From the NCBI GenBank assembly GCA_937889515.1, contig CALAOV010000136.1, positions 1,061 to 65,060 of the forward strand: DNA of 64,000 bases, in the 5' to 3' direction. Positions within the stretch are counted from its first letter, which is position 1, and every line of letters starts with the position of its first letter. The translations under genes and the position numbers were made by a program. Under the pieces are notes generated by a model. It did no database searches. It was not told the origin of the DNA and worked only from the letters and a program-made list of their open reading frames with translations. Of the stretch, positions 1-64,000 are shown one piece after another. The stretch is from an uncultured Myxococcales bacterium (lineage in GTDB: Bacteria > Myxococcota_A > Polyangia > Fen-1088).

Positions 1-1
1 C

Positions 2-1120
2 GACCTGAACGGCGTGGTCTGGTTCCGCAAGACCTTCGACCTTCCGGCCGGCGCCGCGAGCGCCGCAGCGGAGCTGCAGCTGGGCATGGTCGACGACATC
101 GACACCACCTGGGTCAACGGCGTGAAGGTCGGAACCACCGTCGGGTACAACATGGTGCGGAGGTATCCCCTCGGCAGCGGCGTGCTCAAGCCCGGCCGCA
201 ACGTCGTCACCGTGCGCGTGCTCGACACCGGCGGCGGCGGTGGCATCTGGGGCGATCAGAAGCTGCAGGTCGTATTCGGGAAAATCTCACACGATGGCCA
301 GCACGCGGCAGAGCCGGACGCTGGCCAAGCGCCGCAGCCCATCATCCTGTCGGGTCCGTGGCGGTATCGAATCGGGATGAAACTGGAAGACGGTCCGCCG
401 CCGCCGATGGGTGTCACGGGCGATGTGGCCACACCCACCGTCCTTTACAACGGGATGATCGCGCCGCTCCTGCCCTACGCCATTGCCGGCGTGATCTGGT
501 ACCAGGGCGAAGCCAACGTGCATCGCGAGCAGCAGTACCGGACCCTGTTCCCCGCCCTGATCGCCGACTGGCGACAGTCCTGGGGCCAGGACTTCCCGTT
601 CCTGTTCGTTCAGATCGCCCCTCACCACGACATGACGCCCGAGCTGCGCGAGGCCCAGCTCCTGGCCTGGCAGCACACGCCGAAGACGGCGATGGTCGTC
701 ACGATGGATTGCGGCGACGCGACCGACATCCATCCCCCGCACAAACAGCCGGTCGGGGCGCGGTTGTCTCTGGCGGCGCGGGCGCTGGCCTACGGAGAAC
801 ACCTCGAATACTCCGGACCGGTCTTCGACACGATGAAGGTCGCGGGTGGAAAAGGAGCCGGCAAGGCGACGCTGAGTTTCACGCATCTCGGGCGCGGCCT
901 CGTCGCCAAGGGCGGCCCGCTCAAAGGTTTCACGATGGCCGGCGCCGACAAGGTGTTTCATCCCGCCCGGGCGCAGATCCGCGGCCACACGGTGGTGGTG
1001 ACGAGCGAGGCGGTGCCGCAGCCCGTGGCCGTCCGCTACGGCTGGGCCAACGTGCCGAACGGCAATCTTTTCAACAAGGCCGGCCTCCCCGCCCCGCCGT
1101 TCCGGAGCGATCCGAATTGA
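2..1120 (+). CDS. Sialate O-acetylesterase-like SGNH/DUF303 carbohydrate esterase, 5'-truncated at the window edge
   Basis: The ORF runs off the 5' end. It has the motifs VWFRKTFDLP, GVIWYQGEAN and TMDCGDATDIHPPHKQPVG, which are typical of the sialic-acid 9-O-acetylesterase family, and it sits next to glycoside hydrolase genes. Confidence 0.65.
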   Translation, partial: DLNGVVWFRKTFDLPAGAASAAAELQLGMVDDIDTTWVNGVKVGTTVGYNMVRRYPLGSGVLKPGRNVVTVRVLDTGGGGGIWGDQKLQVVFGKISHDGQHAAEPDAGQAPQPIILSGPWRYRIGMKLEDGPPPPMGVTGDVATPTVLYNGMIAPLLPYAIAGVIWYQGEANVHREQQYRTLFPALIADWRQSWGQDFPFLFVQIAPHHDMTPELREAQLLAWQHTPKTAMVVTMDCGDATDIHPPHKQPVGARLSLAARALAYGEHLEYSGPVFDTMKVAGGKGAGKATLSFTHLGRGLVAKGGPLKGFTMAGADKVFHPARAQIRGHTVVVTSEAVPQPVAVRYGWANVPNGNLFNKAGLPAPPFRSDPN

Positions 1121-1177
1121 GCCCGCCCGCGCGGCCCAGAGAAACGACGACGGACACCTTCGGGTTACACTACCGAA

Positions 1178-2209
1178 ATGGCCCGTCTAGCCCTGCTGGC
1201 GATATCTATCGTGACGTTACAGAGCTGCGGTGGCAGTGCACCGGCGCGATCGGTCGCGGACGCTTCGACGCCCGATGGCGCGCAACAGACTCGGGACAGT
1301 GCCGTCGCTGAGCGAGTGCAGCCGCTCTGGCTCGCGGAGAACAGCGGCAGCACCGACTACCTGTTCAGCATCTGGGGAAGCGGTCCCACCGATGTCTACG
1401 TCGCTGACGCGAACTACAACCCACCCCAGTCCGGTGGGATTCTCCACTCCACCGGAGACGGGACTTGGGTCAGGCAGACGAACGGGATTACGGGCCCCGT
1501 GCAGGCTGTTTGGGGAAGCGGCAGCAATGACATCTACGCGTCGAGCGCGGCGATGCTTCACTCGACGGGTGACGGCATCTGGACCCAGCAACCAACCGGT
1601 GTCGTCCAGACCACGTATGCAATCTGGGGCACCGGTCCCGACAACGTCTACATCGTCGGTGGGTATGACAATGTCGGGACCATCCTTCATTCTCCCGGCG
1701 ATGGTTCCTGGACCGTTCAGGCCACCGTCAACGCGAACCTGAACATGATCTGGGGAAGCGGCTCTACGGACATTTATGTCGTCGGGGTTGGCGAGATAGG
1801 CTCGACGTTCACCGGCGATATCTCCCGCAGCCAAGGAAACGGCACCTGGTCCAGTCAGACGCTGAATCCAAACCCTGGCACGAGCAACGTCTGGGGAAGC
1901 AGCAGCAGCGACGTGTACATAACGGGGCCCAGTGGATCGGTTCTCCACTCTGCGGGGGACGGGACATGGACCTCTGAATCGACGGGGCAACCGAACACAA
2001 ATGGCATCTACGCAATCTGGGGCAGTGGTCCGGACGACATCTACATCGGCGGCGATGGCGGTACGATTCTGCATATGACTGGCGGTGGTACGTGGACCAA
2101 AGAGAGCACACCCGGCGCCGATATCGTGATCCAGGCCATGTGGGGCAGCGGCCCCGACGACGTATACGCCGTCGGCAACGGAACGATTCTGCACCGTCGC
2201 ACCAACTAG
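1178..2209 (+). CDS. Secreted lipoprotein with about 8 tandem ~45-aa repeats (IWGSGxxDIYxVG ... ILHSxGDGTWT), beta-propeller-like
   Basis: It has a signal peptide with the lipobox LQSCGG and a clear internal periodicity of W-G-S-G/D-G-TW motifs. No catalytic motif was recognised. Confidence 0.55.
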   Translation: MARLALLAISIVTLQSCGGSAPARSVADASTPDGAQQTRDSAVAERVQPLWLAENSGSTDYLFSIWGSGPTDVYVADANYNPPQSGGILHSTGDGTWVRQTNGITGPVQAVWGSGSNDIYASSAAMLHSTGDGIWTQQPTGVVQTTYAIWGTGPDNVYIVGGYDNVGTILHSPGDGSWTVQATVNANLNMIWGSGSTDIYVVGVGEIGSTFTGDISRSQGNGTWSSQTLNPNPGTSNVWGSSSSDVYITGPSGSVLHSAGDGTWTSESTGQPNTNGIYAIWGSGPDDIYIGGDGGTILHMTGGGTWTKESTPGADIVIQAMWGSGPDDVYAVGNGTILHRRTN

Positions 2210-2236
2210 CGCCCGCCCGCCTCCTTCGACGGCCCG

Positions 2237-3913
2237 CTAGTAGGTTCCAACCACCACGCGAAGGATCTGCGGCTCCGAGGTGAAGTTGAGGCCCCAGTCG
2301 GTCTGGTCGCCGTTCCAGAGGCGGCGGAACTTGAACTTGCCGCTCTCGTAGGTCCCCTCCTCGACGCGCAGGTAGTCGCGCTGCTTCTTCGGCGCGGCGC
2401 CGGTCGTCTGGAAATCGACGCGGCAATGGACGCCGGCCACCAGAAACTGATTGTCGTCGAGTTGGGCGACGAAGGCGCCGCCGACGGGCTCGGCGTTCCC
2501 CGGCGGCTTGTCGCCGAATCCGAACTGCGGGAGGCCGTACGAGACGTTAACCTTCCAGCCGCCGATCTCCAGGCTCTGTGCGGGCGTCCCTTTCTTCTCG
2601 GCGACCCCTTTGACCTTCCCCTCGAAGCCGAGGCGGGCGAGCTCGCGCATCATCGGGCCGACGAGCTGGTAGTTGAGCGCGAACGGCGCCAGCGTCTCCT
2701 CGTTCGTCTTCTTGGCGCCGAGCGGAAAGTTCACGTAGTTCGTGACGTCGATCCCGAAGGGCGAGAACCCGAGCGTCTCGTGGCCGAGCGCGAGGAAGAA
2801 AAAGCGCGCGTACTGCGGCGCGTTCGAGATCTCGGGGATGAGGAGCGGATTGTCCGGCCGCCGGTAGAGCTCCATGACCTTGTCGACCTTGGTGTAGTCG
2901 TCCATGTAGATGTCGGGCGCCAGGAGGTCGAGCGCCGGCGCGGCCGCCTTCCATATGGGCAGCACGTCGTCGGTCGGACCGCCGCTCTCCCAGTTGACGA
3001 CGGGCCCCGGCGAGATCGGATCGCGGAGCGCGGCGTTCGCGTAAAGCGGCAGGGGATACTCGGCCTTGCCGGCGGCCGCCACCTCGCCGACGTAGCGGGC
3101 GACCGCCCACGCGTGGAAGAACTCGTCGGCGTCTTTGCCGAACGCTTCCTTCCAGCCCACATTGCTCACATTGCCCACGTTCCCCACATTGCCAATGTTC
3201 GCGCCGGCCGGCTTTTTCCCCATGGCGGCCAGGATCGGTGCCGGCACCGGAGCGTCGAACGCTTTCACCGCCGCCGGCGAGTAGTCGCGGACGGCCCCCC
3301 AGGTCCCCGATTCGTTCTCCACCTGCACCAGGATCACCGTGTGTTGCGGGTCGGTCTTCTTGAGATGGCGCATCAGCGCGACGAAGGCGCGCTTGTCCGC
3401 TTCGAGCATCTCGCTCGAGAACGGCGAGGCCGAGTCCACCGGGCGCCCGTCTGCGCGAAGCATCCTCACAAGCTTCTTCGGATCCTGCTTCATCCACAGC
3501 GGCATGTAGTGCGGGCTGCCGTTCTTCCAGGTCGCGAACCAGAGCAGGATCAGGTGAACGTCGTTCTTGCAGGATTGCGCGACGAGGGTATCCACCACCG
3601 AATAATCGAACGCTCCGGGTTTGGGCTCGAATTGTTCCCAGTAGACGGGCATCTCGACGGTGTTGGCGTGGATGGCTTTGATCGCCGGCCACACCTGCGG
3701 CAGCACGGCTGGCCAGGCGCTCGAGTTGTTCACCTGCGCGCCCAGGATCAGATACGGCGCGCCGTCGATGAGCAGGGCGTGGCGTCCATCCTTGTGCACC
3801 AGCCGAGGCAACGAATGATCAGTTGCCCACGCGGTCGCAGGGGCAGCAAGCAGGCCAACGAGGCCAATGAGACGGGCGAAACGGGGGAGCGAGCGTATGG
3901 TGGTCTTGCGCAT
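2237..3913 (-). CDS. Clan GH-A (GH35/GH42-like, DUF4978/DUF5597-type) glycoside hydrolase, putative beta-galactosidase
   Basis: It has an N-terminal signal peptide. The motif NTVEMPVYWEQFEPKPGAFDYS resembles the GH35/42 W-E-P region, and VQVENESG is a candidate NE acid/base motif. It also contains a (GNV)n loop repeat. Confidence 0.6.
   Translation of the reverse strand: MRKTTIRSLPRFARLIGLVGLLAAPATAWATDHSLPRLVHKDGRHALLIDGAPYLILGAQVNNSSAWPAVLPQVWPAIKAIHANTVEMPVYWEQFEPKPGAFDYSVVDTLVAQSCKNDVHLILLWFATWKNGSPHYMPLWMKQDPKKLVRMLRADGRPVDSASPFSSEMLEADKRAFVALMRHLKKTDPQHTVILVQVENESGTWGAVRDYSPAAVKAFDAPVPAPILAAMGKKPAGANIGNVGNVGNVSNVGWKEAFGKDADEFFHAWAVARYVGEVAAAGKAEYPLPLYANAALRDPISPGPVVNWESGGPTDDVLPIWKAAAPALDLLAPDIYMDDYTKVDKVMELYRRPDNPLLIPEISNAPQYARFFFLALGHETLGFSPFGIDVTNYVNFPLGAKKTNEETLAPFALNYQLVGPMMRELARLGFEGKVKGVAEKKGTPAQSLEIGGWKVNVSYGLPQFGFGDKPPGNAEPVGGAFVAQLDDNQFLVAGVHCRVDFQTTGAAPKKQRDYLRVEEGTYESGKFKFRRLWNGDQTDWGLNFTSEPQILRVVVGTY
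3158..3202 (-). repeat. 9-bp tandem repeat (CACATTGCC-like, about 5 units) encoding (GNV)n inside the GH35-like gene
   Basis: The DNA reads cacattgct cacattgcc cacgttccc cacattgcc aatgttcgc. It encodes ANIGNVGNVGNVSNVG. Confidence 0.6.
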
Positions 3914-3925
3914 GGATGATGTCTC

Positions 3926-5377
3926 CTACGGACGGCCACCAACGGTGATTTCGGTGATCGCCGGCTTGCCGTTGGCGGCGCGGATCTCGAAGCGAACGTA
4001 ACGCGCCGGCACCGGGCCGAAGGTGGCGACCTTCATCCTTCCGTCGGCCGGCCAGGTTCCGACGCTGGCCTCGCTGAAGGTGTCGCCATCGGCGCTGGTG
4101 GCAATCCGGTACGACGTGACGTTGCCGTCCTTGCTGCTCGCCTCGTGGTGGTAGCGCGGCACGACCCCGAGCCAGCCGACGTCCGGTTGCACCCGCCCGA
4201 GATCGAGTGTGATCGTCTGCGGCAACGCGCCCGTGGGCTGCCACATGCTGATGAAGTCGGTGTCGTTCTTGCCATCGATCGCGGCGTTTGCATCATCGCT
4301 GCTGGCCGTCGCCGACACCGGCGTGTAGGGGCGCTCGTTCTGCGGGGGCTGGGCCGGCAGCGGCGGACGCGCGCCGTTCGGCGTCCAGGCCGCGCCCACG
4401 TCCTGCAGCAGCTTGACGATCGCGGGGGCGAGCTTGCCGTCGCGGTTGGGCGGGCAGTTGAGCAGGAAATTGGTCCACTTCGGTTCCAGGTCTTCGAGGT
4501 GCTTGCTGACCACGTCCGAGACCGTCATCAGGCCGCCGACGTCGGGCGCCCAGAACCAGTCGTTGCCGCCGGTGGCATTCACCTTCTGCTCCTGCTGGGC
4601 CGGGTAGGTGTTGCCGGCCGGCGCCCACCCGCCCCGCGGCTCCTCGAAGTTGACGATGTCCATGTCCCAGGGGTCGGCCAGGTGCGCGTGATCGGTCAAC
4701 AGGCAGTTCGGTTGCAGCGACTTCACCAGGCCGCGGATCTCCTGGTACGCCATGGCGCTATGGCCCATCTGCCAGGACCAGCCGTCGATGATCAGGATCG
4801 GGATCGGACCGTAGTTGGTGAGCAACTCGGTGAGCTGCGTCTTGACGTAGGCCAGCTTGGCGGGCGTGAGGTGTCCGGCGCTGACGTCTTCGGTGGTGTC
4901 CCAGATCGAGTAATAGAGGCCCGGCAGCAGGCCCCGGCTGCGGAAGGCGTCCACGTATTCGCGCACGACGTCCCCCTGGCCGTTGCGCCAGGGGATGTGA
5001 CCGACGTTGAAATCGCTGGCGCGGCTCGGCCACAGCGCGAAGCCGTCGTGGTGGTGGGTGGTGAGCACGCCGTACTTCATCTTGGCGGCGACCGCGGCGT
5101 CGGCCCACTGGCCGGGATCGAGGCCGATCGGATTGAACTGCTTGATGTCCAGGTTCGGCTTCGACCACGAGCCGGTGTAGGTCAGGATCCCGAAGTGGAG
5201 GAACATCCCGAAGCGCAGGTCGACGAAATCGCGCTGAAGCTGTTCGAGCGGTTTGGCCGGCGCGGATTGGCTGTGGGTGCCGGCCGCAGGTGACGGTGGC
5301 TCGCGATGGGCGCAACAGGCCGGCAGCGGCGAGGCCAACACGGTTGCAAGCACCATCAATGGGGCGTGTCGGCTCAT
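3926..5377 (-). CDS. GH29 alpha-L-fucosidase with C-terminal F5/8 type C (discoidin/CBM32-like) domain
   Basis: It has a signal peptide. The core FGMFLHFGILTYTG...HHHDGFALWPS is the GH29 signature. The C-terminal SYRIATSADG...YVRFEIRA is a discoidin-like domain. Confidence 0.8.
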   Translation of the reverse strand: MSRHAPLMVLATVLASPLPACCAHREPPSPAAGTHSQSAPAKPLEQLQRDFVDLRFGMFLHFGILTYTGSWSKPNLDIKQFNPIGLDPGQWADAAVAAKMKYGVLTTHHHDGFALWPSRASDFNVGHIPWRNGQGDVVREYVDAFRSRGLLPGLYYSIWDTTEDVSAGHLTPAKLAYVKTQLTELLTNYGPIPILIIDGWSWQMGHSAMAYQEIRGLVKSLQPNCLLTDHAHLADPWDMDIVNFEEPRGGWAPAGNTYPAQQEQKVNATGGNDWFWAPDVGGLMTVSDVVSKHLEDLEPKWTNFLLNCPPNRDGKLAPAIVKLLQDVGAAWTPNGARPPLPAQPPQNERPYTPVSATASSDDANAAIDGKNDTDFISMWQPTGALPQTITLDLGRVQPDVGWLGVVPRYHHEASSKDGNVTSYRIATSADGDTFSEASVGTWPADGRMKVATFGPVPARYVRFEIRAANGKPAITEITVGGRP

Positions 5378-5492
5378 TCGCGCGACAGTGTACCCTCGCC
5401 TCGCCGCGGCGCGCGCGCGGAATATATGGAAGTTGCGCTAGCCACGCTCACCCCGTCGTGGAAATATCGCGGCCCTTCGAGGAGGTCCGTCC

Positions 5493-8363
5493 ATGCGAAT
5501 CGTGAAAGTCCTCATGCTGCTCGTCGCTGGCGTCGCACACGCGGGTCCGCGCGGTCCGGGCCACCCAGCTCCAGCGGGCGCGAAAGCAGACGTCCAGCGG
5601 GTGCCGGACGGCCTTCTCGTTCACCTCGGCGACGGCTTCCTCAAGCTCGAGGTCTGCGCGAGCGACGTCGTGCGCGTCGCGTACGCCAAGGACAAGACCT
5701 TCTTTGCCCGCAAGAGCCTGGCGACGTCGCCGAAGCGATGCGACGGCGCGAAGTGGGATCTCACCCAGGATGGCAAGACCGCGACGCTCGCCACGTCTAA
5801 GCTCCGCGTCCGCGTCGATCTCGGCACGGGCCGGGTCGCGTTCCTCGATTCGACCGGAACCGCAGTTCTCGAAGAAAAGGAGGGCGGCCGGACGATCATG
5901 CCGGCGATCGTCCAGGGAGAAAACACGCAGCACGTGCGACAGGAATGGATCCCGCACACCGACGAGGCACTCTACGGTCTGGGCGAAAACCAGCTCGGCC
6001 TCCTCAACCTGAAGGGCTACGACCTCGACCTCTGGCAGCACAACGGCACCCTGGTCGTTCCGTTCCTGGTGTCGAGCCGCGGCTGGGGCATCCTGTGGGA
6101 CAACACCTCGTTCACGCGATTCGGAGATCTGCGCGAGCTCGCGCCCATCCCCGCCGACCGCCTCTTCGACGCGCGCGGCAAGCGCGGCGGCCTCACCGGG
6201 TCGTACTACGGCGGCGCCGATTTCAAGCACCTGGTCGGCGAACGCGTCGACCGGGTCGTCGACATCGCGCTGTCCAGCAAGGAGCGAAAGCCCAACCAGC
6301 TCATCTATGCCGGCCTGCCCGAGGGCCCCGCCAGCGTGCGCTGGGCGGGAGAGGTCGAGGCCGAAGTGACGGGCGACTACACGTTCCAGACCTTCTCGAA
6401 CAGCGGCATCAAGGTCTGGATCGACGATCGGCTGGTCATCAACCACTGGCGCCAGGGCTGGTTGCCGTGGAAGGACGTAGCCAGGGTGCACCTCGAGGGC
6501 AAGCGCCGTCATAAGATCCGGCTCGAGTGGAGCAAGGATCAGAACATGGAGACGGTGCAGCTCCTCTGGAAGCCGCCGGCTCCGTCGACGACCCCCGCCG
6601 CGACCTCGCTCTGGTCGGAGGTCGGCGACGGCATCGACTACACCTTCGTTTACGGTCCGGAGATCGACAACGTCGTCGCCGGCTACCGGCGCGTCACCGG
6701 TCAGGCGCCGATGATTCCGCGCTGGGCGCTGGGCCTGTGGCAGAGCCGGCAGCGTTACGAGACCTCGAAAGCGAGCCTCGACGCCGTCGACGGCTTCCGC
6801 GCGCGCGGGATCCCCTTCGACAACATCGTCCAGGACTGGTTCTACTGGAAGGAAGACAGCTGGGGCTCGCACGAGTTCGACCCGGTCCGCTTTCCCGATC
6901 CGGACAAGTGGGTCCGCGACATCCACGCCCGGCATGCGCGCGTCATGATCTCGGTGTGGGGCAAGTTCTACCCGGGCACCAAGAACTTCGAGGAGATGCG
7001 CACGCACGGGTTCCTCTACCAGCGCAACTTGAGTGAAGGGCTGCGCGACTGGGTCGGCGACGGTGGCTACCCGTACACGTTTTACGACGCCTTCAATCCC
7101 GAGGCGGGGAAGCTGTTCTGGTCGCAGATGGAACGGACGCTGTTTCGCAAGCACGTCGATGCCTGGTGGCTGGACGCGCCGGAGCCGGACCTGCTGCCCA
7201 CGCCCACGCTCGACGGGCAGCGCACCCACATGAACCCGACGGCGCTCGGCTCCGGGCCACGCATGCTCAACGCCTACTCGCTCGTGAACAGCAAGACGAT
7301 CTACGAGGGGCAGCGCTCGGCGGCGCCGGACCAGCGCGTCTTCATCCTGACCCGCTCGGCTTTCGCGGGTAACCAGCACTACGGGGCGGCGGTCTGGTCG
7401 GGGGACATCACCTCGACCTGGACGGCGCTGCGCGCGCAGATCCCGGCGGGGCTCGGCCTGTCGGTCTCGGGGATCCCGTACTGGAGCATGGACATCGGCG
7501 GATTCGCAGTCCCGGCGCGCTTCGCGGCCGAGCACCCGACGCAGGAGGACGCCGAGGAGTGGCGCGAGCTGAACGTCCGCTGGTTCCAGTTCGGGACGTT
7601 CGTTCCGCTCCTGCGCGTGCACGGCGAGGCGCCCAAGCGCGAGATGTGGGAGCTGGGCGGCGAATTCCACGCGGCCTACAAGACCGAGCTGAAGTTCGAC
7701 CAGATCCGCTATCGCCTGCTGCCCTACGTCTACTCGCTGGCGGGCGCCGTCACGCACGACGGCAGCACGATCATGCGGCCGCTGGTCATGGACTTCCGCG
7801 GCGACGCCAAGGCGCGCGACGTGAGCGACGAGTACATGTTCGGGCCGGCGTTCCTGGTCAGCCCGGTCACCGCCTTCAAGGCGCGCAGCCGGAGCGTCTA
7901 TCTGCCGCACGCGACCGGCTGGTACGACTTCTGGAGCGGCGCCAGCGTGGCCGCGGGCAAGACGATCGACGTGCCCGCGCCTTATGACTCGATGCCCGTT
8001 CACGTCAAGGCCGGGGCGATCGTTCCGACCGGCCCCGAGATCGCCTACACCGACGAGAAACCCGCCGACCCGATCACGCTGTGGGTCTACACGGGCGCCG
8101 ACGGCGAGTTCACTTTGTATGAGGACGACGGTCTGACCTACGGCTACGAGAAGGGCGCGTCCGCGCGCATCCCCATCCGCTGGAACGACGCCACGAAGAC
8201 GCTCACCATCGGCAAGCGCGAGGGCGCGTTCCCGGGCATGCAGAAGGAGCGGACGTTCGACGTGGTGGTCGTGTCGAAGGGCAAGCCGGTCGGCTTCTCG
8301 TTTACGCCCAAGGCCGACAAGACGGTTCGGTACGCGGGGGCGGCGGTCGAGGTGAAGTTGTAG
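5493..8363 (+). CDS. GH31 alpha-xylosidase/alpha-glucosidase with inserted PA14 domain
   Basis: It has the signal peptide MRIVKVLMLLVAGVAHA. The PA14-like segment is GDYTFQTFSNSGIKVWIDDRLV. The GH31 catalytic regions WSGDITSTW and IVQDWFYWKED are present. At 956 aa it is typical of Xyl31A/YicI-like enzymes. Confidence 0.85.
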   Translation: MRIVKVLMLLVAGVAHAGPRGPGHPAPAGAKADVQRVPDGLLVHLGDGFLKLEVCASDVVRVAYAKDKTFFARKSLATSPKRCDGAKWDLTQDGKTATLATSKLRVRVDLGTGRVAFLDSTGTAVLEEKEGGRTIMPAIVQGENTQHVRQEWIPHTDEALYGLGENQLGLLNLKGYDLDLWQHNGTLVVPFLVSSRGWGILWDNTSFTRFGDLRELAPIPADRLFDARGKRGGLTGSYYGGADFKHLVGERVDRVVDIALSSKERKPNQLIYAGLPEGPASVRWAGEVEAEVTGDYTFQTFSNSGIKVWIDDRLVINHWRQGWLPWKDVARVHLEGKRRHKIRLEWSKDQNMETVQLLWKPPAPSTTPAATSLWSEVGDGIDYTFVYGPEIDNVVAGYRRVTGQAPMIPRWALGLWQSRQRYETSKASLDAVDGFRARGIPFDNIVQDWFYWKEDSWGSHEFDPVRFPDPDKWVRDIHARHARVMISVWGKFYPGTKNFEEMRTHGFLYQRNLSEGLRDWVGDGGYPYTFYDAFNPEAGKLFWSQMERTLFRKHVDAWWLDAPEPDLLPTPTLDGQRTHMNPTALGSGPRMLNAYSLVNSKTIYEGQRSAAPDQRVFILTRSAFAGNQHYGAAVWSGDITSTWTALRAQIPAGLGLSVSGIPYWSMDIGGFAVPARFAAEHPTQEDAEEWRELNVRWFQFGTFVPLLRVHGEAPKREMWELGGEFHAAYKTELKFDQIRYRLLPYVYSLAGAVTHDGSTIMRPLVMDFRGDAKARDVSDEYMFGPAFLVSPVTAFKARSRSVYLPHATGWYDFWSGASVAAGKTIDVPAPYDSMPVHVKAGAIVPTGPEIAYTDEKPADPITLWVYTGADGEFTLYEDDGLTYGYEKGASARIPIRWNDATKTLTIGKREGAFPGMQKERTFDVVVVSKGKPVGFSFTPKADKTVRYAGAAVEVKL

Positions 8364-8442
8364 GGCTCGTACTCGGGCGATCGGGACTGTCGAACCGCCC
8401 GCGGTGGCGGACTGCGCTCGCTCGCTGCCTATCGGCAGCTCG

Positions 8443-8766
8443 TCAGCGTCCGGCAACCATTCGGTCGTAATCTTCGTGGTTCCCGATCCAGTACCAGGTG
8501 ATCCCTTCACGCTTCAGGATGCCGACCGCTCGACAGTCGCGCGTCACGCGCACGGAATAGACGTGGCGGGCATCGTTCGACCCGCGGCCTCGTCGGCGAG
8601 AGCTTCGTCAGCCAACGCATTCAGAGCGTCCTGGGACTGCTCGAAACGGGCGGTTCCAGCCCTCCTCAGATGCGAGCTCGACCTGCAGCCAGTCCGCGAT
8701 GCGATCCTGCTCGTCCGGGGGAAGGGACGAGATCTTGGAGAAGACGCTATTGAGGGCCCGAGTCAC
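8443..8766 (-). pseudogene. Decayed type II TA remnant: antitoxin-like reading (LPPDEQDRIADWL...EEGWNR, frameshifted) followed by a C-terminal-only RelE/ParE-like toxin fragment
   Basis: Manual minus-strand translation gives ...ARHVYSVRVTRDCRAVGILKREGITWYWIGNHEDYDRMVAGR*, which reads as a RelE/ParE-superfamily C-terminus. It has no usable start. Upstream are antitoxin-like segments split across two frames. No intact ORF exists here. Confidence 0.35.
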
Positions 8767-8930
8767 TCTCCAAGAATACGATCCGAGCGGCCGCCGAACA
8801 AGCCATCGACCCGCGCGCGGAGCGAAAGCGTCGTGCTATGCCCGATTCTCCCCGGGCGACCTTCGCAGGCTATCGCGACGAGCCGTCGTCTGCGCTACGC
8901 TCCAGTTTCGGTTACGTCGCGGAGGCTCAG

Positions 8931-9317
8931 ATGAAGAGAGTCACAGGCATCGGGGGAATCTTCTTCCAGGCGCGCGATCCCGCCGGGTTGCAGGCTTGGT
9001 ACAAGAAGCATCTCGGCATCGACGTGCAGGAATGGGGCGGCGCAGCGTTCACCTGGACGGATGACGCGGGCAATCCCACGAAGGGAACAACCATCTGGTC
9101 TGTCGGCGCTGCCGGCGGCGATCACTTCGCGCCAAGCACCTCGACCTTCATGGTCAACTACCGCGTCGATGATCTGGCCGCCCTGCTTGCGGCGCTACGC
9201 GAAGAGGGCTGCAACGTGCTCGAGAAGACGGATGACTCCGAGTACGGCAAGTTTGGTTGGGTCATGGACCCTGAGGGCAACAAGGTCGAGCTCTGGCAGC
9301 CACCCGAAGGGCAATGA
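8931..9317 (+). CDS. VOC family protein (glyoxalase/bleomycin-resistance fold)
   Basis: The N-terminus is MKRVTGIGGIFFQARDP. A GGAGG RBS lies 6 nt upstream of the ATG at 8931. The 8838 start in the ORF track is probably an upstream extension. Confidence 0.65.
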   Translation: MKRVTGIGGIFFQARDPAGLQAWYKKHLGIDVQEWGGAAFTWTDDAGNPTKGTTIWSVGAAGGDHFAPSTSTFMVNYRVDDLAALLAALREEGCNVLEKTDDSEYGKFGWVMDPEGNKVELWQPPEGQ

Positions 9318-9324
9318 ATTCCCG

Positions 9325-9705
9325 CTAGCAGCGCACGATCCGCTCGTCCGGCACGCCCCAGCGGGCGATGTCCTTCGGATCGCTCGTCAGAACGACCGCG
9401 TCGCGATCGAGCGCGATGAGCGCCACGTGACCATCCACGACGTCTCTCGATCCGACCGCCGCCGCTAACGTGCCGATCCTGCGCGCCGTTTCGGGGTCGA
9501 GCGGTATTTCGGCGACGAGATCGCTGCCGAGGAAACGGGCGAGCCGCGCTTGGCGGCCGCCACCGCGCCAGACCTGAGCGACCACAGCCGAGCTGGTGGA
9601 GAGCGTCGTCATTTCTCGATCGGCCAGCAGGACGTATCCGCGAACGCTCGCCAGACCTCGGTCGAGCGCGATCAGCGCGCCGGCATCGAGGACGACATGT
9701 CTCAC
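9325..9705 (-). CDS. PIN-domain toxin (VapC-like)
   Basis: It has the motifs VVLDAGALIAL and VVLTSDPKDI, at the positions of the N-terminal and C-terminal acidic residues of PIN domains. It overlaps the upstream RHH gene by 4 bp. Confidence 0.75.
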   Translation of the reverse strand: MRHVVLDAGALIALDRGLASVRGYVLLADREMTTLSTSSAVVAQVWRGGGRQARLARFLGSDLVAEIPLDPETARRIGTLAAAVGSRDVVDGHVALIALDRDAVVLTSDPKDIARWGVPDERIVRC

Positions 9706-9989
9706 GCGGCCCGCCGGGCACCCGGTCGACCTGGACGACTCTTGATCACCTTCAGGACGGCCCCCCGGCTTAGCCCCAGTGCGCGCGCCATCGAGGCCAC
9801 CACTTCAGGCGGCGTCGGCTCGCGCCGCTCCAGCTCTTCGAGGTCGGCGACGAGATCGGCGCGGGCGCGGGCCTTGGCTCGGATCGCGTCGGCAATCCAG
9901 GCGCTCACGGACGGTGCGCGTCCGGCCCGGACCTCCGCCTCGGCCAAGCGCGCGAGGTCCTCATCGAGGCTGACGGTGATCCTACGCAT
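9702..9989 (-). CDS. Ribbon-helix-helix antitoxin (VapB/CopG-like)
   Basis: The N-terminus MRRITVSLDEDLARLAE is an RHH beta-strand plus helix. Its stop overlaps the PIN start codon. Confidence 0.7.
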   Translation of the reverse strand: MRRITVSLDEDLARLAEAEVRAGRAPSVSAWIADAIRAKARARADLVADLEELERREPTPPEVVASMARALGLSRGAVLKVIKSRPGRPGARRAA

Positions 9990-10012
9990 ACGTCAAGCAT
10001 ACTGATGTATGC
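9986..10012. promoter_or_regulatory. Operator-like direct and inverted repeats (GCATAC-n5-GCATAC-TGAT-GTATGC) overlapping the antitoxin start codon
   Basis: GCATAC TGAT GTATGC is a perfect palindrome at 9997-10012. A direct GCATAC copy lies at 9986-9991. Confidence 0.35.
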
Positions 10013-10073
10013 ACGGAGCCGCAACTGCACGCTAGGGCACGCCGGCGCTGCTAGTTCAAGCGCCCGCCCGCGG

Positions 10074-10691
10074 TCACTTGGTCGGCGGCGACTTGTTCAG
10101 GTTCGCGTCCTGAAACTCCTTCGCGTTGTTGCGGCTCGGGTAGGGCTGGGCGGGGACGGGCACGCCGAGGTGGGCGCACAGCGGTTCCCAACCGTCCCCC
10201 AGGTTGTGAACGAGCAGTCGCTCCGGCGGAACGGTCGCCCGCACGGCTTTCACGTTCTCCTCGTACAGCGCAATCGCATGATCGCGATCGGCCAGTCGGC
10301 CCCCGAAAACCTTGTCGCGAATCAGCGCGATTCCGAGCGACTCCGGCTCCACGCTCGTCTGGATACCCGCCACGATCGTCTTCTCGAAGCTCTGCCACCA
10401 GCTCTCGGCCGTCCGGTAGGTCAGCACGACCTTCGCGTCCGGATAGAACTCGACCAGCTCCCTCCAGTAGTACGCGGACGGCCAGTCGACGCAGGAGCCA
10501 TACCCGGCGAACAAGGCCTCCCAACCGAGCGGGGCGCCTTGCACGAATGCGCGCCACAGACGCTTCTGCTCCTCGTTCGCGATCACCTCGTACATATGGT
10601 GACACGGCCCAAATCCGAGGAGGTTGAGGGCCTCGCGCAGCGAGTCCGTGCCCGTTCGGCCAAACCCCGTCCCGATCACCCTGAGCGTCAT
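10074..10691 (-). CDS. Sulfotransferase-family protein
   Basis: IGTGFGRTGTDSL is a PAPS 5'-phosphosulfate-binding-loop-like motif. The size is about 205 aa. Confidence 0.55.
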   Translation of the reverse strand: MTLRVIGTGFGRTGTDSLREALNLLGFGPCHHMYEVIANEEQKRLWRAFVQGAPLGWEALFAGYGSCVDWPSAYYWRELVEFYPDAKVVLTYRTAESWWQSFEKTIVAGIQTSVEPESLGIALIRDKVFGGRLADRDHAIALYEENVKAVRATVPPERLLVHNLGDGWEPLCAHLGVPVPAQPYPSRNNAKEFQDANLNKSPPTK

Positions 10692-10880
10692 CCGGACAGC
10701 CTAACCGGATAGCCCTCACCGCCGCTACGGTAGTCCAGGGCGTCTGAGTGCCGCCACTCCGCCAAGCCGCTGCACGGCGAGGTCGTCGCCCGACTACTTC
10801 GGGTACAATCGCGCGGTCTTCTGGGGGGCGTCCGTTGGAGGCAGCATCGTCGCCCGGCGGCAGGACGAAGGAGGTTCGGC

Positions 10881-11909
10881 ATGACGCTTTCCAAGCACGC
10901 CTTTGCGCTGGTCGTCTTCTGTTCTCTTCCCACCTGGGCGGCCACGCCGGAGCGGCCGGGGGTCGGTGGGATCGAGACGATCGCTGAGCTGCCCGGATGG
11001 TGGCACGCTGGATCCAACCCTGCCGGTTACCTGGTGGACCTCGATCGCGCCGTCAGGCACCGTGGTCGGGCGAGCGCCCGTTTGAAGTCGAATGGCGACA
11101 GCCCGACAGGCTTTGGTTCGCTCATGCAGGTCTCGAGCGCCGATGAATATAGAGGCAAGAGGGTGCGCATGAGCGCCTGGGTCAAGTCCGACAAGGTCGT
11201 CAGCCATTCCGGCCTGTGGATGCGCGTGGACGGCCCGAGCGGTGACGCCACCAAGCCGCTCGCCTCCGACGCCATGCAAGACCGCGGCATCGTGGGGACG
11301 CGCGACTGGCAGAAATACGAAATCGTCCTCGATGTCCCGACCGAATCCGTGGACATCGCCTTCGGAGCCCATCTCTCCGGCAATGGGACGCTCTGGATCG
11401 ACGACGTGCAGTTCGAAGGCGTCGACGATCGCGTTCCGGTGACCAGACCCAACCCTGCGGCCCCGCCGCCGCGCGCGAGCAACCTCGACTTCGAGAACGC
11501 TCGAGCGGCGCCCGAGGACGCGATGCGGGAAATCCAGCGCTCTCACATCGAGGCGCACGTACCACCGCCGGTCGACTTCAATGGGATGCTGACCCGCGAT
11601 CTCAGCAGCTACTTCGCGGTCGCGCGGGCGCAGAAGGCGCCGACGATCGACTTCGAGTTGCTCCGGAACGGCCCCACCCAGGTCGGCGTGTCGTATCCCA
11701 AGTTCTACGTCTGGGTGCGCATCGCGGGTGGGATGTCCGCCGACGATCGGGGCGCCGCTCGAGTTGCGGCGGTCGATCGGAAACGGTTTGAGGTCACCGA
11801 CTTCGTTTCGGAGCGCACTATTCGTGGTGACCGAGATGGCATCCGCCGCATCTTCCCGGCGTCGGTGTGCGAGAGGATTCAGGCGAAGCTCGGGAAGGGA
11901 GCGCAATGA
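10881..11909 (+). CDS. Secreted hypothetical protein (jelly-roll-like N-terminal domain)
   Basis: It has the signal peptide MTLSKHAFALVVFCSLPTWAA. No family was recognised. Confidence 0.45.
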   Translation: MTLSKHAFALVVFCSLPTWAATPERPGVGGIETIAELPGWWHAGSNPAGYLVDLDRAVRHRGRASARLKSNGDSPTGFGSLMQVSSADEYRGKRVRMSAWVKSDKVVSHSGLWMRVDGPSGDATKPLASDAMQDRGIVGTRDWQKYEIVLDVPTESVDIAFGAHLSGNGTLWIDDVQFEGVDDRVPVTRPNPAAPPPRASNLDFENARAAPEDAMREIQRSHIEAHVPPPVDFNGMLTRDLSSYFAVARAQKAPTIDFELLRNGPTQVGVSYPKFYVWVRIAGGMSADDRGAARVAAVDRKRFEVTDFVSERTIRGDRDGIRRIFPASVCERIQAKLGKGAQ

Positions 11910-11963
11910 GGATGGCGCGCCGACGGCGTTGCCCCCGCGCCGGAGGGGTGTATACTTAGGCGT

Positions 11964-12212
11964 ATGCCGCGGATGCAGGTTTATCTGCCCGACGATCTCT
12001 ACGAACAGGTGAAGGACCAGCATCTGCCGGCCTCCGAATTGTTGCAGCAGGCGGTCAGGGCAGAGGTCCGGCGGCGTGAGTTGTTGGTCGCCAGCGACGC
12101 CTACATCGCGGAGCTGGCCGCACAGGTTGGCGCGCCCTCGGCCCGTGAGCGCGCCCGCGCCGCCGACTTCGCACGGCGGGCCGTCGCCCGTTCTCATCGC
12201 AAGGCCGGTTAG
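11964..12212 (+). CDS. Antitoxin (RHH/VapB-like)
   Basis: The N-terminus is MPRMQVYLPDDLYEQVK. It lies immediately upstream of the PIN gene. A GTATAC/GTATGC motif spans its start codon. Confidence 0.6.
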   Translation: MPRMQVYLPDDLYEQVKDQHLPASELLQQAVRAEVRRRELLVASDAYIAELAAQVGAPSARERARAADFARRAVARSHRKAG

Positions 12213-12218
12213 CGTCCG

Positions 12219-12599
12219 GTGTTGGTCCTCGATTCGGGCGGAGTTACCCGGCTCTCGGAGCGTTCGCGCCCCGCGCTGGCCTTGATCTTGGCCCTTCGCG
12301 AACAAGGCCTGTGGCCACCCACGGTGCCGGCCGTCGTCCTGGTCGAATGCCTTCAGGGCCACGCCGGTCGCGACGCGAACGAAAATCGATTTCTCAAGAC
12401 CTGCGATATCGTTGGACGGGTGCCGGAGTCGCTGGCGCGACGAGCGGCGCTGCTGCGACGATTGGCCCGTCGCGGTTCGGCCATCGATGCGCTCGTCGTG
12501 GCGAGCGCCGAGCCGGGCGGAACTGTGCTCACGTCGGATCCGGACGATCTCGGGGCACTGGCGAGGCACGCCGAGGATGTATCCATTGAAAGGGTGTGA
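12219..12599 (+). CDS. PIN-domain toxin (VapC-like), paralogous to 9325-9705
   Basis: It has the motifs VLVLDSGGV and VLTSDPDDL. It uses a TTG (or GTG at 12216) start. Confidence 0.7.
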   Translation: MLVLDSGGVTRLSERSRPALALILALREQGLWPPTVPAVVLVECLQGHAGRDANENRFLKTCDIVGRVPESLARRAALLRRLARRGSAIDALVVASAEPGGTVLTSDPDDLGALARHAEDVSIERV

Positions 12600-12654
12600 G
12601 GTCATGCCGAGCATGCGCTTGCTCGTACGGGTGAACGCTCGCTAAGGTGCCAAC

Positions 12655-13413
12655 ATGAAGGCGCCGCGCGTCCAGCTCATGGCGACCTGTCTCGCCGATG
12701 CGTTCTTCGACGACGTGGCGCGGGCGACCGTCGAGGTGCTGGAGCATCTCGGGTGCGAGGTGAGCTTTCCCGAAGACCAGACCTGCTGTAGCCAGCCGGC
12801 GTTCAACAGCGGGGATTGGCCGGCCGCCCGCCAGGTCGCGCGGCACTGCCTGCGGGTGTTCAACGACGCCGCGCCGGTGGTGGTTCCCTCGGGCTCCTGC
12901 GCGCGCATGGTGTCGCACGGCGCCCTGGTGCTCTTCGAAGGAGAGCCCGAGGTCGATCGAACCCAGGCAGCCGAGCTGGCGCAGCGCACCTGGGAGCTGG
13001 GCGATTTCGTGGTGCGCGGCCTCGGCGTGGTGCGGTGGCCGGGGCGCCTCGGCATGCGCCTGGCGTTTCATCGCTCGTGTCACTCGCGCGGAACGGCCTA
13101 CGCCGAGGGGGCGCTGACGCTGCTGCGGTCCATCGACGGGGTCGAGGTGGTCGAGATCGGTGAGGGCGAGCAGTGCTGCGGTTTCGGGGGAACGTTCTCC
13201 GTCGGTTTTCCGCAGATCTCGCGCGGCATGGGCACGCTCAAGATCGATCATGTGCTGGCGACGGCACCCGACGCGCTGGTCTCGGCCGACTCGAGCTGCC
13301 TCATGCACATCTCCGGCTTGGCCGACCGAACGGGGCGGCCGCTGCGAGCTCTCCACCTGGCGCAGGTGCTGCGCGACGCTCTGCGCGCGGCGAGCCCCGA
13401 GGTCCGCGCGTGA
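12655..13413 (+). CDS. lutA: L-lactate utilisation protein LutA, (Fe-S)-binding CCG-domain protein
   Basis: Cysteine motifs CLADAFF...CCSQP and CCGFGG are present. The gene is followed by lutB and lutC. Confidence 0.85.
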   Translation: MKAPRVQLMATCLADAFFDDVARATVEVLEHLGCEVSFPEDQTCCSQPAFNSGDWPAARQVARHCLRVFNDAAPVVVPSGSCARMVSHGALVLFEGEPEVDRTQAAELAQRTWELGDFVVRGLGVVRWPGRLGMRLAFHRSCHSRGTAYAEGALTLLRSIDGVEVVEIGEGEQCCGFGGTFSVGFPQISRGMGTLKIDHVLATAPDALVSADSSCLMHISGLADRTGRPLRALHLAQVLRDALRAASPEVRA

Positions 13414-14834
13414 GCCGTCATCAGGAACCCTTCGACAGCTTCGCCGCCGCCCAGAGCGAGTCGCGCCGAACCGCCGTGCGCCTCGGGAGCAAGGCCGGAC
13501 ACGAGAAGCGCACCGAGGTGTTGAACCGCGACTACCCGGGGTCGCCCTCTCGGGTCGACTCGTTGCGCCGCCTGGCCGGCGAGATCAAGCAGCACACCCT
13601 CGATCACCTGGACCTGTACCTCGAGCGCGCCCAGGCCCGCCTGGAGGCGAACGGCGCCAAGGTGCACTTCGCGGCCGACGCCGACGAGGCCTGCCGCACC
13701 GTGCTCGGCATCCTGCAGAGCCGCGGCGCCAAGCGGGTGGTCAAGACCAAGAGCATGGCCACCGAGGAGATCGAGCTGGGCGCGTTCCTCGAGCGCGAGG
13801 GCATCGAGTCGCTGGAGACCGATCTGGGCGAGTTCATCGTGCAGCTCGACGCCGATAAGCCCAGCCACATCGTCAAGCCGATCATGCACAAGGACCGGCG
13901 CGAGGTGGCGCGCACCTTCGAGGGGCACGGCCTCGGCGCCTACGACGACACGCCCGAGGTCATCACGCGGCGCGCGCGCGAGCACCTGCGGCGCAAGTAC
14001 CTGGAGGCGGACGTCGGCATCACGGGCGCGAACTTCATCTCGGCCGAGAGCGGCCGGCTGGTGCTGGTCACCAACGAGGGAAACTCCCGCTTCTGCCTGG
14101 CCGCCACCCGCTGTCACATCGCGCTCGTCGGGATCGAGAAGCTGGTGCCGCGCGATCGGGATCTCGGCGTGCTCCTGAATCTCCTGGCCCGCTCGGCCAC
14201 CGGGCAGGCGCTGTCGGTCTACACCGAATTCATCACCGGGCCGCGCGCCGCCTCGCAGCCCGACGGCCCCGACGAGATGCACGTCATCTTCGTCGACAAC
14301 GGCCGCAGCGAGATCCTGGCCGGCGACTGCCGCGAGATCCTGCGCTGCATTCGCTGCGGCGCCTGTCTCAACGTCTGCCCGGTTTACCGGCAGTCGAGCG
14401 GCCACGCCTACCGCGGCGTCTACTCCGGTCCGGTGGGCGCGGTGCTGACGCCGCTGCTGGCCGGCGAGGGGTTCAACCACTTCGCCGATCTGCCGCGCGC
14501 GTCCAGCCTCTGCGGTGCCTGCAACGAGGTCTGCCCGGTCGACATCCCCATCCCCGATCTCCTGCTGCGCCTGCGCGATCGCGGCAAGCGCGCCGGGGCC
14601 AAACCGGCCGCCGCCGCGCCGTCCATGAAGACGTTCGCCCGCCTGGCCTCGCGGTCCGCGACCTGGCGGCGCGCCTTGCGGGCCGGGCGGCTGCTCGGCT
14701 TGCTTCCCGGACCGTTGCGGCCGCGCGCGCTGCGCGTCTGGAGCGAAAACCACGTCCTGCCGCCCTGGCGCGGGGGAGCGTTCCGGGAGTGGTTTGCCAA
14801 GCGGAATCGCCCTCCCGTGGACGGAGCGGTCTGA
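13410..14834 (+). CDS. lutB: Lactate utilisation protein LutB (4Fe-4S ferredoxin-type iron-sulfur protein)
   Basis: CIRCGACLNVCPVY and CGACNEVCPV are ferredoxin motifs. A GTG start overlaps the lutA stop. The 13173 start in the ORF track is an out-of-context extension. Confidence 0.85.
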   Translation: MSRHQEPFDSFAAAQSESRRTAVRLGSKAGHEKRTEVLNRDYPGSPSRVDSLRRLAGEIKQHTLDHLDLYLERAQARLEANGAKVHFAADADEACRTVLGILQSRGAKRVVKTKSMATEEIELGAFLEREGIESLETDLGEFIVQLDADKPSHIVKPIMHKDRREVARTFEGHGLGAYDDTPEVITRRAREHLRRKYLEADVGITGANFISAESGRLVLVTNEGNSRFCLAATRCHIALVGIEKLVPRDRDLGVLLNLLARSATGQALSVYTEFITGPRAASQPDGPDEMHVIFVDNGRSEILAGDCREILRCIRCGACLNVCPVYRQSSGHAYRGVYSGPVGAVLTPLLAGEGFNHFADLPRASSLCGACNEVCPVDIPIPDLLLRLRDRGKRAGAKPAAAAPSMKTFARLASRSATWRRALRAGRLLGLLPGPLRPRALRVWSENHVLPPWRGGAFREWFAKRNRPPVDGAV

Positions 14835-14837
14835 TCG

Positions 14838-15458
14838 ATGGGCGACGCGCGCCAGCTGATCCTCGACCGCGTGAAGGCCGCGCTGGCGATCCTTCCCGAA
14901 AAAAAGCCGCTGCCCGAGTATCCGGCCGACGTCGCGCTGTCGCTCGGCGCCCCCGCCCCGGGCGATGCGGTGGCCGGCTTCCGCGAGCAACTGGAATCCG
15001 TTCGCGGCCGATCCTTCACCGACCCGGCTGCGCTGGGAGCTTGGCTCGCCGAGCAAGGGGCGACCCGGGGCTACTGCGATCCCGCGCTCGCCGGTTGGCT
15101 CGGAACGGCGCTGGGCGGTGACCTCGCCCTCGAGACCACGCTCGACCGCGATCGCATCGACGACTATCAATTCGGTATCACGCGCGCCTGGGGGGCGGTG
15201 GCCGAAACGGGGTCGCTGATTCTCGACGACGCCACCACGTCGCGCCGGCTAGGCGCGCTGGCGCCTTGGATCCACATCGCGGTCGTGGCCCCCGAGCGCA
15301 TCTTGCCCGACGTGGGGAGCGCCATCGCGGCGCTGGGGGACGATCCGAACGTGATCTTCTGCACAGGCCCGTCGAAGACCGCCGACGTGGAAGGGATCCT
15401 CATCGAAGGCGTACACGGCCCTGGCGAGCAGGTCGCCCTGATATACTCTCGAGCTTGA
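14838..15458 (+). CDS. lutC: Lactate utilisation protein LutC (LUD domain)
   Basis: It sits after lutB in the conserved lutABC order. The size and sequence fit the LUD domain. Confidence 0.8.
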   Translation: MGDARQLILDRVKAALAILPEKKPLPEYPADVALSLGAPAPGDAVAGFREQLESVRGRSFTDPAALGAWLAEQGATRGYCDPALAGWLGTALGGDLALETTLDRDRIDDYQFGITRAWGAVAETGSLILDDATTSRRLGALAPWIHIAVVAPERILPDVGSAIAALGDDPNVIFCTGPSKTADVEGILIEGVHGPGEQVALIYSRA

Positions 15459-15946
15459 TTCGTTCCCGCCGGAACCGGCGTTGCACGTACCTCACGCTCG
15501 CCATCGCAACGCTCACTCTCGGCTGCCACCCCGGGGTCGAGGCGCCGGGTGTGCCGCTCTACCCCAACGCCGAGACGACCCGGCTGCCGCGGACCCAGAT
15601 CGCCCTGGTCGCCGGTCCCATCGCGAAGATCGACGAAAAGGACGTGGCGGACCAGGGCGGGCGGTTCGAGCTCTTGCCGGGCTGTCACGTCGTCGAGCTG
15701 GACAGCCGGATGGTCCCAGACGGCAACAATCTGTCGGGTGGCATGTATTGGACCGGATCGTTCCCGAGAACGATTTACGCCATTCACATGAAGGCGGGCG
15801 CGCGGTACGAAATTCGGCGAGATATTTTCGCGGACGGGCAGACGGGCCGCCTCGTCCTATCGGCGAGCGAAGAAGAGCCGGGCGGAGCGATGACCGAGCT
15901 GGCTCCGGCGAAATCTGCGGAGGAGATCAAGGCCTGCAGGGAATAG
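15455..15946 (+). CDS. Hypothetical lipoprotein
   Basis: A TTG start overlaps the lutC stop. The signal peptide RSRRNRR...LTLGC carries a lipobox. Confidence 0.45.
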   Translation: MIRSRRNRRCTYLTLAIATLTLGCHPGVEAPGVPLYPNAETTRLPRTQIALVAGPIAKIDEKDVADQGGRFELLPGCHVVELDSRMVPDGNNLSGGMYWTGSFPRTIYAIHMKAGARYEIRRDIFADGQTGRLVLSASEEEPGGAMTELAPAKSAEEIKACRE

Positions 15947-16068
15947 GGGGCGACGGCGCGGGGGCCGTCCTCATCAATGGGGCGGACGAGCGTCGTGGGC
16001 CAGGTACATCCGCAACAGCAGCGTGTCCAGCTCCATCGACGTCTTTACGGGCCGAGGCCGCGTTGAAA

Positions 16069-16749
16069 CTAGAGATCGTCGACGCCACCGGCGGGTTTCG
16101 CCGGGGCCGTCCGGGTGTAGCCGGCGCTGCCGGGAACGAAATGAAACGGGTAGGAGACGTTCACGACCTCGCGTCCGAGCGGGTGGGGGAGCTCCCAGTG
16201 GGGGAACTCCCAGCGGCGGATCGCCGCCACCACGCAGCTTTCGACGCGCGGCGCGCGCAACGTCGAGTCCCGCAGCCGGGCGGCGACGACCGCACCCCGG
16301 AGCGAGATCGTGAACTCGAAGGTCGCCCAGCCGCCGAACGCGCGCTTCCTGACCAGCTCCAGCTCGTAGCAGTACTTCACCTCGTTGATGTGGCGCCGGA
16401 CGATACGGCGGACGATCTCCTTGTCGAGCGAGCCTTGGACGCTTGCGGACCCTGGGATCACGTCCGGCGGCCTCGCGATCCGCGGGCCTAGCCTGCCCGC
16501 TCCGCGGCTGAACCCGGAGCCGTTCCCGTCGGAGGGCTCGTGTTCGACGTGATCCGCCTCGGGCTCCGGCGCTTCGAGCGGTCCCACCTCCCCCGTCTCG
16601 AACCCGGGCGGGTGCAGTTTCCCTATCTCGTCGGGTGACGGGGCTGCCGCCGACCCTCCCTTGCCGCCGGGTACGCCCGGCGACGACGGCGCATTGAAGC
16701 AGGCCCCCAGCACGACGACGAGGGCGAAGGCTTTGGGCGGGCGTCTCAT
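16069..16749 (-). CDS. Lipoprotein with AgmX/PglI C-terminal domain (Myxococcota-type)
   Basis: The lipobox is VLGAC. The C-terminal block EIVRRIVRRHINEVKYCYELEL resembles the AgmX/PglI C-terminal domain. Confidence 0.55.
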   Translation of the reverse strand: MRRPPKAFALVVVLGACFNAPSSPGVPGGKGGSAAAPSPDEIGKLHPPGFETGEVGPLEAPEPEADHVEHEPSDGNGSGFSRGAGRLGPRIARPPDVIPGSASVQGSLDKEIVRRIVRRHINEVKYCYELELVRKRAFGGWATFEFTISLRGAVVAARLRDSTLRAPRVESCVVAAIRRWEFPHWELPHPLGREVVNVSYPFHFVPGSAGYTRTAPAKPAGGVDDL

Positions 16750-16837
16750 GCCAATCTCACGGCAACCTCACAAGAGACATCGCGGAAGCGCCGGGGTTCC
16801 CTGGCCTGCGTCGGGAAACATTCAACGCCCGCCCATG

Positions 16838-16936
16838 AAGCCACACGTCATCTGCCACATGATGGTCTCGCTGGACGGTCGCATTCATCCGAGCCGCTGG
16901 ACGGCGAGCCCGGACGGCAACCGCCAGGACTGGACG
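16838..16936 (+). pseudogene. Orphan 5' fragment (33 codons) duplicated from the RibD-C/DHFR-family gene at 19175
   Basis: It encodes MKPHVICHMMVSLDGRIHPSRWTASPDGNRQDW. The DNA is about 94% identical to 19175-19273 and then diverges. Confidence 0.45.
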
Positions 16937-16940
16937 ACGG

Positions 16941-17498
16941 TCACTGTTGTCTCGTGTCGAGGACGCAGTTTCGCGACGCTTCGAAGTCGCTCCGATCCCG
17001 ACACATCCGGCGCTGGTCAGGACTCGGCCGGGGCGGCAGTTCCGGGTCGACGACGGTCGCCGACGAAGGCTCCCCGGGCATGAACGTCCCACCGGCGTCT
17101 CCCGGCCGCGGGGTCCGGTAGACGATGCACGTCGCCGAATAGACTTGAAACGAGCTATCGAAATACGTCAGCCCAGTGGGTCTGGTCGTCGAGCTGGGAG
17201 CCGCGAGCAACAAGGCATCGCAGCCCTTCTCGCCGCCACTCTGACGCAAGGCCCAGATCAAACTGGCCGGCGTTTCGTAGCCTCCTCCACCCTCTTGAAT
17301 TGAGATGAGGCCGACGTCGACATGGGGCCGTTCCGGCGGCGTGCTGGAGAAGACCTGAATCTGTTCGGGCCTGCGCGCCTCGGGGTCGTGGGGCGGAGCG
17401 TTCAGCGGTGTGTACGTCACCGTGGTCTCGGCGCAGCCGCTGAGCCAAATACCGAGGACCAGCCCGCAGCGCAGCCAGCGGCTCGACGAAATCAACAT
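16941..17498 (-). CDS. Hypothetical lipoprotein
   Basis: The signal peptide is MLISSSRWLRCGLVLGIWLSGC. The longer 17564 start is probably an extension. Confidence 0.45.
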   Translation of the reverse strand: MLISSSRWLRCGLVLGIWLSGCAETTVTYTPLNAPPHDPEARRPEQIQVFSSTPPERPHVDVGLISIQEGGGGYETPASLIWALRQSGGEKGCDALLLAAPSSTTRPTGLTYFDSSFQVYSATCIVYRTPRPGDAGGTFMPGEPSSATVVDPELPPRPSPDQRRMCRDRSDFEASRNCVLDTRQQ

Positions 17499-17627
17499 GG
17501 CGTGGTCAACCGTTGCAAAACTATTGCCAGCGCGAGCCCCGTCTTCGTCGCCTGGCACACGCACTCAGTGAGGCCCGACCACCACACTCGACGCGCTTAC
17601 CAGCGCTTCGCGGTGTAAGATGTCCCT

Positions 17628-17846
17628 GTGACGCGAGCGCAACGAATACTCGAAGAGGTAGGCCAGCTTCCTCCGGACGAGCGGATGGACGTTCTGCGTG
17701 GCGTGGTCGGTCTCGTGGCGCCGTCGCTGTCCGCTGAGCAGGAAAATGGGATAGCGGAGGCCATGGACGAGGCCGATCGGGATGAGACGGTCGATGGTCC
17801 GGCGGCCCTCGCGGCGGCACGCCGACGAGCCCGCAGCGATGGCTAG
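17628..17846 (+). CDS. Putative addiction-module antitoxin-like protein (TIGR02574-like), no adjacent toxin
   Basis: ILEEVGQLPPDERMDVL resembles the LPxxER helix of that family. It is 72 aa. Confidence 0.45.
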   Translation: MTRAQRILEEVGQLPPDERMDVLRGVVGLVAPSLSAEQENGIAEAMDEADRDETVDGPAALAAARRRARSDG

Positions 17847-18406
17847 CGCCTCTCCAGGAACCCTCTGCCTTCGAATATCGCCGGCATCGCCTTTTCGATT
17901 CGCGCCACCCGCGTCGCCGACTGCTTGGCCGCCGCAAAGTGATAGAGGTAACTCCTCTGCCGCCCCGGCGTCAGCGCCTCGAAGGCGCGCTTGAAGCGCG
18001 GGTCCCCTCGGAACCGCTCCGTGAGCTCCTCGGGAACCGGAAAATCCGAGGTCTTCTTTTTCTCCATCCGCAGCCCGGCCTTCTCGACTGCGATGGCCTC
18101 GCGCACGTAGGCCTTGATGGTCGCCGCCTTCGCCGTGATGTCCTTAACGCTGGCGAACTTCATCACCCGCCCGGCGTGCACCTGACCGAGCTGCACCAGC
18201 ACCTTCTTGGGGTCCTTCAGCAGGGCGCCCTGAAAGAAGAGCAGCGCGAAGTACTCCTTGAAGCCCTGAATGATGACGATGTTCCTCCCATCCACCGTGT
18301 AGGTGGGCTTGGCCCACTTACACTCCTCCTTCATCGCCAAGCCGGCGAGCACCCGCCGCATCTCCGCGATCTCCGCCCGCCACCGCTCGCGATACGCCAT
18401 CTCCAT
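17843..18406 (-). CDS. YdeI/OmpD-associated (DUF1801-type) family protein
   Basis: The C-terminal PGRQRSYLYHFAAAKQSATRVARIEKA is typical of this family. Confidence 0.6.
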   Translation of the reverse strand: MEMAYRERWRAEIAEMRRVLAGLAMKEECKWAKPTYTVDGRNIVIIQGFKEYFALLFFQGALLKDPKKVLVQLGQVHAGRVMKFASVKDITAKAATIKAYVREAIAVEKAGLRMEKKKTSDFPVPEELTERFRGDPRFKRAFEALTPGRQRSYLYHFAAAKQSATRVARIEKAMPAIFEGRGFLERR

Positions 18407-18455
18407 GCCAGCGGCGTCTCCTTCAGTCGCGCGGCCTGTTCAGGCTGTCCCGGTC

Positions 18456-19049
18456 CTACTGGATGGTTGAGGGGCAGAGGTTCGGGCAGTTGGTGCTTGC
18501 GCAGGACTGCAGCGGGGCCAGCTCGGCGCCGGTGGCAGCCCCTGTGGCGTGCTGGATGTAGGCTTGGCAGCCCGAACTGTTCTCGCAAGCGTTGAACTGC
18601 TCGCAGCAGTACGTCGCCAGACAAGTGTTGCAGTCGGCGCTCGCCAAGGTGAAGGCGTCCGGGATCAACGTGCATGCTCCGCCGGCGCCCCCTGCGCCAG
18701 CTGCTCCGCTTGCGCCGGCGGTCGACTGACCACCTGTTCCACCGACGCCCCCGGCTCCGCCCGCTGCTTGGCCGCCAGAACCCGCTGCCGCACCGCCCGC
18801 GCCCGTCGCCTTTCCGGCCTCGCCCCCGGCGCCCGCTTGACCGGACACGCCACCGGCTCCGCCCGCGCCGGCCGGCTGAACGCAGAGGTTGGAGAGACAC
18901 TCCAATCCGGTGTCGCAGGTCCCGTTGCTGAAGCAGGGACCGCCGACGCTGCCGGCCGCCTTCGAGCTACTTCCGCAGCCCGCGAGCACCGCCGCGGTCA
19001 ACGTCACGCCAAACAGTGCTCCCAGTACACAACGCAAAGATAGCCTCAT
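18456..19049 (-). CDS. Lipoprotein with Gly/Ala-rich linker and Cys-rich C-terminal domain
   Basis: The lipobox is LAGCGS. A low-complexity AGGAGG tract is followed by a domain with 12 Cys. Confidence 0.5.
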   Translation of the reverse strand: MRLSLRCVLGALFGVTLTAAVLAGCGSSSKAAGSVGGPCFSNGTCDTGLECLSNLCVQPAGAGGAGGVSGQAGAGGEAGKATGAGGAAAGSGGQAAGGAGGVGGTGGQSTAGASGAAGAGGAGGACTLIPDAFTLASADCNTCLATYCCEQFNACENSSGCQAYIQHATGAATGAELAPLQSCASTNCPNLCPSTIQ

Positions 19050-19174
19050 TGCTCTCGACGCCTAACACGACGACGCGAAGGAGACAAGTTGCTGTCGCGG
19101 CACAGCAACCCAGCCCGCCAGGCCTCCCCGATTGGCCGCGGCAACCGCGGCGCTTCGGTGATATCAACGGCCGA

Positions 19175-19875
19175 ATGAAGCCGCACGTCATCTGCCACAT
19201 GATGGTCTCACTCGACGGTCGCATTCACCCGAGCCGCTGGACGGCCAGCCCGGACGGCAACCGCCAGGACTGGGGGAAGGTCTACGAAGACGTGCACGGC
19301 GCGCTGGCGGGTGACGCCTGGCTGGTCGGGCGCGTGACGATGGCGGAGATGAGCAAGGGGACGCCGCACCCACCGTCGCGTCCCGAGAAGGTCGCGCGGC
19401 CGCACCACTTCGCGAAGCGCGACGCCGTGACGTACGCGATCGCCTTCGACCGCTCGGGCAAGCTGCACTTCGCCAAGGCCGACATCGGCGGCGACCACGT
19501 CGTCGTGCTGCTCGGCCCGGGCGTGCCGGACGCCCACCTCGCGGAGCTGGCGGGCGACGGCGTGTCGTACGTCGTCGCGGCGGACGAGGAAATGGCGGCG
19601 CGGCCGCTGTTCGAGGTGCTCGGACGCGAGCTGGGCATCAAGCGGCGCTCGTCGAAGGCGGCGGCAACGTGAATGGGTCGCTGATGGCGGCGGGCGTGGT
19701 CGACGAGGTGAGTTTGCTAGTCGCGCCTGCCATCGACGGGGCGCTCGGGGTCACGGGGGTGTTCGAGGTGCCGGCGGCGGCGGGGCTCGCGGGCAAAGTG
19801 CGGCTAAGGTTCGTGGGGAGCGAGGCGCTCGCGCACGGGGTGGTGCGGCTGCGGTATGGGGTGGAACCGGGCTGA
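19175..19875 (+). pseudogene. RibD C-terminal domain / dihydrofolate-reductase-family reductase, disrupted by a +1 frameshift near 19640-19650
   Basis: The N-terminus MKPHVICHMMVSLDGRI and the segment GDAWLVGRVTMAEM match this family. The reading ends at ...ELGIKRRSSKAAAT*. The conserved LVEGGGNVNGSLMAAGVVDEVSLLVAP... continues in the +1 frame to 19875. Confidence 0.55.
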
Positions 19876-20022
19876 GGGCGACGGATGTCCCTGCGATCTA
19901 TAGTCCTCCGCGCGTGCGACCTCTCGCGACGTTCCGATCGAGGCTATGCCGTGGCCTATTCGAGAGCGTATCGCCGTCGACCTATGTGGGCCAATGGCCC
20001 CGGCGAGTGAGCGCAGAGTTTC

Positions 20023-22950
20023 TCAGTTAGCGGCGATTTCCTGAACCTGGCCCTTGCTTATTGCGTCGCGCACGACCTCACGCTCTTCGATAGGCAATTC
20101 CAATAGGGCCCGCTCATCGCCACTATCCCGGTAATTCAGTCCTACTCGCAGCATTTTAAGAGCGACCGCGCAATCCTCCGCCTCAGCAAGGCGTCTCTCT
20201 AAAGCAACACTAGCCTCTTTCCATTCGTGCCCGTTAGAAACGCGTATTGCCAGCGCGAGTATGACGAACCCTACGACTACGTTCGCGAACGCGTCCTCGG
20301 GCCCCCGGCTACCAAGTGCAGTCCTAACCTTCTCAACTGCTCGCACGGCCGCGTTTGGGCCTTTTCGCCGGAGCTCGACCTCGAGAAGGCCTATGATAGT
20401 CAAGGCTAGTAGCTGTGGTCCGGCATCCGAAAACACCTGGAATTCGCTCACGAACTGATTCAGCGCACCGTCGAATCCGTCGACAGCCGCTAGAGCGCGT
20501 AGATACTGCATTTTGACGATTGGGGATCCCGGCTCAAGGGTAATCGTCGTTCGCATGGCATCGAGTGCCGCCACAAAGTTTCCCCGCTGTTCTTCGATTT
20601 CGGCCATCCACTGCCACGCTCTAGCTCTCTCGGACGCTGACGGCCAGTCAGCATGGATCATGCGCCGGATCTCCCGTTCGCCCTCGGCGACCTTGCCGAT
20701 GTGAGTAAGCGCATGGATCTTCGTCAGCGTCGCAGATCCACTCCTGGGATCTATCGCCAAAGCCCTGTCAGCTGCTTGCGAAGCCTCAGCATACTCATGT
20801 TTAGCTTCGTACGCATTTGCCAGCTCTACCCATCCGTTAACCCAGTTTGGCTCGTCTTCAACCAGTCTTTGCATCTCGCTAACTGCCTCATCGACCCGAT
20901 CCAAGGCACGGAGAAGCTCACCCCGCGTTACCTTGTGCTCTCTCTCTCCTGGTTCGAGCTGCTCAAGACGAAGCAACGTCTCCAACGCCTCCGTCTCTCG
21001 GGAAAGCTCTCTCAGTAGGAATACTTTTCGATCCAGAACATACACGTCGTCCGGCTCGACCGAGAGTGCTCTATCGAGGTAGGTCAAAGCGTCCTCAGGA
21101 GTCCTTCCCAGTAACTCCGACATTGCGATATAGGGAAATATCGACTGGGGAAGGCGTTCAATGCCGCTCTGAGCTGCCGCGATGGCCTCATCGTGGCGCC
21201 CGCTCTTCTCAAGCGCCAGCGCCATAACGTAGTATGAATGAGCGTGCGTTGGATTAACATCCAACAATTTCCTTTCGCTCTCGATCGCCTCTTGGCACCG
21301 GTTAAGCGCCAAGAGAATCGTACCATGCAGGCAACTCGCACCCTTTGAAGTCGGATCTAGCTCCAGTGCTCGCGTAAGTTCGGTGAGAGCTTCGGGTGAC
21401 CTCTTCAAATCGTTGAGTGCATCTGCCTTCCGAAAGAAAAGGTAAGAATCGTTCGGATGTCGGATAAGTCCCCGTTTGGCCACTTCCAATGACGATGAAC
21501 TATTGCCGCGTCTCGATTCGATCAATGCCAGAGTGCCGAAGTCCTTGGCACTGCCGCGCTCACTTACGACTTGCTCCATCGCGCTGGCTGCCGCTACGAA
21601 ATCGCCCCTGTCGTAGCAGCGCTCCGCTTCATCGAAAAGAGCGGCCAGCAACGGCTCGGTACTGTCTCGTTCGCCTCGGTCGATAGCTTCCTCGAGATGA
21701 CAACGGTCTAGGAGATGACGATCGGTGGGCTCGTGTGAAATCGCCTCAAACCGGGTCTTAAGTTCCCTTAGCAAGAACCAACGCCGCAAGAAGTCCACAA
21801 ACAGCTCGAGATGTCTTGTGCGTTTGTCCTTTACCTCGAAGCACAGACGCATAAGTGGTTCTGCCAGTTCGCAGTATGTGTCACGACCCACCGACGTCCG
21901 TCGTACGAAGCCAAGTCGGGACAGCTCGCCTAGTTGCTTCGCCGCTGTCTGAGGAGAGATGAGGCATCGGTTGGCGACATCTTTAACCATGGTCGGAATG
22001 TGCTGCTGAGCGAGGAATTCAATGAGCTTTCGCTGTTGCGGCGCCAGTAGACGGATCCGATCCTGATAATAGGGCGTTAGGTCGTCGATCATCTTCATAA
22101 ACGGGGGGAAGAGATCGTCGAGCGACTCCCGGGTCAGGAAGTCCGACATCACGATATAGACTCGATGGAAGCCTCCGGCCAAATGGTGAATCGCCCTAGC
22201 ACGGGCTCGGCCCAGAGGTGAGTCCAGCGCGATAGCTAGATCCCGTCGGCCATCTAAAAGTGCCTTCTGCTTCAGCAGACTCAGAGCGCCTTCGAAGTCG
22301 AGCAATTCCAAACGCCGGATCGTGAAGAATCCGAAGAATGGCGATGATTGAAGTTTCATCCCGGCGAATAGTGCGGGACTTGTGGCTAAGATAGTCCAGA
22401 AGGGCTTTGACTGCATAAAGGCGCGCCAACGGTGCTGGCCCTCGGTTCCTAGTCCATCGAAGATATCGACGAGGTTTTCACAAATCAGAAGGAGAGTATC
22501 GTGTCCGACATACTCTGAGAGGAGAGACTCGGCGGTTTCGCGAGCGACCGTTGGAGAATGGGCGTGGAGGTCGTATAAACGATCTATTCTCTGCGTGAGG
22601 CCTGGTGTGGAGGACGCTAGGGCTTTGAGAATGCGGATGAGAAAGTCTAAATACGACGCGACTCCCCATTCCTCTTCATTGAGAAACGCGATTTTCAATT
22701 GCGAGCGCGCGGATGCCCAGCGGGCATCGTGAGTGAGTCGGTGGTGGAGGAGCTCAAGAAAATGCGTCTTACCGACCCCGCGCTGGCCGATAAGCAGGAA
22801 GAAGTGCTTCGCCCGTGTGGTCGCGGATTCGGCCAGCCTGCCGAGGATATTGTCGAGCAGTTCTGTTCGGCCGACGAAGAGACTATCGAGAGCCTCTGGA
22901 GTCATGTTCCCAGGGCTATAGCGAGAACTAGTGACGATCGCGCGACTCAT
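20023..22950 (-). CDS. Large P-loop NTPase (STAND/Arch_ATPase-like) with winged-helix and C-terminal TPR array
   Basis: FVGRTELLDNILGRL precedes the Walker A motif IGQRGVGKTHFL. The Walker-B-like motif is LLLICENL. A wHTH-like segment is MVKDVANRCLISPQTAAKQLGELSRLGFV. Multiple TPR-like helical repeats span residues ~450-900. The gene is about 57% GC against ~70% for the window. Confidence 0.7.
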   Translation of the reverse strand: MSRAIVTSSRYSPGNMTPEALDSLFVGRTELLDNILGRLAESATTRAKHFFLLIGQRGVGKTHFLELLHHRLTHDARWASARSQLKIAFLNEEEWGVASYLDFLIRILKALASSTPGLTQRIDRLYDLHAHSPTVARETAESLLSEYVGHDTLLLICENLVDIFDGLGTEGQHRWRAFMQSKPFWTILATSPALFAGMKLQSSPFFGFFTIRRLELLDFEGALSLLKQKALLDGRRDLAIALDSPLGRARARAIHHLAGGFHRVYIVMSDFLTRESLDDLFPPFMKMIDDLTPYYQDRIRLLAPQQRKLIEFLAQQHIPTMVKDVANRCLISPQTAAKQLGELSRLGFVRRTSVGRDTYCELAEPLMRLCFEVKDKRTRHLELFVDFLRRWFLLRELKTRFEAISHEPTDRHLLDRCHLEEAIDRGERDSTEPLLAALFDEAERCYDRGDFVAAASAMEQVVSERGSAKDFGTLALIESRRGNSSSSLEVAKRGLIRHPNDSYLFFRKADALNDLKRSPEALTELTRALELDPTSKGASCLHGTILLALNRCQEAIESERKLLDVNPTHAHSYYVMALALEKSGRHDEAIAAAQSGIERLPQSIFPYIAMSELLGRTPEDALTYLDRALSVEPDDVYVLDRKVFLLRELSRETEALETLLRLEQLEPGEREHKVTRGELLRALDRVDEAVSEMQRLVEDEPNWVNGWVELANAYEAKHEYAEASQAADRALAIDPRSGSATLTKIHALTHIGKVAEGEREIRRMIHADWPSASERARAWQWMAEIEEQRGNFVAALDAMRTTITLEPGSPIVKMQYLRALAAVDGFDGALNQFVSEFQVFSDAGPQLLALTIIGLLEVELRRKGPNAAVRAVEKVRTALGSRGPEDAFANVVVGFVILALAIRVSNGHEWKEASVALERRLAEAEDCAVALKMLRVGLNYRDSGDERALLELPIEEREVVRDAISKGQVQEIAAN

Positions 22951-24107
22951 GTCCGGTTCTCACGCCACCAGCGCTTCAGGAGCGGCCAGCGAAAGCCGTA
23001 TAGGCCGCCAGAGAGAGAGAGGTAATGGTCGCGCCGAAGATCGACGCATGTCGCTTTGACGTCCTCGTCAGTCCACTGGTCATTGCTGTGGCGTACGAGG
23101 TTTGTAAGTGTCTCGAGAGTGATGCCCCCGTCCGCACGGGCTATGGCATCTAGTACTGCCAGAGCCCGGGCTACCTCGGGAGCGTCATAGTGAGTCGAGA
23201 TGCGTTCAACGTAGTAGCCAAAGTTGGCGACGTCGTCATCGTCGGAGAGAAGCTTCGTAACCACGGCCTCGACGTCGGCGGCCATGGGTGCTCGTCCGAG
23301 GAGGCTAAGCTGGTCCACAAAGTGATGTACGTGGTACGGGTATCCTCCTGTAGCGTCGACGATCAACGCCGCCACGGCGGGTATATCAGGGGGTGGAGAA
23401 GGGAGGTGTCCAAGTGCCCTGGTGGCGACCTCTTCCGCTTCGGTTCGAATCATGGGCGGGACGGTTTCGAGCTGCATGTCGTTAATAGGTGCGTTTGAGT
23501 TGCCGGACTTTCTAAGGCCGCGCAGCACGAGATGGAGGCCAATGGACCCGTTGAGCAGAAACCGCAGTCGCGCGCCGTGCATCTGCCGGAGGTGTCTCAG
23601 GAGGTCCAGAAGCTCGATCGCTGTGTTAGGACCCTCTCGTTGGACGATGTTGTAAAGCATCAACGGAAATTCGTCCCAGATGAAGATCACCTTGTGATCG
23701 GGTTCCACTGCATCAAGGACATCCTCGATCGCCCCTGAGAGTAGGGCTTTCCATTTCGAAAAGGCTTGCGGGAGTTCGAGATTGCCGAGCTTTGTTGGCA
23801 GAAAGCCGTCCCAGACTTCGATGGCGCGTGCTTTGGCCCGCGCGGCCCGGGGTAGGTGGTCCCGAACCGTGCGATAGACGGATCGGACGAGCTCGAGGAC
23901 GCCATGAATGGCCTCGAGTTCTTGGAAGAAGGTGACCGCTCCGGTACGACCCTCCTCGTGCATTTTTAGGACGATGTGGGTTTTCCCGATTCGGCGCTCA
24001 GCTCCCAGAACGAGGCTCTGGCGCTCAAGGATCGTCCAGTAGCGGGCTACCTCGGCCGTGCGGCCGACAATTTCGTCGATGCTGAGATGGCCACCCGGAT
24101 TAATCAT
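22947..24107 (-). CDS. AAA+/Arch_ATPase-like P-loop NTPase, paralogous in its ATPase core to 20023-22950
   Basis: IVGRTAEVARYW precedes the Walker A motif LGAERRIGKTHI. The Walker B motif is VIFIWDEFP. It overlaps the downstream NTPase-TPR gene by 4 bp, and its GC is low. Confidence 0.7.
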   Translation of the reverse strand: MINPGGHLSIDEIVGRTAEVARYWTILERQSLVLGAERRIGKTHIVLKMHEEGRTGAVTFFQELEAIHGVLELVRSVYRTVRDHLPRAARAKARAIEVWDGFLPTKLGNLELPQAFSKWKALLSGAIEDVLDAVEPDHKVIFIWDEFPLMLYNIVQREGPNTAIELLDLLRHLRQMHGARLRFLLNGSIGLHLVLRGLRKSGNSNAPINDMQLETVPPMIRTEAEEVATRALGHLPSPPPDIPAVAALIVDATGGYPYHVHHFVDQLSLLGRAPMAADVEAVVTKLLSDDDDVANFGYYVERISTHYDAPEVARALAVLDAIARADGGITLETLTNLVRHSNDQWTDEDVKATCVDLRRDHYLSLSGGLYGFRWPLLKRWWRENRT

Positions 24108-24235
24108 GGTCGTAAAAATACGTTAAAAACGACGTACGTCAAGTACGTCGTACGTTGAAAATAACGTATATTGGCCGCCGGTTAGTAAGTTATTGAAATA
24201 CTGTATGTATTTGTTGGATACCGGGCGCCGGCTTT
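24108..24235 (-). promoter_or_regulatory. AT-rich promoter/operator region upstream of the NTPase operon, with ACGT-core imperfect palindromes
   Basis: The sequence TACGTTAAAAACGACGTACGT caagt ACGTCGTACGTTGAAAATAACGTA is the AT-richest stretch in the window. Confidence 0.3.
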
Positions 24236-24238
24236 CGG

Positions 24239-25027
24239 CTACCCCCGCCGCGTCTTCCTTCCGTACCCCAACTCCGCCCCCCCCGACAGCACGTGATCGA
24301 CCCCCGTCGTGAACGTCGCCTCCGCCGCCAAATACAGACACAGCCGCCCCGCCTCCTCGATCGTCCCCATCCGCCCGAGCAACTGCGCCGCCTCGCCCGA
24401 CGCGCGCGTCGCGGCCGGGTCGTCGGACGCGTCGATCGCTTCCTGCCAGAGCGGCGTGTACACATTCCCCGGCGAAACGGCGTTCACGCGGACCTCGTAC
24501 TCGGCCTCGTCGACCGCCAGCGCCTTGGTCAGTGCCGTGATCGCGCCCTTCGTCGCGACGTACGTCGTCGCGTGGAGCTGGCCGATGGCGCCGACGAGGC
24601 TGGACATGTTGATGATGTTGCCCTTCACCTTGCGCAGGTGGGGCAGGGCGAACTTGCAGGCGGCGAAGATGCTCACCAGGTTCAGGTCCAGCAGGTGGCG
24701 GAAGTCCTGCACGGAGAAGTCGTCGATCGGCTTGTGGTCCGGGTGCCAGCCGGCGTTGTTGATGAGGCAGTCGAGCCGCCCGAACTTTCCGACCGTCTCG
24801 TCGATCAGCGTGCGGACGTCGTCGACCTTGCTGACGTCGCACTGGACAAAGTGGGCGCGCCCGGGCCCGTGCGTGTTGAGGTGCGCCGCGACGGCCTGGC
24901 CGTCCTCGGCGTTGCGCGCGCAGAAGACGACGTCGGAGCCGCCCTCCTCGACGAAGGCGCGCACGCACCCGAAGCCGATCCCTTTGCTGCCGCCGGTGAC
25001 GACGACGACCTTGTCTTTGTAACGCAT
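24239..25027 (-). CDS. SDR-family oxidoreductase (candidate L-fucose 1-dehydrogenase)
   Basis: The Rossmann motif TGGSKGIGFG is present. The catalytic residues are S..Y..K (SSLVG...YVATK). It is the last gene of the sugar ABC transporter operon. Confidence 0.75.
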   Translation of the reverse strand: MRYKDKVVVVTGGSKGIGFGCVRAFVEEGGSDVVFCARNAEDGQAVAAHLNTHGPGRAHFVQCDVSKVDDVRTLIDETVGKFGRLDCLINNAGWHPDHKPIDDFSVQDFRHLLDLNLVSIFAACKFALPHLRKVKGNIINMSSLVGAIGQLHATTYVATKGAITALTKALAVDEAEYEVRVNAVSPGNVYTPLWQEAIDASDDPAATRASGEAAQLLGRMGTIEEAGRLCLYLAAEATFTTGVDHVLSGGAELGYGRKTRRG

Positions 25028-25275
25028 GGGTTCAGCCCCTCACCTGGGCAGCCGGAGCGATGGGTGGACACTCTGCAGACCTGTCGTAGAAAGAAAGCAT
25101 GGCAAAATATGCAGGCGTCGCGCTTTACGTGCTTGTGCTGGTAGCGGTCGTCGTCGGCGTGGACGTCGCGTTCTTCCGGAACCGGTTCTGGGAGCGGCTG
25201 ATGGTGAACGTTGGAATCGTCCTGGTGTTCGGGGCGTTCTACTTGAGGTTCCTGAAGCCTCCCGGCTGAGCGCGG

Positions 25276-26310
25276 TCATGCCGACCGCCGGTGGCGGAAG
25301 CGGTCCAACGCGACAGCCGCCACGATGATCGCCCCCGTCACGATCTCCTGCACCCAGTTGGGCCAGCCCATCTGCGAGCAGCCCGATTGAAGCGTTTGCA
25401 TGATGAGCGCGCCAATGAGCGCGCCCGCGATCGAACCCTCGCCGCCCGAGAGACTGCCGCCGCCGATGACGACCGCCGCGATGACGTTCAGCTCCAGGCC
25501 ATTGGCGCCGGTGGGGTCGCCGACCGTGAGGCGGGAGAACTGCATCAGGCCCGCGACGCCCGCGAAGAAACCGCCCAGGACGTAGACCGCCAGCTTGACC
25601 CGGGCGACCGGGATGCCGCAGAGGCGGGCGGCCTGCTCGTTGGAGCCGACCGCGAAGACGTGGCGGCCGAGGCGCGTGTAGAGCAGGAGGCCGCCGACCG
25701 CGAAGGCGAGGAGGAAGAGGAGCCAGACCCCCGCAGGAAAAAGCAGCCAGGCGCGGCCCGCGGGAAGACGCGCGAGGAGCTCGTTGAGCCAGGACGTGGG
25801 GGCGTCGATCTTCTGGTCGTGGGCGAGCCCCTTGGCGACACCACGGATCACCAGCATCGTGCCGAGCGTGACGATGAAGGGGACCAGGCGGAGGCGCGTG
25901 ACGAGGAGGCCGTTGAGCGCGCCGCAGGCGAGACCGGCGGCGAGGCCGCCGAGCGCGGCGAGGGTGGGGGGCGCGCCGGCGCGTAGAAGTCCGGCGATGA
26001 CCACCGTGGCGAGCGCGATGACCGCGCCGACCGAGAGGTCGATGCCGCCCGAGACGATCACGATGGTGGCGCCGAGGGCGGCCAGCGCGACGATCGTCGT
26101 TTGGCGGAGGATCGTCTCTAGATTCGCGGGGTCGGCGAAGCTGAGGCCGCGGGTGGCGGCGAGCAGCGCCGTGAAGAGGATGAAGACCGCCAGCAGGCCG
26201 GCCGCGGCGCCCAGGTTCTTGCGCAGGACCGGCGAGGCCATGAGACGCCGGGCCAGGCCGACGCGCGGCACGGGCGCCCCTCGGTTGTCGACGGTCGATT
26301 CGGCGGTCAT
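25276..26310 (-). CDS. Sugar ABC transporter permease (CUT2, RbsC-like)
   Basis: It has about 10 predicted TM segments. The ATG at 26310 overlaps the ATPase stop (ATGA). The 26412 start in the ORF track is an extension. Confidence 0.8.
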   Translation of the reverse strand: MTAESTVDNRGAPVPRVGLARRLMASPVLRKNLGAAAGLLAVFILFTALLAATRGLSFADPANLETILRQTTIVALAALGATIVIVSGGIDLSVGAVIALATVVIAGLLRAGAPPTLAALGGLAAGLACGALNGLLVTRLRLVPFIVTLGTMLVIRGVAKGLAHDQKIDAPTSWLNELLARLPAGRAWLLFPAGVWLLFLLAFAVGGLLLYTRLGRHVFAVGSNEQAARLCGIPVARVKLAVYVLGGFFAGVAGLMQFSRLTVGDPTGANGLELNVIAAVVIGGGSLSGGEGSIAGALIGALIMQTLQSGCSQMGWPNWVQEIVTGAIIVAAVALDRFRHRRSA

Positions 26311-27851
26311 GCGGCCTCGCTGTCGGTGTCGCTGCCCAGCGCCGCTTCGTGAACGAGCGAGGCTTCCGTCCACTCGGACGCCGGGCGCGCGGGGCCGAGG
26401 CGGCCGCGGCACATGACCGCGATCCGGTCGCAGACGCCGAGCAGCTCGGGGAGGTAGGAGGAGACCATGAGGACCGCCTTGGGCGGATCCTCGCGGGTCA
26501 CCAGGCCGTCGATGAGGTCGTAGATCTGCGCCTTCGACGCGACGTCGATGCCGCGGGTCGGCTCGTCGAGCAGCAGCACGTCGACGCCGTGGTGCAGGAG
26601 ACGGGCGATGGCGATCTTCTGTTGGTTGCCGCCGGAGAGCTCGCCGATCGGCTGGTCGGGGCCCTGGCAGCGCACGTCGAGCTGCGCGATCCAGCGCGCG
26701 GTCAGCGGGCGGAGCGCCGAGGGGCGGACGAGAGTGGGGACCTTCGACAATGTCAGGTTGTCGGTGACGCTAAGGCCGAGCGCGAGGCCCTCCTCCTTGC
26801 GGTTCTCGCTGACGAGCGCCATGCCTTGTGCCCAGCGGACGCCTGGTGTGGCGCTTCCGGAGTACGCGCCCAGCCTCACGCGGCCCGAGACAACCGGGTC
26901 GAGGCCCGCCAGCGCGCGCAGAAGCTCGGTGCGCCCGGCGCCGACCAGACCGGCGATCCCCAGCACCTCGCCGCGGTGGAGCGTGAAGCTGGCGCGCTCG
27001 GGCTTGCGGGCGCCGCGGAGGTCGGTCACTTCCAGCAGTGGCTCGCGCTTCCTGTCCACGTTGCGCGCCCCGCGCGGGTAGAGCTGCTCCACACGGCGGC
27101 CCACCATCAGGTCGACGATGACCGGGACCGTCGCCGTCGCCATCTCGCCGCCGCCGCGGGCGCCGCCAGCCCCGACCGTATGGCCGTCGCGCAGCACCGT
27201 GAACCGATCGGCCAGGCGCTGGGCCTCCTCGATGAAGTGCGTGATGTAGATGATGGCGTGCCCCTGCGCGCGCAGGCGGGCGATGAGGGCGAAGAGCGCC
27301 TCGGCGTCGGCTTGCGCCAGGCTGCTGGTCGGCTCATCGAGCACCAGGACGCGACAGCCGATCGCCACCGCGCGCGCGATCTCGACGATCTGCTGCGCGG
27401 CGATCGGGAGCGCGCCCGCGACGGCGCCGGGGCGGATGGCCGGGTGCTGCAGCTCCGCCAGCGCGCGCGCCGCGCGGTCGCGCATCGCGGCGCGATCGAG
27501 CAGGCCCCGACGCACTGGCTCGGCACCGAGCAGGATGTTGTCGGCCACGGTGAGGTGCGGCGCCAGCGACAGCTCCTGATAGATCATGGCGACGCCCGCG
27601 CGCCGCGCGTCCAGCGGCTCGGCCGGCGCGTAGGGGGCGCCGTCGATCCGCATCTCCCCCGCGTCCGGTTGGATGGCGCCCGACAGCACCTTCATGAGCG
27701 TGCTCTTGCCGGCGCCGTTCTGCCCCAGCAGCGCGTGCACCTCGCCCGACGCAACCACCAGATCGACGCCGCCCAGCGCCTGCGTCGCGCCGAAGCGCTT
27801 GCGCACGCCGCGCATTTCGAGCCGTGGTGCTGCGTCTACTCCTTCAGCCAT
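26307..27851 (-). CDS. Sugar ABC transporter ATP-binding protein (two fused NBDs, CUT2)
   Basis: Walker A GQNGAGKST, the signature LSGGNQQK and two NBD halves are present. Confidence 0.85.
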   Translation of the reverse strand: MAEGVDAAPRLEMRGVRKRFGATQALGGVDLVVASGEVHALLGQNGAGKSTLMKVLSGAIQPDAGEMRIDGAPYAPAEPLDARRAGVAMIYQELSLAPHLTVADNILLGAEPVRRGLLDRAAMRDRAARALAELQHPAIRPGAVAGALPIAAQQIVEIARAVAIGCRVLVLDEPTSSLAQADAEALFALIARLRAQGHAIIYITHFIEEAQRLADRFTVLRDGHTVGAGGARGGGEMATATVPVIVDLMVGRRVEQLYPRGARNVDRKREPLLEVTDLRGARKPERASFTLHRGEVLGIAGLVGAGRTELLRALAGLDPVVSGRVRLGAYSGSATPGVRWAQGMALVSENRKEEGLALGLSVTDNLTLSKVPTLVRPSALRPLTARWIAQLDVRCQGPDQPIGELSGGNQQKIAIARLLHHGVDVLLLDEPTRGIDVASKAQIYDLIDGLVTREDPPKAVLMVSSYLPELLGVCDRIAVMCRGRLGPARPASEWTEASLVHEAALGSDTDSEAA

Positions 27852-28822
27852 TTCTTGAAGTCGGGGTTGAGCAGCGCCTGCGCCGCCGGCGAAGTCATGT
27901 TCTCGCGGGTGATGAGCGTTGCGCCGGTGTCGATGCGCCTCTCCACCGGCTTACCCTGCAGGTGGTCGACCATCGCACTGACCGCCAGATAACCCATCTT
28001 GATCGGATCCTGCACCACCGTCGCGTTCAGGTGCCCCTTGGCCATGGCGTCCACCAGCTTGGGGGAGCTGTCGAACCCCACGAAGGCCACCTTGCCGGCG
28101 AAGCCGTCGTCCTCGAGCGCACGCAGCATGCCGAAGGCGGTCGACTCGTTGGGGCAGAAGATCCCCTGCACGGTCAGCGCGCCGTCGGATCCCTTGTGGG
28201 CGGTCAAGAGGTTCTCGCTGACCTTGAACGCGCTCTCCGTCGTGACGCCCCCGTACTGGTTGGAGCCGACCACCTCGATCCCCGGGACCGCGGCGATGGC
28301 GTCCAGGAATCCCTTCTCGCGTTCCGCCGTGCTCGCCGACCCTTCGGCGTAGCGGAGCATCATCACCTTGCCCTTGCCGCCCAGCAGCTTGGCCAGGTAC
28401 TCGCCCGCCAGCTGGCCGCCGCGGTGGTTGTCGGTGGCGACGAAGCTGACGATCTGGTCGGTCTTGATCTGCGAGTCGAAGGCGACCACGGGGATGCCGG
28501 CGCGGACCGCGTCGGTCACCACCGGCACCAGCGCGGCGTCGTCCAGCGGCGCCAGCACGATCCCCTTCACCCGCATGTTGATGAAGTTTTCGACCACCTG
28601 GGTCTGGTCCTCGCGGTCGTCCTCGCGCAGCGGGCCTTTCCAGATGACGTTTACCCCCAGCTCCTGCGAGGCCTTCTCGGCGCCGGCGTGCACCGACTTC
28701 CAGAACTCGTGCGTCGTCCCCTTGGGGATCACGGCGATGGCGTCGGTCGTTCGCTTCTTGCAACCCGCCCCGGCGCACAGGCCGAGCGCCAGCACGGCGA
28801 TACACGCGAGGCCTCGTTTCAT
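27836..28822 (-). CDS. Monosaccharide ABC transporter periplasmic substrate-binding lipoprotein
   Basis: The start is MKRGLACIAVLALGLCAGAGC, which carries a lipobox. It has the fold of a ribose/galactose-type SBP. The 636-aa version in the ORF track is an upstream extension. Confidence 0.8.
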   Translation of the reverse strand: MKRGLACIAVLALGLCAGAGCKKRTTDAIAVIPKGTTHEFWKSVHAGAEKASQELGVNVIWKGPLREDDREDQTQVVENFINMRVKGIVLAPLDDAALVPVVTDAVRAGIPVVAFDSQIKTDQIVSFVATDNHRGGQLAGEYLAKLLGGKGKVMMLRYAEGSASTAEREKGFLDAIAAVPGIEVVGSNQYGGVTTESAFKVSENLLTAHKGSDGALTVQGIFCPNESTAFGMLRALEDDGFAGKVAFVGFDSSPKLVDAMAKGHLNATVVQDPIKMGYLAVSAMVDHLQGKPVERRIDTGATLITRENMTSPAAQALLNPDFKKWLKE

Positions 28823-28897
28823 CGAGGCGGATAATAGGAGGTCCGCGAATTTCTGGACATGCCGATTTTCTCGGCGGCGTGCTAGAGAGGATCGGCT

Positions 28898-30070
28898 GTG
28901 GGCTCGGCCAACCGTTTTGGCGACGACCTCGACTTCCTGCAACGCCACACCGAGACGGTGGTGCTGTCGGAAGATGGCGGCGAGGCTCGCGTGGCGCTCT
29001 GTCCGGCGCTGCAGGGGCGCGTCGCGACCAGCACCACCGCGGGTCCCGCGGGACCGAGCTTCGGCTGGCTCAACCGCGAGCTGATCGGATCGCGGAAACG
29101 GGTCCCGCACATGAACATCTACGGCGGCGAGGATCGGTTCTGGCTGGGGCCCGAGGGCGGGCAGTTCGCGCTGTTCTTCGCGCCCGGCGCGCCGCAGGAT
29201 CTCGCGCACTGGCAGACGCCAGCCCCGATCGACGCCCAGCCGTTCACGCTGGTCGACAAAGCGCAGGACCGCGCCCTGCTTCGCAAGACGATGCGCCTCA
29301 CCAACGCGTCGGGCACGGTGTTCGACCTCGAGGTCGAGCGCGAGGTGCGGCTGTATCCCGCGGAGCGGACGTGGAACGAGGTGGGCGTGGCCCCGAGCCG
29401 TCGGGTCGCCGTCGTCGGGTTCGAGTCGCGCAACCGCATCACCAACCGGGACGCCGCGCCCTGGCGGTTCGACACCGGGCTCATCTCCATCTGGATCGCC
29501 GGCACCTTCTCGCCATCGCCGTCGACGATCGTCGTCGTGCCGTTCCGCCCGGGGCCGGATTCCGAGCTCGGCCCAGTGGTGAACGACCAGTACTTCGGCC
29601 GTCTGCCGCCCGATCGACTGGCCGTCAACGGGAGCACGATCTATTTCCGCGGCGACGGCCAGCGGCGCAGCAAGATCGGCGTCTCGCCCCGCCGCGCCCG
29701 GCCCGTCCTGGGAAGCTACGCCGCCAGCAACGATGCGGACGGCCACCTGCTGACGCTGGTGAACTACACGCAGCCCGCCGGAGCGCTCGACTACGTGAAT
29801 TCGCTCTGGGAGCGGCAGGACGCGCCCTACAAGGGCGACGCGATCAATAGTTACAACGATGGCCCGGCCGCGCCGGGTGCTGCACCCTTCGGCCCCTTCT
29901 ACGAGCTCGAGACGTCATCGCCCGCGCTGGCGCTCGTGCCCGGCGAATCGGCCGAGCACGTCCACCGCACGCTGCACTTCGTCGGCGCACCCGAGGACCT
30001 CGACGCCTTGGCGCGCGCGTCGCTCGGCGTCGGGATCGCCGACATCACCTCCGGCTTTGCGCCCGCATGA
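28898..30070 (+). CDS. Conserved hypothetical cytoplasmic protein, first gene of the L-fucose catabolic operon (function unassigned)
   Basis: It is 390 aa with no signal peptide. Its stop overlaps the amidohydrolase start. No family was recognised. It contains the segment NIYGGEDRFWLGPEGGQFALFF. Confidence 0.5.
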   Translation: MGSANRFGDDLDFLQRHTETVVLSEDGGEARVALCPALQGRVATSTTAGPAGPSFGWLNRELIGSRKRVPHMNIYGGEDRFWLGPEGGQFALFFAPGAPQDLAHWQTPAPIDAQPFTLVDKAQDRALLRKTMRLTNASGTVFDLEVEREVRLYPAERTWNEVGVAPSRRVAVVGFESRNRITNRDAAPWRFDTGLISIWIAGTFSPSPSTIVVVPFRPGPDSELGPVVNDQYFGRLPPDRLAVNGSTIYFRGDGQRRSKIGVSPRRARPVLGSYAASNDADGHLLTLVNYTQPAGALDYVNSLWERQDAPYKGDAINSYNDGPAAPGAAPFGPFYELETSSPALALVPGESAEHVHRTLHFVGAPEDLDALARASLGVGIADITSGFAPA

Positions 30071-30939
30071 CCAGCGAGATCCCCAGCTTCGTCGATGCGC
30101 ATGTCCACTTCTGGGACGCGGCACGCTTGCCTTATCCGTGGCTGGCGGCGGTGCCGGCCATCGCCGGCCCGCATACGCCGATCGAGCTGGCCACCGAGGC
30201 CGGCGCGCGGCTGCCGGCCGCGATCGTGTTTGTCGAGTCGGCGGTCGATCCGACGCGGGCGCGCGACGAAGTCCGCTGGGTCGAGACGCTGGCGACCGGC
30301 GAACCTCGGATCGCCGCCATCGTCGCGCAGGTGGCGGTCGACCGCGGCGGCGAGACCGAGGCGGCTCTGACGGCGCTCGCCGGCCAGGCGCGCGTGCGTG
30401 GCATCCGCCACAACATTCAGGATTGTCCCGAGCCCGATGCCTGCGTGCGCCCCGCGTTCGTCGCCGGCGTGCGAGGCGTGGGCGAGCGGGGCTGGACCTT
30501 CGATCTCTGCGTCAAGCCGCCGCAGCTCCCGGCCTGTATCGAGCTCGTGCGCGCCTGCCCGGGAACGTCGTTCGTTCTCGATCACGCCGGCAAGCCGGAC
30601 ATCCGGCGCGGGGCGCTGGATCCCTGGCGCACCCACATCGCGGAGCTGGCGCGCCTGCCCAACGTCGTCTGCAAGCTTTCGGGGCTGGTGACCGAGGCCG
30701 ATGCGGCGACCCGGACGCCGGCGGCGCTGCGCCCCTACGTCGATCATCTGCTGGCCTGTTTCGGGGCCGAGCGGCTGCTGTTCGGCAGCGACTGGCCCGT
30801 GGTCAACCTGGCGGCCAGCTACGGTCGTTGGCTCGAAACGGCGCTCGAGTTGCTCGAGCCTCTCTCGGCGGGCGAGCGCGCCGCCGTCATGGGCGACAAC
30901 ACGCGCCGAATCTACGGTCTCACCAGGGGGATGTCATGA
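30067..30939 (+). CDS. Amidohydrolase-2 family protein (L-fuconolactonase-like)
   Basis: FVDAHVHFWD is a metal-binding HxH motif. The gene sits in the operon context. Confidence 0.75.
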   Translation: MTSEIPSFVDAHVHFWDAARLPYPWLAAVPAIAGPHTPIELATEAGARLPAAIVFVESAVDPTRARDEVRWVETLATGEPRIAAIVAQVAVDRGGETEAALTALAGQARVRGIRHNIQDCPEPDACVRPAFVAGVRGVGERGWTFDLCVKPPQLPACIELVRACPGTSFVLDHAGKPDIRRGALDPWRTHIAELARLPNVVCKLSGLVTEADAATRTPAALRPYVDHLLACFGAERLLFGSDWPVVNLAASYGRWLETALELLEPLSAGERAAVMGDNTRRIYGLTRGMS

Positions 30940-31700
30940 CCACGCCGTTTCGACTCGACGGAAAGCATGCGGTGGTGACCGGCGCCGGCTCCGGCATCGG
31001 CCAGGCCATCGCGGAGCTGTTCGCGGCGCAGGGGGCGTCGGTGTTCGTGGTGGATCGCGACGAGCGGGCGGGCCTCGCCACCGTCGACGGGATCCGGGCC
31101 GCGGCGGGTCGCGCCGAGCTGGCGGTGGTCGACGTGGCGGACGAGGGCGCCGTGCTGGGGCTGGCGCGCGCTCTGCCGCCCGTCGAGATCCTGTCCGCCA
31201 ACGCCGGCATCGGTCACGTGGGCGATCTCTCGAACACCGCGGCCGCCGATCTCGACCGGCTGTATGCGGTCAACGTGCGGGGCGTCTTCAACTGCTGCAA
31301 GGCGTTTGCGCCGGGCATGATCGAACGCCGCCGAGGCAGCGTCATCAACATGGCCTCCATCGGCGGCATCGTGGCGGTGCGGCTGCGGCTGGCCTACACC
31401 ACCACCAAGTTTGCTGTGGTGGGCCTCACCAAGTCGCTGGCCCTCGACCATTCGCACACCGGCGTCCGGTTCAACTGCATCTGTCCCGGCCGCGTGGAGA
31501 CGCCGTTCGCCATGCAGCGGATCGCCGAGTCGCCCGATCCCGCGCAGGCCTATCGCGACATGGCGGGGACTCAGCTCACGGGACGGATGGCCAAGCCGGC
31601 GGAGATCGCCGCCGCCGCGCTCTACCTCGCCGCCGACGAGTCGGCCATGGTGACGGGGAGCAGCCTCATGATCGACGGCGGCTGGAGCGCTGGAAAATGA
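30936..31700 (+). CDS. SDR-family dehydrogenase (candidate 2-keto-3-deoxy-L-fuconate dehydrogenase)
   Basis: The Rossmann motif is TGAGSGIGQA. The catalytic residues are S..Y..K (MASIGG...YTTTK). It overlaps both neighbouring genes. Confidence 0.8.
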   Translation: MTTPFRLDGKHAVVTGAGSGIGQAIAELFAAQGASVFVVDRDERAGLATVDGIRAAAGRAELAVVDVADEGAVLGLARALPPVEILSANAGIGHVGDLSNTAAADLDRLYAVNVRGVFNCCKAFAPGMIERRRGSVINMASIGGIVAVRLRLAYTTTKFAVVGLTKSLALDHSHTGVRFNCICPGRVETPFAMQRIAESPDPAQAYRDMAGTQLTGRMAKPAEIAAAALYLAADESAMVTGSSLMIDGGWSAGK

Positions 31701-33055
31701 AACCGCGGAGCGAGAGCAAGAGCCAGAGCGAGAGCGACGGCGCGATCACCAGCTTGCGCGTCGTCGACGTGCGCTTTCCGACGTCGCGGCAGCTCGACGG
31801 GTCGGACGCCATGAACCCGGATCCGGACTACTCGGCAGCGTACGTGATCGTCGGGACCGATCGGGGCGACGGCCTCGAAGGGCACGGGCTCACCTTCACC
31901 ATCGGCCGCGGCACCGAGGTGGTGGTGGCGGGGATAAACGCGATCCGACCGTTGCTGCTCGGCCAACCTCTCGCCGCGTTCATCGAGGCGCCGGGCGCCT
32001 TCGTGGCGCAGCTCACCACCGGCGACAGCCAGCTTCGCTGGCTCGGTCCGGAGAAGGGGGTCATGCAGCTCGCCAATGCGGCGGTCGTGAACGCGCTGTG
32101 GGATCTGTGGGCGAAGATCGCCGGTAAGCCGCTGTGGAAGCTGCTTGCCGACATGAGCCCCGCCCAGATCGTCGAGCTGGTCGACTGGCGGTACCTGTCG
32201 GACGCGCTCACCCCCGACGAGGCCCGCCGCTCGCTCGACCGCCTGGTGCCCACCCGCGCCGCGCGCGAGGCCGAGCTGCGCGAGGTCGGCTACCCCGCGT
32301 ACACCACCTCGGTCGGATGGCTCGGTTACCCCGACGACAAGATCCGGCGCCTCTGCCGGGAGGCGCTCGACGCCGGCTTCACGCGCTTCAAGATCAAGGT
32401 GGGCGCCAACCGCGACGACGATGTCCGTCGCGCCGCGCTGGTGCGACAGGAGATCGGCCCCGACGGCGTTCTCATGATCGACGCCAATCAACGCTGGGAC
32501 GTGGGCCCGGCCATCGAGTGGGTGACCGCCCTGGCGCCCTCGAAGCCGCTCTGGATCGAAGAGCCGACCAGCCCCGACGACATCCTGGGGCACGCCGCGA
32601 TCGCCCGCGCGCTGGAGCCGCTCGGCATCGGCGTGGCCACCGGCGAGATGGTCTCGAACCGGGTGGTGTGGAAGCAGCTGCTGGCGGCGCGCGCGGTTTC
32701 GTTCTGCCAGCTCGACTTCTGCCGGATGGCCGGCGTCAACGAGATGGTGGCGACGCTGCTGCTCGCGGCGCGCTTCGGCGTCCCGGTCTGCCCCCACGCC
32801 GGCGGCGTCGGCCTCTGCGAATACGTGCAGCACGCGTCGATGTTCGACTATGTCGCGGTCAGTGCCGGGCTCGAGCGGCGGTCCATCGAATATGTCGATC
32901 ACCTGCACGAGCACTTCGTCGACCCTTGCGTGATCCGTAGCGGGTGCTATCAGGTTCCGACGGCGGCCGGGACCGGCATCACCATGAAACGCAGCTCGCT
33001 GGAGGCCTACAGCCATCCCGGCGGGTCGATCTGGAAGGAGATTCTCGCGACATGA
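31697..33055 (+). CDS. Enolase-superfamily dehydratase, L-fuconate dehydratase-like
   Basis: It is a 452-aa mandelate racemase/muconate-lactonizing-enzyme-type protein (KIKVG, IDANQRWD, EEP). Its size and context match FucD. Confidence 0.8.
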   Translation: MKPRSESKSQSESDGAITSLRVVDVRFPTSRQLDGSDAMNPDPDYSAAYVIVGTDRGDGLEGHGLTFTIGRGTEVVVAGINAIRPLLLGQPLAAFIEAPGAFVAQLTTGDSQLRWLGPEKGVMQLANAAVVNALWDLWAKIAGKPLWKLLADMSPAQIVELVDWRYLSDALTPDEARRSLDRLVPTRAAREAELREVGYPAYTTSVGWLGYPDDKIRRLCREALDAGFTRFKIKVGANRDDDVRRAALVRQEIGPDGVLMIDANQRWDVGPAIEWVTALAPSKPLWIEEPTSPDDILGHAAIARALEPLGIGVATGEMVSNRVVWKQLLAARAVSFCQLDFCRMAGVNEMVATLLLAARFGVPVCPHAGGVGLCEYVQHASMFDYVAVSAGLERRSIEYVDHLHEHFVDPCVIRSGCYQVPTAAGTGITMKRSSLEAYSHPGGSIWKEILAT

Positions 33056-33852
33056 AAATCGTTCGTTATCTCGACGGCGCGGGACGCGCGCACCACGGAA
33101 CCGAGGCGGACGGCCGCGTCCTGCAGATCGAAGGCGACATCTTCGGCGACCACGCGGTCACCAAGAAGACCGCCGAGGTCGCGCGCTTGCTGGCGCCGGT
33201 CGAGCCGAAGCAATTTCTTGGCATCGGCCTGAACTATCGACGCCACGCCGAGGAGACCAACGCCAAGATCCCCGAGTACCCGATCCTGTTCATGAAAGGC
33301 GTGAACGCCGTTGCCGATCCGGGCGGGCCGATCGTGATTCCGGGCCACCTGCCGAGCACCGAGGTCGACTACGAGTGCGAGCTGGCCGTCGTGATCGGAC
33401 GCGCGTGCAAGAACGTGTCACGGGAGCGGGCGCTCGACTACGTGCTCGGCTACACCTGCGCCAACGACGTCTCGGCCCGCGACTGGCAGATCCGCAACGG
33501 CAGCGGTCAGTGGTGCCGCGGCAAGACCTTCGACACCTTCGCGCCGCTCGGCCCTTGTCTCGTCACGCCCGACGAGATCCCCAATCCCAACGCGCTCAAG
33601 ATCGCCACCATCCTCAACGGCGAGCGCGTTCAGGATTGGACCACTTCCGACATGATCTTCGACGTGCCGCGCCTCATCGAGTTTCTGAGCGGCAGCACCA
33701 CGCTGGTGCCGGGCACCGTCATCTTGACCGGAACGCCCCACGGCGTCGGCATGGCCCGAAAGCCGCCCCGCTGGCTCAAGCCCGGCGACGTCGTCACCGT
33801 CGAGATCGAGGGGATCGGCCAGCTCACGAACCCGGTCGTCGCCGAGACGTGA
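33052..33852 (+). CDS. Fumarylacetoacetate hydrolase (FAH) family protein, 2,4-diketo-3-deoxy-L-fuconate hydrolase-like
   Basis: The motifs are GLNYRRHAEE and ECELAVVIG. Confidence 0.8.
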   Translation: MKIVRYLDGAGRAHHGTEADGRVLQIEGDIFGDHAVTKKTAEVARLLAPVEPKQFLGIGLNYRRHAEETNAKIPEYPILFMKGVNAVADPGGPIVIPGHLPSTEVDYECELAVVIGRACKNVSRERALDYVLGYTCANDVSARDWQIRNGSGQWCRGKTFDTFAPLGPCLVTPDEIPNPNALKIATILNGERVQDWTTSDMIFDVPRLIEFLSGSTTLVPGTVILTGTPHGVGMARKPPRWLKPGDVVTVEIEGIGQLTNPVVAET

Positions 33853-34063
33853 CATCCCGGGCGCGCGAGCGCCTGGCCCGCAGGGCGACCAGCAGCATCG
33901 CCGCGCCGAACGCCAGGAGCACGAGCCCCCAGTCGAGGTTGACGTTGATACCGAGCGAGTGCTCCGCGTAGATCCCCGGATCTGAGACGAGCCCGAAGCC
34001 GGCGAGCAACACGCCGAAGACCGAGAACATCAGGCCGATGGGCAACCGTACGTCGAGATCCAT
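33824..34063 (-). CDS. Small two-TM membrane protein downstream of the symporter gene
   Basis: It is 79 aa with two hydrophobic helices. It may be a small partner of the SSS transporter. Confidence 0.35.
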   Translation of the reverse strand: MDLDVRLPIGLMFSVFGVLLAGFGLVSDPGIYAEHSLGINVNLDWGLVLLAFGAAMLLVALRARRSRARDVTSRRRPGS

Positions 34064-34074
34064 GCGCGGTCACC

Positions 34075-35798
34075 TCACCAAAAGACGATGTTCAAGACCA
34101 GCGTCAGCGTCAACACCAGCAGACCGAGGATCGCCGGCCGCTTGTACCAGGCCACGTCGTCTTCCTTCGGTCGGGGCGTCAACGCGTAGACCAGGCCGGC
34201 CAGCTCCCCGTCGGATTTGCGCTGTCTGGTGGCGAGCGAAACGCCCACGGTGGCGATGAAGCAGGCGGAAAAAGCCCAGATCGCGGTCCAGAAGTTCTGC
34301 GCCATCTCGCTCGGATACTGGTGCAGCCCGGGGCCGAGAATCGACAACCAGCCGCCCTTGATTCCCACTTCGGCACCCGCCGCTAACGACAACCGTGGTG
34401 GGCGGCGGCGGCGGCGGTGCCGGCCAGAAGGCCGAAAAAGGCGCCATGTCCCGTCGTCCGCCGCCAGAACATCCCGAGCAGGAAGGTCGCGAACAGCGGC
34501 GCGTTCACAAAGGCGAACACCAGCTGCAGGACGTCCATGATGTTGTTGAACTTCGCCGCCGTGTAGGCACAGGCGATGCTCGCGGCGATCCCCGCGATCG
34601 TCGCGGCGCGCCCCACGGCCAGATAGTGGGCATCGCTGGCCTTCGGGCGGATGTACGCCTGATAGATGTCGTAGGTCCAGACGGTGTTGAAGGCGGTGAC
34701 GTTGCCCGCCATCCCCGACATGAACGAGGCAATCAGCGCCGTCAGCCCCAGACCCAGCAGGCCACTCGGGAAGTAGTGGGCGAGCATGGCCGGCACGACC
34801 ATGTCGTAGTTGAGGCTGCCGCCGTTGCTCGGAAGCGAGAAGTGCGCGCCGCCGCCCGCGTCGGTGGTCAGCGCGATGGCCAGCATTCCCGGCAGGATGA
34901 CCAGGAACGGGAACAGCATCTTGGGGAACGCGGCGATGATCGGCGTCCGCCGGGCCGCGCTCATGTCTTTGGCCGCCATGGCGCGCTGGACGACCAGGAA
35001 GTCGGTGCACCAGTAGCCAAACGACAGGACGAAGCCGAGACCCATGGCGAGCCCGAACCATTCGACGCCCATCGGGTTCGATTGCGCCGATCCGGCGAAT
35101 TTCCACGAGTGTGACCAGGCGCCCTCGGGCATTCCGTTGCGCGTGGCCACGACCGCCAGTCGGCTGGTGAGGCCAGACCAGCCGCCGACCTGCTTGAGAC
35201 CGAGCAGCACGAGCGGCAAGAAGCCGAACACGATCAGGAAGAACTGCAGAACCTCGTTGTAGATGGCGGAGCGCAGGCCGCCGGTGAAGGTGTAGACAAA
35301 CACGATCGCGCCCGAAGCGGCGATGCACAGATGCAGGTTCCAGCCCAGGATGGCGCGCAGCAGGGTCGCGAGCGCGTACATCGATATCCCCGAGGACATG
35401 ACGGTCATGCCGGCGAACGTCACGGCGTTGAGCCCGCGCGTCTTCTCGTCGAAACGCAGCTTGAGGTACTCGGGAACCGAGCGCGCCTTCGAGCCGTAGT
35501 AGAACGGCATCATGAAGACGGCCACGAACACCATGGCCGGGATGGCGCCCAGCCAATAGAAGTGGCTGGTCATGATCCCGTACTTCGCCCCGGAAGCCGC
35601 CATCCCCATCACTTCCTGCGCGCCGAGATTGGCGCCGATGAACCCGAGCGCGCAGATCCAGGCCGGCAGGGCCCGCCCCGACTCGAAGAAGTCCTTCGTC
35701 CCGCTGACGCCCTTCTTCACCACGAAGCCGATGCCGAGGACGAACGCGAAGTACACGATCAGCAGGCAGTAATCGATGACGCCGAGGTGTATGAGCAT
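34075..35798 (-). pseudogene. Sodium:solute symporter (SSS family) gene with a -1 frameshift near 34390-34395
   Basis: The N-terminal 470 aa (MLIHLGVIDYCLL...LAGTAAAAAHHG) lie in one frame. The C-terminal helix and tail (LSLAAGAEVGIKGGWL...LNIVFW*) lie in another. Restoring one T in GGTTG would join them. This could be a sequencing error. Confidence 0.6.
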
Positions 35799-35875
35799 CG
35801 GATTCTGGTTGCGGCGCGAATTTACTACGCATGGCGGCACGCAGCGGATACGATTTGCGGAAAGGTGAGGGCCCG

Positions 35876-36388
35876 ATGTCGTTTCATTTTGCTTATCCAA
35901 CAGTCATCCTCTGCGGCTTGGCCTGGCTCGGGTGCGCGAGCGTCCCGCTGGGCGCCACGACCGAGGAGCTCGCGCGGGCGCGCGACCAGACCGCACAGGG
36001 CGGGACGGTATTCGCGAACGAGTGCGCGAGCTGCCACGGCCAGCGCGGCGAAGGACTCGCGAACGCTGGGGCGATCCTGGGGCCGGCTGCCCTGCCCGAG
36101 TATCCGCGGAGCGAAGGCGTGGGCGACCCGACGGTCACCGACCCTCAGCTGATCCAGATCCAGGCGCAGTCGCGGCCCGCGGGTGCGGCCTGGCGGGACC
36201 CGTTTCGAAACGCCCAGGATCTGTACACCTTCACGACCACCCATCTGCCCAAATCTCATGCGAGCGCGCTCAAGGATGGCGACTACTGGGCCGTGGTGAG
36301 CTTCCTGCTCGCGGCACAGGGAGCGAGCTTGCCACAGGGCGGCATCGGGCCCACCAATGCGGCCTCGATACCAATTCCCAAGCGCTAA
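35876..36388 (+). CDS. c-type cytochrome lipoprotein
   Basis: The signal peptide with lipobox is CGLAWLGC. The heme-binding motif is CASCHG. Confidence 0.6.
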   Translation: MSFHFAYPTVILCGLAWLGCASVPLGATTEELARARDQTAQGGTVFANECASCHGQRGEGLANAGAILGPAALPEYPRSEGVGDPTVTDPQLIQIQAQSRPAGAAWRDPFRNAQDLYTFTTTHLPKSHASALKDGDYWAVVSFLLAAQGASLPQGGIGPTNAASIPIPKR

Positions 36389-36649
36389 CGGCGACTTGGG
36401 ATAGATGCCTCTGCGCGATCCTGTGGCGCCGGGGCGCTTCTGTCCCGGGCGCAATATTATTCGGAACGGCGAGAATGGTTTTGTTCGGCTTGGCGACGAT
36501 GTTATGAGAAGTTCCGGTTGCCTCAAGACACTAAAGAACAATTACCCCTTTCCGCCTTTGAGACTTGAACCTTCCCACTCCGGTATTCGTCTTCGATTCG
36601 CGCGGCTGGCCCGGCAAGCCCGCCTCCGGGTCGCTCCTTGACGGTTCGT

Positions 36650-38194
36650 ATGCGATTCCGTTGCGCGTTCGTCGTACCCGTCGCGCTGCTTCTCGTTTCT
36701 GGAGCAGCGCGCGCCGACGACGCTGCGTCCCCCGCGCCCGTCGAGGCAATTACTCCCCCCGCGCCGACCGATTCCTTGCCGGGATCGCCGACCCCTCCCG
36801 GTCTGGGATTATCGCCGGAGGCGCCGCCGGTGCCGCCGGCGCCGGGCGGGAGGGCTCCTTCATTCGGTGCGCCGACGGACGTCCGATCCTCGTCGTTTCG
36901 GATCGGGGGCCGGATCTACGGGTGGGAAGCGGTCGGGGTTGGAGAGAAACCAGGCAATCCGCCGCCGGGCTATTCCGGAACCCCCCTGCACGTCCCGATG
37001 CTCTCGGCGGGCAAGATTCCATTTTGGGGTGGGGCGGGCGGCAGCCTGAATATGCAATACGGCACGCCGGTCGTGACCGCCTTCGTCAGCTACTACTACC
37101 GCGTCAACAGCGAGTCGTTCCAGGGCTACACGAACCCGGGATCGGGGCCGGCCTTCGGCACGGCTTACCTGCTGTTGACGCCGGCGCCGATCAAGACCCT
37201 GCGACTGCAGTTCCGCATCGGCGCGCTCACGGAAGTGTATGCGGGACCTGGCCAGTGGGGGTGGGGCATCTTCGGGCCCATGCTGGCGCTCCGCGGCTAC
37301 GGCGAGACGACCACCGGCGAATGGGACCTGACGCGGGACGCGCGGGTCAGCTTCGTGCAGGGGCTGCTGGTCGTTCCCGGGGTGCCCGAGGACTTCGCGC
37401 GCGGCAACTACAACTCCTATATCGAGACGGGCGTCTCGAACTACGTGAACCACGCCCACCTTGGAATCGTTCTCAAGAATCAGTACACCTTCAAGCTGCA
37501 CTACGCGTCGGACCACGGAACGGACGACCGCAAGTACCTGCTGACCTTCCTGCGCACCCCGCCGCAAGACGGGCGGATGGACACCTATATCGCCGAGGCG
37601 CGCTGGCAGAGCTACCCCTGGGGACAGGTCGGGGTGAGCGGCGGTCTTTACGACTTCGTGCACGCCGCATCGGTCAGCGACGGCGTCTGGTGGGGCGTCG
37701 ACTTCACGCAAGGCGCCAAGGACATGATCAACAAGTTCCTGGGGCCGCAGAGCCTGGGAAACGGCAAGGTCGCCGTGGCCGGGGCGGAGTACAACTTCAG
37801 TCTCTCCAGCATTCTGTGGGCGCCGCGCACCTTCACGGGTCAGTCGGCAGACCTGCGGGTCGCCATCGCGGCGATGATCACGCGGACGGTCGCGACCGAC
37901 GACCCGAATTACAAGAACATGAACGGGTACTACTGCGGGCTCGAGACCGAGTACCGCATGTCGTCGCTGTTCAGCCTGACCTTCCAGGCCTACGGCGAGG
38001 ACCGCTACACCAACATCGGCACCTACAGCGTCTACAGCCTCAACCCGGGCGTCGCGTTCCACACCGATTGGCTCAGCACCGATCGCATTCAACTGATCTA
38101 CGGCCGGCGATTTTACAGCCAGGCCGCGGACCCCAACACGGCCCAGCCGCTCGACCGTAACATGATCGCGCTCGGCGGCTACCTCACCTTCTAA
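36650..38194 (+). CDS. Secreted protein, candidate outer-membrane beta-barrel, paralog 1
   Basis: It has the signal peptide MRFRCAFVVPVALLLVSGAARA and amphipathic beta-strand periodicity. The C-terminal residue is Phe (ALGGYLTF). Confidence 0.5.
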   Translation: MRFRCAFVVPVALLLVSGAARADDAASPAPVEAITPPAPTDSLPGSPTPPGLGLSPEAPPVPPAPGGRAPSFGAPTDVRSSSFRIGGRIYGWEAVGVGEKPGNPPPGYSGTPLHVPMLSAGKIPFWGGAGGSLNMQYGTPVVTAFVSYYYRVNSESFQGYTNPGSGPAFGTAYLLLTPAPIKTLRLQFRIGALTEVYAGPGQWGWGIFGPMLALRGYGETTTGEWDLTRDARVSFVQGLLVVPGVPEDFARGNYNSYIETGVSNYVNHAHLGIVLKNQYTFKLHYASDHGTDDRKYLLTFLRTPPQDGRMDTYIAEARWQSYPWGQVGVSGGLYDFVHAASVSDGVWWGVDFTQGAKDMINKFLGPQSLGNGKVAVAGAEYNFSLSSILWAPRTFTGQSADLRVAIAAMITRTVATDDPNYKNMNGYYCGLETEYRMSSLFSLTFQAYGEDRYTNIGTYSVYSLNPGVAFHTDWLSTDRIQLIYGRRFYSQAADPNTAQPLDRNMIALGGYLTF

Positions 38195-39750
38195 TGATGA
38201 TGAACCCGAACCGAAAGCACTCGACGATGCACACCGTCCTTTCGGCAACCCGGCGTTCGGGAATCATCTTCCTGGCCGTGCTCGCCGCCCCCGCGATGGC
38301 GTCGGCCGCCGTCGGCGGCGCGGACGACGGGGTTCCCAGGCTCGGCCTCGACCCCGGCGAGCCCCAGTCCCCCAGCCCGCCCCCGGCGGTCCCGTTCGGC
38401 GTCCACCCGGCCGAGTCGAAGGAGTACGTCCTCGATTTCCACGGGTACCTGCTGCTGCCCGCCTACCTTGGCCTGCACGAACGCGTGGACCCGCAGCCCG
38501 GACAGAGCAGCGAGGTCCTCCACTCGCCGCCGCTCGTTCCCCAGAACCTCCGGGACTTCCAGTACACGGGCGTCGTGCCGAGCCCCTGGCTGCAGCTCAA
38601 CTTCATCTACGGCAACTCGACGGTATCGGCCACGGTCATCGTGGCCGGCACCAGCGCCATAGACGCGGCGGGATACTACGACCCGGTCGCCCAGATGGGC
38701 GTGAACGACGCCTACCTGACGGTGAACGTCACCAAGTGGCTCGGCATCCCCCTCCAAGTAAACGTCGGCGCCCTGACGGGTCGATATGGCGCGATGGGCG
38801 GCTACGACGCCGGGCGCTACGGCACGCCGCTCATCGCCCGGACGAACACCGTCGGTGAGACGATCACGGGGAGCCTCAAGCTGGGCGGCGATCTCTTCCT
38901 CATGTTCGAGCAGGGGCTCGGTGGCCAGCTGGGGCGTCCCCCGATCGGCCTGGTGCCGGCGGGCTGGAACGACTTCGCGAACGCCAACGTGGGCGCGACC
39001 TTCGTCAACCACGCGCACGTCGGCCTCGCCTATGCGCAGCTCCTCCGTTTGGGCTTCCACTACCTGACCGCCTGGACGCAGGACGACCTCGCCGATGGTG
39101 GTGGAGGTCAGATACCCGACGGGCGGATCACGGTGCTGGGCGCCGACGTCAACCTGACCGCGGGACGCGCGGGTCATCTCTACTTCGGGGCGACCCACAC
39201 CTGGGCGACCAACGCGTCCACCGTGTCGGGTGCGATCGAGATCCTGAACGCGCGCGGCGGGCCGGAGCTGGTCGCGAATTACCTCGGTGCGCAGAGCAAC
39301 GGCAACGGCTCTCTGACCATCTTCGGCGGCCAGTACGATCTCAGCCTCGCGAGGCTGGTTTTCGGGCAATGGTACACGGGCAACAGCCCGGATGTCCTCA
39401 TCAGCTTGTTTGGCGTCGGGGCGAAGGTGAGCAGTCAGGACCCGGCACAAAACGGTGTGCTCAAGCTGAAGGGCGGCGTCGAGGCCACCTACACCTTCCA
39501 GTCCTGGATGGGTGTGTCGGAGCGGTTCGATCATGTTCGCGAAGACAACAGCGACTCGAAACAGGCCTTCACCAGTCTTTCGTCACGCCTCCTGTTCCAC
39601 ACCGGCTGGAGGAGCCGCAACGAGATCGCGCTCCAGTATGTCTACTTCGTCTACGGCAGCAGCGTGGAGGCCCTGACGGGGTATCCTCCGACCACGGAAG
39701 TGAACCCGGATCGTCAGGTCTTTTCCTTGACCGGGACCATCTGGTGGTAG
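38194..39750 (+). CDS. Secreted protein, candidate outer-membrane beta-barrel, paralog 2 (same length as paralog 1)
   Basis: It has a signal peptide. It shares the NHAHLG/NHAHVG block with paralog 1, and the C-terminal residue is Trp. The start overlaps the upstream stop (TAATG). Confidence 0.5.
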   Translation: MMMNPNRKHSTMHTVLSATRRSGIIFLAVLAAPAMASAAVGGADDGVPRLGLDPGEPQSPSPPPAVPFGVHPAESKEYVLDFHGYLLLPAYLGLHERVDPQPGQSSEVLHSPPLVPQNLRDFQYTGVVPSPWLQLNFIYGNSTVSATVIVAGTSAIDAAGYYDPVAQMGVNDAYLTVNVTKWLGIPLQVNVGALTGRYGAMGGYDAGRYGTPLIARTNTVGETITGSLKLGGDLFLMFEQGLGGQLGRPPIGLVPAGWNDFANANVGATFVNHAHVGLAYAQLLRLGFHYLTAWTQDDLADGGGGQIPDGRITVLGADVNLTAGRAGHLYFGATHTWATNASTVSGAIEILNARGGPELVANYLGAQSNGNGSLTIFGGQYDLSLARLVFGQWYTGNSPDVLISLFGVGAKVSSQDPAQNGVLKLKGGVEATYTFQSWMGVSERFDHVREDNSDSKQAFTSLSSRLLFHTGWRSRNEIALQYVYFVYGSSVEALTGYPPTTEVNPDRQVFSLTGTIWW

Positions 39751-39757
39751 GCGACAG

Positions 39758-40669
39758 ATGAGCTTCAGGCGGACATCGGAGGTGTTTCTCTTCGCTCTCG
39801 GGGGCGCGTTCGGATGCAACGCCTATCCGACGCTGAGGCCCGTCCCGGTCGACTGCACCGCCGACGCCGCGTACGACATCCAGTACATCTATACCTTCGA
39901 CACGGTTGCTTCGACCAACTTCTATGGCTCCGGCGACCACCTCGACGCCGACGTCTCTACGGCGCCGGTGATTCAACCCCTCACCGACGGTCCTCGCTGC
40001 GGCAGCACGAATGCGCTCCTGCTCCACACGGACCACAACGACGATTGGGGATCGCTGTTCGGGATCTACTCCTTCGGACCGAGGCCCGAATCCGCCTACC
40101 AGGGGCTGTCGTTCTGGGCGCGCTCTCCGGGCAACACCAGCAAGGCCTTCACGGTCTTGCTCGACGACACGAACACGGAGAACCTGGCGCAGCCCGCGAT
40201 GTGCAGCCTCGACGCCGGCACGCCCCCGAGCCCGGTAGATGGCGGCTCGGCCGTCTGCAAGAACTACTGTATGCCCGACGGGGGAACCGGCGGGGCGTCG
40301 TACGCCATCAATACGTTGACCGGCCAGCCCATCGGAGGCGTGACCACCAATGCGCCTCCGCCCGACGCGTGCGGAAACAGCTACTACGTCGTGGCACAGG
40401 TAACGTCCGGTTGGCAGTTTTACACCTTTCCGTTCACGGCGTTCCGACAGCTCGCGGAGCCGAATCGGGTGCCCAATGCCAATTTTCCCGACACGGAGTC
40501 GACGCCCGGAACCCACCTCCTGACCTCCGCTTTGATGGGCCTCACCTTCCGCATGCCGCCGGAGGCGGACATGAACCTCTGGCTCAGCCATCTGGGCTTC
40601 TACCGCCCCAAGGTGGGTGGGGGTGGCGATGGGGCCGTCGATGCGCCAAAGGATGTGACAGGGCAGTGA
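39758..40669 (+). CDS. Hypothetical lipoprotein
   Basis: The lipobox is LGGAFGC. It sits in the GH74 operon. Confidence 0.45.
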   Translation: MSFRRTSEVFLFALGGAFGCNAYPTLRPVPVDCTADAAYDIQYIYTFDTVASTNFYGSGDHLDADVSTAPVIQPLTDGPRCGSTNALLLHTDHNDDWGSLFGIYSFGPRPESAYQGLSFWARSPGNTSKAFTVLLDDTNTENLAQPAMCSLDAGTPPSPVDGGSAVCKNYCMPDGGTGGASYAINTLTGQPIGGVTTNAPPPDACGNSYYVVAQVTSGWQFYTFPFTAFRQLAEPNRVPNANFPDTESTPGTHLLTSALMGLTFRMPPEADMNLWLSHLGFYRPKVGGGGDGAVDAPKDVTGQ

Positions 40670-40742
40670 GCGCAATTTATACGCAAACGAATCGCGTTAC
40701 GCCTCGAGGGCGTCGAGGGTGACAGTGGGGCTGAACTAGAAA

Positions 40743-41666
40743 ATGAAGGGAGCAATTTTCATGAGCACGAATCTTCGAGTTGAAAATCTACTGGGAATTC
40801 TTTTCGTCGGCTGCGGGCTTCTCGCCTGCACGACTCAGGCGGCCCCAACCGGAACCGGCGGCAGCGGAGCCGGGACCAGCGGCAGCGGAACCGGCGGTGG
40901 TGGCGGCGGGACCACGGGCACCGCCGGCGCCGGCGGTGGTGCATACGCGGCGAGTGATGGCGTGCTGTGCCTCCCGCCCGCGGCGACCGGTCTCATAACC
41001 AACTTCACCTACGCGCCGGCGGACGGCGCCACCCCCGTGACGGATCAGGTGGCCTTCGGAGACAATACGACGACGTTGTCGGGCGGTGAGTTCGTCTATC
41101 CCAACGCGTCTTCGACCAGCGCGTACAAGCTCGTCTCCGACGTGACCGGCAGCAACTGGCATATCACCGCACCGGCCATGGTCGGCGACTACTCGGGGTT
41201 CGGGTTTTTCTTCCAGTCGGGCTCCGCCGGCTGCAACCATATCAATGCGACGGGCTTCAAGGGGATCTCGTTCACCATCTCCGGCACGGTGCAGGGTGGC
41301 TCGCTCACATTCGAGGTCGATACCTTGAACGACACCATCAAACCGGCATGGCTCACGGCCCACGCCGGCACTCCGGGAGCCACCGACCCCGGCGCTTGCG
41401 ATCCCGGTGGCACGGCCGCGACCACTCAGTACACGCAGACTGTTTGCGTGGAGCCCACCACGGCCATCACGGTCGGCTCGACTCCGACCACGGTGAACGT
41501 GTTGTGGAGCCAATTCACGAACGGCAAGACGGACCCGAGCCCGGTACCGACCGATATCGTCGGCATCCGTTGGGTGCTTCCTGTGCCGGCGCAAATCGGT
41601 ACGGCCACCGTCGTGACGTATCCGCTCGACATCACGGTCGACAACATCACGTTCATTCCCAATTGA
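40743..41666 (+). CDS. Hypothetical lipoprotein with Gly-rich linker, possibly carbohydrate-binding
   Basis: The lipobox is LFVGCGLLAC. A Gly/Thr/Ser linker is followed by a beta-sandwich-like domain. Confidence 0.45.
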   Translation: MKGAIFMSTNLRVENLLGILFVGCGLLACTTQAAPTGTGGSGAGTSGSGTGGGGGGTTGTAGAGGGAYAASDGVLCLPPAATGLITNFTYAPADGATPVTDQVAFGDNTTTLSGGEFVYPNASSTSAYKLVSDVTGSNWHITAPAMVGDYSGFGFFFQSGSAGCNHINATGFKGISFTISGTVQGGSLTFEVDTLNDTIKPAWLTAHAGTPGATDPGACDPGGTAATTQYTQTVCVEPTTAITVGSTPTTVNVLWSQFTNGKTDPSPVPTDIVGIRWVLPVPAQIGTATVVTYPLDITVDNITFIPN

Positions 41667-41671
41667 CGCCG

Positions 41672-42382
41672 ATGTCGCGTGGGTTGACCGCAACCGCATG
41701 GCTCGCCGTCCTCGCTCTGGGGACGGCGGGCTGTCTCTGCCCTTGCCCCAATGGGGTCATGGCGGCCGCGCCGGCGACCGCCGGGGGGGCGATTCCGGGC
41801 GCCGCCGCGATGCCCGCCGCCGGCGGCAGGCCGGTCGCGACGGGCGGCCGGCTCGTGATCTGGGACGGAGACGGAGCGGGAAACGGAGCACAGGGGTGGG
41901 ACGCTTGCGACCCGAAGGCCGGCTGCAGCAAGGTCGGGATCGATTCGGGTAGCGGCACCAGCGGCAGCACCAGCATCAAGATGCACGGCGACGGGCCGGG
42001 GTATCTCGGGATGGGCTGGAACCTGTTCGGGTGGTACCCGGAAAACGCCGGGGTCGACCTGGGGCCGTATACCCATCTGACGTTCCAGATCCGCGTTGAG
42101 GCGAAATCGCCCGCCGACGCGCCGGACCCTGGCTCCGTCGGCGTGTTGCTGGGATGCAGCCGGAACAAGAACGACAGCGCGACCGTCACCGTCGAAAGGT
42201 ACGCGAAGGGATTCACGGACGGGAAATGGCACAAGGTCGAGATCCCGATCGCGATGTTCACCAAGGGAGCGGGCTCCAAGTTCGACCTGCAGTCGTTCTG
42301 GGAGTTTAGGATTGCCACCTGGAGCGCCGCGGCCCGCCACTTCAACATCTACATCGACGACATCGCCGCCGAAAAGCAGTGA
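41672..42382 (+). CDS. Lipoprotein with CBM-like domain
   Basis: The lipobox is LGTAGC. The domain reads IWDGDGAGNGAQGWDAC...FWEFRIATW. Its stop overlaps the GH74 start. Confidence 0.45.
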   Translation: MSRGLTATAWLAVLALGTAGCLCPCPNGVMAAAPATAGGAIPGAAAMPAAGGRPVATGGRLVIWDGDGAGNGAQGWDACDPKAGCSKVGIDSGSGTSGSTSIKMHGDGPGYLGMGWNLFGWYPENAGVDLGPYTHLTFQIRVEAKSPADAPDPGSVGVLLGCSRNKNDSATVTVERYAKGFTDGKWHKVEIPIAMFTKGAGSKFDLQSFWEFRIATWSAAARHFNIYIDDIAAEKQ

Positions 42383-44733
42383 CAGTGGTGGGCCGCCACG
42401 GTCACCCGCGTCCTATCTTCTCCGCGGTCTGGGTGGCGGTCGCCGCGTGGCTGGGCATTTGCGTGGCGTGCGTCGATACCGGGCGCTCCGCTCCGGCGGA
42501 CGCCTCCGCCGGGCCGGGCCCCGTGCAGCCCGTCACCTGTGCGCCGGCACCGCCCGTCGCGTACTCCGGCAATGCCGTCATCCCCTCGGGCGATACGGCG
42601 ATGGCCGGCCCCTACGCGTGGAAGAACGCCGTCATCAAAGGTGGGGGCTTCGTCAGCGGCATCATCACGAGCCCAGCGCTCAAGGGACTCGTCTTCGCGC
42701 GGACGGACGTCGGAGGCGCCTACCGTTTCGACCCCGCCAACCAGCGCTGGACGCCGCTCACCGATTGGGTCGGGCATAGCACTCCGGGGCTCGTCGGGAT
42801 CGAGAGCATTGCGGTGGACCCGGTCGATCCCAACAAGGTCTATGTCGCGGCGGGGCAGTACCTCGGCTCCGGCAACGGCACGATCCTGAGCTCGACCGAC
42901 ATGGGACGCACCTGGAACCAGAACAACATTTCCGCGCCCATGGGCGGCAACGCGGACGGGCGCTCGATGGGTGAGCGGCTGGCGGTCGATCCCAACCTGC
43001 CCAGCACGTTGTACTTCGGCTCGCGCAACGCGGGCCTGTGGAAGAGCACGGACTCCGCGCAGACCTGGACGCAACTTGCGGGTTCCCCATCTGTCGACGG
43101 CGTAGGTGCCGGCAACAGCCCAGGGACGGGGTACGGGTTGACGTTCGTGGTGTTCGATCCGCAGAGCGGCTCGCCGGGAAGCGCTACCCCGGCGATCTAC
43201 GTCGGCGTCGGCACGACCACTGGGCCTAGCCTCTATCGTTCCACCGACGCCGGCGCGACCTGGGCCGCGGTCGTGGGGACGCCCGCCGGCATGATGCCGC
43301 ACCATGCGGTCCTGGATGGCTGCGGCGACCTCTACCTCACGTACAACAACGGCTCTGGTCCCAACAGCGTGACCGCCGGCGCCGTCTGGCGATACACGCC
43401 GCCGATCGGGCTCTGGACCAACGTGAGCCCTCCCGGCGGTGGCTTCGGTTTCGGCGGAATTTCAGCCGACGCCGCTCATCCGGGAACGCTGCTCGTCACG
43501 ACGATCGACGACTGGTCGCCCGGCGCGGTCTACCGGACCATCGACGGCGGCGCGAGCTGGACGCCACTTCCCGGCGCGTCGCACGGGAATGTGGCGGGCG
43601 CGCAATGGCTCTACTGGCACACCAGCAACCTGCCCGCGATGGGCTGGATGGGCGACATCGAAATCGACCCCTTCGATTCAAACCATGCCCTCTTCATCAC
43701 GGGCCAAGGCCTCTGGTCGAGCGACGACGTCACGACGGCCGACAGCGGCGGCGCGACCAGCTGGACCTTCGCCGACGACGGTCTCGAGGAGACGGTCGTG
43801 CTCGACCTCGCCAGCCCTCCGGCTATCGCTCCGGCCGTCGTCGCCCCCCTGCTGAGCGGGGTCGGCGACATCGGCGGGTTCCGGCACGACGACCTCACCG
43901 TCTCGCCCACGAGCGGCATGTCCGCCAATCCGATCTTTGGCAACACGAGCAGCCTCGACTTCGCCGAGAGCGCGCCGCTCGTCGTCGCGCGCGTGGGCAC
44001 GGCTTCGTCGTCCCCCAAGCAAACCGGCGCCTATTCCACGGACGGAGGCACGAGCTGGACGGCCTTCGCCAACCTTCCGACGGCAACCGGAAGCACCACG
44101 CCGAACTCGGGATCGATCGCGGTCGCGGCCGATGGCAGCACCTTCGTCTGGGTTCCGAAGAGCGGCACGCCCTCTTACACGACGGACAAAGGCACGACCT
44201 GGACGGCGTCGACGGGCCTCACGTCGGGCGCGCTGGTGGCCTCCGACCGGGTCAATCCTTCCAAGTTCTACGCGAGCGGCCGGGGCACGATGCTCGTGAA
44301 CACCGACGGCGGCCAGACGTTCAAGGCGACCACGGCCACCTCGTCCGGGCGGCCGCGCCCCGTGTTTGGCATCGAGGGGGACGTTTGGGCGTCCACAAGC
44401 AGCGGCCTGATGCGCTCGCAGGACTCGGGCGCGACCTGGCAGCCGGTGGCCGGGGCGACCGGCGCCAGCGCGGTGGGCTTCGGGATTCCGGCGACGCCAG
44501 GAGCCTACCCGGCCGTATTCCTGGCGGGCTCCGTGATGCTCCCCGGCTCCGCCACCGCTGTCTGGGGCATTTACCGCTCCGACGACGCCGCGATGAATTG
44601 GCAACGAATCGACGATCCGCAGCACCAGTTCGGGAGCATCGGCGTCCTGGCCGGCGACCGCAACCAGTACGGCCGGGTCTATCTCGGCACCGGCGGGCGG
44701 GGAATCGTCTATGGCGATCCGCAACCGCAATAG
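42379..44733 (+). CDS. GH74-family (xyloglucanase-type) BNR/Asp-box twin-propeller lipoprotein
   Basis: The N-terminal block WKNAVIKGGGFVSGIITSP...VFARTDVGGAYRFD is GH74-like. There are multiple SxDxGxTW repeats. It is 784 aa. Confidence 0.75.
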   Translation: MTVVGRHGHPRPIFSAVWVAVAAWLGICVACVDTGRSAPADASAGPGPVQPVTCAPAPPVAYSGNAVIPSGDTAMAGPYAWKNAVIKGGGFVSGIITSPALKGLVFARTDVGGAYRFDPANQRWTPLTDWVGHSTPGLVGIESIAVDPVDPNKVYVAAGQYLGSGNGTILSSTDMGRTWNQNNISAPMGGNADGRSMGERLAVDPNLPSTLYFGSRNAGLWKSTDSAQTWTQLAGSPSVDGVGAGNSPGTGYGLTFVVFDPQSGSPGSATPAIYVGVGTTTGPSLYRSTDAGATWAAVVGTPAGMMPHHAVLDGCGDLYLTYNNGSGPNSVTAGAVWRYTPPIGLWTNVSPPGGGFGFGGISADAAHPGTLLVTTIDDWSPGAVYRTIDGGASWTPLPGASHGNVAGAQWLYWHTSNLPAMGWMGDIEIDPFDSNHALFITGQGLWSSDDVTTADSGGATSWTFADDGLEETVVLDLASPPAIAPAVVAPLLSGVGDIGGFRHDDLTVSPTSGMSANPIFGNTSSLDFAESAPLVVARVGTASSSPKQTGAYSTDGGTSWTAFANLPTATGSTTPNSGSIAVAADGSTFVWVPKSGTPSYTTDKGTTWTASTGLTSGALVASDRVNPSKFYASGRGTMLVNTDGGQTFKATTATSSGRPRPVFGIEGDVWASTSSGLMRSQDSGATWQPVAGATGASAVGFGIPATPGAYPAVFLAGSVMLPGSATAVWGIYRSDDAAMNWQRIDDPQHQFGSIGVLAGDRNQYGRVYLGTGGRGIVYGDPQPQ

Positions 44734-44754
44734 CGGCACAACCAAAGGGCAAAA

Positions 44755-47073
44755 ATGACGATGACGAGAAGACTTTCCTGGACGGTGTCGTTGGCAGCGA
44801 TCGCGACGGCGTTGGCTCAACCCGGCTGCAAGGTGTGCGAGTGCACCGCCGCCGCGGCGACGCCGGTCAGCGCCGCGACGGCGGCAGCGTCCGCGCAGGC
44901 GCCGGGCGCATCCGCGGCGACGCCCGCCGGCGGCGGCCTGACCGGCAAGGTGGCCTACAACTGGAAGAACGTCGCCATCCTCGGCGGGGGATTCGTCAGC
45001 GGTATCGTCTTCAGTCCCGTCGAGAAGGATCTGGTCTATGCCCGCACCGACGTGGGCGGCGCGTATCGGTTCAACGCGGCCGACAAGACCTGGATCCCGC
45101 TGACCGACCAGCTCGGGCGCGATTCGAACTTCTTCGGCATCGAAAGCCTCGCGGCCGATCCGGTCGACGCCAACAAGGTGTACCTGGCCGGGGGCACCTA
45201 CACCGGGTCCTGGGTCGGCAACGGCGCCATCCTCCGCTCGAACGATCGCGGCGACACCTGGCAGACCATCGACATGCCCGTCAAGATGGGCGGCAACGAG
45301 AACGGCCGCTCGATGGGCGAACGGCTCGCCATCGACCCCAACCTGCCCAGCATTCTCTACTTCGGGTCACGTAAAGCCGGCCTCTGGAAGAGCGCGGACT
45401 CGGGGTCGACCTGGGCGAAGGTCGACAGCTTCTCGGCCTCCGACAACGACAAGGGAATCGGCATCCCGCTGGTCCTGTTCGACAAGCGCAGCGGCACCAA
45501 TGGCAAGGCCACGCCGACCCTCTACACCGCCGTCGCCAACAACGCGGGCAGCCTCTACCGCAGCACCGACGCCGGCGCGACCTGGAAGCTGGTGCCCAAG
45601 CAGCCGACGGACCTGATGGTCAGCCACGCGCAGTTCGACTCCGCCGGCGCGCTGTACCTCAGCTACCAAAATGGGCCCGGCCCCAACGACGTGACGGACG
45701 GCGCGGTCTGGAAGTACGATCCCAAGGCCGAGAAGTTCACGGACATCACGCCTTCCGCCCCAAAGGGCGACGACAAGTTCGGCTACGGCGGGCTGTCGCT
45801 CGACGCCGCGCACCCGGGCACGATCATGGTCAGCACCATCGACCGGTGGACCAAGGGGGACGAGATTTACCGGACGACCGACGCCGGCAAAAAATGGAAA
45901 GCGCTCTTGCCCAAAGTCGTCCGTGACGACGCCGGCGCGAAGTATCTCTACTGGCACAAGTCAGAGCCGATCGGTCGGGGCTGGATGGGCGACATCGACA
46001 TCGATCCGTTCAACCCGGGGCGCGCGATGTACGTGACCGGGGCGGGGATCTGGGCCACCGAGGACGCGACCGCCGCGGATTCGGACAAGCCCACCCACTG
46101 GACCTTCCTGGACCGCGGGCTCGAGGAAACGGTCATCAAAGACCTGGTGAGCCCCCCGGCGGGACCGCCGCTGCTGAGCGCGATGGGCGATCTCTGCGGC
46201 TTCCGGCACGACGACCTCGGCGTGCCCTCGAAAGACGGGATGTTCGACAATCCGCTCTGCGGCTCGGCCAGCGGAATCGACGTCGCCTGGAGCAAACCGG
46301 AGATCGTCGCGCGCGTCGGCTGGGCCGACAAGCAGCGATGGGGAGCCACCTCCGCCGACGGCGGCAAGACCTGGACGCCTTTCAAATCCGTGCCCAAGGG
46401 CAAGGGCGCCGGCTCGATCGCGATGTCGGCGGACGGCACGGCCCTCGTGTGGGCGCCCCTGGAAGGGCCGGTCGTCTTTTCAAAGGACCAGGGCGCGACC
46501 TGGGCCCGCGCCGAGGGGCTCCCGGACGCGGAGCCATCTCCGGACTGGGCGCCGGTACCCTTCAGGCCGGCCGCCGACCGAGTGAACGGCAAGAAGTTTT
46601 ACGTGCTCGACGCCAAGGGCGGGCAGGCGTTCACCAGCGTGGACGGCGGGGCCCACTTCACCGCTTCGCCGACCGGGCTGCCCGCGCTGGCCGACTACCA
46701 GTTCGGCTCTTCCTCGGCGCAGGCCACCCCCGGGATCGAGGGCGACGTGTGGCTCACCAACTTCAAAGAGCTCAACCACTCGACCGATTCGGGCAAGACC
46801 TACGAGGCGATCTCGGGCGTGAGCGAGGCCTATGCCTTCGGCTTCGGCAAGGCGGCCGACGGCAAGAAATATCCGGCGCTGTATCTCATCGGCAAGATCG
46901 GCGACGTGGTGGGCTTCTTCCGCTCCGACGACGTCGGCGCCACCTGGGTGAGGGTCAACGACGACCAGCACCAGTACGGCTTCTGCGGCGTCATCATCGG
47001 CGACCCCCGGGTGTACGGCCGCGTCTACGTGGGAACCGGCGGCCGCGGGATCGTGTACGGCGAGCCGAAGTAG
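44755..47073 (+). CDS. GH74-family (xyloglucanase-type) BNR twin-propeller lipoprotein, paralog
   Basis: The N-terminal block is WKNVAILGGGFVSGIVFSPVEKDLVYARTDVGGAYRFN. The blocks are collinear with the upstream paralog. Confidence 0.75.
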   Translation: MTMTRRLSWTVSLAAIATALAQPGCKVCECTAAAATPVSAATAAASAQAPGASAATPAGGGLTGKVAYNWKNVAILGGGFVSGIVFSPVEKDLVYARTDVGGAYRFNAADKTWIPLTDQLGRDSNFFGIESLAADPVDANKVYLAGGTYTGSWVGNGAILRSNDRGDTWQTIDMPVKMGGNENGRSMGERLAIDPNLPSILYFGSRKAGLWKSADSGSTWAKVDSFSASDNDKGIGIPLVLFDKRSGTNGKATPTLYTAVANNAGSLYRSTDAGATWKLVPKQPTDLMVSHAQFDSAGALYLSYQNGPGPNDVTDGAVWKYDPKAEKFTDITPSAPKGDDKFGYGGLSLDAAHPGTIMVSTIDRWTKGDEIYRTTDAGKKWKALLPKVVRDDAGAKYLYWHKSEPIGRGWMGDIDIDPFNPGRAMYVTGAGIWATEDATAADSDKPTHWTFLDRGLEETVIKDLVSPPAGPPLLSAMGDLCGFRHDDLGVPSKDGMFDNPLCGSASGIDVAWSKPEIVARVGWADKQRWGATSADGGKTWTPFKSVPKGKGAGSIAMSADGTALVWAPLEGPVVFSKDQGATWARAEGLPDAEPSPDWAPVPFRPAADRVNGKKFYVLDAKGGQAFTSVDGGAHFTASPTGLPALADYQFGSSSAQATPGIEGDVWLTNFKELNHSTDSGKTYEAISGVSEAYAFGFGKAADGKKYPALYLIGKIGDVVGFFRSDDVGATWVRVNDDQHQYGFCGVIIGDPRVYGRVYVGTGGRGIVYGEPK

Positions 47074-47128
47074 CTCGGGATATCGCGTGCACCTGTTCAA
47101 CGGGCAGCCCCGTTGCCATGCTTGAGCG

Positions 47129-47620
47129 ATGGCGGCCAAGAGCGATCGCGTGGTGGCGCTCATCGGGGTGTTCAAGCTGTTCAAGGCCGCGCTGCTGATC
47201 GCCCTCGGGATCGCGGGCCTGGTGGCGGCCCCGAGCGATCTGGCCCATGAAGCCCGGCACCTCATCACCTGGTTGGGTATATCGCCCGGCCGTCACACGC
47301 TGGCGCGTTTTCTGGGCAAGCTCGGCTCGTTCGACGACCAGATGGCGCGAAAGCTCGCGGTGGCGTCGCTCTGCTACGCAGCGGTGTTCCTGGTCGAAGG
47401 CATCGGGCTTCTGAGCAAGCAACGGTGGGCCGAATGGCTGACGGCGGTGGTGACCGCTTCGTTCATCCCTATCGAAATCTATGAAGCCGTAGAGCGCTTC
47501 GGCCCCGGCAAGATCGTGGCCCTGCTCTTGAACCTGGTCATCTTGATCTACTTGGTGTGGCGGCGGCTCAGGGAATCACGAAGCGTCGGCCACCGTCTGG
47601 GGCGCCTGCTCGACTCTTGA
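47129..47620 (+). CDS. DUF2127-like integral membrane protein
   Basis: It has 4 predicted TM helices. The N-terminus is MAAKSDRVVALIGVFKLFKAALL. Confidence 0.45.
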   Translation: MAAKSDRVVALIGVFKLFKAALLIALGIAGLVAAPSDLAHEARHLITWLGISPGRHTLARFLGKLGSFDDQMARKLAVASLCYAAVFLVEGIGLLSKQRWAEWLTAVVTASFIPIEIYEAVERFGPGKIVALLLNLVILIYLVWRRLRESRSVGHRLGRLLDS

Positions 47621-47982
47621 CGGGCGCCTTCCAAACCGAGATGGTCGGCTGCAGGAGACCGCCATGATGTCCCGCCCCCGAGTCCGGTTCCTCGTTCTGT
47701 GCTCGCTATGTTCGTCCTTGGCTACCGCAATTTCCGGATGCGCGACCTCGCGCCCGGCCGCGCCCGCGACCTCAGACGCACTTTCTGTCGATCATCTGAA
47801 AATGGGACCGTCGCGGTACGAGACCGGCCGCGTCGCGCCGATGAGCGTCTCGAACCCCAACAGCGCGACGTCGCCAGCACGCGTGGGAGAGCTGCGCGAA
47901 TCGCCGCCGCGTCCCGCCGCAGGCGCGCACCGCCGGCACCGTCGATCGAACGGTACCCGGGCGCGAGATCCGCTCGCGCTTC

Positions 47983-48465
47983 GTGGCGCCTGACTCGCGG
48001 CGGTCACGATCTGACCGCCCGCCGCCGGCCTCCGCTTGCTACAGTGCGACCTTGGGTCGCCTGCTAGCCCCCGGTGCGCTTCTCCTCGCTTGCGGCCTCG
48101 CCGCGTGCGCGACCGCCGACGTCGACCCACGAACCGCCTCGCTCGCCGACAGCGGAAAGACCGAGCTGTTCTGGACCAGCCTCAAGGCGACCTACCACGG
48201 GCGCATGAACGACGAGGGGGACGACGAGGTGATCCAGGGCGGGATCGCGATGGGCGGCGAGGTGTGCGAGGCCCAGACGCTCGACGTGACCAAGGTCTGC
48301 GCGCGGCCGGATGCCGCCGGTGATCTCCACGAGATCCGCTGCCGGATGCAGTGCAAGGCCCACGGTTCGAAGCCCGGGCCGACGCTGGCCCGCGCGACGC
48401 TCTTCGTGGGCGGCCGTCCGGTGGAGCTGCAGCTCGACCGCATCGAGACGATCACCAAGCCGTAG
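47983..48465 (+). CDS. Hypothetical lipoprotein
   Basis: The lipobox is LLLACGLAAC. No family was recognised. Confidence 0.35.
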   Translation: MAPDSRRSRSDRPPPASACYSATLGRLLAPGALLLACGLAACATADVDPRTASLADSGKTELFWTSLKATYHGRMNDEGDDEVIQGGIAMGGEVCEAQTLDVTKVCARPDAAGDLHEIRCRMQCKAHGSKPGPTLARATLFVGGRPVELQLDRIETITKP

Positions 48466-48530
48466 CCGGCAGGACCTTTTCAAGGGCCGCGAGTGGTGGT
48501 ACGAACGAGGTGGCAAGCGCGAGGTTCACC

Positions 48531-48839
48531 ATGGACGAGCAAGGAATCTACTGCCCCCAGTGCCGCGCCTACGTGCACTTCTGGTCCCTCTCCGAAGGCG
48601 GTCGCCCGCCCGCCGGTAGCGGCGTACAGGGGATCGTGCCGGGCACCCCCATTGAGATGCCCCAGAGCTGCAAGCAGTGCGGCTACCAGAGCACCTACAA
48701 GACCTCCGACCTTCGCACGCGAAGGGTCCCGACCCAGCCCGTCATGGCGGCCATGCTGAGCCCCGAGGCGCGGCGGGCGTCGACGATCGACGTGCAGCCG
48801 GCGCTGGGCGACAAGAAGGCCTCGGTTCCGACGTCGTGA
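48531..48839 (+). CDS. Small zinc-ribbon protein
   Basis: CPQC...CKQC is a four-Cys ribbon. Confidence 0.3.
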   Translation: MDEQGIYCPQCRAYVHFWSLSEGGRPPAGSGVQGIVPGTPIEMPQSCKQCGYQSTYKTSDLRTRRVPTQPVMAAMLSPEARRASTIDVQPALGDKKASVPTS

Positions 48840-49497
48840 TCCGACGCCTGCCCGCGGGCTCCGCCGCCGCTACGGGCCCGTGCGAACGAAGGTGAAACCG
48901 TCTTAGACGACCTCGGAGCGCGCCGGTCAAGACTGCCCGCGATTCCGCCGATGATGGGATCGAGACCCGACCGTGCGTGCGCCGCTTGTCCGCCGCTCCC
49001 GACCGGGCCGGCGCGCCGCGACGGCCGTGCTGCTCATGCTCGTCACGTGCGCCCCGCTCTCCCGGTCGTCCTTCGCCGTCGAGGCCGTCCCACCGCCGCG
49101 CGCGGCGCCTCCCGCGAACGGCAGGGACGTCGTCGCGTTGCGCTACGAGATCTTCGGTGTGAGCCGGCCCCTCGTGTTGACCCCGCTGGCGCTCTTCGCC
49201 GACCGCGGGTCCGCCGCGGGACCCAACCGGCTTCATCACCTACAGTTGGCGGCGCCCAATCCGACCCGACACAACCTGCGAGCCCCCGAGCCGGCGGGAC
49301 CCGTGTTGCTGAGCCTCGATCTCAGCCTGCGCTATCTCCGGTTGGCGGTTCACGGCGACTACCGGGCCGGGCTCCTGCCCTTCCTCGGCACCTCGACCAC
49401 CTCGCTGGGCGGCCTGCGCCTCCGATTCTGAGCCGAGCGCGAGACCGGCGACGCCCCAACCGTCGCCAGACGACGTCGAGCGTGCCGGCTTGCCGGA

Positions 49498-52400
49498 CTA
49501 GCGTCGCCGCGCCGCAGACGGACGCCGGCGCCGCGTCGCGAGCAGCAGGCCCAATGCCAGGAGGATCGTCACCGCGAGCGTGCCGGTCGCGCTGCCGAAG
49601 CCGGAGGTCAGCTCGCACCCGCAGCCACCGCCGCCGGGCGTGGGGGGCATGCCCGCCAGCGCCACCGGAATGCTGATCGAGGCGGTGTTGCCGAGCGAAT
49701 CGGTGACGCGGATGACGTCGGTGCCGGCGTGGGACCCCGCCGTGTAGGCGCCGGTGCCGGCGACGACGGTGCCGCCGGAGCCGGAGCTGACGACGGTCCA
49801 GACGAACCCGGTGCCGCTGCCGCCGCTGGCCGCGAGCGCGATGTTCTGGCCCGTCTTGACGGTCCCCGCGACCGGCGCGATGGTGACGCCGGGGCCGACC
49901 TGGACGGTGATGGTCACGGTGGCGCCGTTGGCGTCGGTCACGGTGATGACGTCGGTGGTGTTGCCGGCGGAGCCGGCGGTGTAGACGCCGGTGGCCGCGT
50001 TGATGCTGCCGCCCGAGCCGTTGGTGGTGAGCGCGTACATGAGGGGCGCCGCGCCGCCCGAGACCGCGATGGCCAGCGAGCCGCCCGGCGGAGAGGTGGT
50101 GGTCGCGACCGTGGCCGACAGCGCGGCGGCGACGTGGACCTGGGCGGTTGCCGTATTTCCGAGCGAATCGGTGACGGTCACGACGTCGGTCCCGCCGCCC
50201 AGCGCACCGACGCTGTAAGCGCCGGTATTGGGAGCGATGGTTCCGTGCGAAGCGTTGGCGGTCAGCGCGAAGGTGTAGCCGGCCCCGCTGCCGCCGCTGA
50301 CCGTGAAGGTCATCTGCGCGAGCGGCGCGGCGTCCACCACGGCCGGCATCAGGTGAAGGCCATCGCCCACGGTGATGGTGGCATGCGCCGAGTTGTGAAG
50401 CGTGTCGGTCACGGTCACGACGTCCTGAACGTTTCCCGCCGAGCCGGCGGTGTAGCTTCCCGTCGACGCGCCGATGGTCGCGCCGGACGCGTTGGTGGTG
50501 AGGACGAAGGTAAAGCCGGTCCCACTGCCGCCCGCCGCCGTGAAGACCACCTGACCGCGCGGGGCCACCGTCGGCGCCGCCGGGTTCATCGTCAGGGCGC
50601 CACCGACCGCGATGGACGCGCTCGCGGTGTTGCCGAGCGAGTCGGTCGCCAATACCCCGTCGACCACGTCGGTGATGCTGCCGGCCGTGTACAGGCCGGT
50701 CGTGGCGTCGAGCGTGCCGCCCGAAGCGTTGGCGGTGAAGGTGTAGCGGTAGCCCGTGCCACTGCCTCCGACCGCCACCAGCGTGAGCGTGCCGCCGGGC
50801 GGCGCGGCCAGGGCGGCCGGGGTGATGGAGACCCCGGGACCGACGTGGATCGTCAGCGTGGCGGTGTTGCCGAAGGGGTCGGTTGCCTCGATCACGTCGG
50901 CGGAGCTCCCGGTGTCGCCCGCGGTGTAGACGCCGGTGGTGGCCACGATGTTGCCGCCCGAGCCGTTGGTGTGCAGGGTGAAGGTGTAGCCGCCGCCCAC
51001 GCCGCCCACCGCCAGGAAGGTGGCCGCGCCGCGCGGCGGGACCAAGCTGGTGGAGGCCGTCAGCGTGATACCCGGGCCGACCGTGACCGTGACCGTATCG
51101 GTATTGCCGAGCGAGTCGGTCACCGTCACGACGTCGGTCGTGCTGCCGGTCGGTCCGGCGGTGTAAAGGCCGCTGGCATTCACCCCACCCGTCGAGGCGT
51201 TGGTGGTCAGCGCGAACCGATACCCGGTCCCGCTGCCACCGGCGGAGGTGAGCTGGATGGTGCCGAGCGGTGCGGTGCTCGCCGAGGGTGGCAGCACGGT
51301 CAATCCCGGTCCGATGGCGACGGAGACGGTCGCGGTCGCGCCGAGCGAGTCGGTGACCGACAGGACGTCGGTGACGTTCGGAACCAGGCCGGCGGTGTAG
51401 ACGCCGCTCGCGGGATCGACGCTGCCGCCCGATTGGTTGTCGGCGAAGGAATAGACATAGCCGGTGCCGCTGCCGGCGAACGCCACCAGGGTGAGCTTTT
51501 CGCGGGGGGCGACGGTCGCGCCGGCCGGGCCGAGAACCAGGTGCCCGCCCACGGCGATGGACACCGACGCGCTGTTGCCGAGCGAGTCGGTCACCGTTAC
51601 GAGATCGACGACGCCGCCCTTGGCGCCCGCGGCGTAGGCACCGCTGGCGGGATTGATGCTACCGCCCGACTGGTTGTCCGCGAGGACGAAGACGTAGCCG
51701 GTGCCGCTGCCGTCGGTGGCGCCGAACGCGATGGCACCGAGCGGCGCCGTCGCGGGCTGTGCGGGGCTGATGGCGACGCCGCGGCCGACGTTGACGACCA
51801 CGTTGGTCACCGCGCCGTTGTGATCCGCAATCAGGATCACGTCGGTGCTGTCGGGGTTGGACCCCGCGGTGTAGGCGCCCGTGGCGGGATCGATGCTGCC
51901 GCCCGAGCCGTTGCCGGAGATGGAAAAGACGTAGGCCGGGGCTCCGCCGCTAACCGCGATAGTCAGGCTGGCCCGCGGCGCCGCGGACAGCGTACCGGCC
52001 GCGGCGACCAGGGCCGCCGTGACGGTGATGGTGGCGGTGGCGGTGTTGCCCAGCGCATCCAGCACGGTGACCACGTCGACCACGTTGCCGATCCCGCCGG
52101 CGGCGTAGACGCCGGTCAGCGGGTCGATGCTACCGCCCGAAAGATTGGACGACAGCGCGAAGTTATATCCGGAACCGGTGCCGCCCGAGACCGCCAGGGT
52201 CTGCTGACCGAGGGGGGCGAGCGTGACGGCAGCCGGGGTGACCGCGAGCCCCGGACCGACCGTGATGGTGACGGTGCTGTGATTGCCCAGAGGGTCGACC
52301 ACCGACAGCACGTCGGTGGCGGAGCCGATCGCGCCCGCGGTGTACGCGCCGGTCGCGGCGTCGACCGTGCCGCCGGAGGGGTGGCTGGTGAGCGTGAAGA

Positions 52401-55400
52401 CATAGCCCGCGCCGCTGCCACCCGTGGCGGTGAAGGCCTGCGAACCACGGGGTGGCGTGGTCAGAGACGACGGGGACACCGCGACTCCCCCGCCCACCGA
52501 GATGTTGACGGTCCCGGAGTTGCCGAGCGAGTCGGTCACGGTCACCAGATCGGTGCTACTGGCAATGCTGCCCGCCACGTACACGCCGGTGAGGAGGCCG
52601 ATCGTTCCGCCCGAAGCGTTGCCGAGGATCGCGAAGGTGTAGCCGGTGCCGCTGCCGCCGCTGGCGGACAGGGTGATGGTCCCGCGCGGCGCGATGGACG
52701 GCGCCGGAGGGGCCACGGTGACACCTACACCGACGGTGACATTGGCGGCGGCGACGTTACCTAGCCCGTCGGTGACCGTGACCACGTCGGTAACGCCGGG
52801 GGCGGCGCCGGCGACGTACACGCCGCTGACGGAGTTGATCGTTCCGCCCGACGCGTTGGCGCCGATAGCGAAGACGAAGCCCGCCCCGCTGCCGCCCGAG
52901 GCGCTGAAGGTCAGTGTCCCGCGCGGCGGCGTCTGCGTGGCGTTGGCCGTCAGGGCGACGCCCGCGCCCACGACGATGCTGGCCGTCGCCGAATTGCCGA
53001 CCGAATCGGTGACGGTGATGATGTCGGTGACGCTGTCGTTCTGGCCCGCGACATAGTGCCCGCCCGCGTCGATGGTGCCGCCCGAGCGGTTGGTCGAGAT
53101 CGCGAAGATGAGACCGATGCCGCTTCCACCCGCGGTGGTGAACGTCGCCGAGCCGCGCGGCGCGACCTGGGTCGGGGCCGACGACAGGCTGAGCGCGGCG
53201 CCCACGGTGATGTTGGCGTGGGCCGTGTGGGCCTGGTTGTCGGTGACGGTGATGACGTCGGTGACCTGGGGGGTGGCGCCCGCGGTGTAGACGCCCGTCG
53301 TCGGATCGATCGATCCGCCCGAAGGCGCGCTCTGCATCGTGAAGACGTAGCCGGCGGTGCTGCCGCCCGCCGCCGTGAAGGTGACCGATCCGCGCGGCGC
53401 GACCGCGGCGCTGGCCGGGCTCAGCGTGATGGGCGCCTGGTTGGTCAGCGCGAAGGCGGCCTTGAGCGCGACGCCGACGGCGGACGCGGTGACCGTGTAG
53501 TTGCCGGCGGTGGCGTTGGCGGTGGCGGTGACGCTGGCGACGCCCGAGGCGTTGGTGGTGGCGGTGGCGCCACCGAGCGCGGCCGAGGCGCCCGAGGTCG
53601 GGGCCAGGAACGTGACCGTGGCGCCATTGACCGGGTTGCCGTTGCCGTCGACGACGCGCGCGGCGAGCGGCGCGGCAAACGCCGCGCCGACGAGCGCGAT
53701 CTGGCCGTTGCCGCTGCTGACCGCGATCGATCCGGGCGCGCCCGCCACGTTGGTGAGCATCGCGGCGACGCTGGCGCCGGCCGGGATCGACGCCGAGACG
53801 GCGTAGCTGCCGGCGATGGTGTTGGCGGTGGCGGCGGTCTGGGCCAGGCCGCTGGCGTCGGTGACGGCCATCGGGCTGCCCAAGGTGGCGGAGGCGCTGC
53901 CCGCCGCCGGCGCGCCGAAGGTCACGGTCGCGCCCACGATCGGGTTCAACGACGCGTCCGTCACGCGCACCACGATGGGCGCGCCGAAGACGGCTCCGAC
54001 GGTCGCGCTCTGGGGGCTGCCGCTCACCAGCGTGACCAGCGAAGCGGCGCCCGCCAGGTTGGTGAGCGCGAAGGCGGCGGGCGTGGCGACGCTGGGCGCG
54101 GTCGCGCTCACGCTGTAGGAACCGGCGACGGTGTTGGCGGTGGCGGTGACGCTGGCCTGACCGGAGGCGTTCGTCGTCACCGTCGTCGCGGAGACTCCCG
54201 CCGAAGCGCCGCTCGTCGGGGGCGCGAAGGTGACGACGACGTTCGGCAGCGGAAAGCCCGTGCCGTCCTTGACCACTGCGGTCAACGTGGCGAAGGTGCC
54301 CAGCAGAGCCGCGCTCTGACCGCTGCCGCTGACGACGGTGATCGAGCTCGGCGCGCCGAGGTTGCGCAGGCTGAAGCTGGTCGACGCGGACGTCCCGCTC
54401 ACGGTAGCGGTGACGGCATACGCGCCGGCGGTGGCATTGGCGGTCGCGGTCAGGGAGGCGATGCCCGAGGCGTTGGTGGTGGCCGATGCGGCCAGCGTCG
54501 CCGAGGCGCCCGAGCCGGGAGCGGCGAAGAGGACCGTCGCACCCGACAGGGGGGTGCCACCGGCGTTGGTGACCAGCACCGCCAGGCCCGATCCGAACAT
54601 GGCGCCGGTGAGCGCCGTCTGATTGTTGCCCGCCGACACCACGATGAGCGGCGCGGAGAAGGTCGCCGAGATGGTGTGGCTCGCGGTCACGTTGCTGAAC
54701 GTGAAGGTCGCCACCGCGCCCACCGAGACCCCGTCGACCAGAACGCTGGCGATCGCAAAGCTCGTGCTGGGTGTGATGGTGAAGGCCTGCGACTGTCCCT
54801 GGATGACGGTGCTGACGCCGGCCGGTGCGATAGCGCCGTTGGCGCCCGCCGACGCGGTGATGGTGAAGGTGGGGACCAGCGAGACGGTCAGGTTCTTGGT
54901 CCCGGAGAGCTGCAGGACGGGATCGCCGGCCATGCCGCCGTACTCGACCACCGACCCGAGCGTGCTGGTGGCCGGCAGGTCGTTCCACAGGCCCCCGACG
55001 TAAAATTGCGCCCAGTTCTCGGCGCCGCCCGAATTGTTGGGCTCACCCGGATTCCAGTTGGCGTAGGCGCCCCCGAAGGCGGATCCGTTCGACAAGCCCG
55101 TCCAGAACTGGGTTCCGGCACCGGCGTTCGCGAGCCCCTCGGGTCCGGTCACCCAGCGCCAGGTTCCCTCCACCGCCGCGTCGCTGGCCCCGATCCATCC
55201 CGTCGCGGCGAGCTTTCCGTTGATGAAGGTATCCTCTCCCGCGCTGGTCACCGTGGCGAGGTAACCCTGCAGGCCGTAGTACGTGCGCGCCGCCGCGACC
55301 GGCTTGGCCGCGGTCCAGCTCAGGTTGCTGTTGACGAACTCGTAGTAATGGCCGGTCCCCGGATAGAAGAGGCTGCTGGCGCCGATCGAGAAAGTGACCT

Positions 55401-55833
55401 GACGGGCCTGGGTGTTGGGGGCGGCGCCCGCCGTGTTGTTGTAGGTGACCGAACGGAGCACGGTCTGGTAGATGGTGACCGCCGCCTGGCCGGAGAGCGT
55501 CAGGATGCCGGTCGCGGCCACGAACGAGCCCGTCACCCCGCCCTGCGCCGTGAAGCTCAGGTTGTCCTGTCCGTTCACGTACCCGGTCGAGATCGACACC
55601 TGCACGCCGGTGATTTCGGAGGCGTCGGAGATGGTCAGCGACAGGGTCGGATCCACCACCACGGGGGCGGATTGCGCGACATAGATCGTCGCGCCCGCCG
55701 ACACCGTCAGAACCGGCGCCGTACCCGTGACGACGGCGCTCTTCACCTGGATGACGCCGTCGCCCGAGCCGTCACCCGCGCGCCCGCAGGCCGCCAGTGA
55801 CACGGCCAGGAGCAGAGCGACGCCCCACCCCAT
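49498..55833 (-). CDS. Giant (2112 aa) cell-surface protein: lipoprotein signal, C-type-lectin-like domain, Big-type Ig repeats, about 18 novel ~75-aa repeats, MYXO-CTERM tail
   Basis: The start is MGWGVALLLAVSLAACG. The CTLD motifs are WIGASDAAVEGTWRWV, WNPGEPNN and WNDLP. The Big_1-like repeats read ATANATAGAYAVTATVSG. The tandem unit is APRGSxTFTAxGGSGxGYxFxLxxNxSGGxIDxxTGVYTAGxxxxxTDVVTVTDSLGNTATATITVGPG. The C-terminus GCGCELTSGFG...LLLATRRRR is a MYXO-CTERM-like tail. Confidence 0.8.
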   Translation of the reverse strand: MGWGVALLLAVSLAACGRAGDGSGDGVIQVKSAVVTGTAPVLTVSAGATIYVAQSAPVVVDPTLSLTISDASEITGVQVSISTGYVNGQDNLSFTAQGGVTGSFVAATGILTLSGQAAVTIYQTVLRSVTYNNTAGAAPNTQARQVTFSIGASSLFYPGTGHYYEFVNSNLSWTAAKPVAAARTYYGLQGYLATVTSAGEDTFINGKLAATGWIGASDAAVEGTWRWVTGPEGLANAGAGTQFWTGLSNGSAFGGAYANWNPGEPNNSGGAENWAQFYVGGLWNDLPATSTLGSVVEYGGMAGDPVLQLSGTKNLTVSLVPTFTITASAGANGAIAPAGVSTVIQGQSQAFTITPSTSFAIASVLVDGVSVGAVATFTFSNVTASHTISATFSAPLIVVSAGNNQTALTGAMFGSGLAVLVTNAGGTPLSGATVLFAAPGSGASATLAASATTNASGIASLTATANATAGAYAVTATVSGTSASTSFSLRNLGAPSSITVVSGSGQSAALLGTFATLTAVVKDGTGFPLPNVVVTFAPPTSGASAGVSATTVTTNASGQASVTATANTVAGSYSVSATAPSVATPAAFALTNLAGAASLVTLVSGSPQSATVGAVFGAPIVVRVTDASLNPIVGATVTFGAPAAGSASATLGSPMAVTDASGLAQTAATANTIAGSYAVSASIPAGASVAAMLTNVAGAPGSIAVSSGNGQIALVGAAFAAPLAARVVDGNGNPVNGATVTFLAPTSGASAALGGATATTNASGVASVTATANATAGNYTVTASAVGVALKAAFALTNQAPITLSPASAAVAPRGSVTFTAAGGSTAGYVFTMQSAPSGGSIDPTTGVYTAGATPQVTDVITVTDNQAHTAHANITVGAALSLSSAPTQVAPRGSATFTTAGGSGIGLIFAISTNRSGGTIDAGGHYVAGQNDSVTDIITVTDSVGNSATASIVVGAGVALTANATQTPPRGTLTFSASGGSGAGFVFAIGANASGGTINSVSGVYVAGAAPGVTDVVTVTDGLGNVAAANVTVGVGVTVAPPAPSIAPRGTITLSASGGSGTGYTFAILGNASGGTIGLLTGVYVAGSIASSTDLVTVTDSLGNSGTVNISVGGGVAVSPSSLTTPPRGSQAFTATGGSGAGYVFTLTSHPSGGTVDAATGAYTAGAIGSATDVLSVVDPLGNHSTVTITVGPGLAVTPAAVTLAPLGQQTLAVSGGTGSGYNFALSSNLSGGSIDPLTGVYAAGGIGNVVDVVTVLDALGNTATATITVTAALVAAAGTLSAAPRASLTIAVSGGAPAYVFSISGNGSGGSIDPATGAYTAGSNPDSTDVILIADHNGAVTNVVVNVGRGVAISPAQPATAPLGAIAFGATDGSGTGYVFVLADNQSGGSINPASGAYAAGAKGGVVDLVTVTDSLGNSASVSIAVGGHLVLGPAGATVAPREKLTLVAFAGSGTGYVYSFADNQSGGSVDPASGVYTAGLVPNVTDVLSVTDSLGATATVSVAIGPGLTVLPPSASTAPLGTIQLTSAGGSGTGYRFALTTNASTGGVNASGLYTAGPTGSTTDVVTVTDSLGNTDTVTVTVGPGITLTASTSLVPPRGAATFLAVGGVGGGYTFTLHTNGSGGNIVATTGVYTAGDTGSSADVIEATDPFGNTATLTIHVGPGVSITPAALAAPPGGTLTLVAVGGSGTGYRYTFTANASGGTLDATTGLYTAGSITDVVDGVLATDSLGNTASASIAVGGALTMNPAAPTVAPRGQVVFTAAGGSGTGFTFVLTTNASGATIGASTGSYTAGSAGNVQDVVTVTDTLHNSAHATITVGDGLHLMPAVVDAAPLAQMTFTVSGGSGAGYTFALTANASHGTIAPNTGAYSVGALGGGTDVVTVTDSLGNTATAQVHVAAALSATVATTTSPPGGSLAIAVSGGAAPLMYALTTNGSGGSINAATGVYTAGSAGNTTDVITVTDANGATVTITVQVGPGVTIAPVAGTVKTGQNIALAASGGSGTGFVWTVVSSGSGGTVVAGTGAYTAGSHAGTDVIRVTDSLGNTASISIPVALAGMPPTPGGGGCGCELTSGFGSATGTLAVTILLALGLLLATRRRRPSAARRR
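49700..54600. repeat. Long array of imperfect ~225-bp in-frame tandem repeats inside the giant surface-protein gene
   Basis: Recurrent GTGACGGTCACGACGTCGGT-like blocks and periodic codon structure are visible. The repeats make the antisense frames stop-free. Confidence 0.7.
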
Positions 55834-56038
55834 CGCGCGGCCGGGGCGGGCGCGTGCCGCGATCGATTCTCGGTGGCGGTCGAGTCGAGCGCCCGAGTGG
55901 GTAAGAAGTGAACCTACACGAACAAGGCGGAACTCGGCGTCGGGTTGATGCACGAGTATGAAGTAAGGCCGGAAACAATTTCGATCTTGAACCCAGCTGC
56001 TACCGGTTTGAATTGGTCTGCTATTTGTCGTTGATCGT

Positions 56039-56917
56039 TCATTGCCGCGCCCGCAGGAAGGCGCCGGGGGTGACGAAGTAGCGCCGTTTGAAAAGACGCG
56101 ACAGGTGCGCCTGATCGGCAAACCCCGAGCACGAGGCCGCATCGGCGATGGATCCCCCGTCGGCGAGAAACTCGTGGGCGTGCTCGAGGCGGCGGCGCAT
56201 CACGAACGCATGCGGCGTTTCGCCGGTCGTTCGCTTGAACTCGCGGGAAAAATGCGCGGGCGAGAGCCCACTTCCGCGCGCCAGGAACTTGACGGTGATC
56301 CGCTCGGCCAGGCGTTCGTCCACCAGGGCGCAGGTGACCGCCAGGCGTTGCCCGGTAAATGCATCTGCCGGTGCGGCAATCAGATCGAACAACCCACCCA
56401 GTCGGGCCACCAGCGCCAGCACCAGGGCGTCGCGGTAGGATCGACCCGACGCCCCGCCGGTCGCCGCTTCGTGCAGGAGCGCCAGCACGACCGCGGCGAG
56501 CGGCTCGTCGCGCAGGCCGTGCATCGGCACCACGCGGAGGTCGGTGCCGAGCACGCGCCGGATCTTGTCGAGAGAGACCTCGACCGCACCCCACGCCGAT
56601 GCTCCGCTCCGAAGGTTGAACGCGGCGCCGGCGGGCAAGATCACGAAGCATCCCGTCCCAATGGTCACCGGGTGGAACCCGTCGATGTCTTTGGTCTCCA
56701 TGACCAAGGGATCCTGGAGATTGAGCCCCAGCCAGTGTCCGGCGATCGCGCCGTGCTCGCCTTTGAAATGGCTGCTCACCCCCCGCTCGACCACCACCCC
56801 GTCCCAGCCCAAGGCGCGGCTCGAAGCCCCGACCACCGGATCCAGGAAGACCACCGGGCGCGGGCGATCGGTCCGAAACTCGAAGAAGTCCAACGCCAAC
56901 TCTGGTCCCCCGTCCAT
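56039..56917 (-). CDS. AraC-family transcriptional regulator (cupin N-terminal domain)
   Basis: The C-terminal region has an HTH_AraC-like fold (LARGSGLSPAHFSREFKRTTGETPHAF...IADAASCSGFADQAHLSRLFKRRY). Confidence 0.7.
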   Translation of the reverse strand: MDGGPELALDFFEFRTDRPRPVVFLDPVVGASSRALGWDGVVVERGVSSHFKGEHGAIAGHWLGLNLQDPLVMETKDIDGFHPVTIGTGCFVILPAGAAFNLRSGASAWGAVEVSLDKIRRVLGTDLRVVPMHGLRDEPLAAVVLALLHEAATGGASGRSYRDALVLALVARLGGLFDLIAAPADAFTGQRLAVTCALVDERLAERITVKFLARGSGLSPAHFSREFKRTTGETPHAFVMRRRLEHAHEFLADGGSIADAASCSGFADQAHLSRLFKRRYFVTPGAFLRARQ

Positions 56918-57150
56918 TCCATGACTCCCCGCCCCCCAGCTTGGTGTCGCGCCGCCGCGTGACCAATCACGCAACGATCGACGTTACGTACACGCAGACT
57001 GGTTATAGCCGAACGCCATCCAGCGGCCACCTATGTTTGGTGCCCTTCCTTCGGCGCCCTTCTTTGGTGCCTTCGAGAACGTTGGATATACTCGCTCGAG
57101 CTTGGGTTGAAAGGCCGCAAATTGGTGCGCCCCTACGTCGGAGCCCCCTG

Positions 57151-58491
57151 TCAGAAGAAGATGTGACAGACCACGCCGAAGAGCGGAACCAGGATCGCGA
57201 ACGACCACAGCGTGTACCCGAAGAAGCTGGGCATCCGCACATGGTGTTGCTCGGCGATCGCCTTGACCATGAAGTTCGGTCCGTTGCCGATGTAGGTGAT
57301 CGCCCCCATGAATACGGCGCCGCAAGAGACCGCCGCGAGCAGATGTTGACCGGATGGATGGGCGGCCAGGCCGCCCAGGTCGTCGAGCGATAGCACCCCG
57401 CCGCCGCTGTTCGTCACGCCGACCGCCAGCGAGGCAAAGGTCAGATAGGTGGGGGCATTGTCGAGGACGCTCGATAGCGCCCCGGACGCCCAGAAGAACT
57501 GCCAAGGCTTGGTGATTCCGAGCGACGCGCCCCGCTCCCCGAGAAACGAGAGAGCGGGAATCATCGTGACGAACACGCCGATGAAAACGACCGCAACCTC
57601 GATGATCGGCCCCCAGTTGAAGCGGTTCGCCTCATGAACCTCCCGGCCCGTCGAAGCGAGCGACAAGGCGCCGCAGCCCAGCAGCCCCAGAATCTGGATC
57701 AGCGAGCGCAGATAGGAGTCACCGAACAGGCGTGTGCCGTAGCTCCCCATCACGAACACCACGACGACGATGCCGAGCAGCCAAAACAGGTTGATCCCGC
57801 CATCCAACCGGAGCGGCTCCTGCGGCGCGCTGGGATGCAGCGACACCACGCCGGCCTTGTGGGGTTTTCGCCGTTCGCGGGTGGCGATGACGCGGTCGAG
57901 AATTGCGAACAGGACCAGCAGGACCCCGTTGACGAGAGCCCAGGGCGCGGCGAGCCGCAGGGTCCAGGTGAAGGGGACACCCCGCAGGAAGCCCAGGAAC
58001 AGCGGGGGATCGCCGAGCGGCGTCAGCAGGCCCGCGCCGTTGGAAACGATGAAGATGAAGAAGACGACCATGTGGGTCGTGTACGCGCGCTGCTGATTGG
58101 CGCGAAGCAGTGGGCGGATCAGCAGCACCGACGCGCCGGTGGTGCCGATGAGGCTTCCGAGGATCGCGCCCGCGGCCAGGAACGCCGTGTTGACCAGGGT
58201 CGTTCCGACCAGCGATCCCCGCAGGTAGATCCCGCCCGAGATGGTAAACAGCGCACCCAGGAGCGCGATGAACGAGACATAATCACAGCCGGTTCTGAGC
58301 AGCATCTGGCCGCCCCCGGCGCGCACGCCGACCAGATAGATCAGCACCGGCGCCGACACCACCGCCGCGACGATCAGCTTGTTGCGGTTGTGCTCCCAGA
58401 AGGCACTGAAGAACAGCGGCAAGGTCGCGATCAGCAGGAGGTAGAAGCCGAAAGGCGCGACCGCCCAGATGGGTGTGGGGTACGTCATCAA
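57151..58491 (-). CDS. NhaD/ArsB-superfamily Na+/H+ antiporter-like permease
   Basis: It has about 11 TM helices. The family motifs are GNGPNFMV and PLGDPPLFLGFL. Confidence 0.65.
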   Translation of the reverse strand: MMTYPTPIWAVAPFGFYLLLIATLPLFFSAFWEHNRNKLIVAAVVSAPVLIYLVGVRAGGGQMLLRTGCDYVSFIALLGALFTISGGIYLRGSLVGTTLVNTAFLAAGAILGSLIGTTGASVLLIRPLLRANQQRAYTTHMVVFFIFIVSNGAGLLTPLGDPPLFLGFLRGVPFTWTLRLAAPWALVNGVLLVLFAILDRVIATRERRKPHKAGVVSLHPSAPQEPLRLDGGINLFWLLGIVVVVFVMGSYGTRLFGDSYLRSLIQILGLLGCGALSLASTGREVHEANRFNWGPIIEVAVVFIGVFVTMIPALSFLGERGASLGITKPWQFFWASGALSSVLDNAPTYLTFASLAVGVTNSGGGVLSLDDLGGLAAHPSGQHLLAAVSCGAVFMGAITYIGNGPNFMVKAIAEQHHVRMPSFFGYTLWSFAILVPLFGVVCHIFF

Positions 58492-59327
58492 TGCTGGAGG
58501 TAAAGAGGGATCTCAGTCTGTTCGACCACGCCCCGGGTGACCGAACCGGAGAAGAGCTCGCGCAAGCGACCCCGGGTGAAGGCGCCCATGACCATCAGGC
58601 CCGCGCCGAGATCCCCGGCCAGCTTGAACAGGGCGTCGATGTTCGAGAGTACCGAAACGATGTTGTGCGCGGTCGCGGCCACGTTCGCGGCGCGGAGCAT
58701 GGCGACTGCCCGCTCGGACAGCTCCCGGGCGACGACGCCGTTGTCGTCCACCGTGGCGACATGGATGGCGCGACCTTGGGCGATGCCACTGGCCGCAAAG
58801 CTGGTGATGGCCCGCTTGGCCGCGTTGCTACCGTCGTAGGCGACCAGCACCGTGTGGCCGAGCTCCAGCTCCGTCGTCTCTGGAACCAGCAGCACGGGGC
58901 GCATCGCCTTGTGCAAGATGGCGTTGAGGGTCCGGCTGTCGTGCTCTTCGGTCTCGAAGCGGAAATTGGCGTCCCTTCCAATCACCGTGAGGTGGTGTGC
59001 TTCCATTTCGGTCAAGATGCTCTCCGCCGGGCGACCGACGATCTCGAGCGATCGGGCGGGCACCCCCGCCGCGCGGCAGCGCCCTTCGAAGAGCGCGACC
59101 CAGTCATCGGCCAGCCTCTTGGCATCGGCGACCAGTGTTTCGTCCCGATCGTGCTTGTAGCTCGATCCTCCGATGCCCGTCGGAGTCCCGGCGCGAATGT
59201 CCGGCTCGTCGATGATCGCCAGTCCGGCCATCTGGGCCTCGCAGGCCCGCGCGATGCCAATCGCGATGCGGGTGGCCGCCTCGGTGCTCGGCGAGCCTTC
59301 CAGGCAAACGAGAATGTCTTTGATCAT
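58488..59327 (-). CDS. Universal stress protein (tandem UspA domains)
   Basis: It has two UspA halves. The ATP-binding-like motif is MGAFTRGRLRELFSGSVT. It overlaps the nhaD-like start by 4 bp. Confidence 0.7.
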   Translation of the reverse strand: MIKDILVCLEGSPSTEAATRIAIGIARACEAQMAGLAIIDEPDIRAGTPTGIGGSSYKHDRDETLVADAKRLADDWVALFEGRCRAAGVPARSLEIVGRPAESILTEMEAHHLTVIGRDANFRFETEEHDSRTLNAILHKAMRPVLLVPETTELELGHTVLVAYDGSNAAKRAITSFAASGIAQGRAIHVATVDDNGVVARELSERAVAMLRAANVAATAHNIVSVLSNIDALFKLAGDLGAGLMVMGAFTRGRLRELFSGSVTRGVVEQTEIPLYLQH

Positions 59328-60204
59328 GGGGGCATCATAAGAAGCTGGGCCAGGCCCCTTTCGCCGCCGCGTCCATCCCCAGCCAGCAGGTGCATGTCTT
59401 GATGTACGGAGTCGAGTTGCGATAGCGCCTGAGCCGAAGCGTGAACCTGTCCCCGGGTCTCCGCGGTGAACTCGGAAAACAGGCGCTCCTGCTCGACCGT
59501 GGCGCTCGACATGGAAAGACCCACGATCGCCGACCAGGCCACCAACACGATCGCAATGCCCACCCACGTCCTCAAGGCAGGACCATCCTACCCGGGTTTC
59601 GTGGATGGCCGCCTTCCCCAATCGCCGGGGCCTTCGTCTGCCGCCCCTCGAAACGAGGCGTGGCGCGGTGGTCGGGACGAGGAGTCGGCAGGCGAGGAGT
59701 CGGCCAAAAGATGGTACCCCCGCCTGGCAGGCCGCTCACGCACGAGGCGAATCGTCGGCGCGTGAGGTGCGGCTCATCCCCGCGGCGGTCAACATTCCCG
59801 CCAGCGACAGCACCGCGAATCCAACGATGCCGGGCGCCATGGACTCCGCGAAACCGACCATGAGACAAGCGGTCACCTGCATCGAGGGTCCGCACCGCTC
59901 GATTCCATGGTGACCGACGGCGGCCAGATCGGCACACATTCCCCCCCCGATCGAGAGCAGCGTCGCGGCCCCCATGCAGAGGATGAATCCCAGCCGCCGA
60001 CGTTCGCCGCGAACCGCAAACAGCGCGGCGGACGCGAACGTCGCGAAGCCGAAAACCGCCACGAACAGCATCGGGCCACCGCCCTGCCGAAGCAGATCGA
60101 ACATTGGATGCCTCCTTCCAGTTTCTCGACAGAACGCGCGGCTCGGCGATCTGTGACGCTCAGTTTTTCTGTCACACGATCGCCCGGCATGCGTTGATCC
60201 AGGC

Positions 60205-60786
60205 GTGGGAGGTCAGACCGACGCCCAGATGATTGCCGGCCTGCGGGCCGGTGCCCCGGAGGCGTTCGACGCCGCGTACGCGGCGCACAAGGATATCGTC
60301 TACCGGTTTCTCCTCGGTCTCTGCCGGCAGAGGGCATTGGCCGAGGACCTGTTCCAGGAGACGTGGCTGCGTCTCGCCCGCCACGCGCCCGGCCTTCGGC
60401 CCGACACCAACCTGCGGGCTTGGTTGTGTACGGTGGCCCGCAACCTGTACCGCAGCCACGCGCGCTGGGCCCTTCTGGATGTTCGCGCGCTGGCCGCGCT
60501 CGAGCGGTGGTGGTACCTGGAAGCGGCGCCCGCGCCCGAGGATCGTCTGACCGCGGCGGCGGCGCTGTCGCGGCTCGCGACGGCCTTCGCCGATCTCCCG
60601 CCGGCGTTTCGCGAGGTGTTGTTGCTGGCGGTCGGCGAAGGCCTGCCGCAGGAGCAGGTGGCCCGCGTTCTCGGGATCTCACACGATGCGGTTCGGCAGC
60701 GGCTCGCGCGGGCCCGTGGGGCGCTGGCCAGCCGGGTTTCCCTGGAGGACGGAAGATGGAACGGGACGATCTCCTCGACGATTTGA
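60205..60786 (+). CDS. ECF-type RNA polymerase sigma-70 factor
   Basis: The region 2 motif is DLFQETWLRLAR. The region 4 HTH is GLPQEQVARVLGISHDAVRQRLARAR. Confidence 0.75.
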   Translation: MGGQTDAQMIAGLRAGAPEAFDAAYAAHKDIVYRFLLGLCRQRALAEDLFQETWLRLARHAPGLRPDTNLRAWLCTVARNLYRSHARWALLDVRALAALERWWYLEAAPAPEDRLTAAAALSRLATAFADLPPAFREVLLLAVGEGLPQEQVARVLGISHDAVRQRLARARGALASRVSLEDGRWNGTISSTI

Positions 60787-60992
60787 AACATGCGCTGGCG
60801 GCTCCGCCCCTCGATCCGGGCGTGGATGCGCGCGTTCGGGGGCTCGCGCACCAGGTCCTGGCGAAGAACCGGCGGGGGTCCCGGTCGCTGACGCGCGCCC
60901 TCGTTCGCTTCGCGACGCCGACCGCCGTCGTATCGGCGATCGCGGTCTATCTGGGCTGGGTCGCTCGTTTTCTGGTCGTTCTGTCGCGCTGA
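60756..60992 (+). CDS. Putative anti-sigma factor (single C-terminal TM)
   Basis: It overlaps the end of the sigma gene and has a C-terminal hydrophobic helix. It is 78 aa. Confidence 0.35.
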   Translation: MERDDLLDDLKHALAAPPLDPGVDARVRGLAHQVLAKNRRGSRSLTRALVRFATPTAVVSAIAVYLGWVARFLVVLSR

Positions 60993-61152
60993 CATTCGGA
61001 CATCCGCATCGCCCGGGGACAGAACCGGAAGTGTCGCGCCGTTCCTCAGAAAACTGATGCGGGCGGCTCGGTACAGATGAGAGAATCGGCCCCGTCATCC
61101 GTTTTCGCGCTGGCACGAATCCTGATGGTGCCTCGGAGTGGAGGAGTCAGAA

Positions 61153-61488
61153 ATGCCCGGATCGCCGACCGACCGACCCAAATATCTGGTCTGCGCCCGG
61201 GCGCTCGCCCTCGTCTCGGGGCTGGCCGCGGGTGCGAACGGCTGTGGCAGCACATTGCCCGGCGGCCCGACCGACGGCGGGCCGAAGGACGGCAGCCAGG
61301 ATCTGGTCTCCGTGCCGTATGACGGCGGCGTCGTGGGTCTCCGGATCAACCCCGACGCCAGCGCGGCCTACGACGGCGGCATCATGGGGAGCCTACCTAA
61401 TCCCGACGCGCAGGCCGGCTCGGACGCTCAGACCACCCCCTACGACGGCGGCTTCTTTGGCGTCCGGATCAACCCCGACGCGCACTAG
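61153..61488 (+). CDS. Small lipoprotein with three PYDGGxxGxRINPDA repeats
   Basis: A GGAGG RBS lies upstream. The lipobox is LAAGANGCGS. It has three degenerate 25-aa repeats. Confidence 0.4.
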   Translation: MPGSPTDRPKYLVCARALALVSGLAAGANGCGSTLPGGPTDGGPKDGSQDLVSVPYDGGVVGLRINPDASAAYDGGIMGSLPNPDAQAGSDAQTTPYDGGFFGVRINPDAH

Positions 61489-61549
61489 AGCTGACGGCGG
61501 CGCGACCGATCTCGGTGCCGTCGCGTCAGCCGAAACTGCCGGAGGCTGG

Positions 61550-62341
61550 ATGGCGGTCGAGGCCGAGCGGCGGCGCCGCCGGCCGGCGCCCGCTCGGCGG
61601 CGGTCGGCGACGTTCGATCCCGGGCCGTATGCGCCCGAGGCGCTGACCCGGGCGCGCCACCTGTGGACCGTGCGGGCCACCGCCGAGCACGGGTCGGCGT
61701 TGATCTTCGCCGGCCTCCTGCCGTTCGCTCTTGAGGCCCGGGTCAACCTCGACACGCAGACCATCCTCGTGGGGATGGCCGAGGACGAGCTGCGCCACGC
61801 GGCGATCTGCACCGCCGTCGCGCGCCGCCTCGGGGGCGACCCTCCGCCGGCGGCGCCGGCGCCGATACCGCGCAGCGCGCGTCCCATCGAGGAACAGTTT
61901 CTGTGTCACGTCATCTACGGCAACTGCCTGACCGAGACGGTGAACACCGCCCGCCTGGTCGACGCGGCCGAACAGGCGCGCGATCCATTCATGCGAGCCG
62001 CGCTGCTGGAGCTCCTCGCCGACGAGATCCGCCACGCCAAGTTCGGCTTCGTCCTGTTGGCCGACTGGGCGTCCTGGATCGAAGCGCATCCGGAGACGCG
62101 ACAGGCGATCGATCGGTTTCTTCCCGAGGCGTTCGCGGCCCTCGAGCGGACGTTGTCGGGCGTGGGCGCGTCGCGCGCGGGGTTCGGAGCCGACGACCTC
62201 GCCCTCGGCAGCCCAGATCCCGCACGTCTGGCGGAGGTTTTCTACCGCACCGTGGAAGAAGCGGTCCTCCCCGGATTGCAACGCGCGGGCTTTGCAGCCT
62301 CGGCAGCCTGGCAGGCTCGCCCGGGCCGGGCCGGCGCCTAG
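61550..62341 (+). CDS. Ferritin-like superfamily protein
   Basis: The helical EExxH-like motifs are AEDELRHAAIC and LADEIRHAKFGF. A GGAGG RBS precedes the start. Confidence 0.45.
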   Translation: MAVEAERRRRRPAPARRRSATFDPGPYAPEALTRARHLWTVRATAEHGSALIFAGLLPFALEARVNLDTQTILVGMAEDELRHAAICTAVARRLGGDPPPAAPAPIPRSARPIEEQFLCHVIYGNCLTETVNTARLVDAAEQARDPFMRAALLELLADEIRHAKFGFVLLADWASWIEAHPETRQAIDRFLPEAFAALERTLSGVGASRAGFGADDLALGSPDPARLAEVFYRTVEEAVLPGLQRAGFAASAAWQARPGRAGA

Positions 62342-62392
62342 TCCGCTCTTCGGCCCCGGGGACGTCGAGCGCTTGCTAAGCTCCAAACACCG

Positions 62393-63196
62393 ATGACCTC
62401 GGACGCCCGTGACTTTTCCAGCATCAGCCCGTCCGCCAAGTCGTTGCTGATCATCAAGTCGCAGACGTCGATCCCCTTCGCCCGCGACGCCGCCCGGCTG
62501 GCCTTCGGGGCGGAGCGCGTCGAGGCGGCGCTGGCGGAGATGCGCCGCGAGCCCATCACCGGACTGCGCCTGCAACATTTCGAGAGCCGGTACCGGAGCC
62601 TCGACACGCTGTTGGCGGAGACCGGCCTGCCCCGCGTGCTCGAGCTCGGGGCCGGGCTTTCGTTCCGGGGCCTCGACCTGGCGCGGCGCGCGGGAATTCA
62701 TTACCTCGACACCGATCTCCCCGCGATCTCGGCGCTGAAGGCCGATCTGGTCGCCCAGCTCCACCCCGGGCCGCTCGCCGGTGAGCTGGAGGTGCTGGCG
62801 CTCGATGCGCTGGATCCGCTCGCCTTCCGAACCGCCGCGGCCCGCCTGGCGCCGGGCCCGATCGCCGTCGTCAACGAAGGCCTCCTCGTCTATTTGGACG
62901 ATGCCGAGAAGAGCCGGTTGGCGGCGAACATCCGAGACACGCTCGGCCACACCGGTGGTGTCTGGATGACGGCCGACGTGTACGTGCGCGGCCCGGCCGA
63001 TCGCCGCCCGTCACTCGGCGCGCGAGGGCAGGCGTTCTTGGACCTGCACCGCGTCGAGCAGAACAAGTTTGCCAGCTGGGAAGCCGCTGCGAGCTTCTTC
63101 ACCGGCGAAGGCTTCGTCATTCGCCGCCGGCTCGCCCCGTCTGACGACCCGCAGCACGTGCGCGAGTCCTGGGTGCTGGCGTTGCCGTCGGCTTAG
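62393..63196 (+). CDS. Class I SAM-dependent methyltransferase (TcmP/LCM-like O-methyltransferase)
   Basis: Motif I is VLELGAGLSFRG. The acidic residue after beta2 is in HYLDTDL. Confidence 0.65.
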   Translation: MTSDARDFSSISPSAKSLLIIKSQTSIPFARDAARLAFGAERVEAALAEMRREPITGLRLQHFESRYRSLDTLLAETGLPRVLELGAGLSFRGLDLARRAGIHYLDTDLPAISALKADLVAQLHPGPLAGELEVLALDALDPLAFRTAAARLAPGPIAVVNEGLLVYLDDAEKSRLAANIRDTLGHTGGVWMTADVYVRGPADRRPSLGARGQAFLDLHRVEQNKFASWEAAASFFTGEGFVIRRRLAPSDDPQHVRESWVLALPSA

Positions 63197-63299
63197 ATCG
63201 GCTTGGATCGGCCTTCCGTGAAGGTTTTGGGTCGCCGCTGCCCTTGCCCTAGAGCGAGCGCAAAACCGACCGGCAGTCCCCACTGGAGGTTCGATCGTC

Positions 63300-64000
63300 A
63301 TGACGTCTCATCTCGCGCGCAGGTGTCTTTTCACCATCGGCCTGGCCTCTCTCGTCGCGGCATGCGGCAGCGATCCGATGACGGGCGGCTCCGGGACTGG
63401 GGGCTCGGGAAACGGCGGCGTGACCGGCTTGGCGGGTCGAGCTGCGACCGGGGGCACGGGGGGCGCCGGCGGCTCGACCTCGACCGGTGGAACCGTTGGT
63501 AGCGGTGGCGTCACCTCCGCCGGAGGGGCCACCGCGACGGGCGGCTCGTCGTCGGGCGGCGGTGTGACAGGCGCGGCCGGTGTGACAGGCGCGGCCGGTG
63601 TGACAGGTTCGGCCGGCGTGACAGGCTCGGGCGGCGTCGCAGGCTCGGGCGGCGTGAAGGGTTCGGGCGGCGTCACCGGATCGGGCGGCGTGAAGGGTTC
63701 GGGCGGCGTCACCGGATCGGGCGGCGGCGTGGCTGGGACCGGCGGCACGCACGCCTCGGGTGGTACGACCGGCTCGGGTGGCGCAGCGGGCTTGGGCGGT
63801 GACACCGGATCGGGCGGCACCACAGGCGCAGGCGGAGCCGCCGGGAAGGGGGGCTCGACCGGGGCCGGCGGCTCGACGCATGTGGGAGTTTGGAATGTGA
63901 TGCCTCTCGGCGATTCGGTCACCGAGTCGACCTGCTACCCGCAGATAACCTACGAGCAACTGAAGGCGGGCAATCATTCGAATTTTCAGTTCGTGGGAAC
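63300..64000 (+). CDS. Lipoprotein with Gly-rich tandem-repeat linker and SGNH/GDSL-hydrolase domain start, 3'-truncated at the window edge
   Basis: The start is MTSHLARRCLFTIGLASLVAACGS. The linker is about 180 aa of GSGGVTG-type repeats, followed by VWNVMPLGDSVTES (a GDS(L) block). There is no stop before the window end. Confidence 0.5.
   Translation, partial: MTSHLARRCLFTIGLASLVAACGSDPMTGGSGTGGSGNGGVTGLAGRAATGGTGGAGGSTSTGGTVGSGGVTSAGGATATGGSSSGGGVTGAAGVTGAAGVTGSAGVTGSGGVAGSGGVKGSGGVTGSGGVKGSGGVTGSGGGVAGTGGTHASGGTTGSGGAAGLGGDTGSGGTTGAGGAAGKGGSTGAGGSTHVGVWNVMPLGDSVTESTCYPQITYEQLKAGNHSNFQFVG
63520..63730 (+). repeat. Perfect and near-perfect 21/36-bp tandem repeats in the Gly-rich linker
   Basis: GGCGCGGCCGGTGTGACA occurs three times in a row. 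GGTTCGGGCGGCGTCACCGGATCGGGCGGCGTGAAG is exactly duplicated. Confidence 0.75.

Follow-up and report, generated by a model that had tools for sequence, protein, structure and literature searches.

Long arrays of Ig-like domains serve as spacers projecting ligand-binding domains in the giant adhesins MpIBP, LapA and SiiE, which are type I secretion substrates with N-terminal plugs or other means of cell binding and with near-identical repeats. In invasin and intimin, a chain of Big_1-type Ig-like domains bears a C-type-lectin-like tip at the C-terminus and is held by an N-terminal β-barrel anchor; to our knowledge, this tip domain lacks the EPN/WND calcium site. Animal collectins use their EPN / E / WND site to bind calcium as well as sugars whose 3- and 4-OH groups are equatorial, namely mannose, glucose, GlcNAc and fucose. 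TraA of Myxococcus xanthus ends in a MYXO-CTERM tail and carries a lectin-like head on a repeat stalk (PMC3325183); its tag is processed by a myxosortase, and surface display of MYXO-CTERM proteins was shown with TraA to be dependent on MrtX and on the system for type II secretion (T2SS), by which TraA is displayed (PMC11980579).

We analysed a gene in a window of 64,000 nucleotides (the whole stretch of DNA under analysis) whose product combines elements of these systems. We estimate a probability of roughly 0.6 that this product is a lectin adhesin on the cell surface of a soil bacterium of the Polyangia (Myxococcota), anchored by way of a myxosortase and type II secretion, with its repeats acting as a stalk. 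The gene is real and conserved. Its open reading frame spans 49498..56142 (-), and a start at 55833 gives 2111 aa plus the stop codon (49498-49500), with a GC3 of 0.90. An identical protein (P0151) is recorded on soil-metagenome contigs, orthologues of 2099-2116 aa share 77-88% identity with it, and its nearest named relative is a Polyangia MAG. The parts of the protein are of known types: a C-type lectin head of the mannose type, followed by 21 Ig-like domains and, at the end, a MYXO-CTERM tail. The sole new item is that the 16-copy repeat has no database model. The features are as follows.

49498..55833 (-), whole gene: 2111-aa lipoprotein-type, MYXO-CTERM-tagged lectin/Ig-repeat protein (ORF and translation)
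55786..55833 (-), predicted signal peptide with lipobox L-A-A-C, aa 1-16, Cys16
55363..55716 (-), N-terminal β-rich module, aa about 40-157, motif TG.LTLSG...YQ..LRSVTYNN (AF2 pLDDT mostly 84-95)
54940..55350 (-), C-type lectin-like domain (CTLD), aa about 162-298, with calcium/sugar-site residues E264-P265-N266, E272 and W283-N284-D285; no cysteines
54655..54906 (-), single β-sandwich module, aa about 310-393, like the InlB B-repeat / 'bacterial repeat domain' (AF2 pLDDT 90-96)
53428..54648 (-), four tandem Big_1 (invasin/intimin-type) Ig-like domains, aa 396-802 (Pfam Big_1, 4 stretches)
49648..53427 (-), sixteen tandem 78-79-aa Ig-like repeats, aa 803-2062, consensus ..P....aPRG..TFtA.GGSG.GY.F.L..N.SGG.I...TG.YTAG.....TDVVTVTDSLGNTAT..I.VG.G.
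49522..49632 (-), MYXO-CTERM sorting signal, aa 2068-2104: GGGGCGC signature (Cys2071, Cys2073), uncharged proline-free helix GTLAVTILLALGLLLAT, RRRR (TIGR03901.2)

The lectin head and the domains behind it

The C-type lectin domain proposed in the original prediction was borne out. Its three motifs, WIGASDAAVEGTWRWV (aa 213-228), WNPGEPNN (260-267) and WNDLP (283-287), are present, and the Pfam Lectin_C cut-off of 22.6 bits is exceeded both by the whole protein (23.3) and by the head alone (27.1). In a phmmer search, the CTLD matched mannose-binding protein C (E 2.9e-9), and the stretch containing E264-P-N266, E272 and W283-N284-D285 aligned with the corresponding stretch of that protein; all calcium/sugar-site residues of mannose-binding protein are retained, leaving the EPN / E / WND site complete. 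Among 18 homologues, E272, W283, N284 and D285 are invariant, and the EPN triplet is retained in 17, the exception being QPD. By analogy with the collectins, the domain probably binds glycans of the types that they recognise, on prey or neighbouring cells, on exopolysaccharide, or on plant and fungal polymers. Unlike the C-type lectin domains of mannose-binding protein, collectin-11, langerin and SP-D, this one is part of a bacterial protein, is fused behind a bacterial β-module that is its constant companion, and has no collagen or coiled-coil trimerisation neck; it is also free of cysteines and hence of the canonical disulfides, which counts against the adhesin reading. The β-module itself gave no match in a Pfam search at E<=1, and its TG.LTLSG...YQ..LRSVTYNN motif is invariant across the same number of homologues (18). 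Together, β-module and CTLD form a cassette shared by at least 588 genome loci, also in non-social phyla, and in other phyla the cassette is joined to evident surface-protein C-termini that appear, judging from their sequence, to be of T9SS type.

The Big_1-like modules that had been proposed were recovered as four Big_1 domains (127.6 bits on aa 396-802), with overlapping matches to Invasin_D3 and CarboxypepD_reg. The protein has in common with invasin and intimin a Big_1-type chain bearing a C-type-lectin-like tip, but its polarity is reversed and it has neither the β-barrel nor the LysM domain. The module at aa 310-393, which gave zero Pfam matches when searched alone, shares 50-69% identity (BLASTP) with modules in proteins of Geomonas and of Bacteroidales, for which PF18998 is one of several families in the precomputed Pfam lists. 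In total, 21 Ig-like domains lie in series (16 Big_2-like repeats, four Big_1 domains and one further β-module); at about 4 nm per domain, an extended stalk is estimated to be on the order of 70-90 nm long.

In overall architecture (head, repeat stalk and MYXO-CTERM tail), the protein matches TraA (PMC3325183, PMC11980579): both begin with a signal peptide, carry a lectin-like head with a calcium/sugar site at the distal end of a tandem-repeat stalk, and finish with a two-cysteine MYXO-CTERM tag. It might accordingly serve in kin recognition, as a receptor whose binding to identical copies on sister cells triggers outer-membrane exchange, a role that we consider very improbable. TraA is described as polymorphic, but the head here is 72-91% identical among orthologues and its sugar site is invariant; this head is a CTLD behind an extra β-module and not a PA14 domain, the same cassette is carried by non-social phyla, and no traB-like partner gene adjoins the lectin gene. 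The two proteins also differ in their stalks, which are Ig-like and cysteine-free here but made of cysteine-rich TIGR04201 repeats in TraA, and in their signal peptides (predicted lipobox versus type I), and their sequence homology is confined to the tail.

The sixteen-unit repeat array

About 18 near-identical copies of a ~75-aa repeat had been predicted; the array instead comprises 16 units with a period of 78-79 aa, which are on average just 46% identical in protein (range, 29-58%) and 60% identical in DNA (range, 47-67%). The longest exact DNA word common to two units is 23 nt (median, 12), and Tandem Repeats Finder did not report the long-period array. That the repeat is unrecognised holds for database models, since no Pfam or NCBIfam model matched it at threshold and single units reached no Pfam gathering score (the best sub-threshold matches, at E 0.004 or worse, were to Big_9, SprB and K319L_PKD), but not for its fold: an AF2 model of a repeat pair (pLDDT 94) predicted an ordinary Ig-like β-sandwich nearest to Big_2 domains and resembling tandem Ig, cadherin and intimin arrays. 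A profile of 52 repeat sequences matched a KIAA0319L PKD domain (E 3.4e-5), intimin (6e-4) and the Big_2 domain of BglH (9e-3); these profile links to PKD and intimin are marginal. The 79-aa repeat shares with Big_2 (PF02368) and PKD (PF00801, PF22352) domains the terminal strand pair ...TVTDs.Gn.at..vtV, but has its own signature (GGSG.GY.F, N.SGG and TG.YTAG) and is strongly tied to MYXO-CTERM tails. It is present in more than 3000 protein clusters, mostly right ahead of such a tail, and of 73 other proteins that combine the repeat with a MYXO-CTERM-like tail, 59 have an array whose end lies no more than 80 residues from the C-terminus, which is the membrane-proximal placing expected of a stalk.

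A 3.8-kb tandem array of homologous units, in a family whose members have between 8 and 77 of them, might indicate a variable adhesin whose repeat number is altered by homologous recombination between DNA repeats, as the original prediction had it. However, this explanation is hardly credible, because the DNA of the units is too diverged, as the identities, the shared words and the Tandem Repeats Finder result show, because the unit number is exactly 16 in all full-length homologues, whose identity ranges from 88% to 51%, and because 16 of 16 units match their positional counterparts best in the homologues at 77% and 66% identity, leaving no trace of concerted evolution. The fixed copy number and the positional orthology suggest that stalk length is under constraint, and the range of unit numbers across the family indicates that copy number was altered over deep evolutionary time. 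An adhesin of this kind would differ from MpIBP, LapA and SiiE in its inferred sorting by MYXO-CTERM and T2SS, and in having diverged repeats of which each unit is individually conserved.

The C-terminal tail and the anchoring of the protein

The protein ends in GCGCELTSGFG...LLLATRRRR. Against a TIGR03901 cut-off of 20 bits, the tail alone scored 24.0 and the whole protein 17.8, the latter value counting against the anchoring reading. The tail is conserved among orthologues, and of 10 homologue tails, 7 score at or above that cut-off. The features listed by Haft for MYXO-CTERM (10.1101/2023.06.07.544157) are all found here: the tail has the GCGC signature, a proline-free helix that is uncharged and a cluster of Arg, and the nearest named relative belongs to a Polyangia lineage. 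The predicted MYXO-CTERM tail was thus upheld. No myxosortase or T2SS gene was found among the Pfam-annotated genes of the 10-kb flanks, which also counts against the anchoring reading.

We propose that the protein would be exported by Sec and initially retained in the inner membrane by its tail. If TraA of Myxococcus xanthus is a guide, one of the tail cysteines would be lipidated, a myxosortase (of the MrtX, MrtC or MrtP type) would cut off the helix and the Arg cluster, and the T2SS would carry the protein to the surface, where it would stay attached by its C-terminus. The 16 Big_2-like repeats, the Big_1 domains and the single β-sandwich module would form a passive spacer keeping the N-terminal head (conserved β-module plus CTLD) distant from the cell. 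The anchoring and stalk steps use tool results on sequence features; processing, topology and the binding step of the head are what we infer from them.

The only cysteines of the protein are C16, C2071 and C2073, a pattern that is identical in six close orthologues, and a lipobox-like Cys occupies the matching position in every listed homologue down to 51% identity, suggesting predicted lipid anchors at both ends. The predicted lipobox Cys lies about 25 residues ahead of the head; if it were acylated, the head end would be membrane-tethered too, which fits poorly with a simple 'lollipop' and counts against the adhesin reading. Moreover, an OmpA-type C-terminus replaces MYXO-CTERM in P0159 and P0164-P0166, which have the same head and 16 repeats, and in P0015, which has the same 16 repeats; TSP_3 and OmpA domains are recorded for four of these five homologues. 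OmpA-type domains are usually periplasmic peptidoglycan binders, so these ends also count against a surface adhesin. A lipobox-like N-terminus and a MYXO-CTERM-like tail occur together in several other repeat-bearing proteins. On these grounds, the product might be a doubly lipid-anchored or envelope-internal structural protein, acylated at Cys16 and at the MYXO-CTERM Cys, which either extends as a long loop over the outer membrane or is located inside the envelope. Its lectin would then bind not foreign surfaces but glycans of the cell itself, such as exopolysaccharide, LPS or sugars linked to peptidoglycan. We regard this as unlikely: by our estimate, a stalk of about 21 Ig-like domains far exceeds the width of the periplasm, lipoprotein status is read from a sequence pattern alone, the head cassette of other phyla is joined to the evident surface-protein C-termini described above, and the MYXO-CTERM proteins studied to date reach the cell surface via the T2SS (PMC11980579).

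Genomic neighbourhood

Under the surface-adhesin reading, the neighbouring AraC-type regulator would probably govern expression. This gene and the glycoside hydrolase genes of the window are as follows.

56039..56974 (-), AraC-family regulator, directly upstream of the lectin gene (HTH_18, 73 bits; HTH_AraC, 58 bits)
42379-47073, two GH74-like BNR proteins
5493-8363, GH31 with PA14 domain
3926-5377, GH29 fucosidase with F5/8C domain
2237-3913, GH35/42-like enzyme

The suggested link to polysaccharide foraging was supported only locally, as the window does carry xyloglucan-type glycoside hydrolases, but the 6-kb flanks of two homologues (82% and 66% identical) contain no GH74-like gene. In its fuller form, this idea would make the protein a substrate-capture lectin for plant hemicellulose foraging, binding xyloglucan or related fucosylated/glucan polymers and working with the hydrolases of the same contig. 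The EPN-type CTLDs of collectins accept fucose and glucose, and a GH6 gene lies about 6 kb from the 66%-identical homologue. However, the lectin and GH74-like genes are convergent, with four unrelated small genes between them, and the remaining hydrolases lie 41-53 kb from the lectin gene. Across both homologue flanks, a comparison whose 6-kb reach covers the GH74-like genes and stops short of the other hydrolases, only the AraC gene is kept, and beside the 82% orthologue alone. We therefore judge a dedicated role in foraging to be improbable.

The presence of an AraC regulator upstream was confirmed: it lies on the same strand, 205 bp from the lectin gene. In the metagenome record it has 292 aa, which by inference corresponds to 56039-56917. 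It is absent beside the 66%-identical homologue; upstream of the 82%-identical orthologue, whose neighbourhood is a different one, a 292-aa AraC gene is present.

Domain layout and the lectin head

The lectin gene lies in the longest open reading frame of its region, and the ATG at position 55833 gives a protein of 2111 residues with the N-terminus MGWGVALLLAVSLAAC. An identical 2111-aa protein (P0151) is recorded on soil-metagenome contigs, six full-length orthologues (2099-2116 aa) share 77-88% identity with it, and the third-position GC of the gene is 0.90, together indicating that the gene is real. The closest named records come from a 'Polyangia bacterium' MAG (88%) and a MAG labelled 'Proteobacteria bacterium' (82%), which assigns the window to the class Polyangia of the Myxococcota. 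A scan of the gene and its upstream gap for promoters and terminators detected neither a promoter-like site nor a terminator of any significance. The gene and the successive parts of its product are as follows.

49498..56142, minus strand: lectin open reading frame, the longest of the region
aa 1-16: hydrophobic signal segment with lipobox L-A-A-C (aa 13-16), from the sequence pattern
aa ~40-157: N-terminal β-rich module with the invariant motif TG.LTLSG...YQ..LRSVTYNN
aa ~162-298: C-type lectin domain (CTLD; Pfam Lectin_C)
aa ~310-393 (window 54655-54906): single β-module, InlB B-repeat-like
aa 396-802: four Big_1 domains (Pfam PF02369, 127.6 bits, four stretches)
aa 803-2062: 16-unit repeat array
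aa 2068-2104: MYXO-CTERM tail

This layout is best explained by a surface lectin adhesin, a reading to which we assign a probability of about 0.6. The protein would be exported by the Sec pathway, processed at the MYXO-CTERM tail and then displayed in a T2SS-dependent manner; 21 Ig-like domains would form its stalk, and a distal calcium-dependent lectin its head. The sequence features in this explanation are results of the tools used, whereas processing, topology and ligand are extrapolated from the precedent of TraA of Myxococcus xanthus and from collectin biochemistry. The protein belongs to known kinds, namely MYXO-CTERM surface proteins, bacterial CTLD proteins and Ig-repeat adhesins, and its importance is modest, because these findings alter no current concept.

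The CTLD of the original prediction was borne out by Pfam (PF00059: 23.3 bits for the full-length sequence and 27.1 for the isolated head, cut-off 22.6), and PF00059 matches were also precomputed in several orthologues. The domain conforms to the CTLD fold and matches mannose-binding protein C (MBP-C) with an E value of 2.9e-9 (phmmer), the segment YANWNPGEPNNSGGAENWAQFYVGGLWNDLP being aligned to 32 MBP-C residues. Within this alignment, the residues of calcium site 2 and the sugar-binding site (E264-P-N266, E272 and W283-N284-D285) fall on the corresponding MBP-C stretch. E272, W283, N284 and D285 were invariant in 18 homologues, and the EPN triplet was kept in all of them except P0211, which has QPD. 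The canonical CTLD disulfides are absent: the lectin domain has no cysteine, and the MBP-C cysteine positions are occupied by W and A. By analogy with the collectins, the head is predicted to be a calcium-dependent lectin of the mannose/glucose/fucose type. The protein is a clear bacterial CTLD example, with a full collectin-type calcium and sugar site without disulfides on a protein predicted to take the recently characterised myxosortase route, and a search of the available literature returned no paper connecting C-type lectin domains with MYXO-CTERM proteins.

The N-terminal β-module (aa ~40-157) had no Pfam match. Together with the CTLD it forms a cassette (window 54940-55716) that was found at at least 588 loci in species-representative genomes (33-53% identity), mostly of Flavobacteriaceae, other Bacteroidia and cyanobacteria; among the carriers are Nostoc, Lyngbya, Scytonema, Pirellulaceae, Anaerolineae and Myxococcota (homologous loci L005-L084). 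In other genomes, the cassette is joined to different C-terminal regions, some of which read as T9SS-type from their sequence. As the cassette is common to phyla with different anchoring systems, one biochemical characterization could annotate hundreds of proteins.

The MYXO-CTERM tail and a possible second anchor

The MYXO-CTERM model TIGR03901.2 scored 24.0 bits on the isolated 55-residue tail and 17.8 bits on the whole protein (cut-off 20). Of the tails of ten homologues, seven reached 20 bits, two scored 16-19 bits and one gave no match; according to the author of the model, it is short and lineage-sensitive (10.1101/2023.06.07.544157). The same author describes the signal as lying near the C-terminus of proteins from Myxococcia or Polyangia and consisting of a cysteine signature, often GCGC, an uncharged proline-free helix and an Arg cluster (10.1101/2023.06.07.544157). 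Residues 2068-2104 read GGGGCGC...GTLAVTILLALGLLLAT-RRRR and end seven residues from the protein end, which reproduces the tripartite form, and the closest named record at 88% places the protein in the Polyangia. The tail therefore shows every feature listed by the curator, and the lack of TIGR03901 conservation that would speak against the proposed sorting signal is not seen for the isolated tail. In TraA, the tag is cleaved by MrtX in a cysteine-dependent manner, and surface display involves the T2SS (PMC11980579). No match to the CPBP family (Rce1-like proteases) was found within the annotated 10-kb flanks of the lectin gene, on this contig of about 67 kb.

At the other end of the protein, L-A-A-C at aa 13-16 follows a hydrophobic stretch and agrees with the lipobox pattern [LVI][ASTVI][GAS]C in a check of the pattern only. 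Every homologue down to 51% identity keeps the lipobox cysteine; the N-terminal region of the window protein contains no basic residue. Among the 2111 residues there are only three cysteines: the lipobox supplies C16, and the GCGC of the tail C2071 and C2073. The same three-cysteine pattern was observed in the six close orthologues. That the lipobox and the tail hold the sole cysteines suggests that the protein may be lipid-modified at both ends. In addition, five homologues (P0159, P0164-P0166 and P0015) carry 16 repeats followed by an OmpA-type C-terminus in place of the MYXO-CTERM tail; records list TSP_3 and OmpA domains for four of these proteins, and the same head is retained by at least four. 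The anchor has been swapped inside one protein family.

The confinement of the cysteines and the OmpA-type subgroup complicate a simple head-out model and motivate the main alternative, in which the lectin protein would be doubly anchored or would remain inside the envelope. If both ends were anchored, the protein would either form a long loop on the surface or tether two membranes or two cells to each other. To our knowledge, bacterial adhesins with a double-lipid-anchor topology have not been reported before, and the combination of a lipobox cysteine with MYXO-CTERM cysteines raises the question of whether MYXO-CTERM proteins can be lipid-anchored at both ends. The surface adhesin, for which the display of TraA is the precedent, remains our preferred reading.

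A fixed array of divergent Ig-like repeats

The Big-type repeats that had been proposed are present as the Big_1 domains, which exceed the Pfam gathering score. The long array behind them was predicted to consist of about 18 near-identical units of about 75 aa; instead, the anchor motif G.Y.[AV]G marked 16 units at a spacing of 78-79 residues, and these have diverged, although they are clearly homologous. Pairwise identity between units averaged 46% at the protein level (range 29-58%) and 60% at the DNA level (47-67%), and the longest exact DNA word common to two units was 23 nt (median 12). Tandem Repeats Finder reported only short low-complexity repeats in the gene and no 234-237-nt array, which argues against near-identical DNA repeats.

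Exactly 16 units were counted in every full-length homologue from 88% down to 51% identity, including proteins whose C-terminal anchor differs. Each of the 16 units found its best match in the counterpart at the same position in homologues of 77% and of 66% overall identity, and 12 of the 16 still did so at 55-59%. The constant number and the position-by-position matching indicate that the array is old and fixed in length and has not undergone concerted evolution. For the lectin gene, we therefore found no support for the suggestion that its repeats promote recombinational changes in copy number.

The array had no Pfam or NCBIfam match at threshold when the whole protein was scanned, and neither did single units (five against Pfam, two against NCBIfam). 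When 52 diverse units of the family were compared with Pfam one by one, only sub-threshold matches emerged (best E 0.004), to Big_9 (10 units), SprB (8), K319L-like PKD (6), PKD (3) and Big_2 (1). The repeat did not reach the gathering score of Big_2 (PF02368; one of the 52 units, E 0.87) or the cut-offs of the PKD models (PF00801 and PF22352; best E 0.005-0.006 over the 52 units). Likewise, a profile of the 16 units retrieved nothing significant from PDB sequences. A profile of the 52 units gave marginal matches to solved structures, namely the PKD domain of KIAA0319L (E 3.4e-5), an Ig domain of a phage decoration protein (E 1.2e-4), intimin (E 6e-4) and the Big_2 domain of BglH (E 9e-3); the KIAA0319L match indicates distant homology only. 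The 79-aa repeat conforms to a Big_2-type Ig-like fold and belongs, as a divergent member, to the bacterial Ig-like (Big_2/PKD) superfamily. The description of the repeat as unrecognised thus holds for sequence models, since neither Pfam nor NCBIfam matches it at threshold, but its fold is not new.

In a library of 1.84 billion cluster representatives, the 16-unit profile matched 3075 proteins, and for 545 the E value was below 1e-30. Giant relatives with the same repeat contain 77-78 copies in a 7277-aa protein (P0001), 57 in a 5426-aa protein (P0002) and 53 in a 4423-aa protein (P0007), with a unit period of 76-85 aa. A regular expression detected a MYXO-CTERM-like tail in 73 of the 150 best repeat-bearing matches, and it is from such tails, not from named genomes, that we judged the taxonomic spread of the repeat. 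In 59 of these 73 proteins, the array ended no more than 80 residues from the C-terminus, indicating that the repeat as a rule forms the stalk next to the tail in MYXO-CTERM proteins, whose N-terminal heads vary. It seems doubtful to us that the repeat, which usually lies immediately ahead of the tail, represents a distinct Ig-like family that serves the MYXO-CTERM system of Myxococcota specifically, as opposed to a passive spacer; such a role could be, for example, a need in T2SS passage or myxosortase handling. The unmodelled repeat family and its link with MYXO-CTERM tails are worth recording, as are the head cassette, with its cysteine-free but site-complete CTLD, and the possible lipid anchoring at both ends. 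With more than 3000 protein clusters containing it and up to 77 copies per protein, the repeat, which at present is unannotated in large Myxococcota surface proteins, merits a domain model.

Geomonas, Bacteroidales, Kofleriaceae and other groups retrieved by the full-length search were considered as carriers of the 79-aa repeat and rejected, with zero units found. For Geomonas, Ferruginibacter and Bacteroidales, the match to the lectin protein runs through the B-repeat-like module, and the remaining matches probably come via the Big_1 domains in their precomputed Pfam lists. This module (aa 310-393) is 50-69% identical to modules of the Geomonas, Ferruginibacter and Bacteroidales proteins, some of which are named 'bacterial repeat domain' or 'InlB B-repeat', and it had no Pfam match when scanned alone.

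Neighbouring genes

The AraC-family gene that had been placed upstream is indeed there, on the same strand and separated by a 205-bp gap (HTH_18 73 bits, HTH_AraC 58 bits), and its product has the C-terminal double helix-turn-helix of AraC/XylS regulators. The AraC-lectin pair also occurred at an orthologue of 82% identity, where the other neighbours differed, and no AraC gene adjoined a homologue of 66% identity. Regulation of the lectin gene by the adjoining AraC protein is plausible.

A connection of the adhesin with polysaccharide foraging had also been envisaged. The glycoside hydrolase genes of the window are the following.

2237-3913, minus strand: GH35/42-like enzyme with DUF5597
3926-5377, minus strand: GH29 α-L-fucosidase with F5/8 type C domain
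5493-8363, plus strand: GH31 enzyme with PA14 domain
42379-44733 and 44755-47073, plus strand: two GH74-like BNR/Sortilin proteins

Together, these genes look like a xyloglucan-type kit for the degradation of fucogalacto-xyloglucan. No GH74-like gene was present in the 6-kb flanks of two homologue contexts (82% and 66% identity), and the link between the lectin and foraging therefore stays speculative.

Upstream of the GH74-like pair, five plus-strand genes are arranged like an operon (36638-42382). Two of the products are 518 aa long (36638-38194 and 38194-39750), and the other three have ~230-310 aa and lipoprotein-like N-termini; Pfam matched none of the five, and they may be uncharacterised partners of the GH74 enzymes.

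Rfam and tRNA scans of the window were empty. A low-GC island at 20023-24107 (GC 0.56-0.57, against 0.65-0.72 around it) contains two overlapping minus-strand genes, for which PADLOC gave no convincing defence-system match. The first encodes an AAA_16 ATPase of 975 aa that contains many TPR repeats, and the second a 386-aa protein without a Pfam match in which a P-loop-like GKTH motif can be read; the island is possibly a horizontal acquisition.
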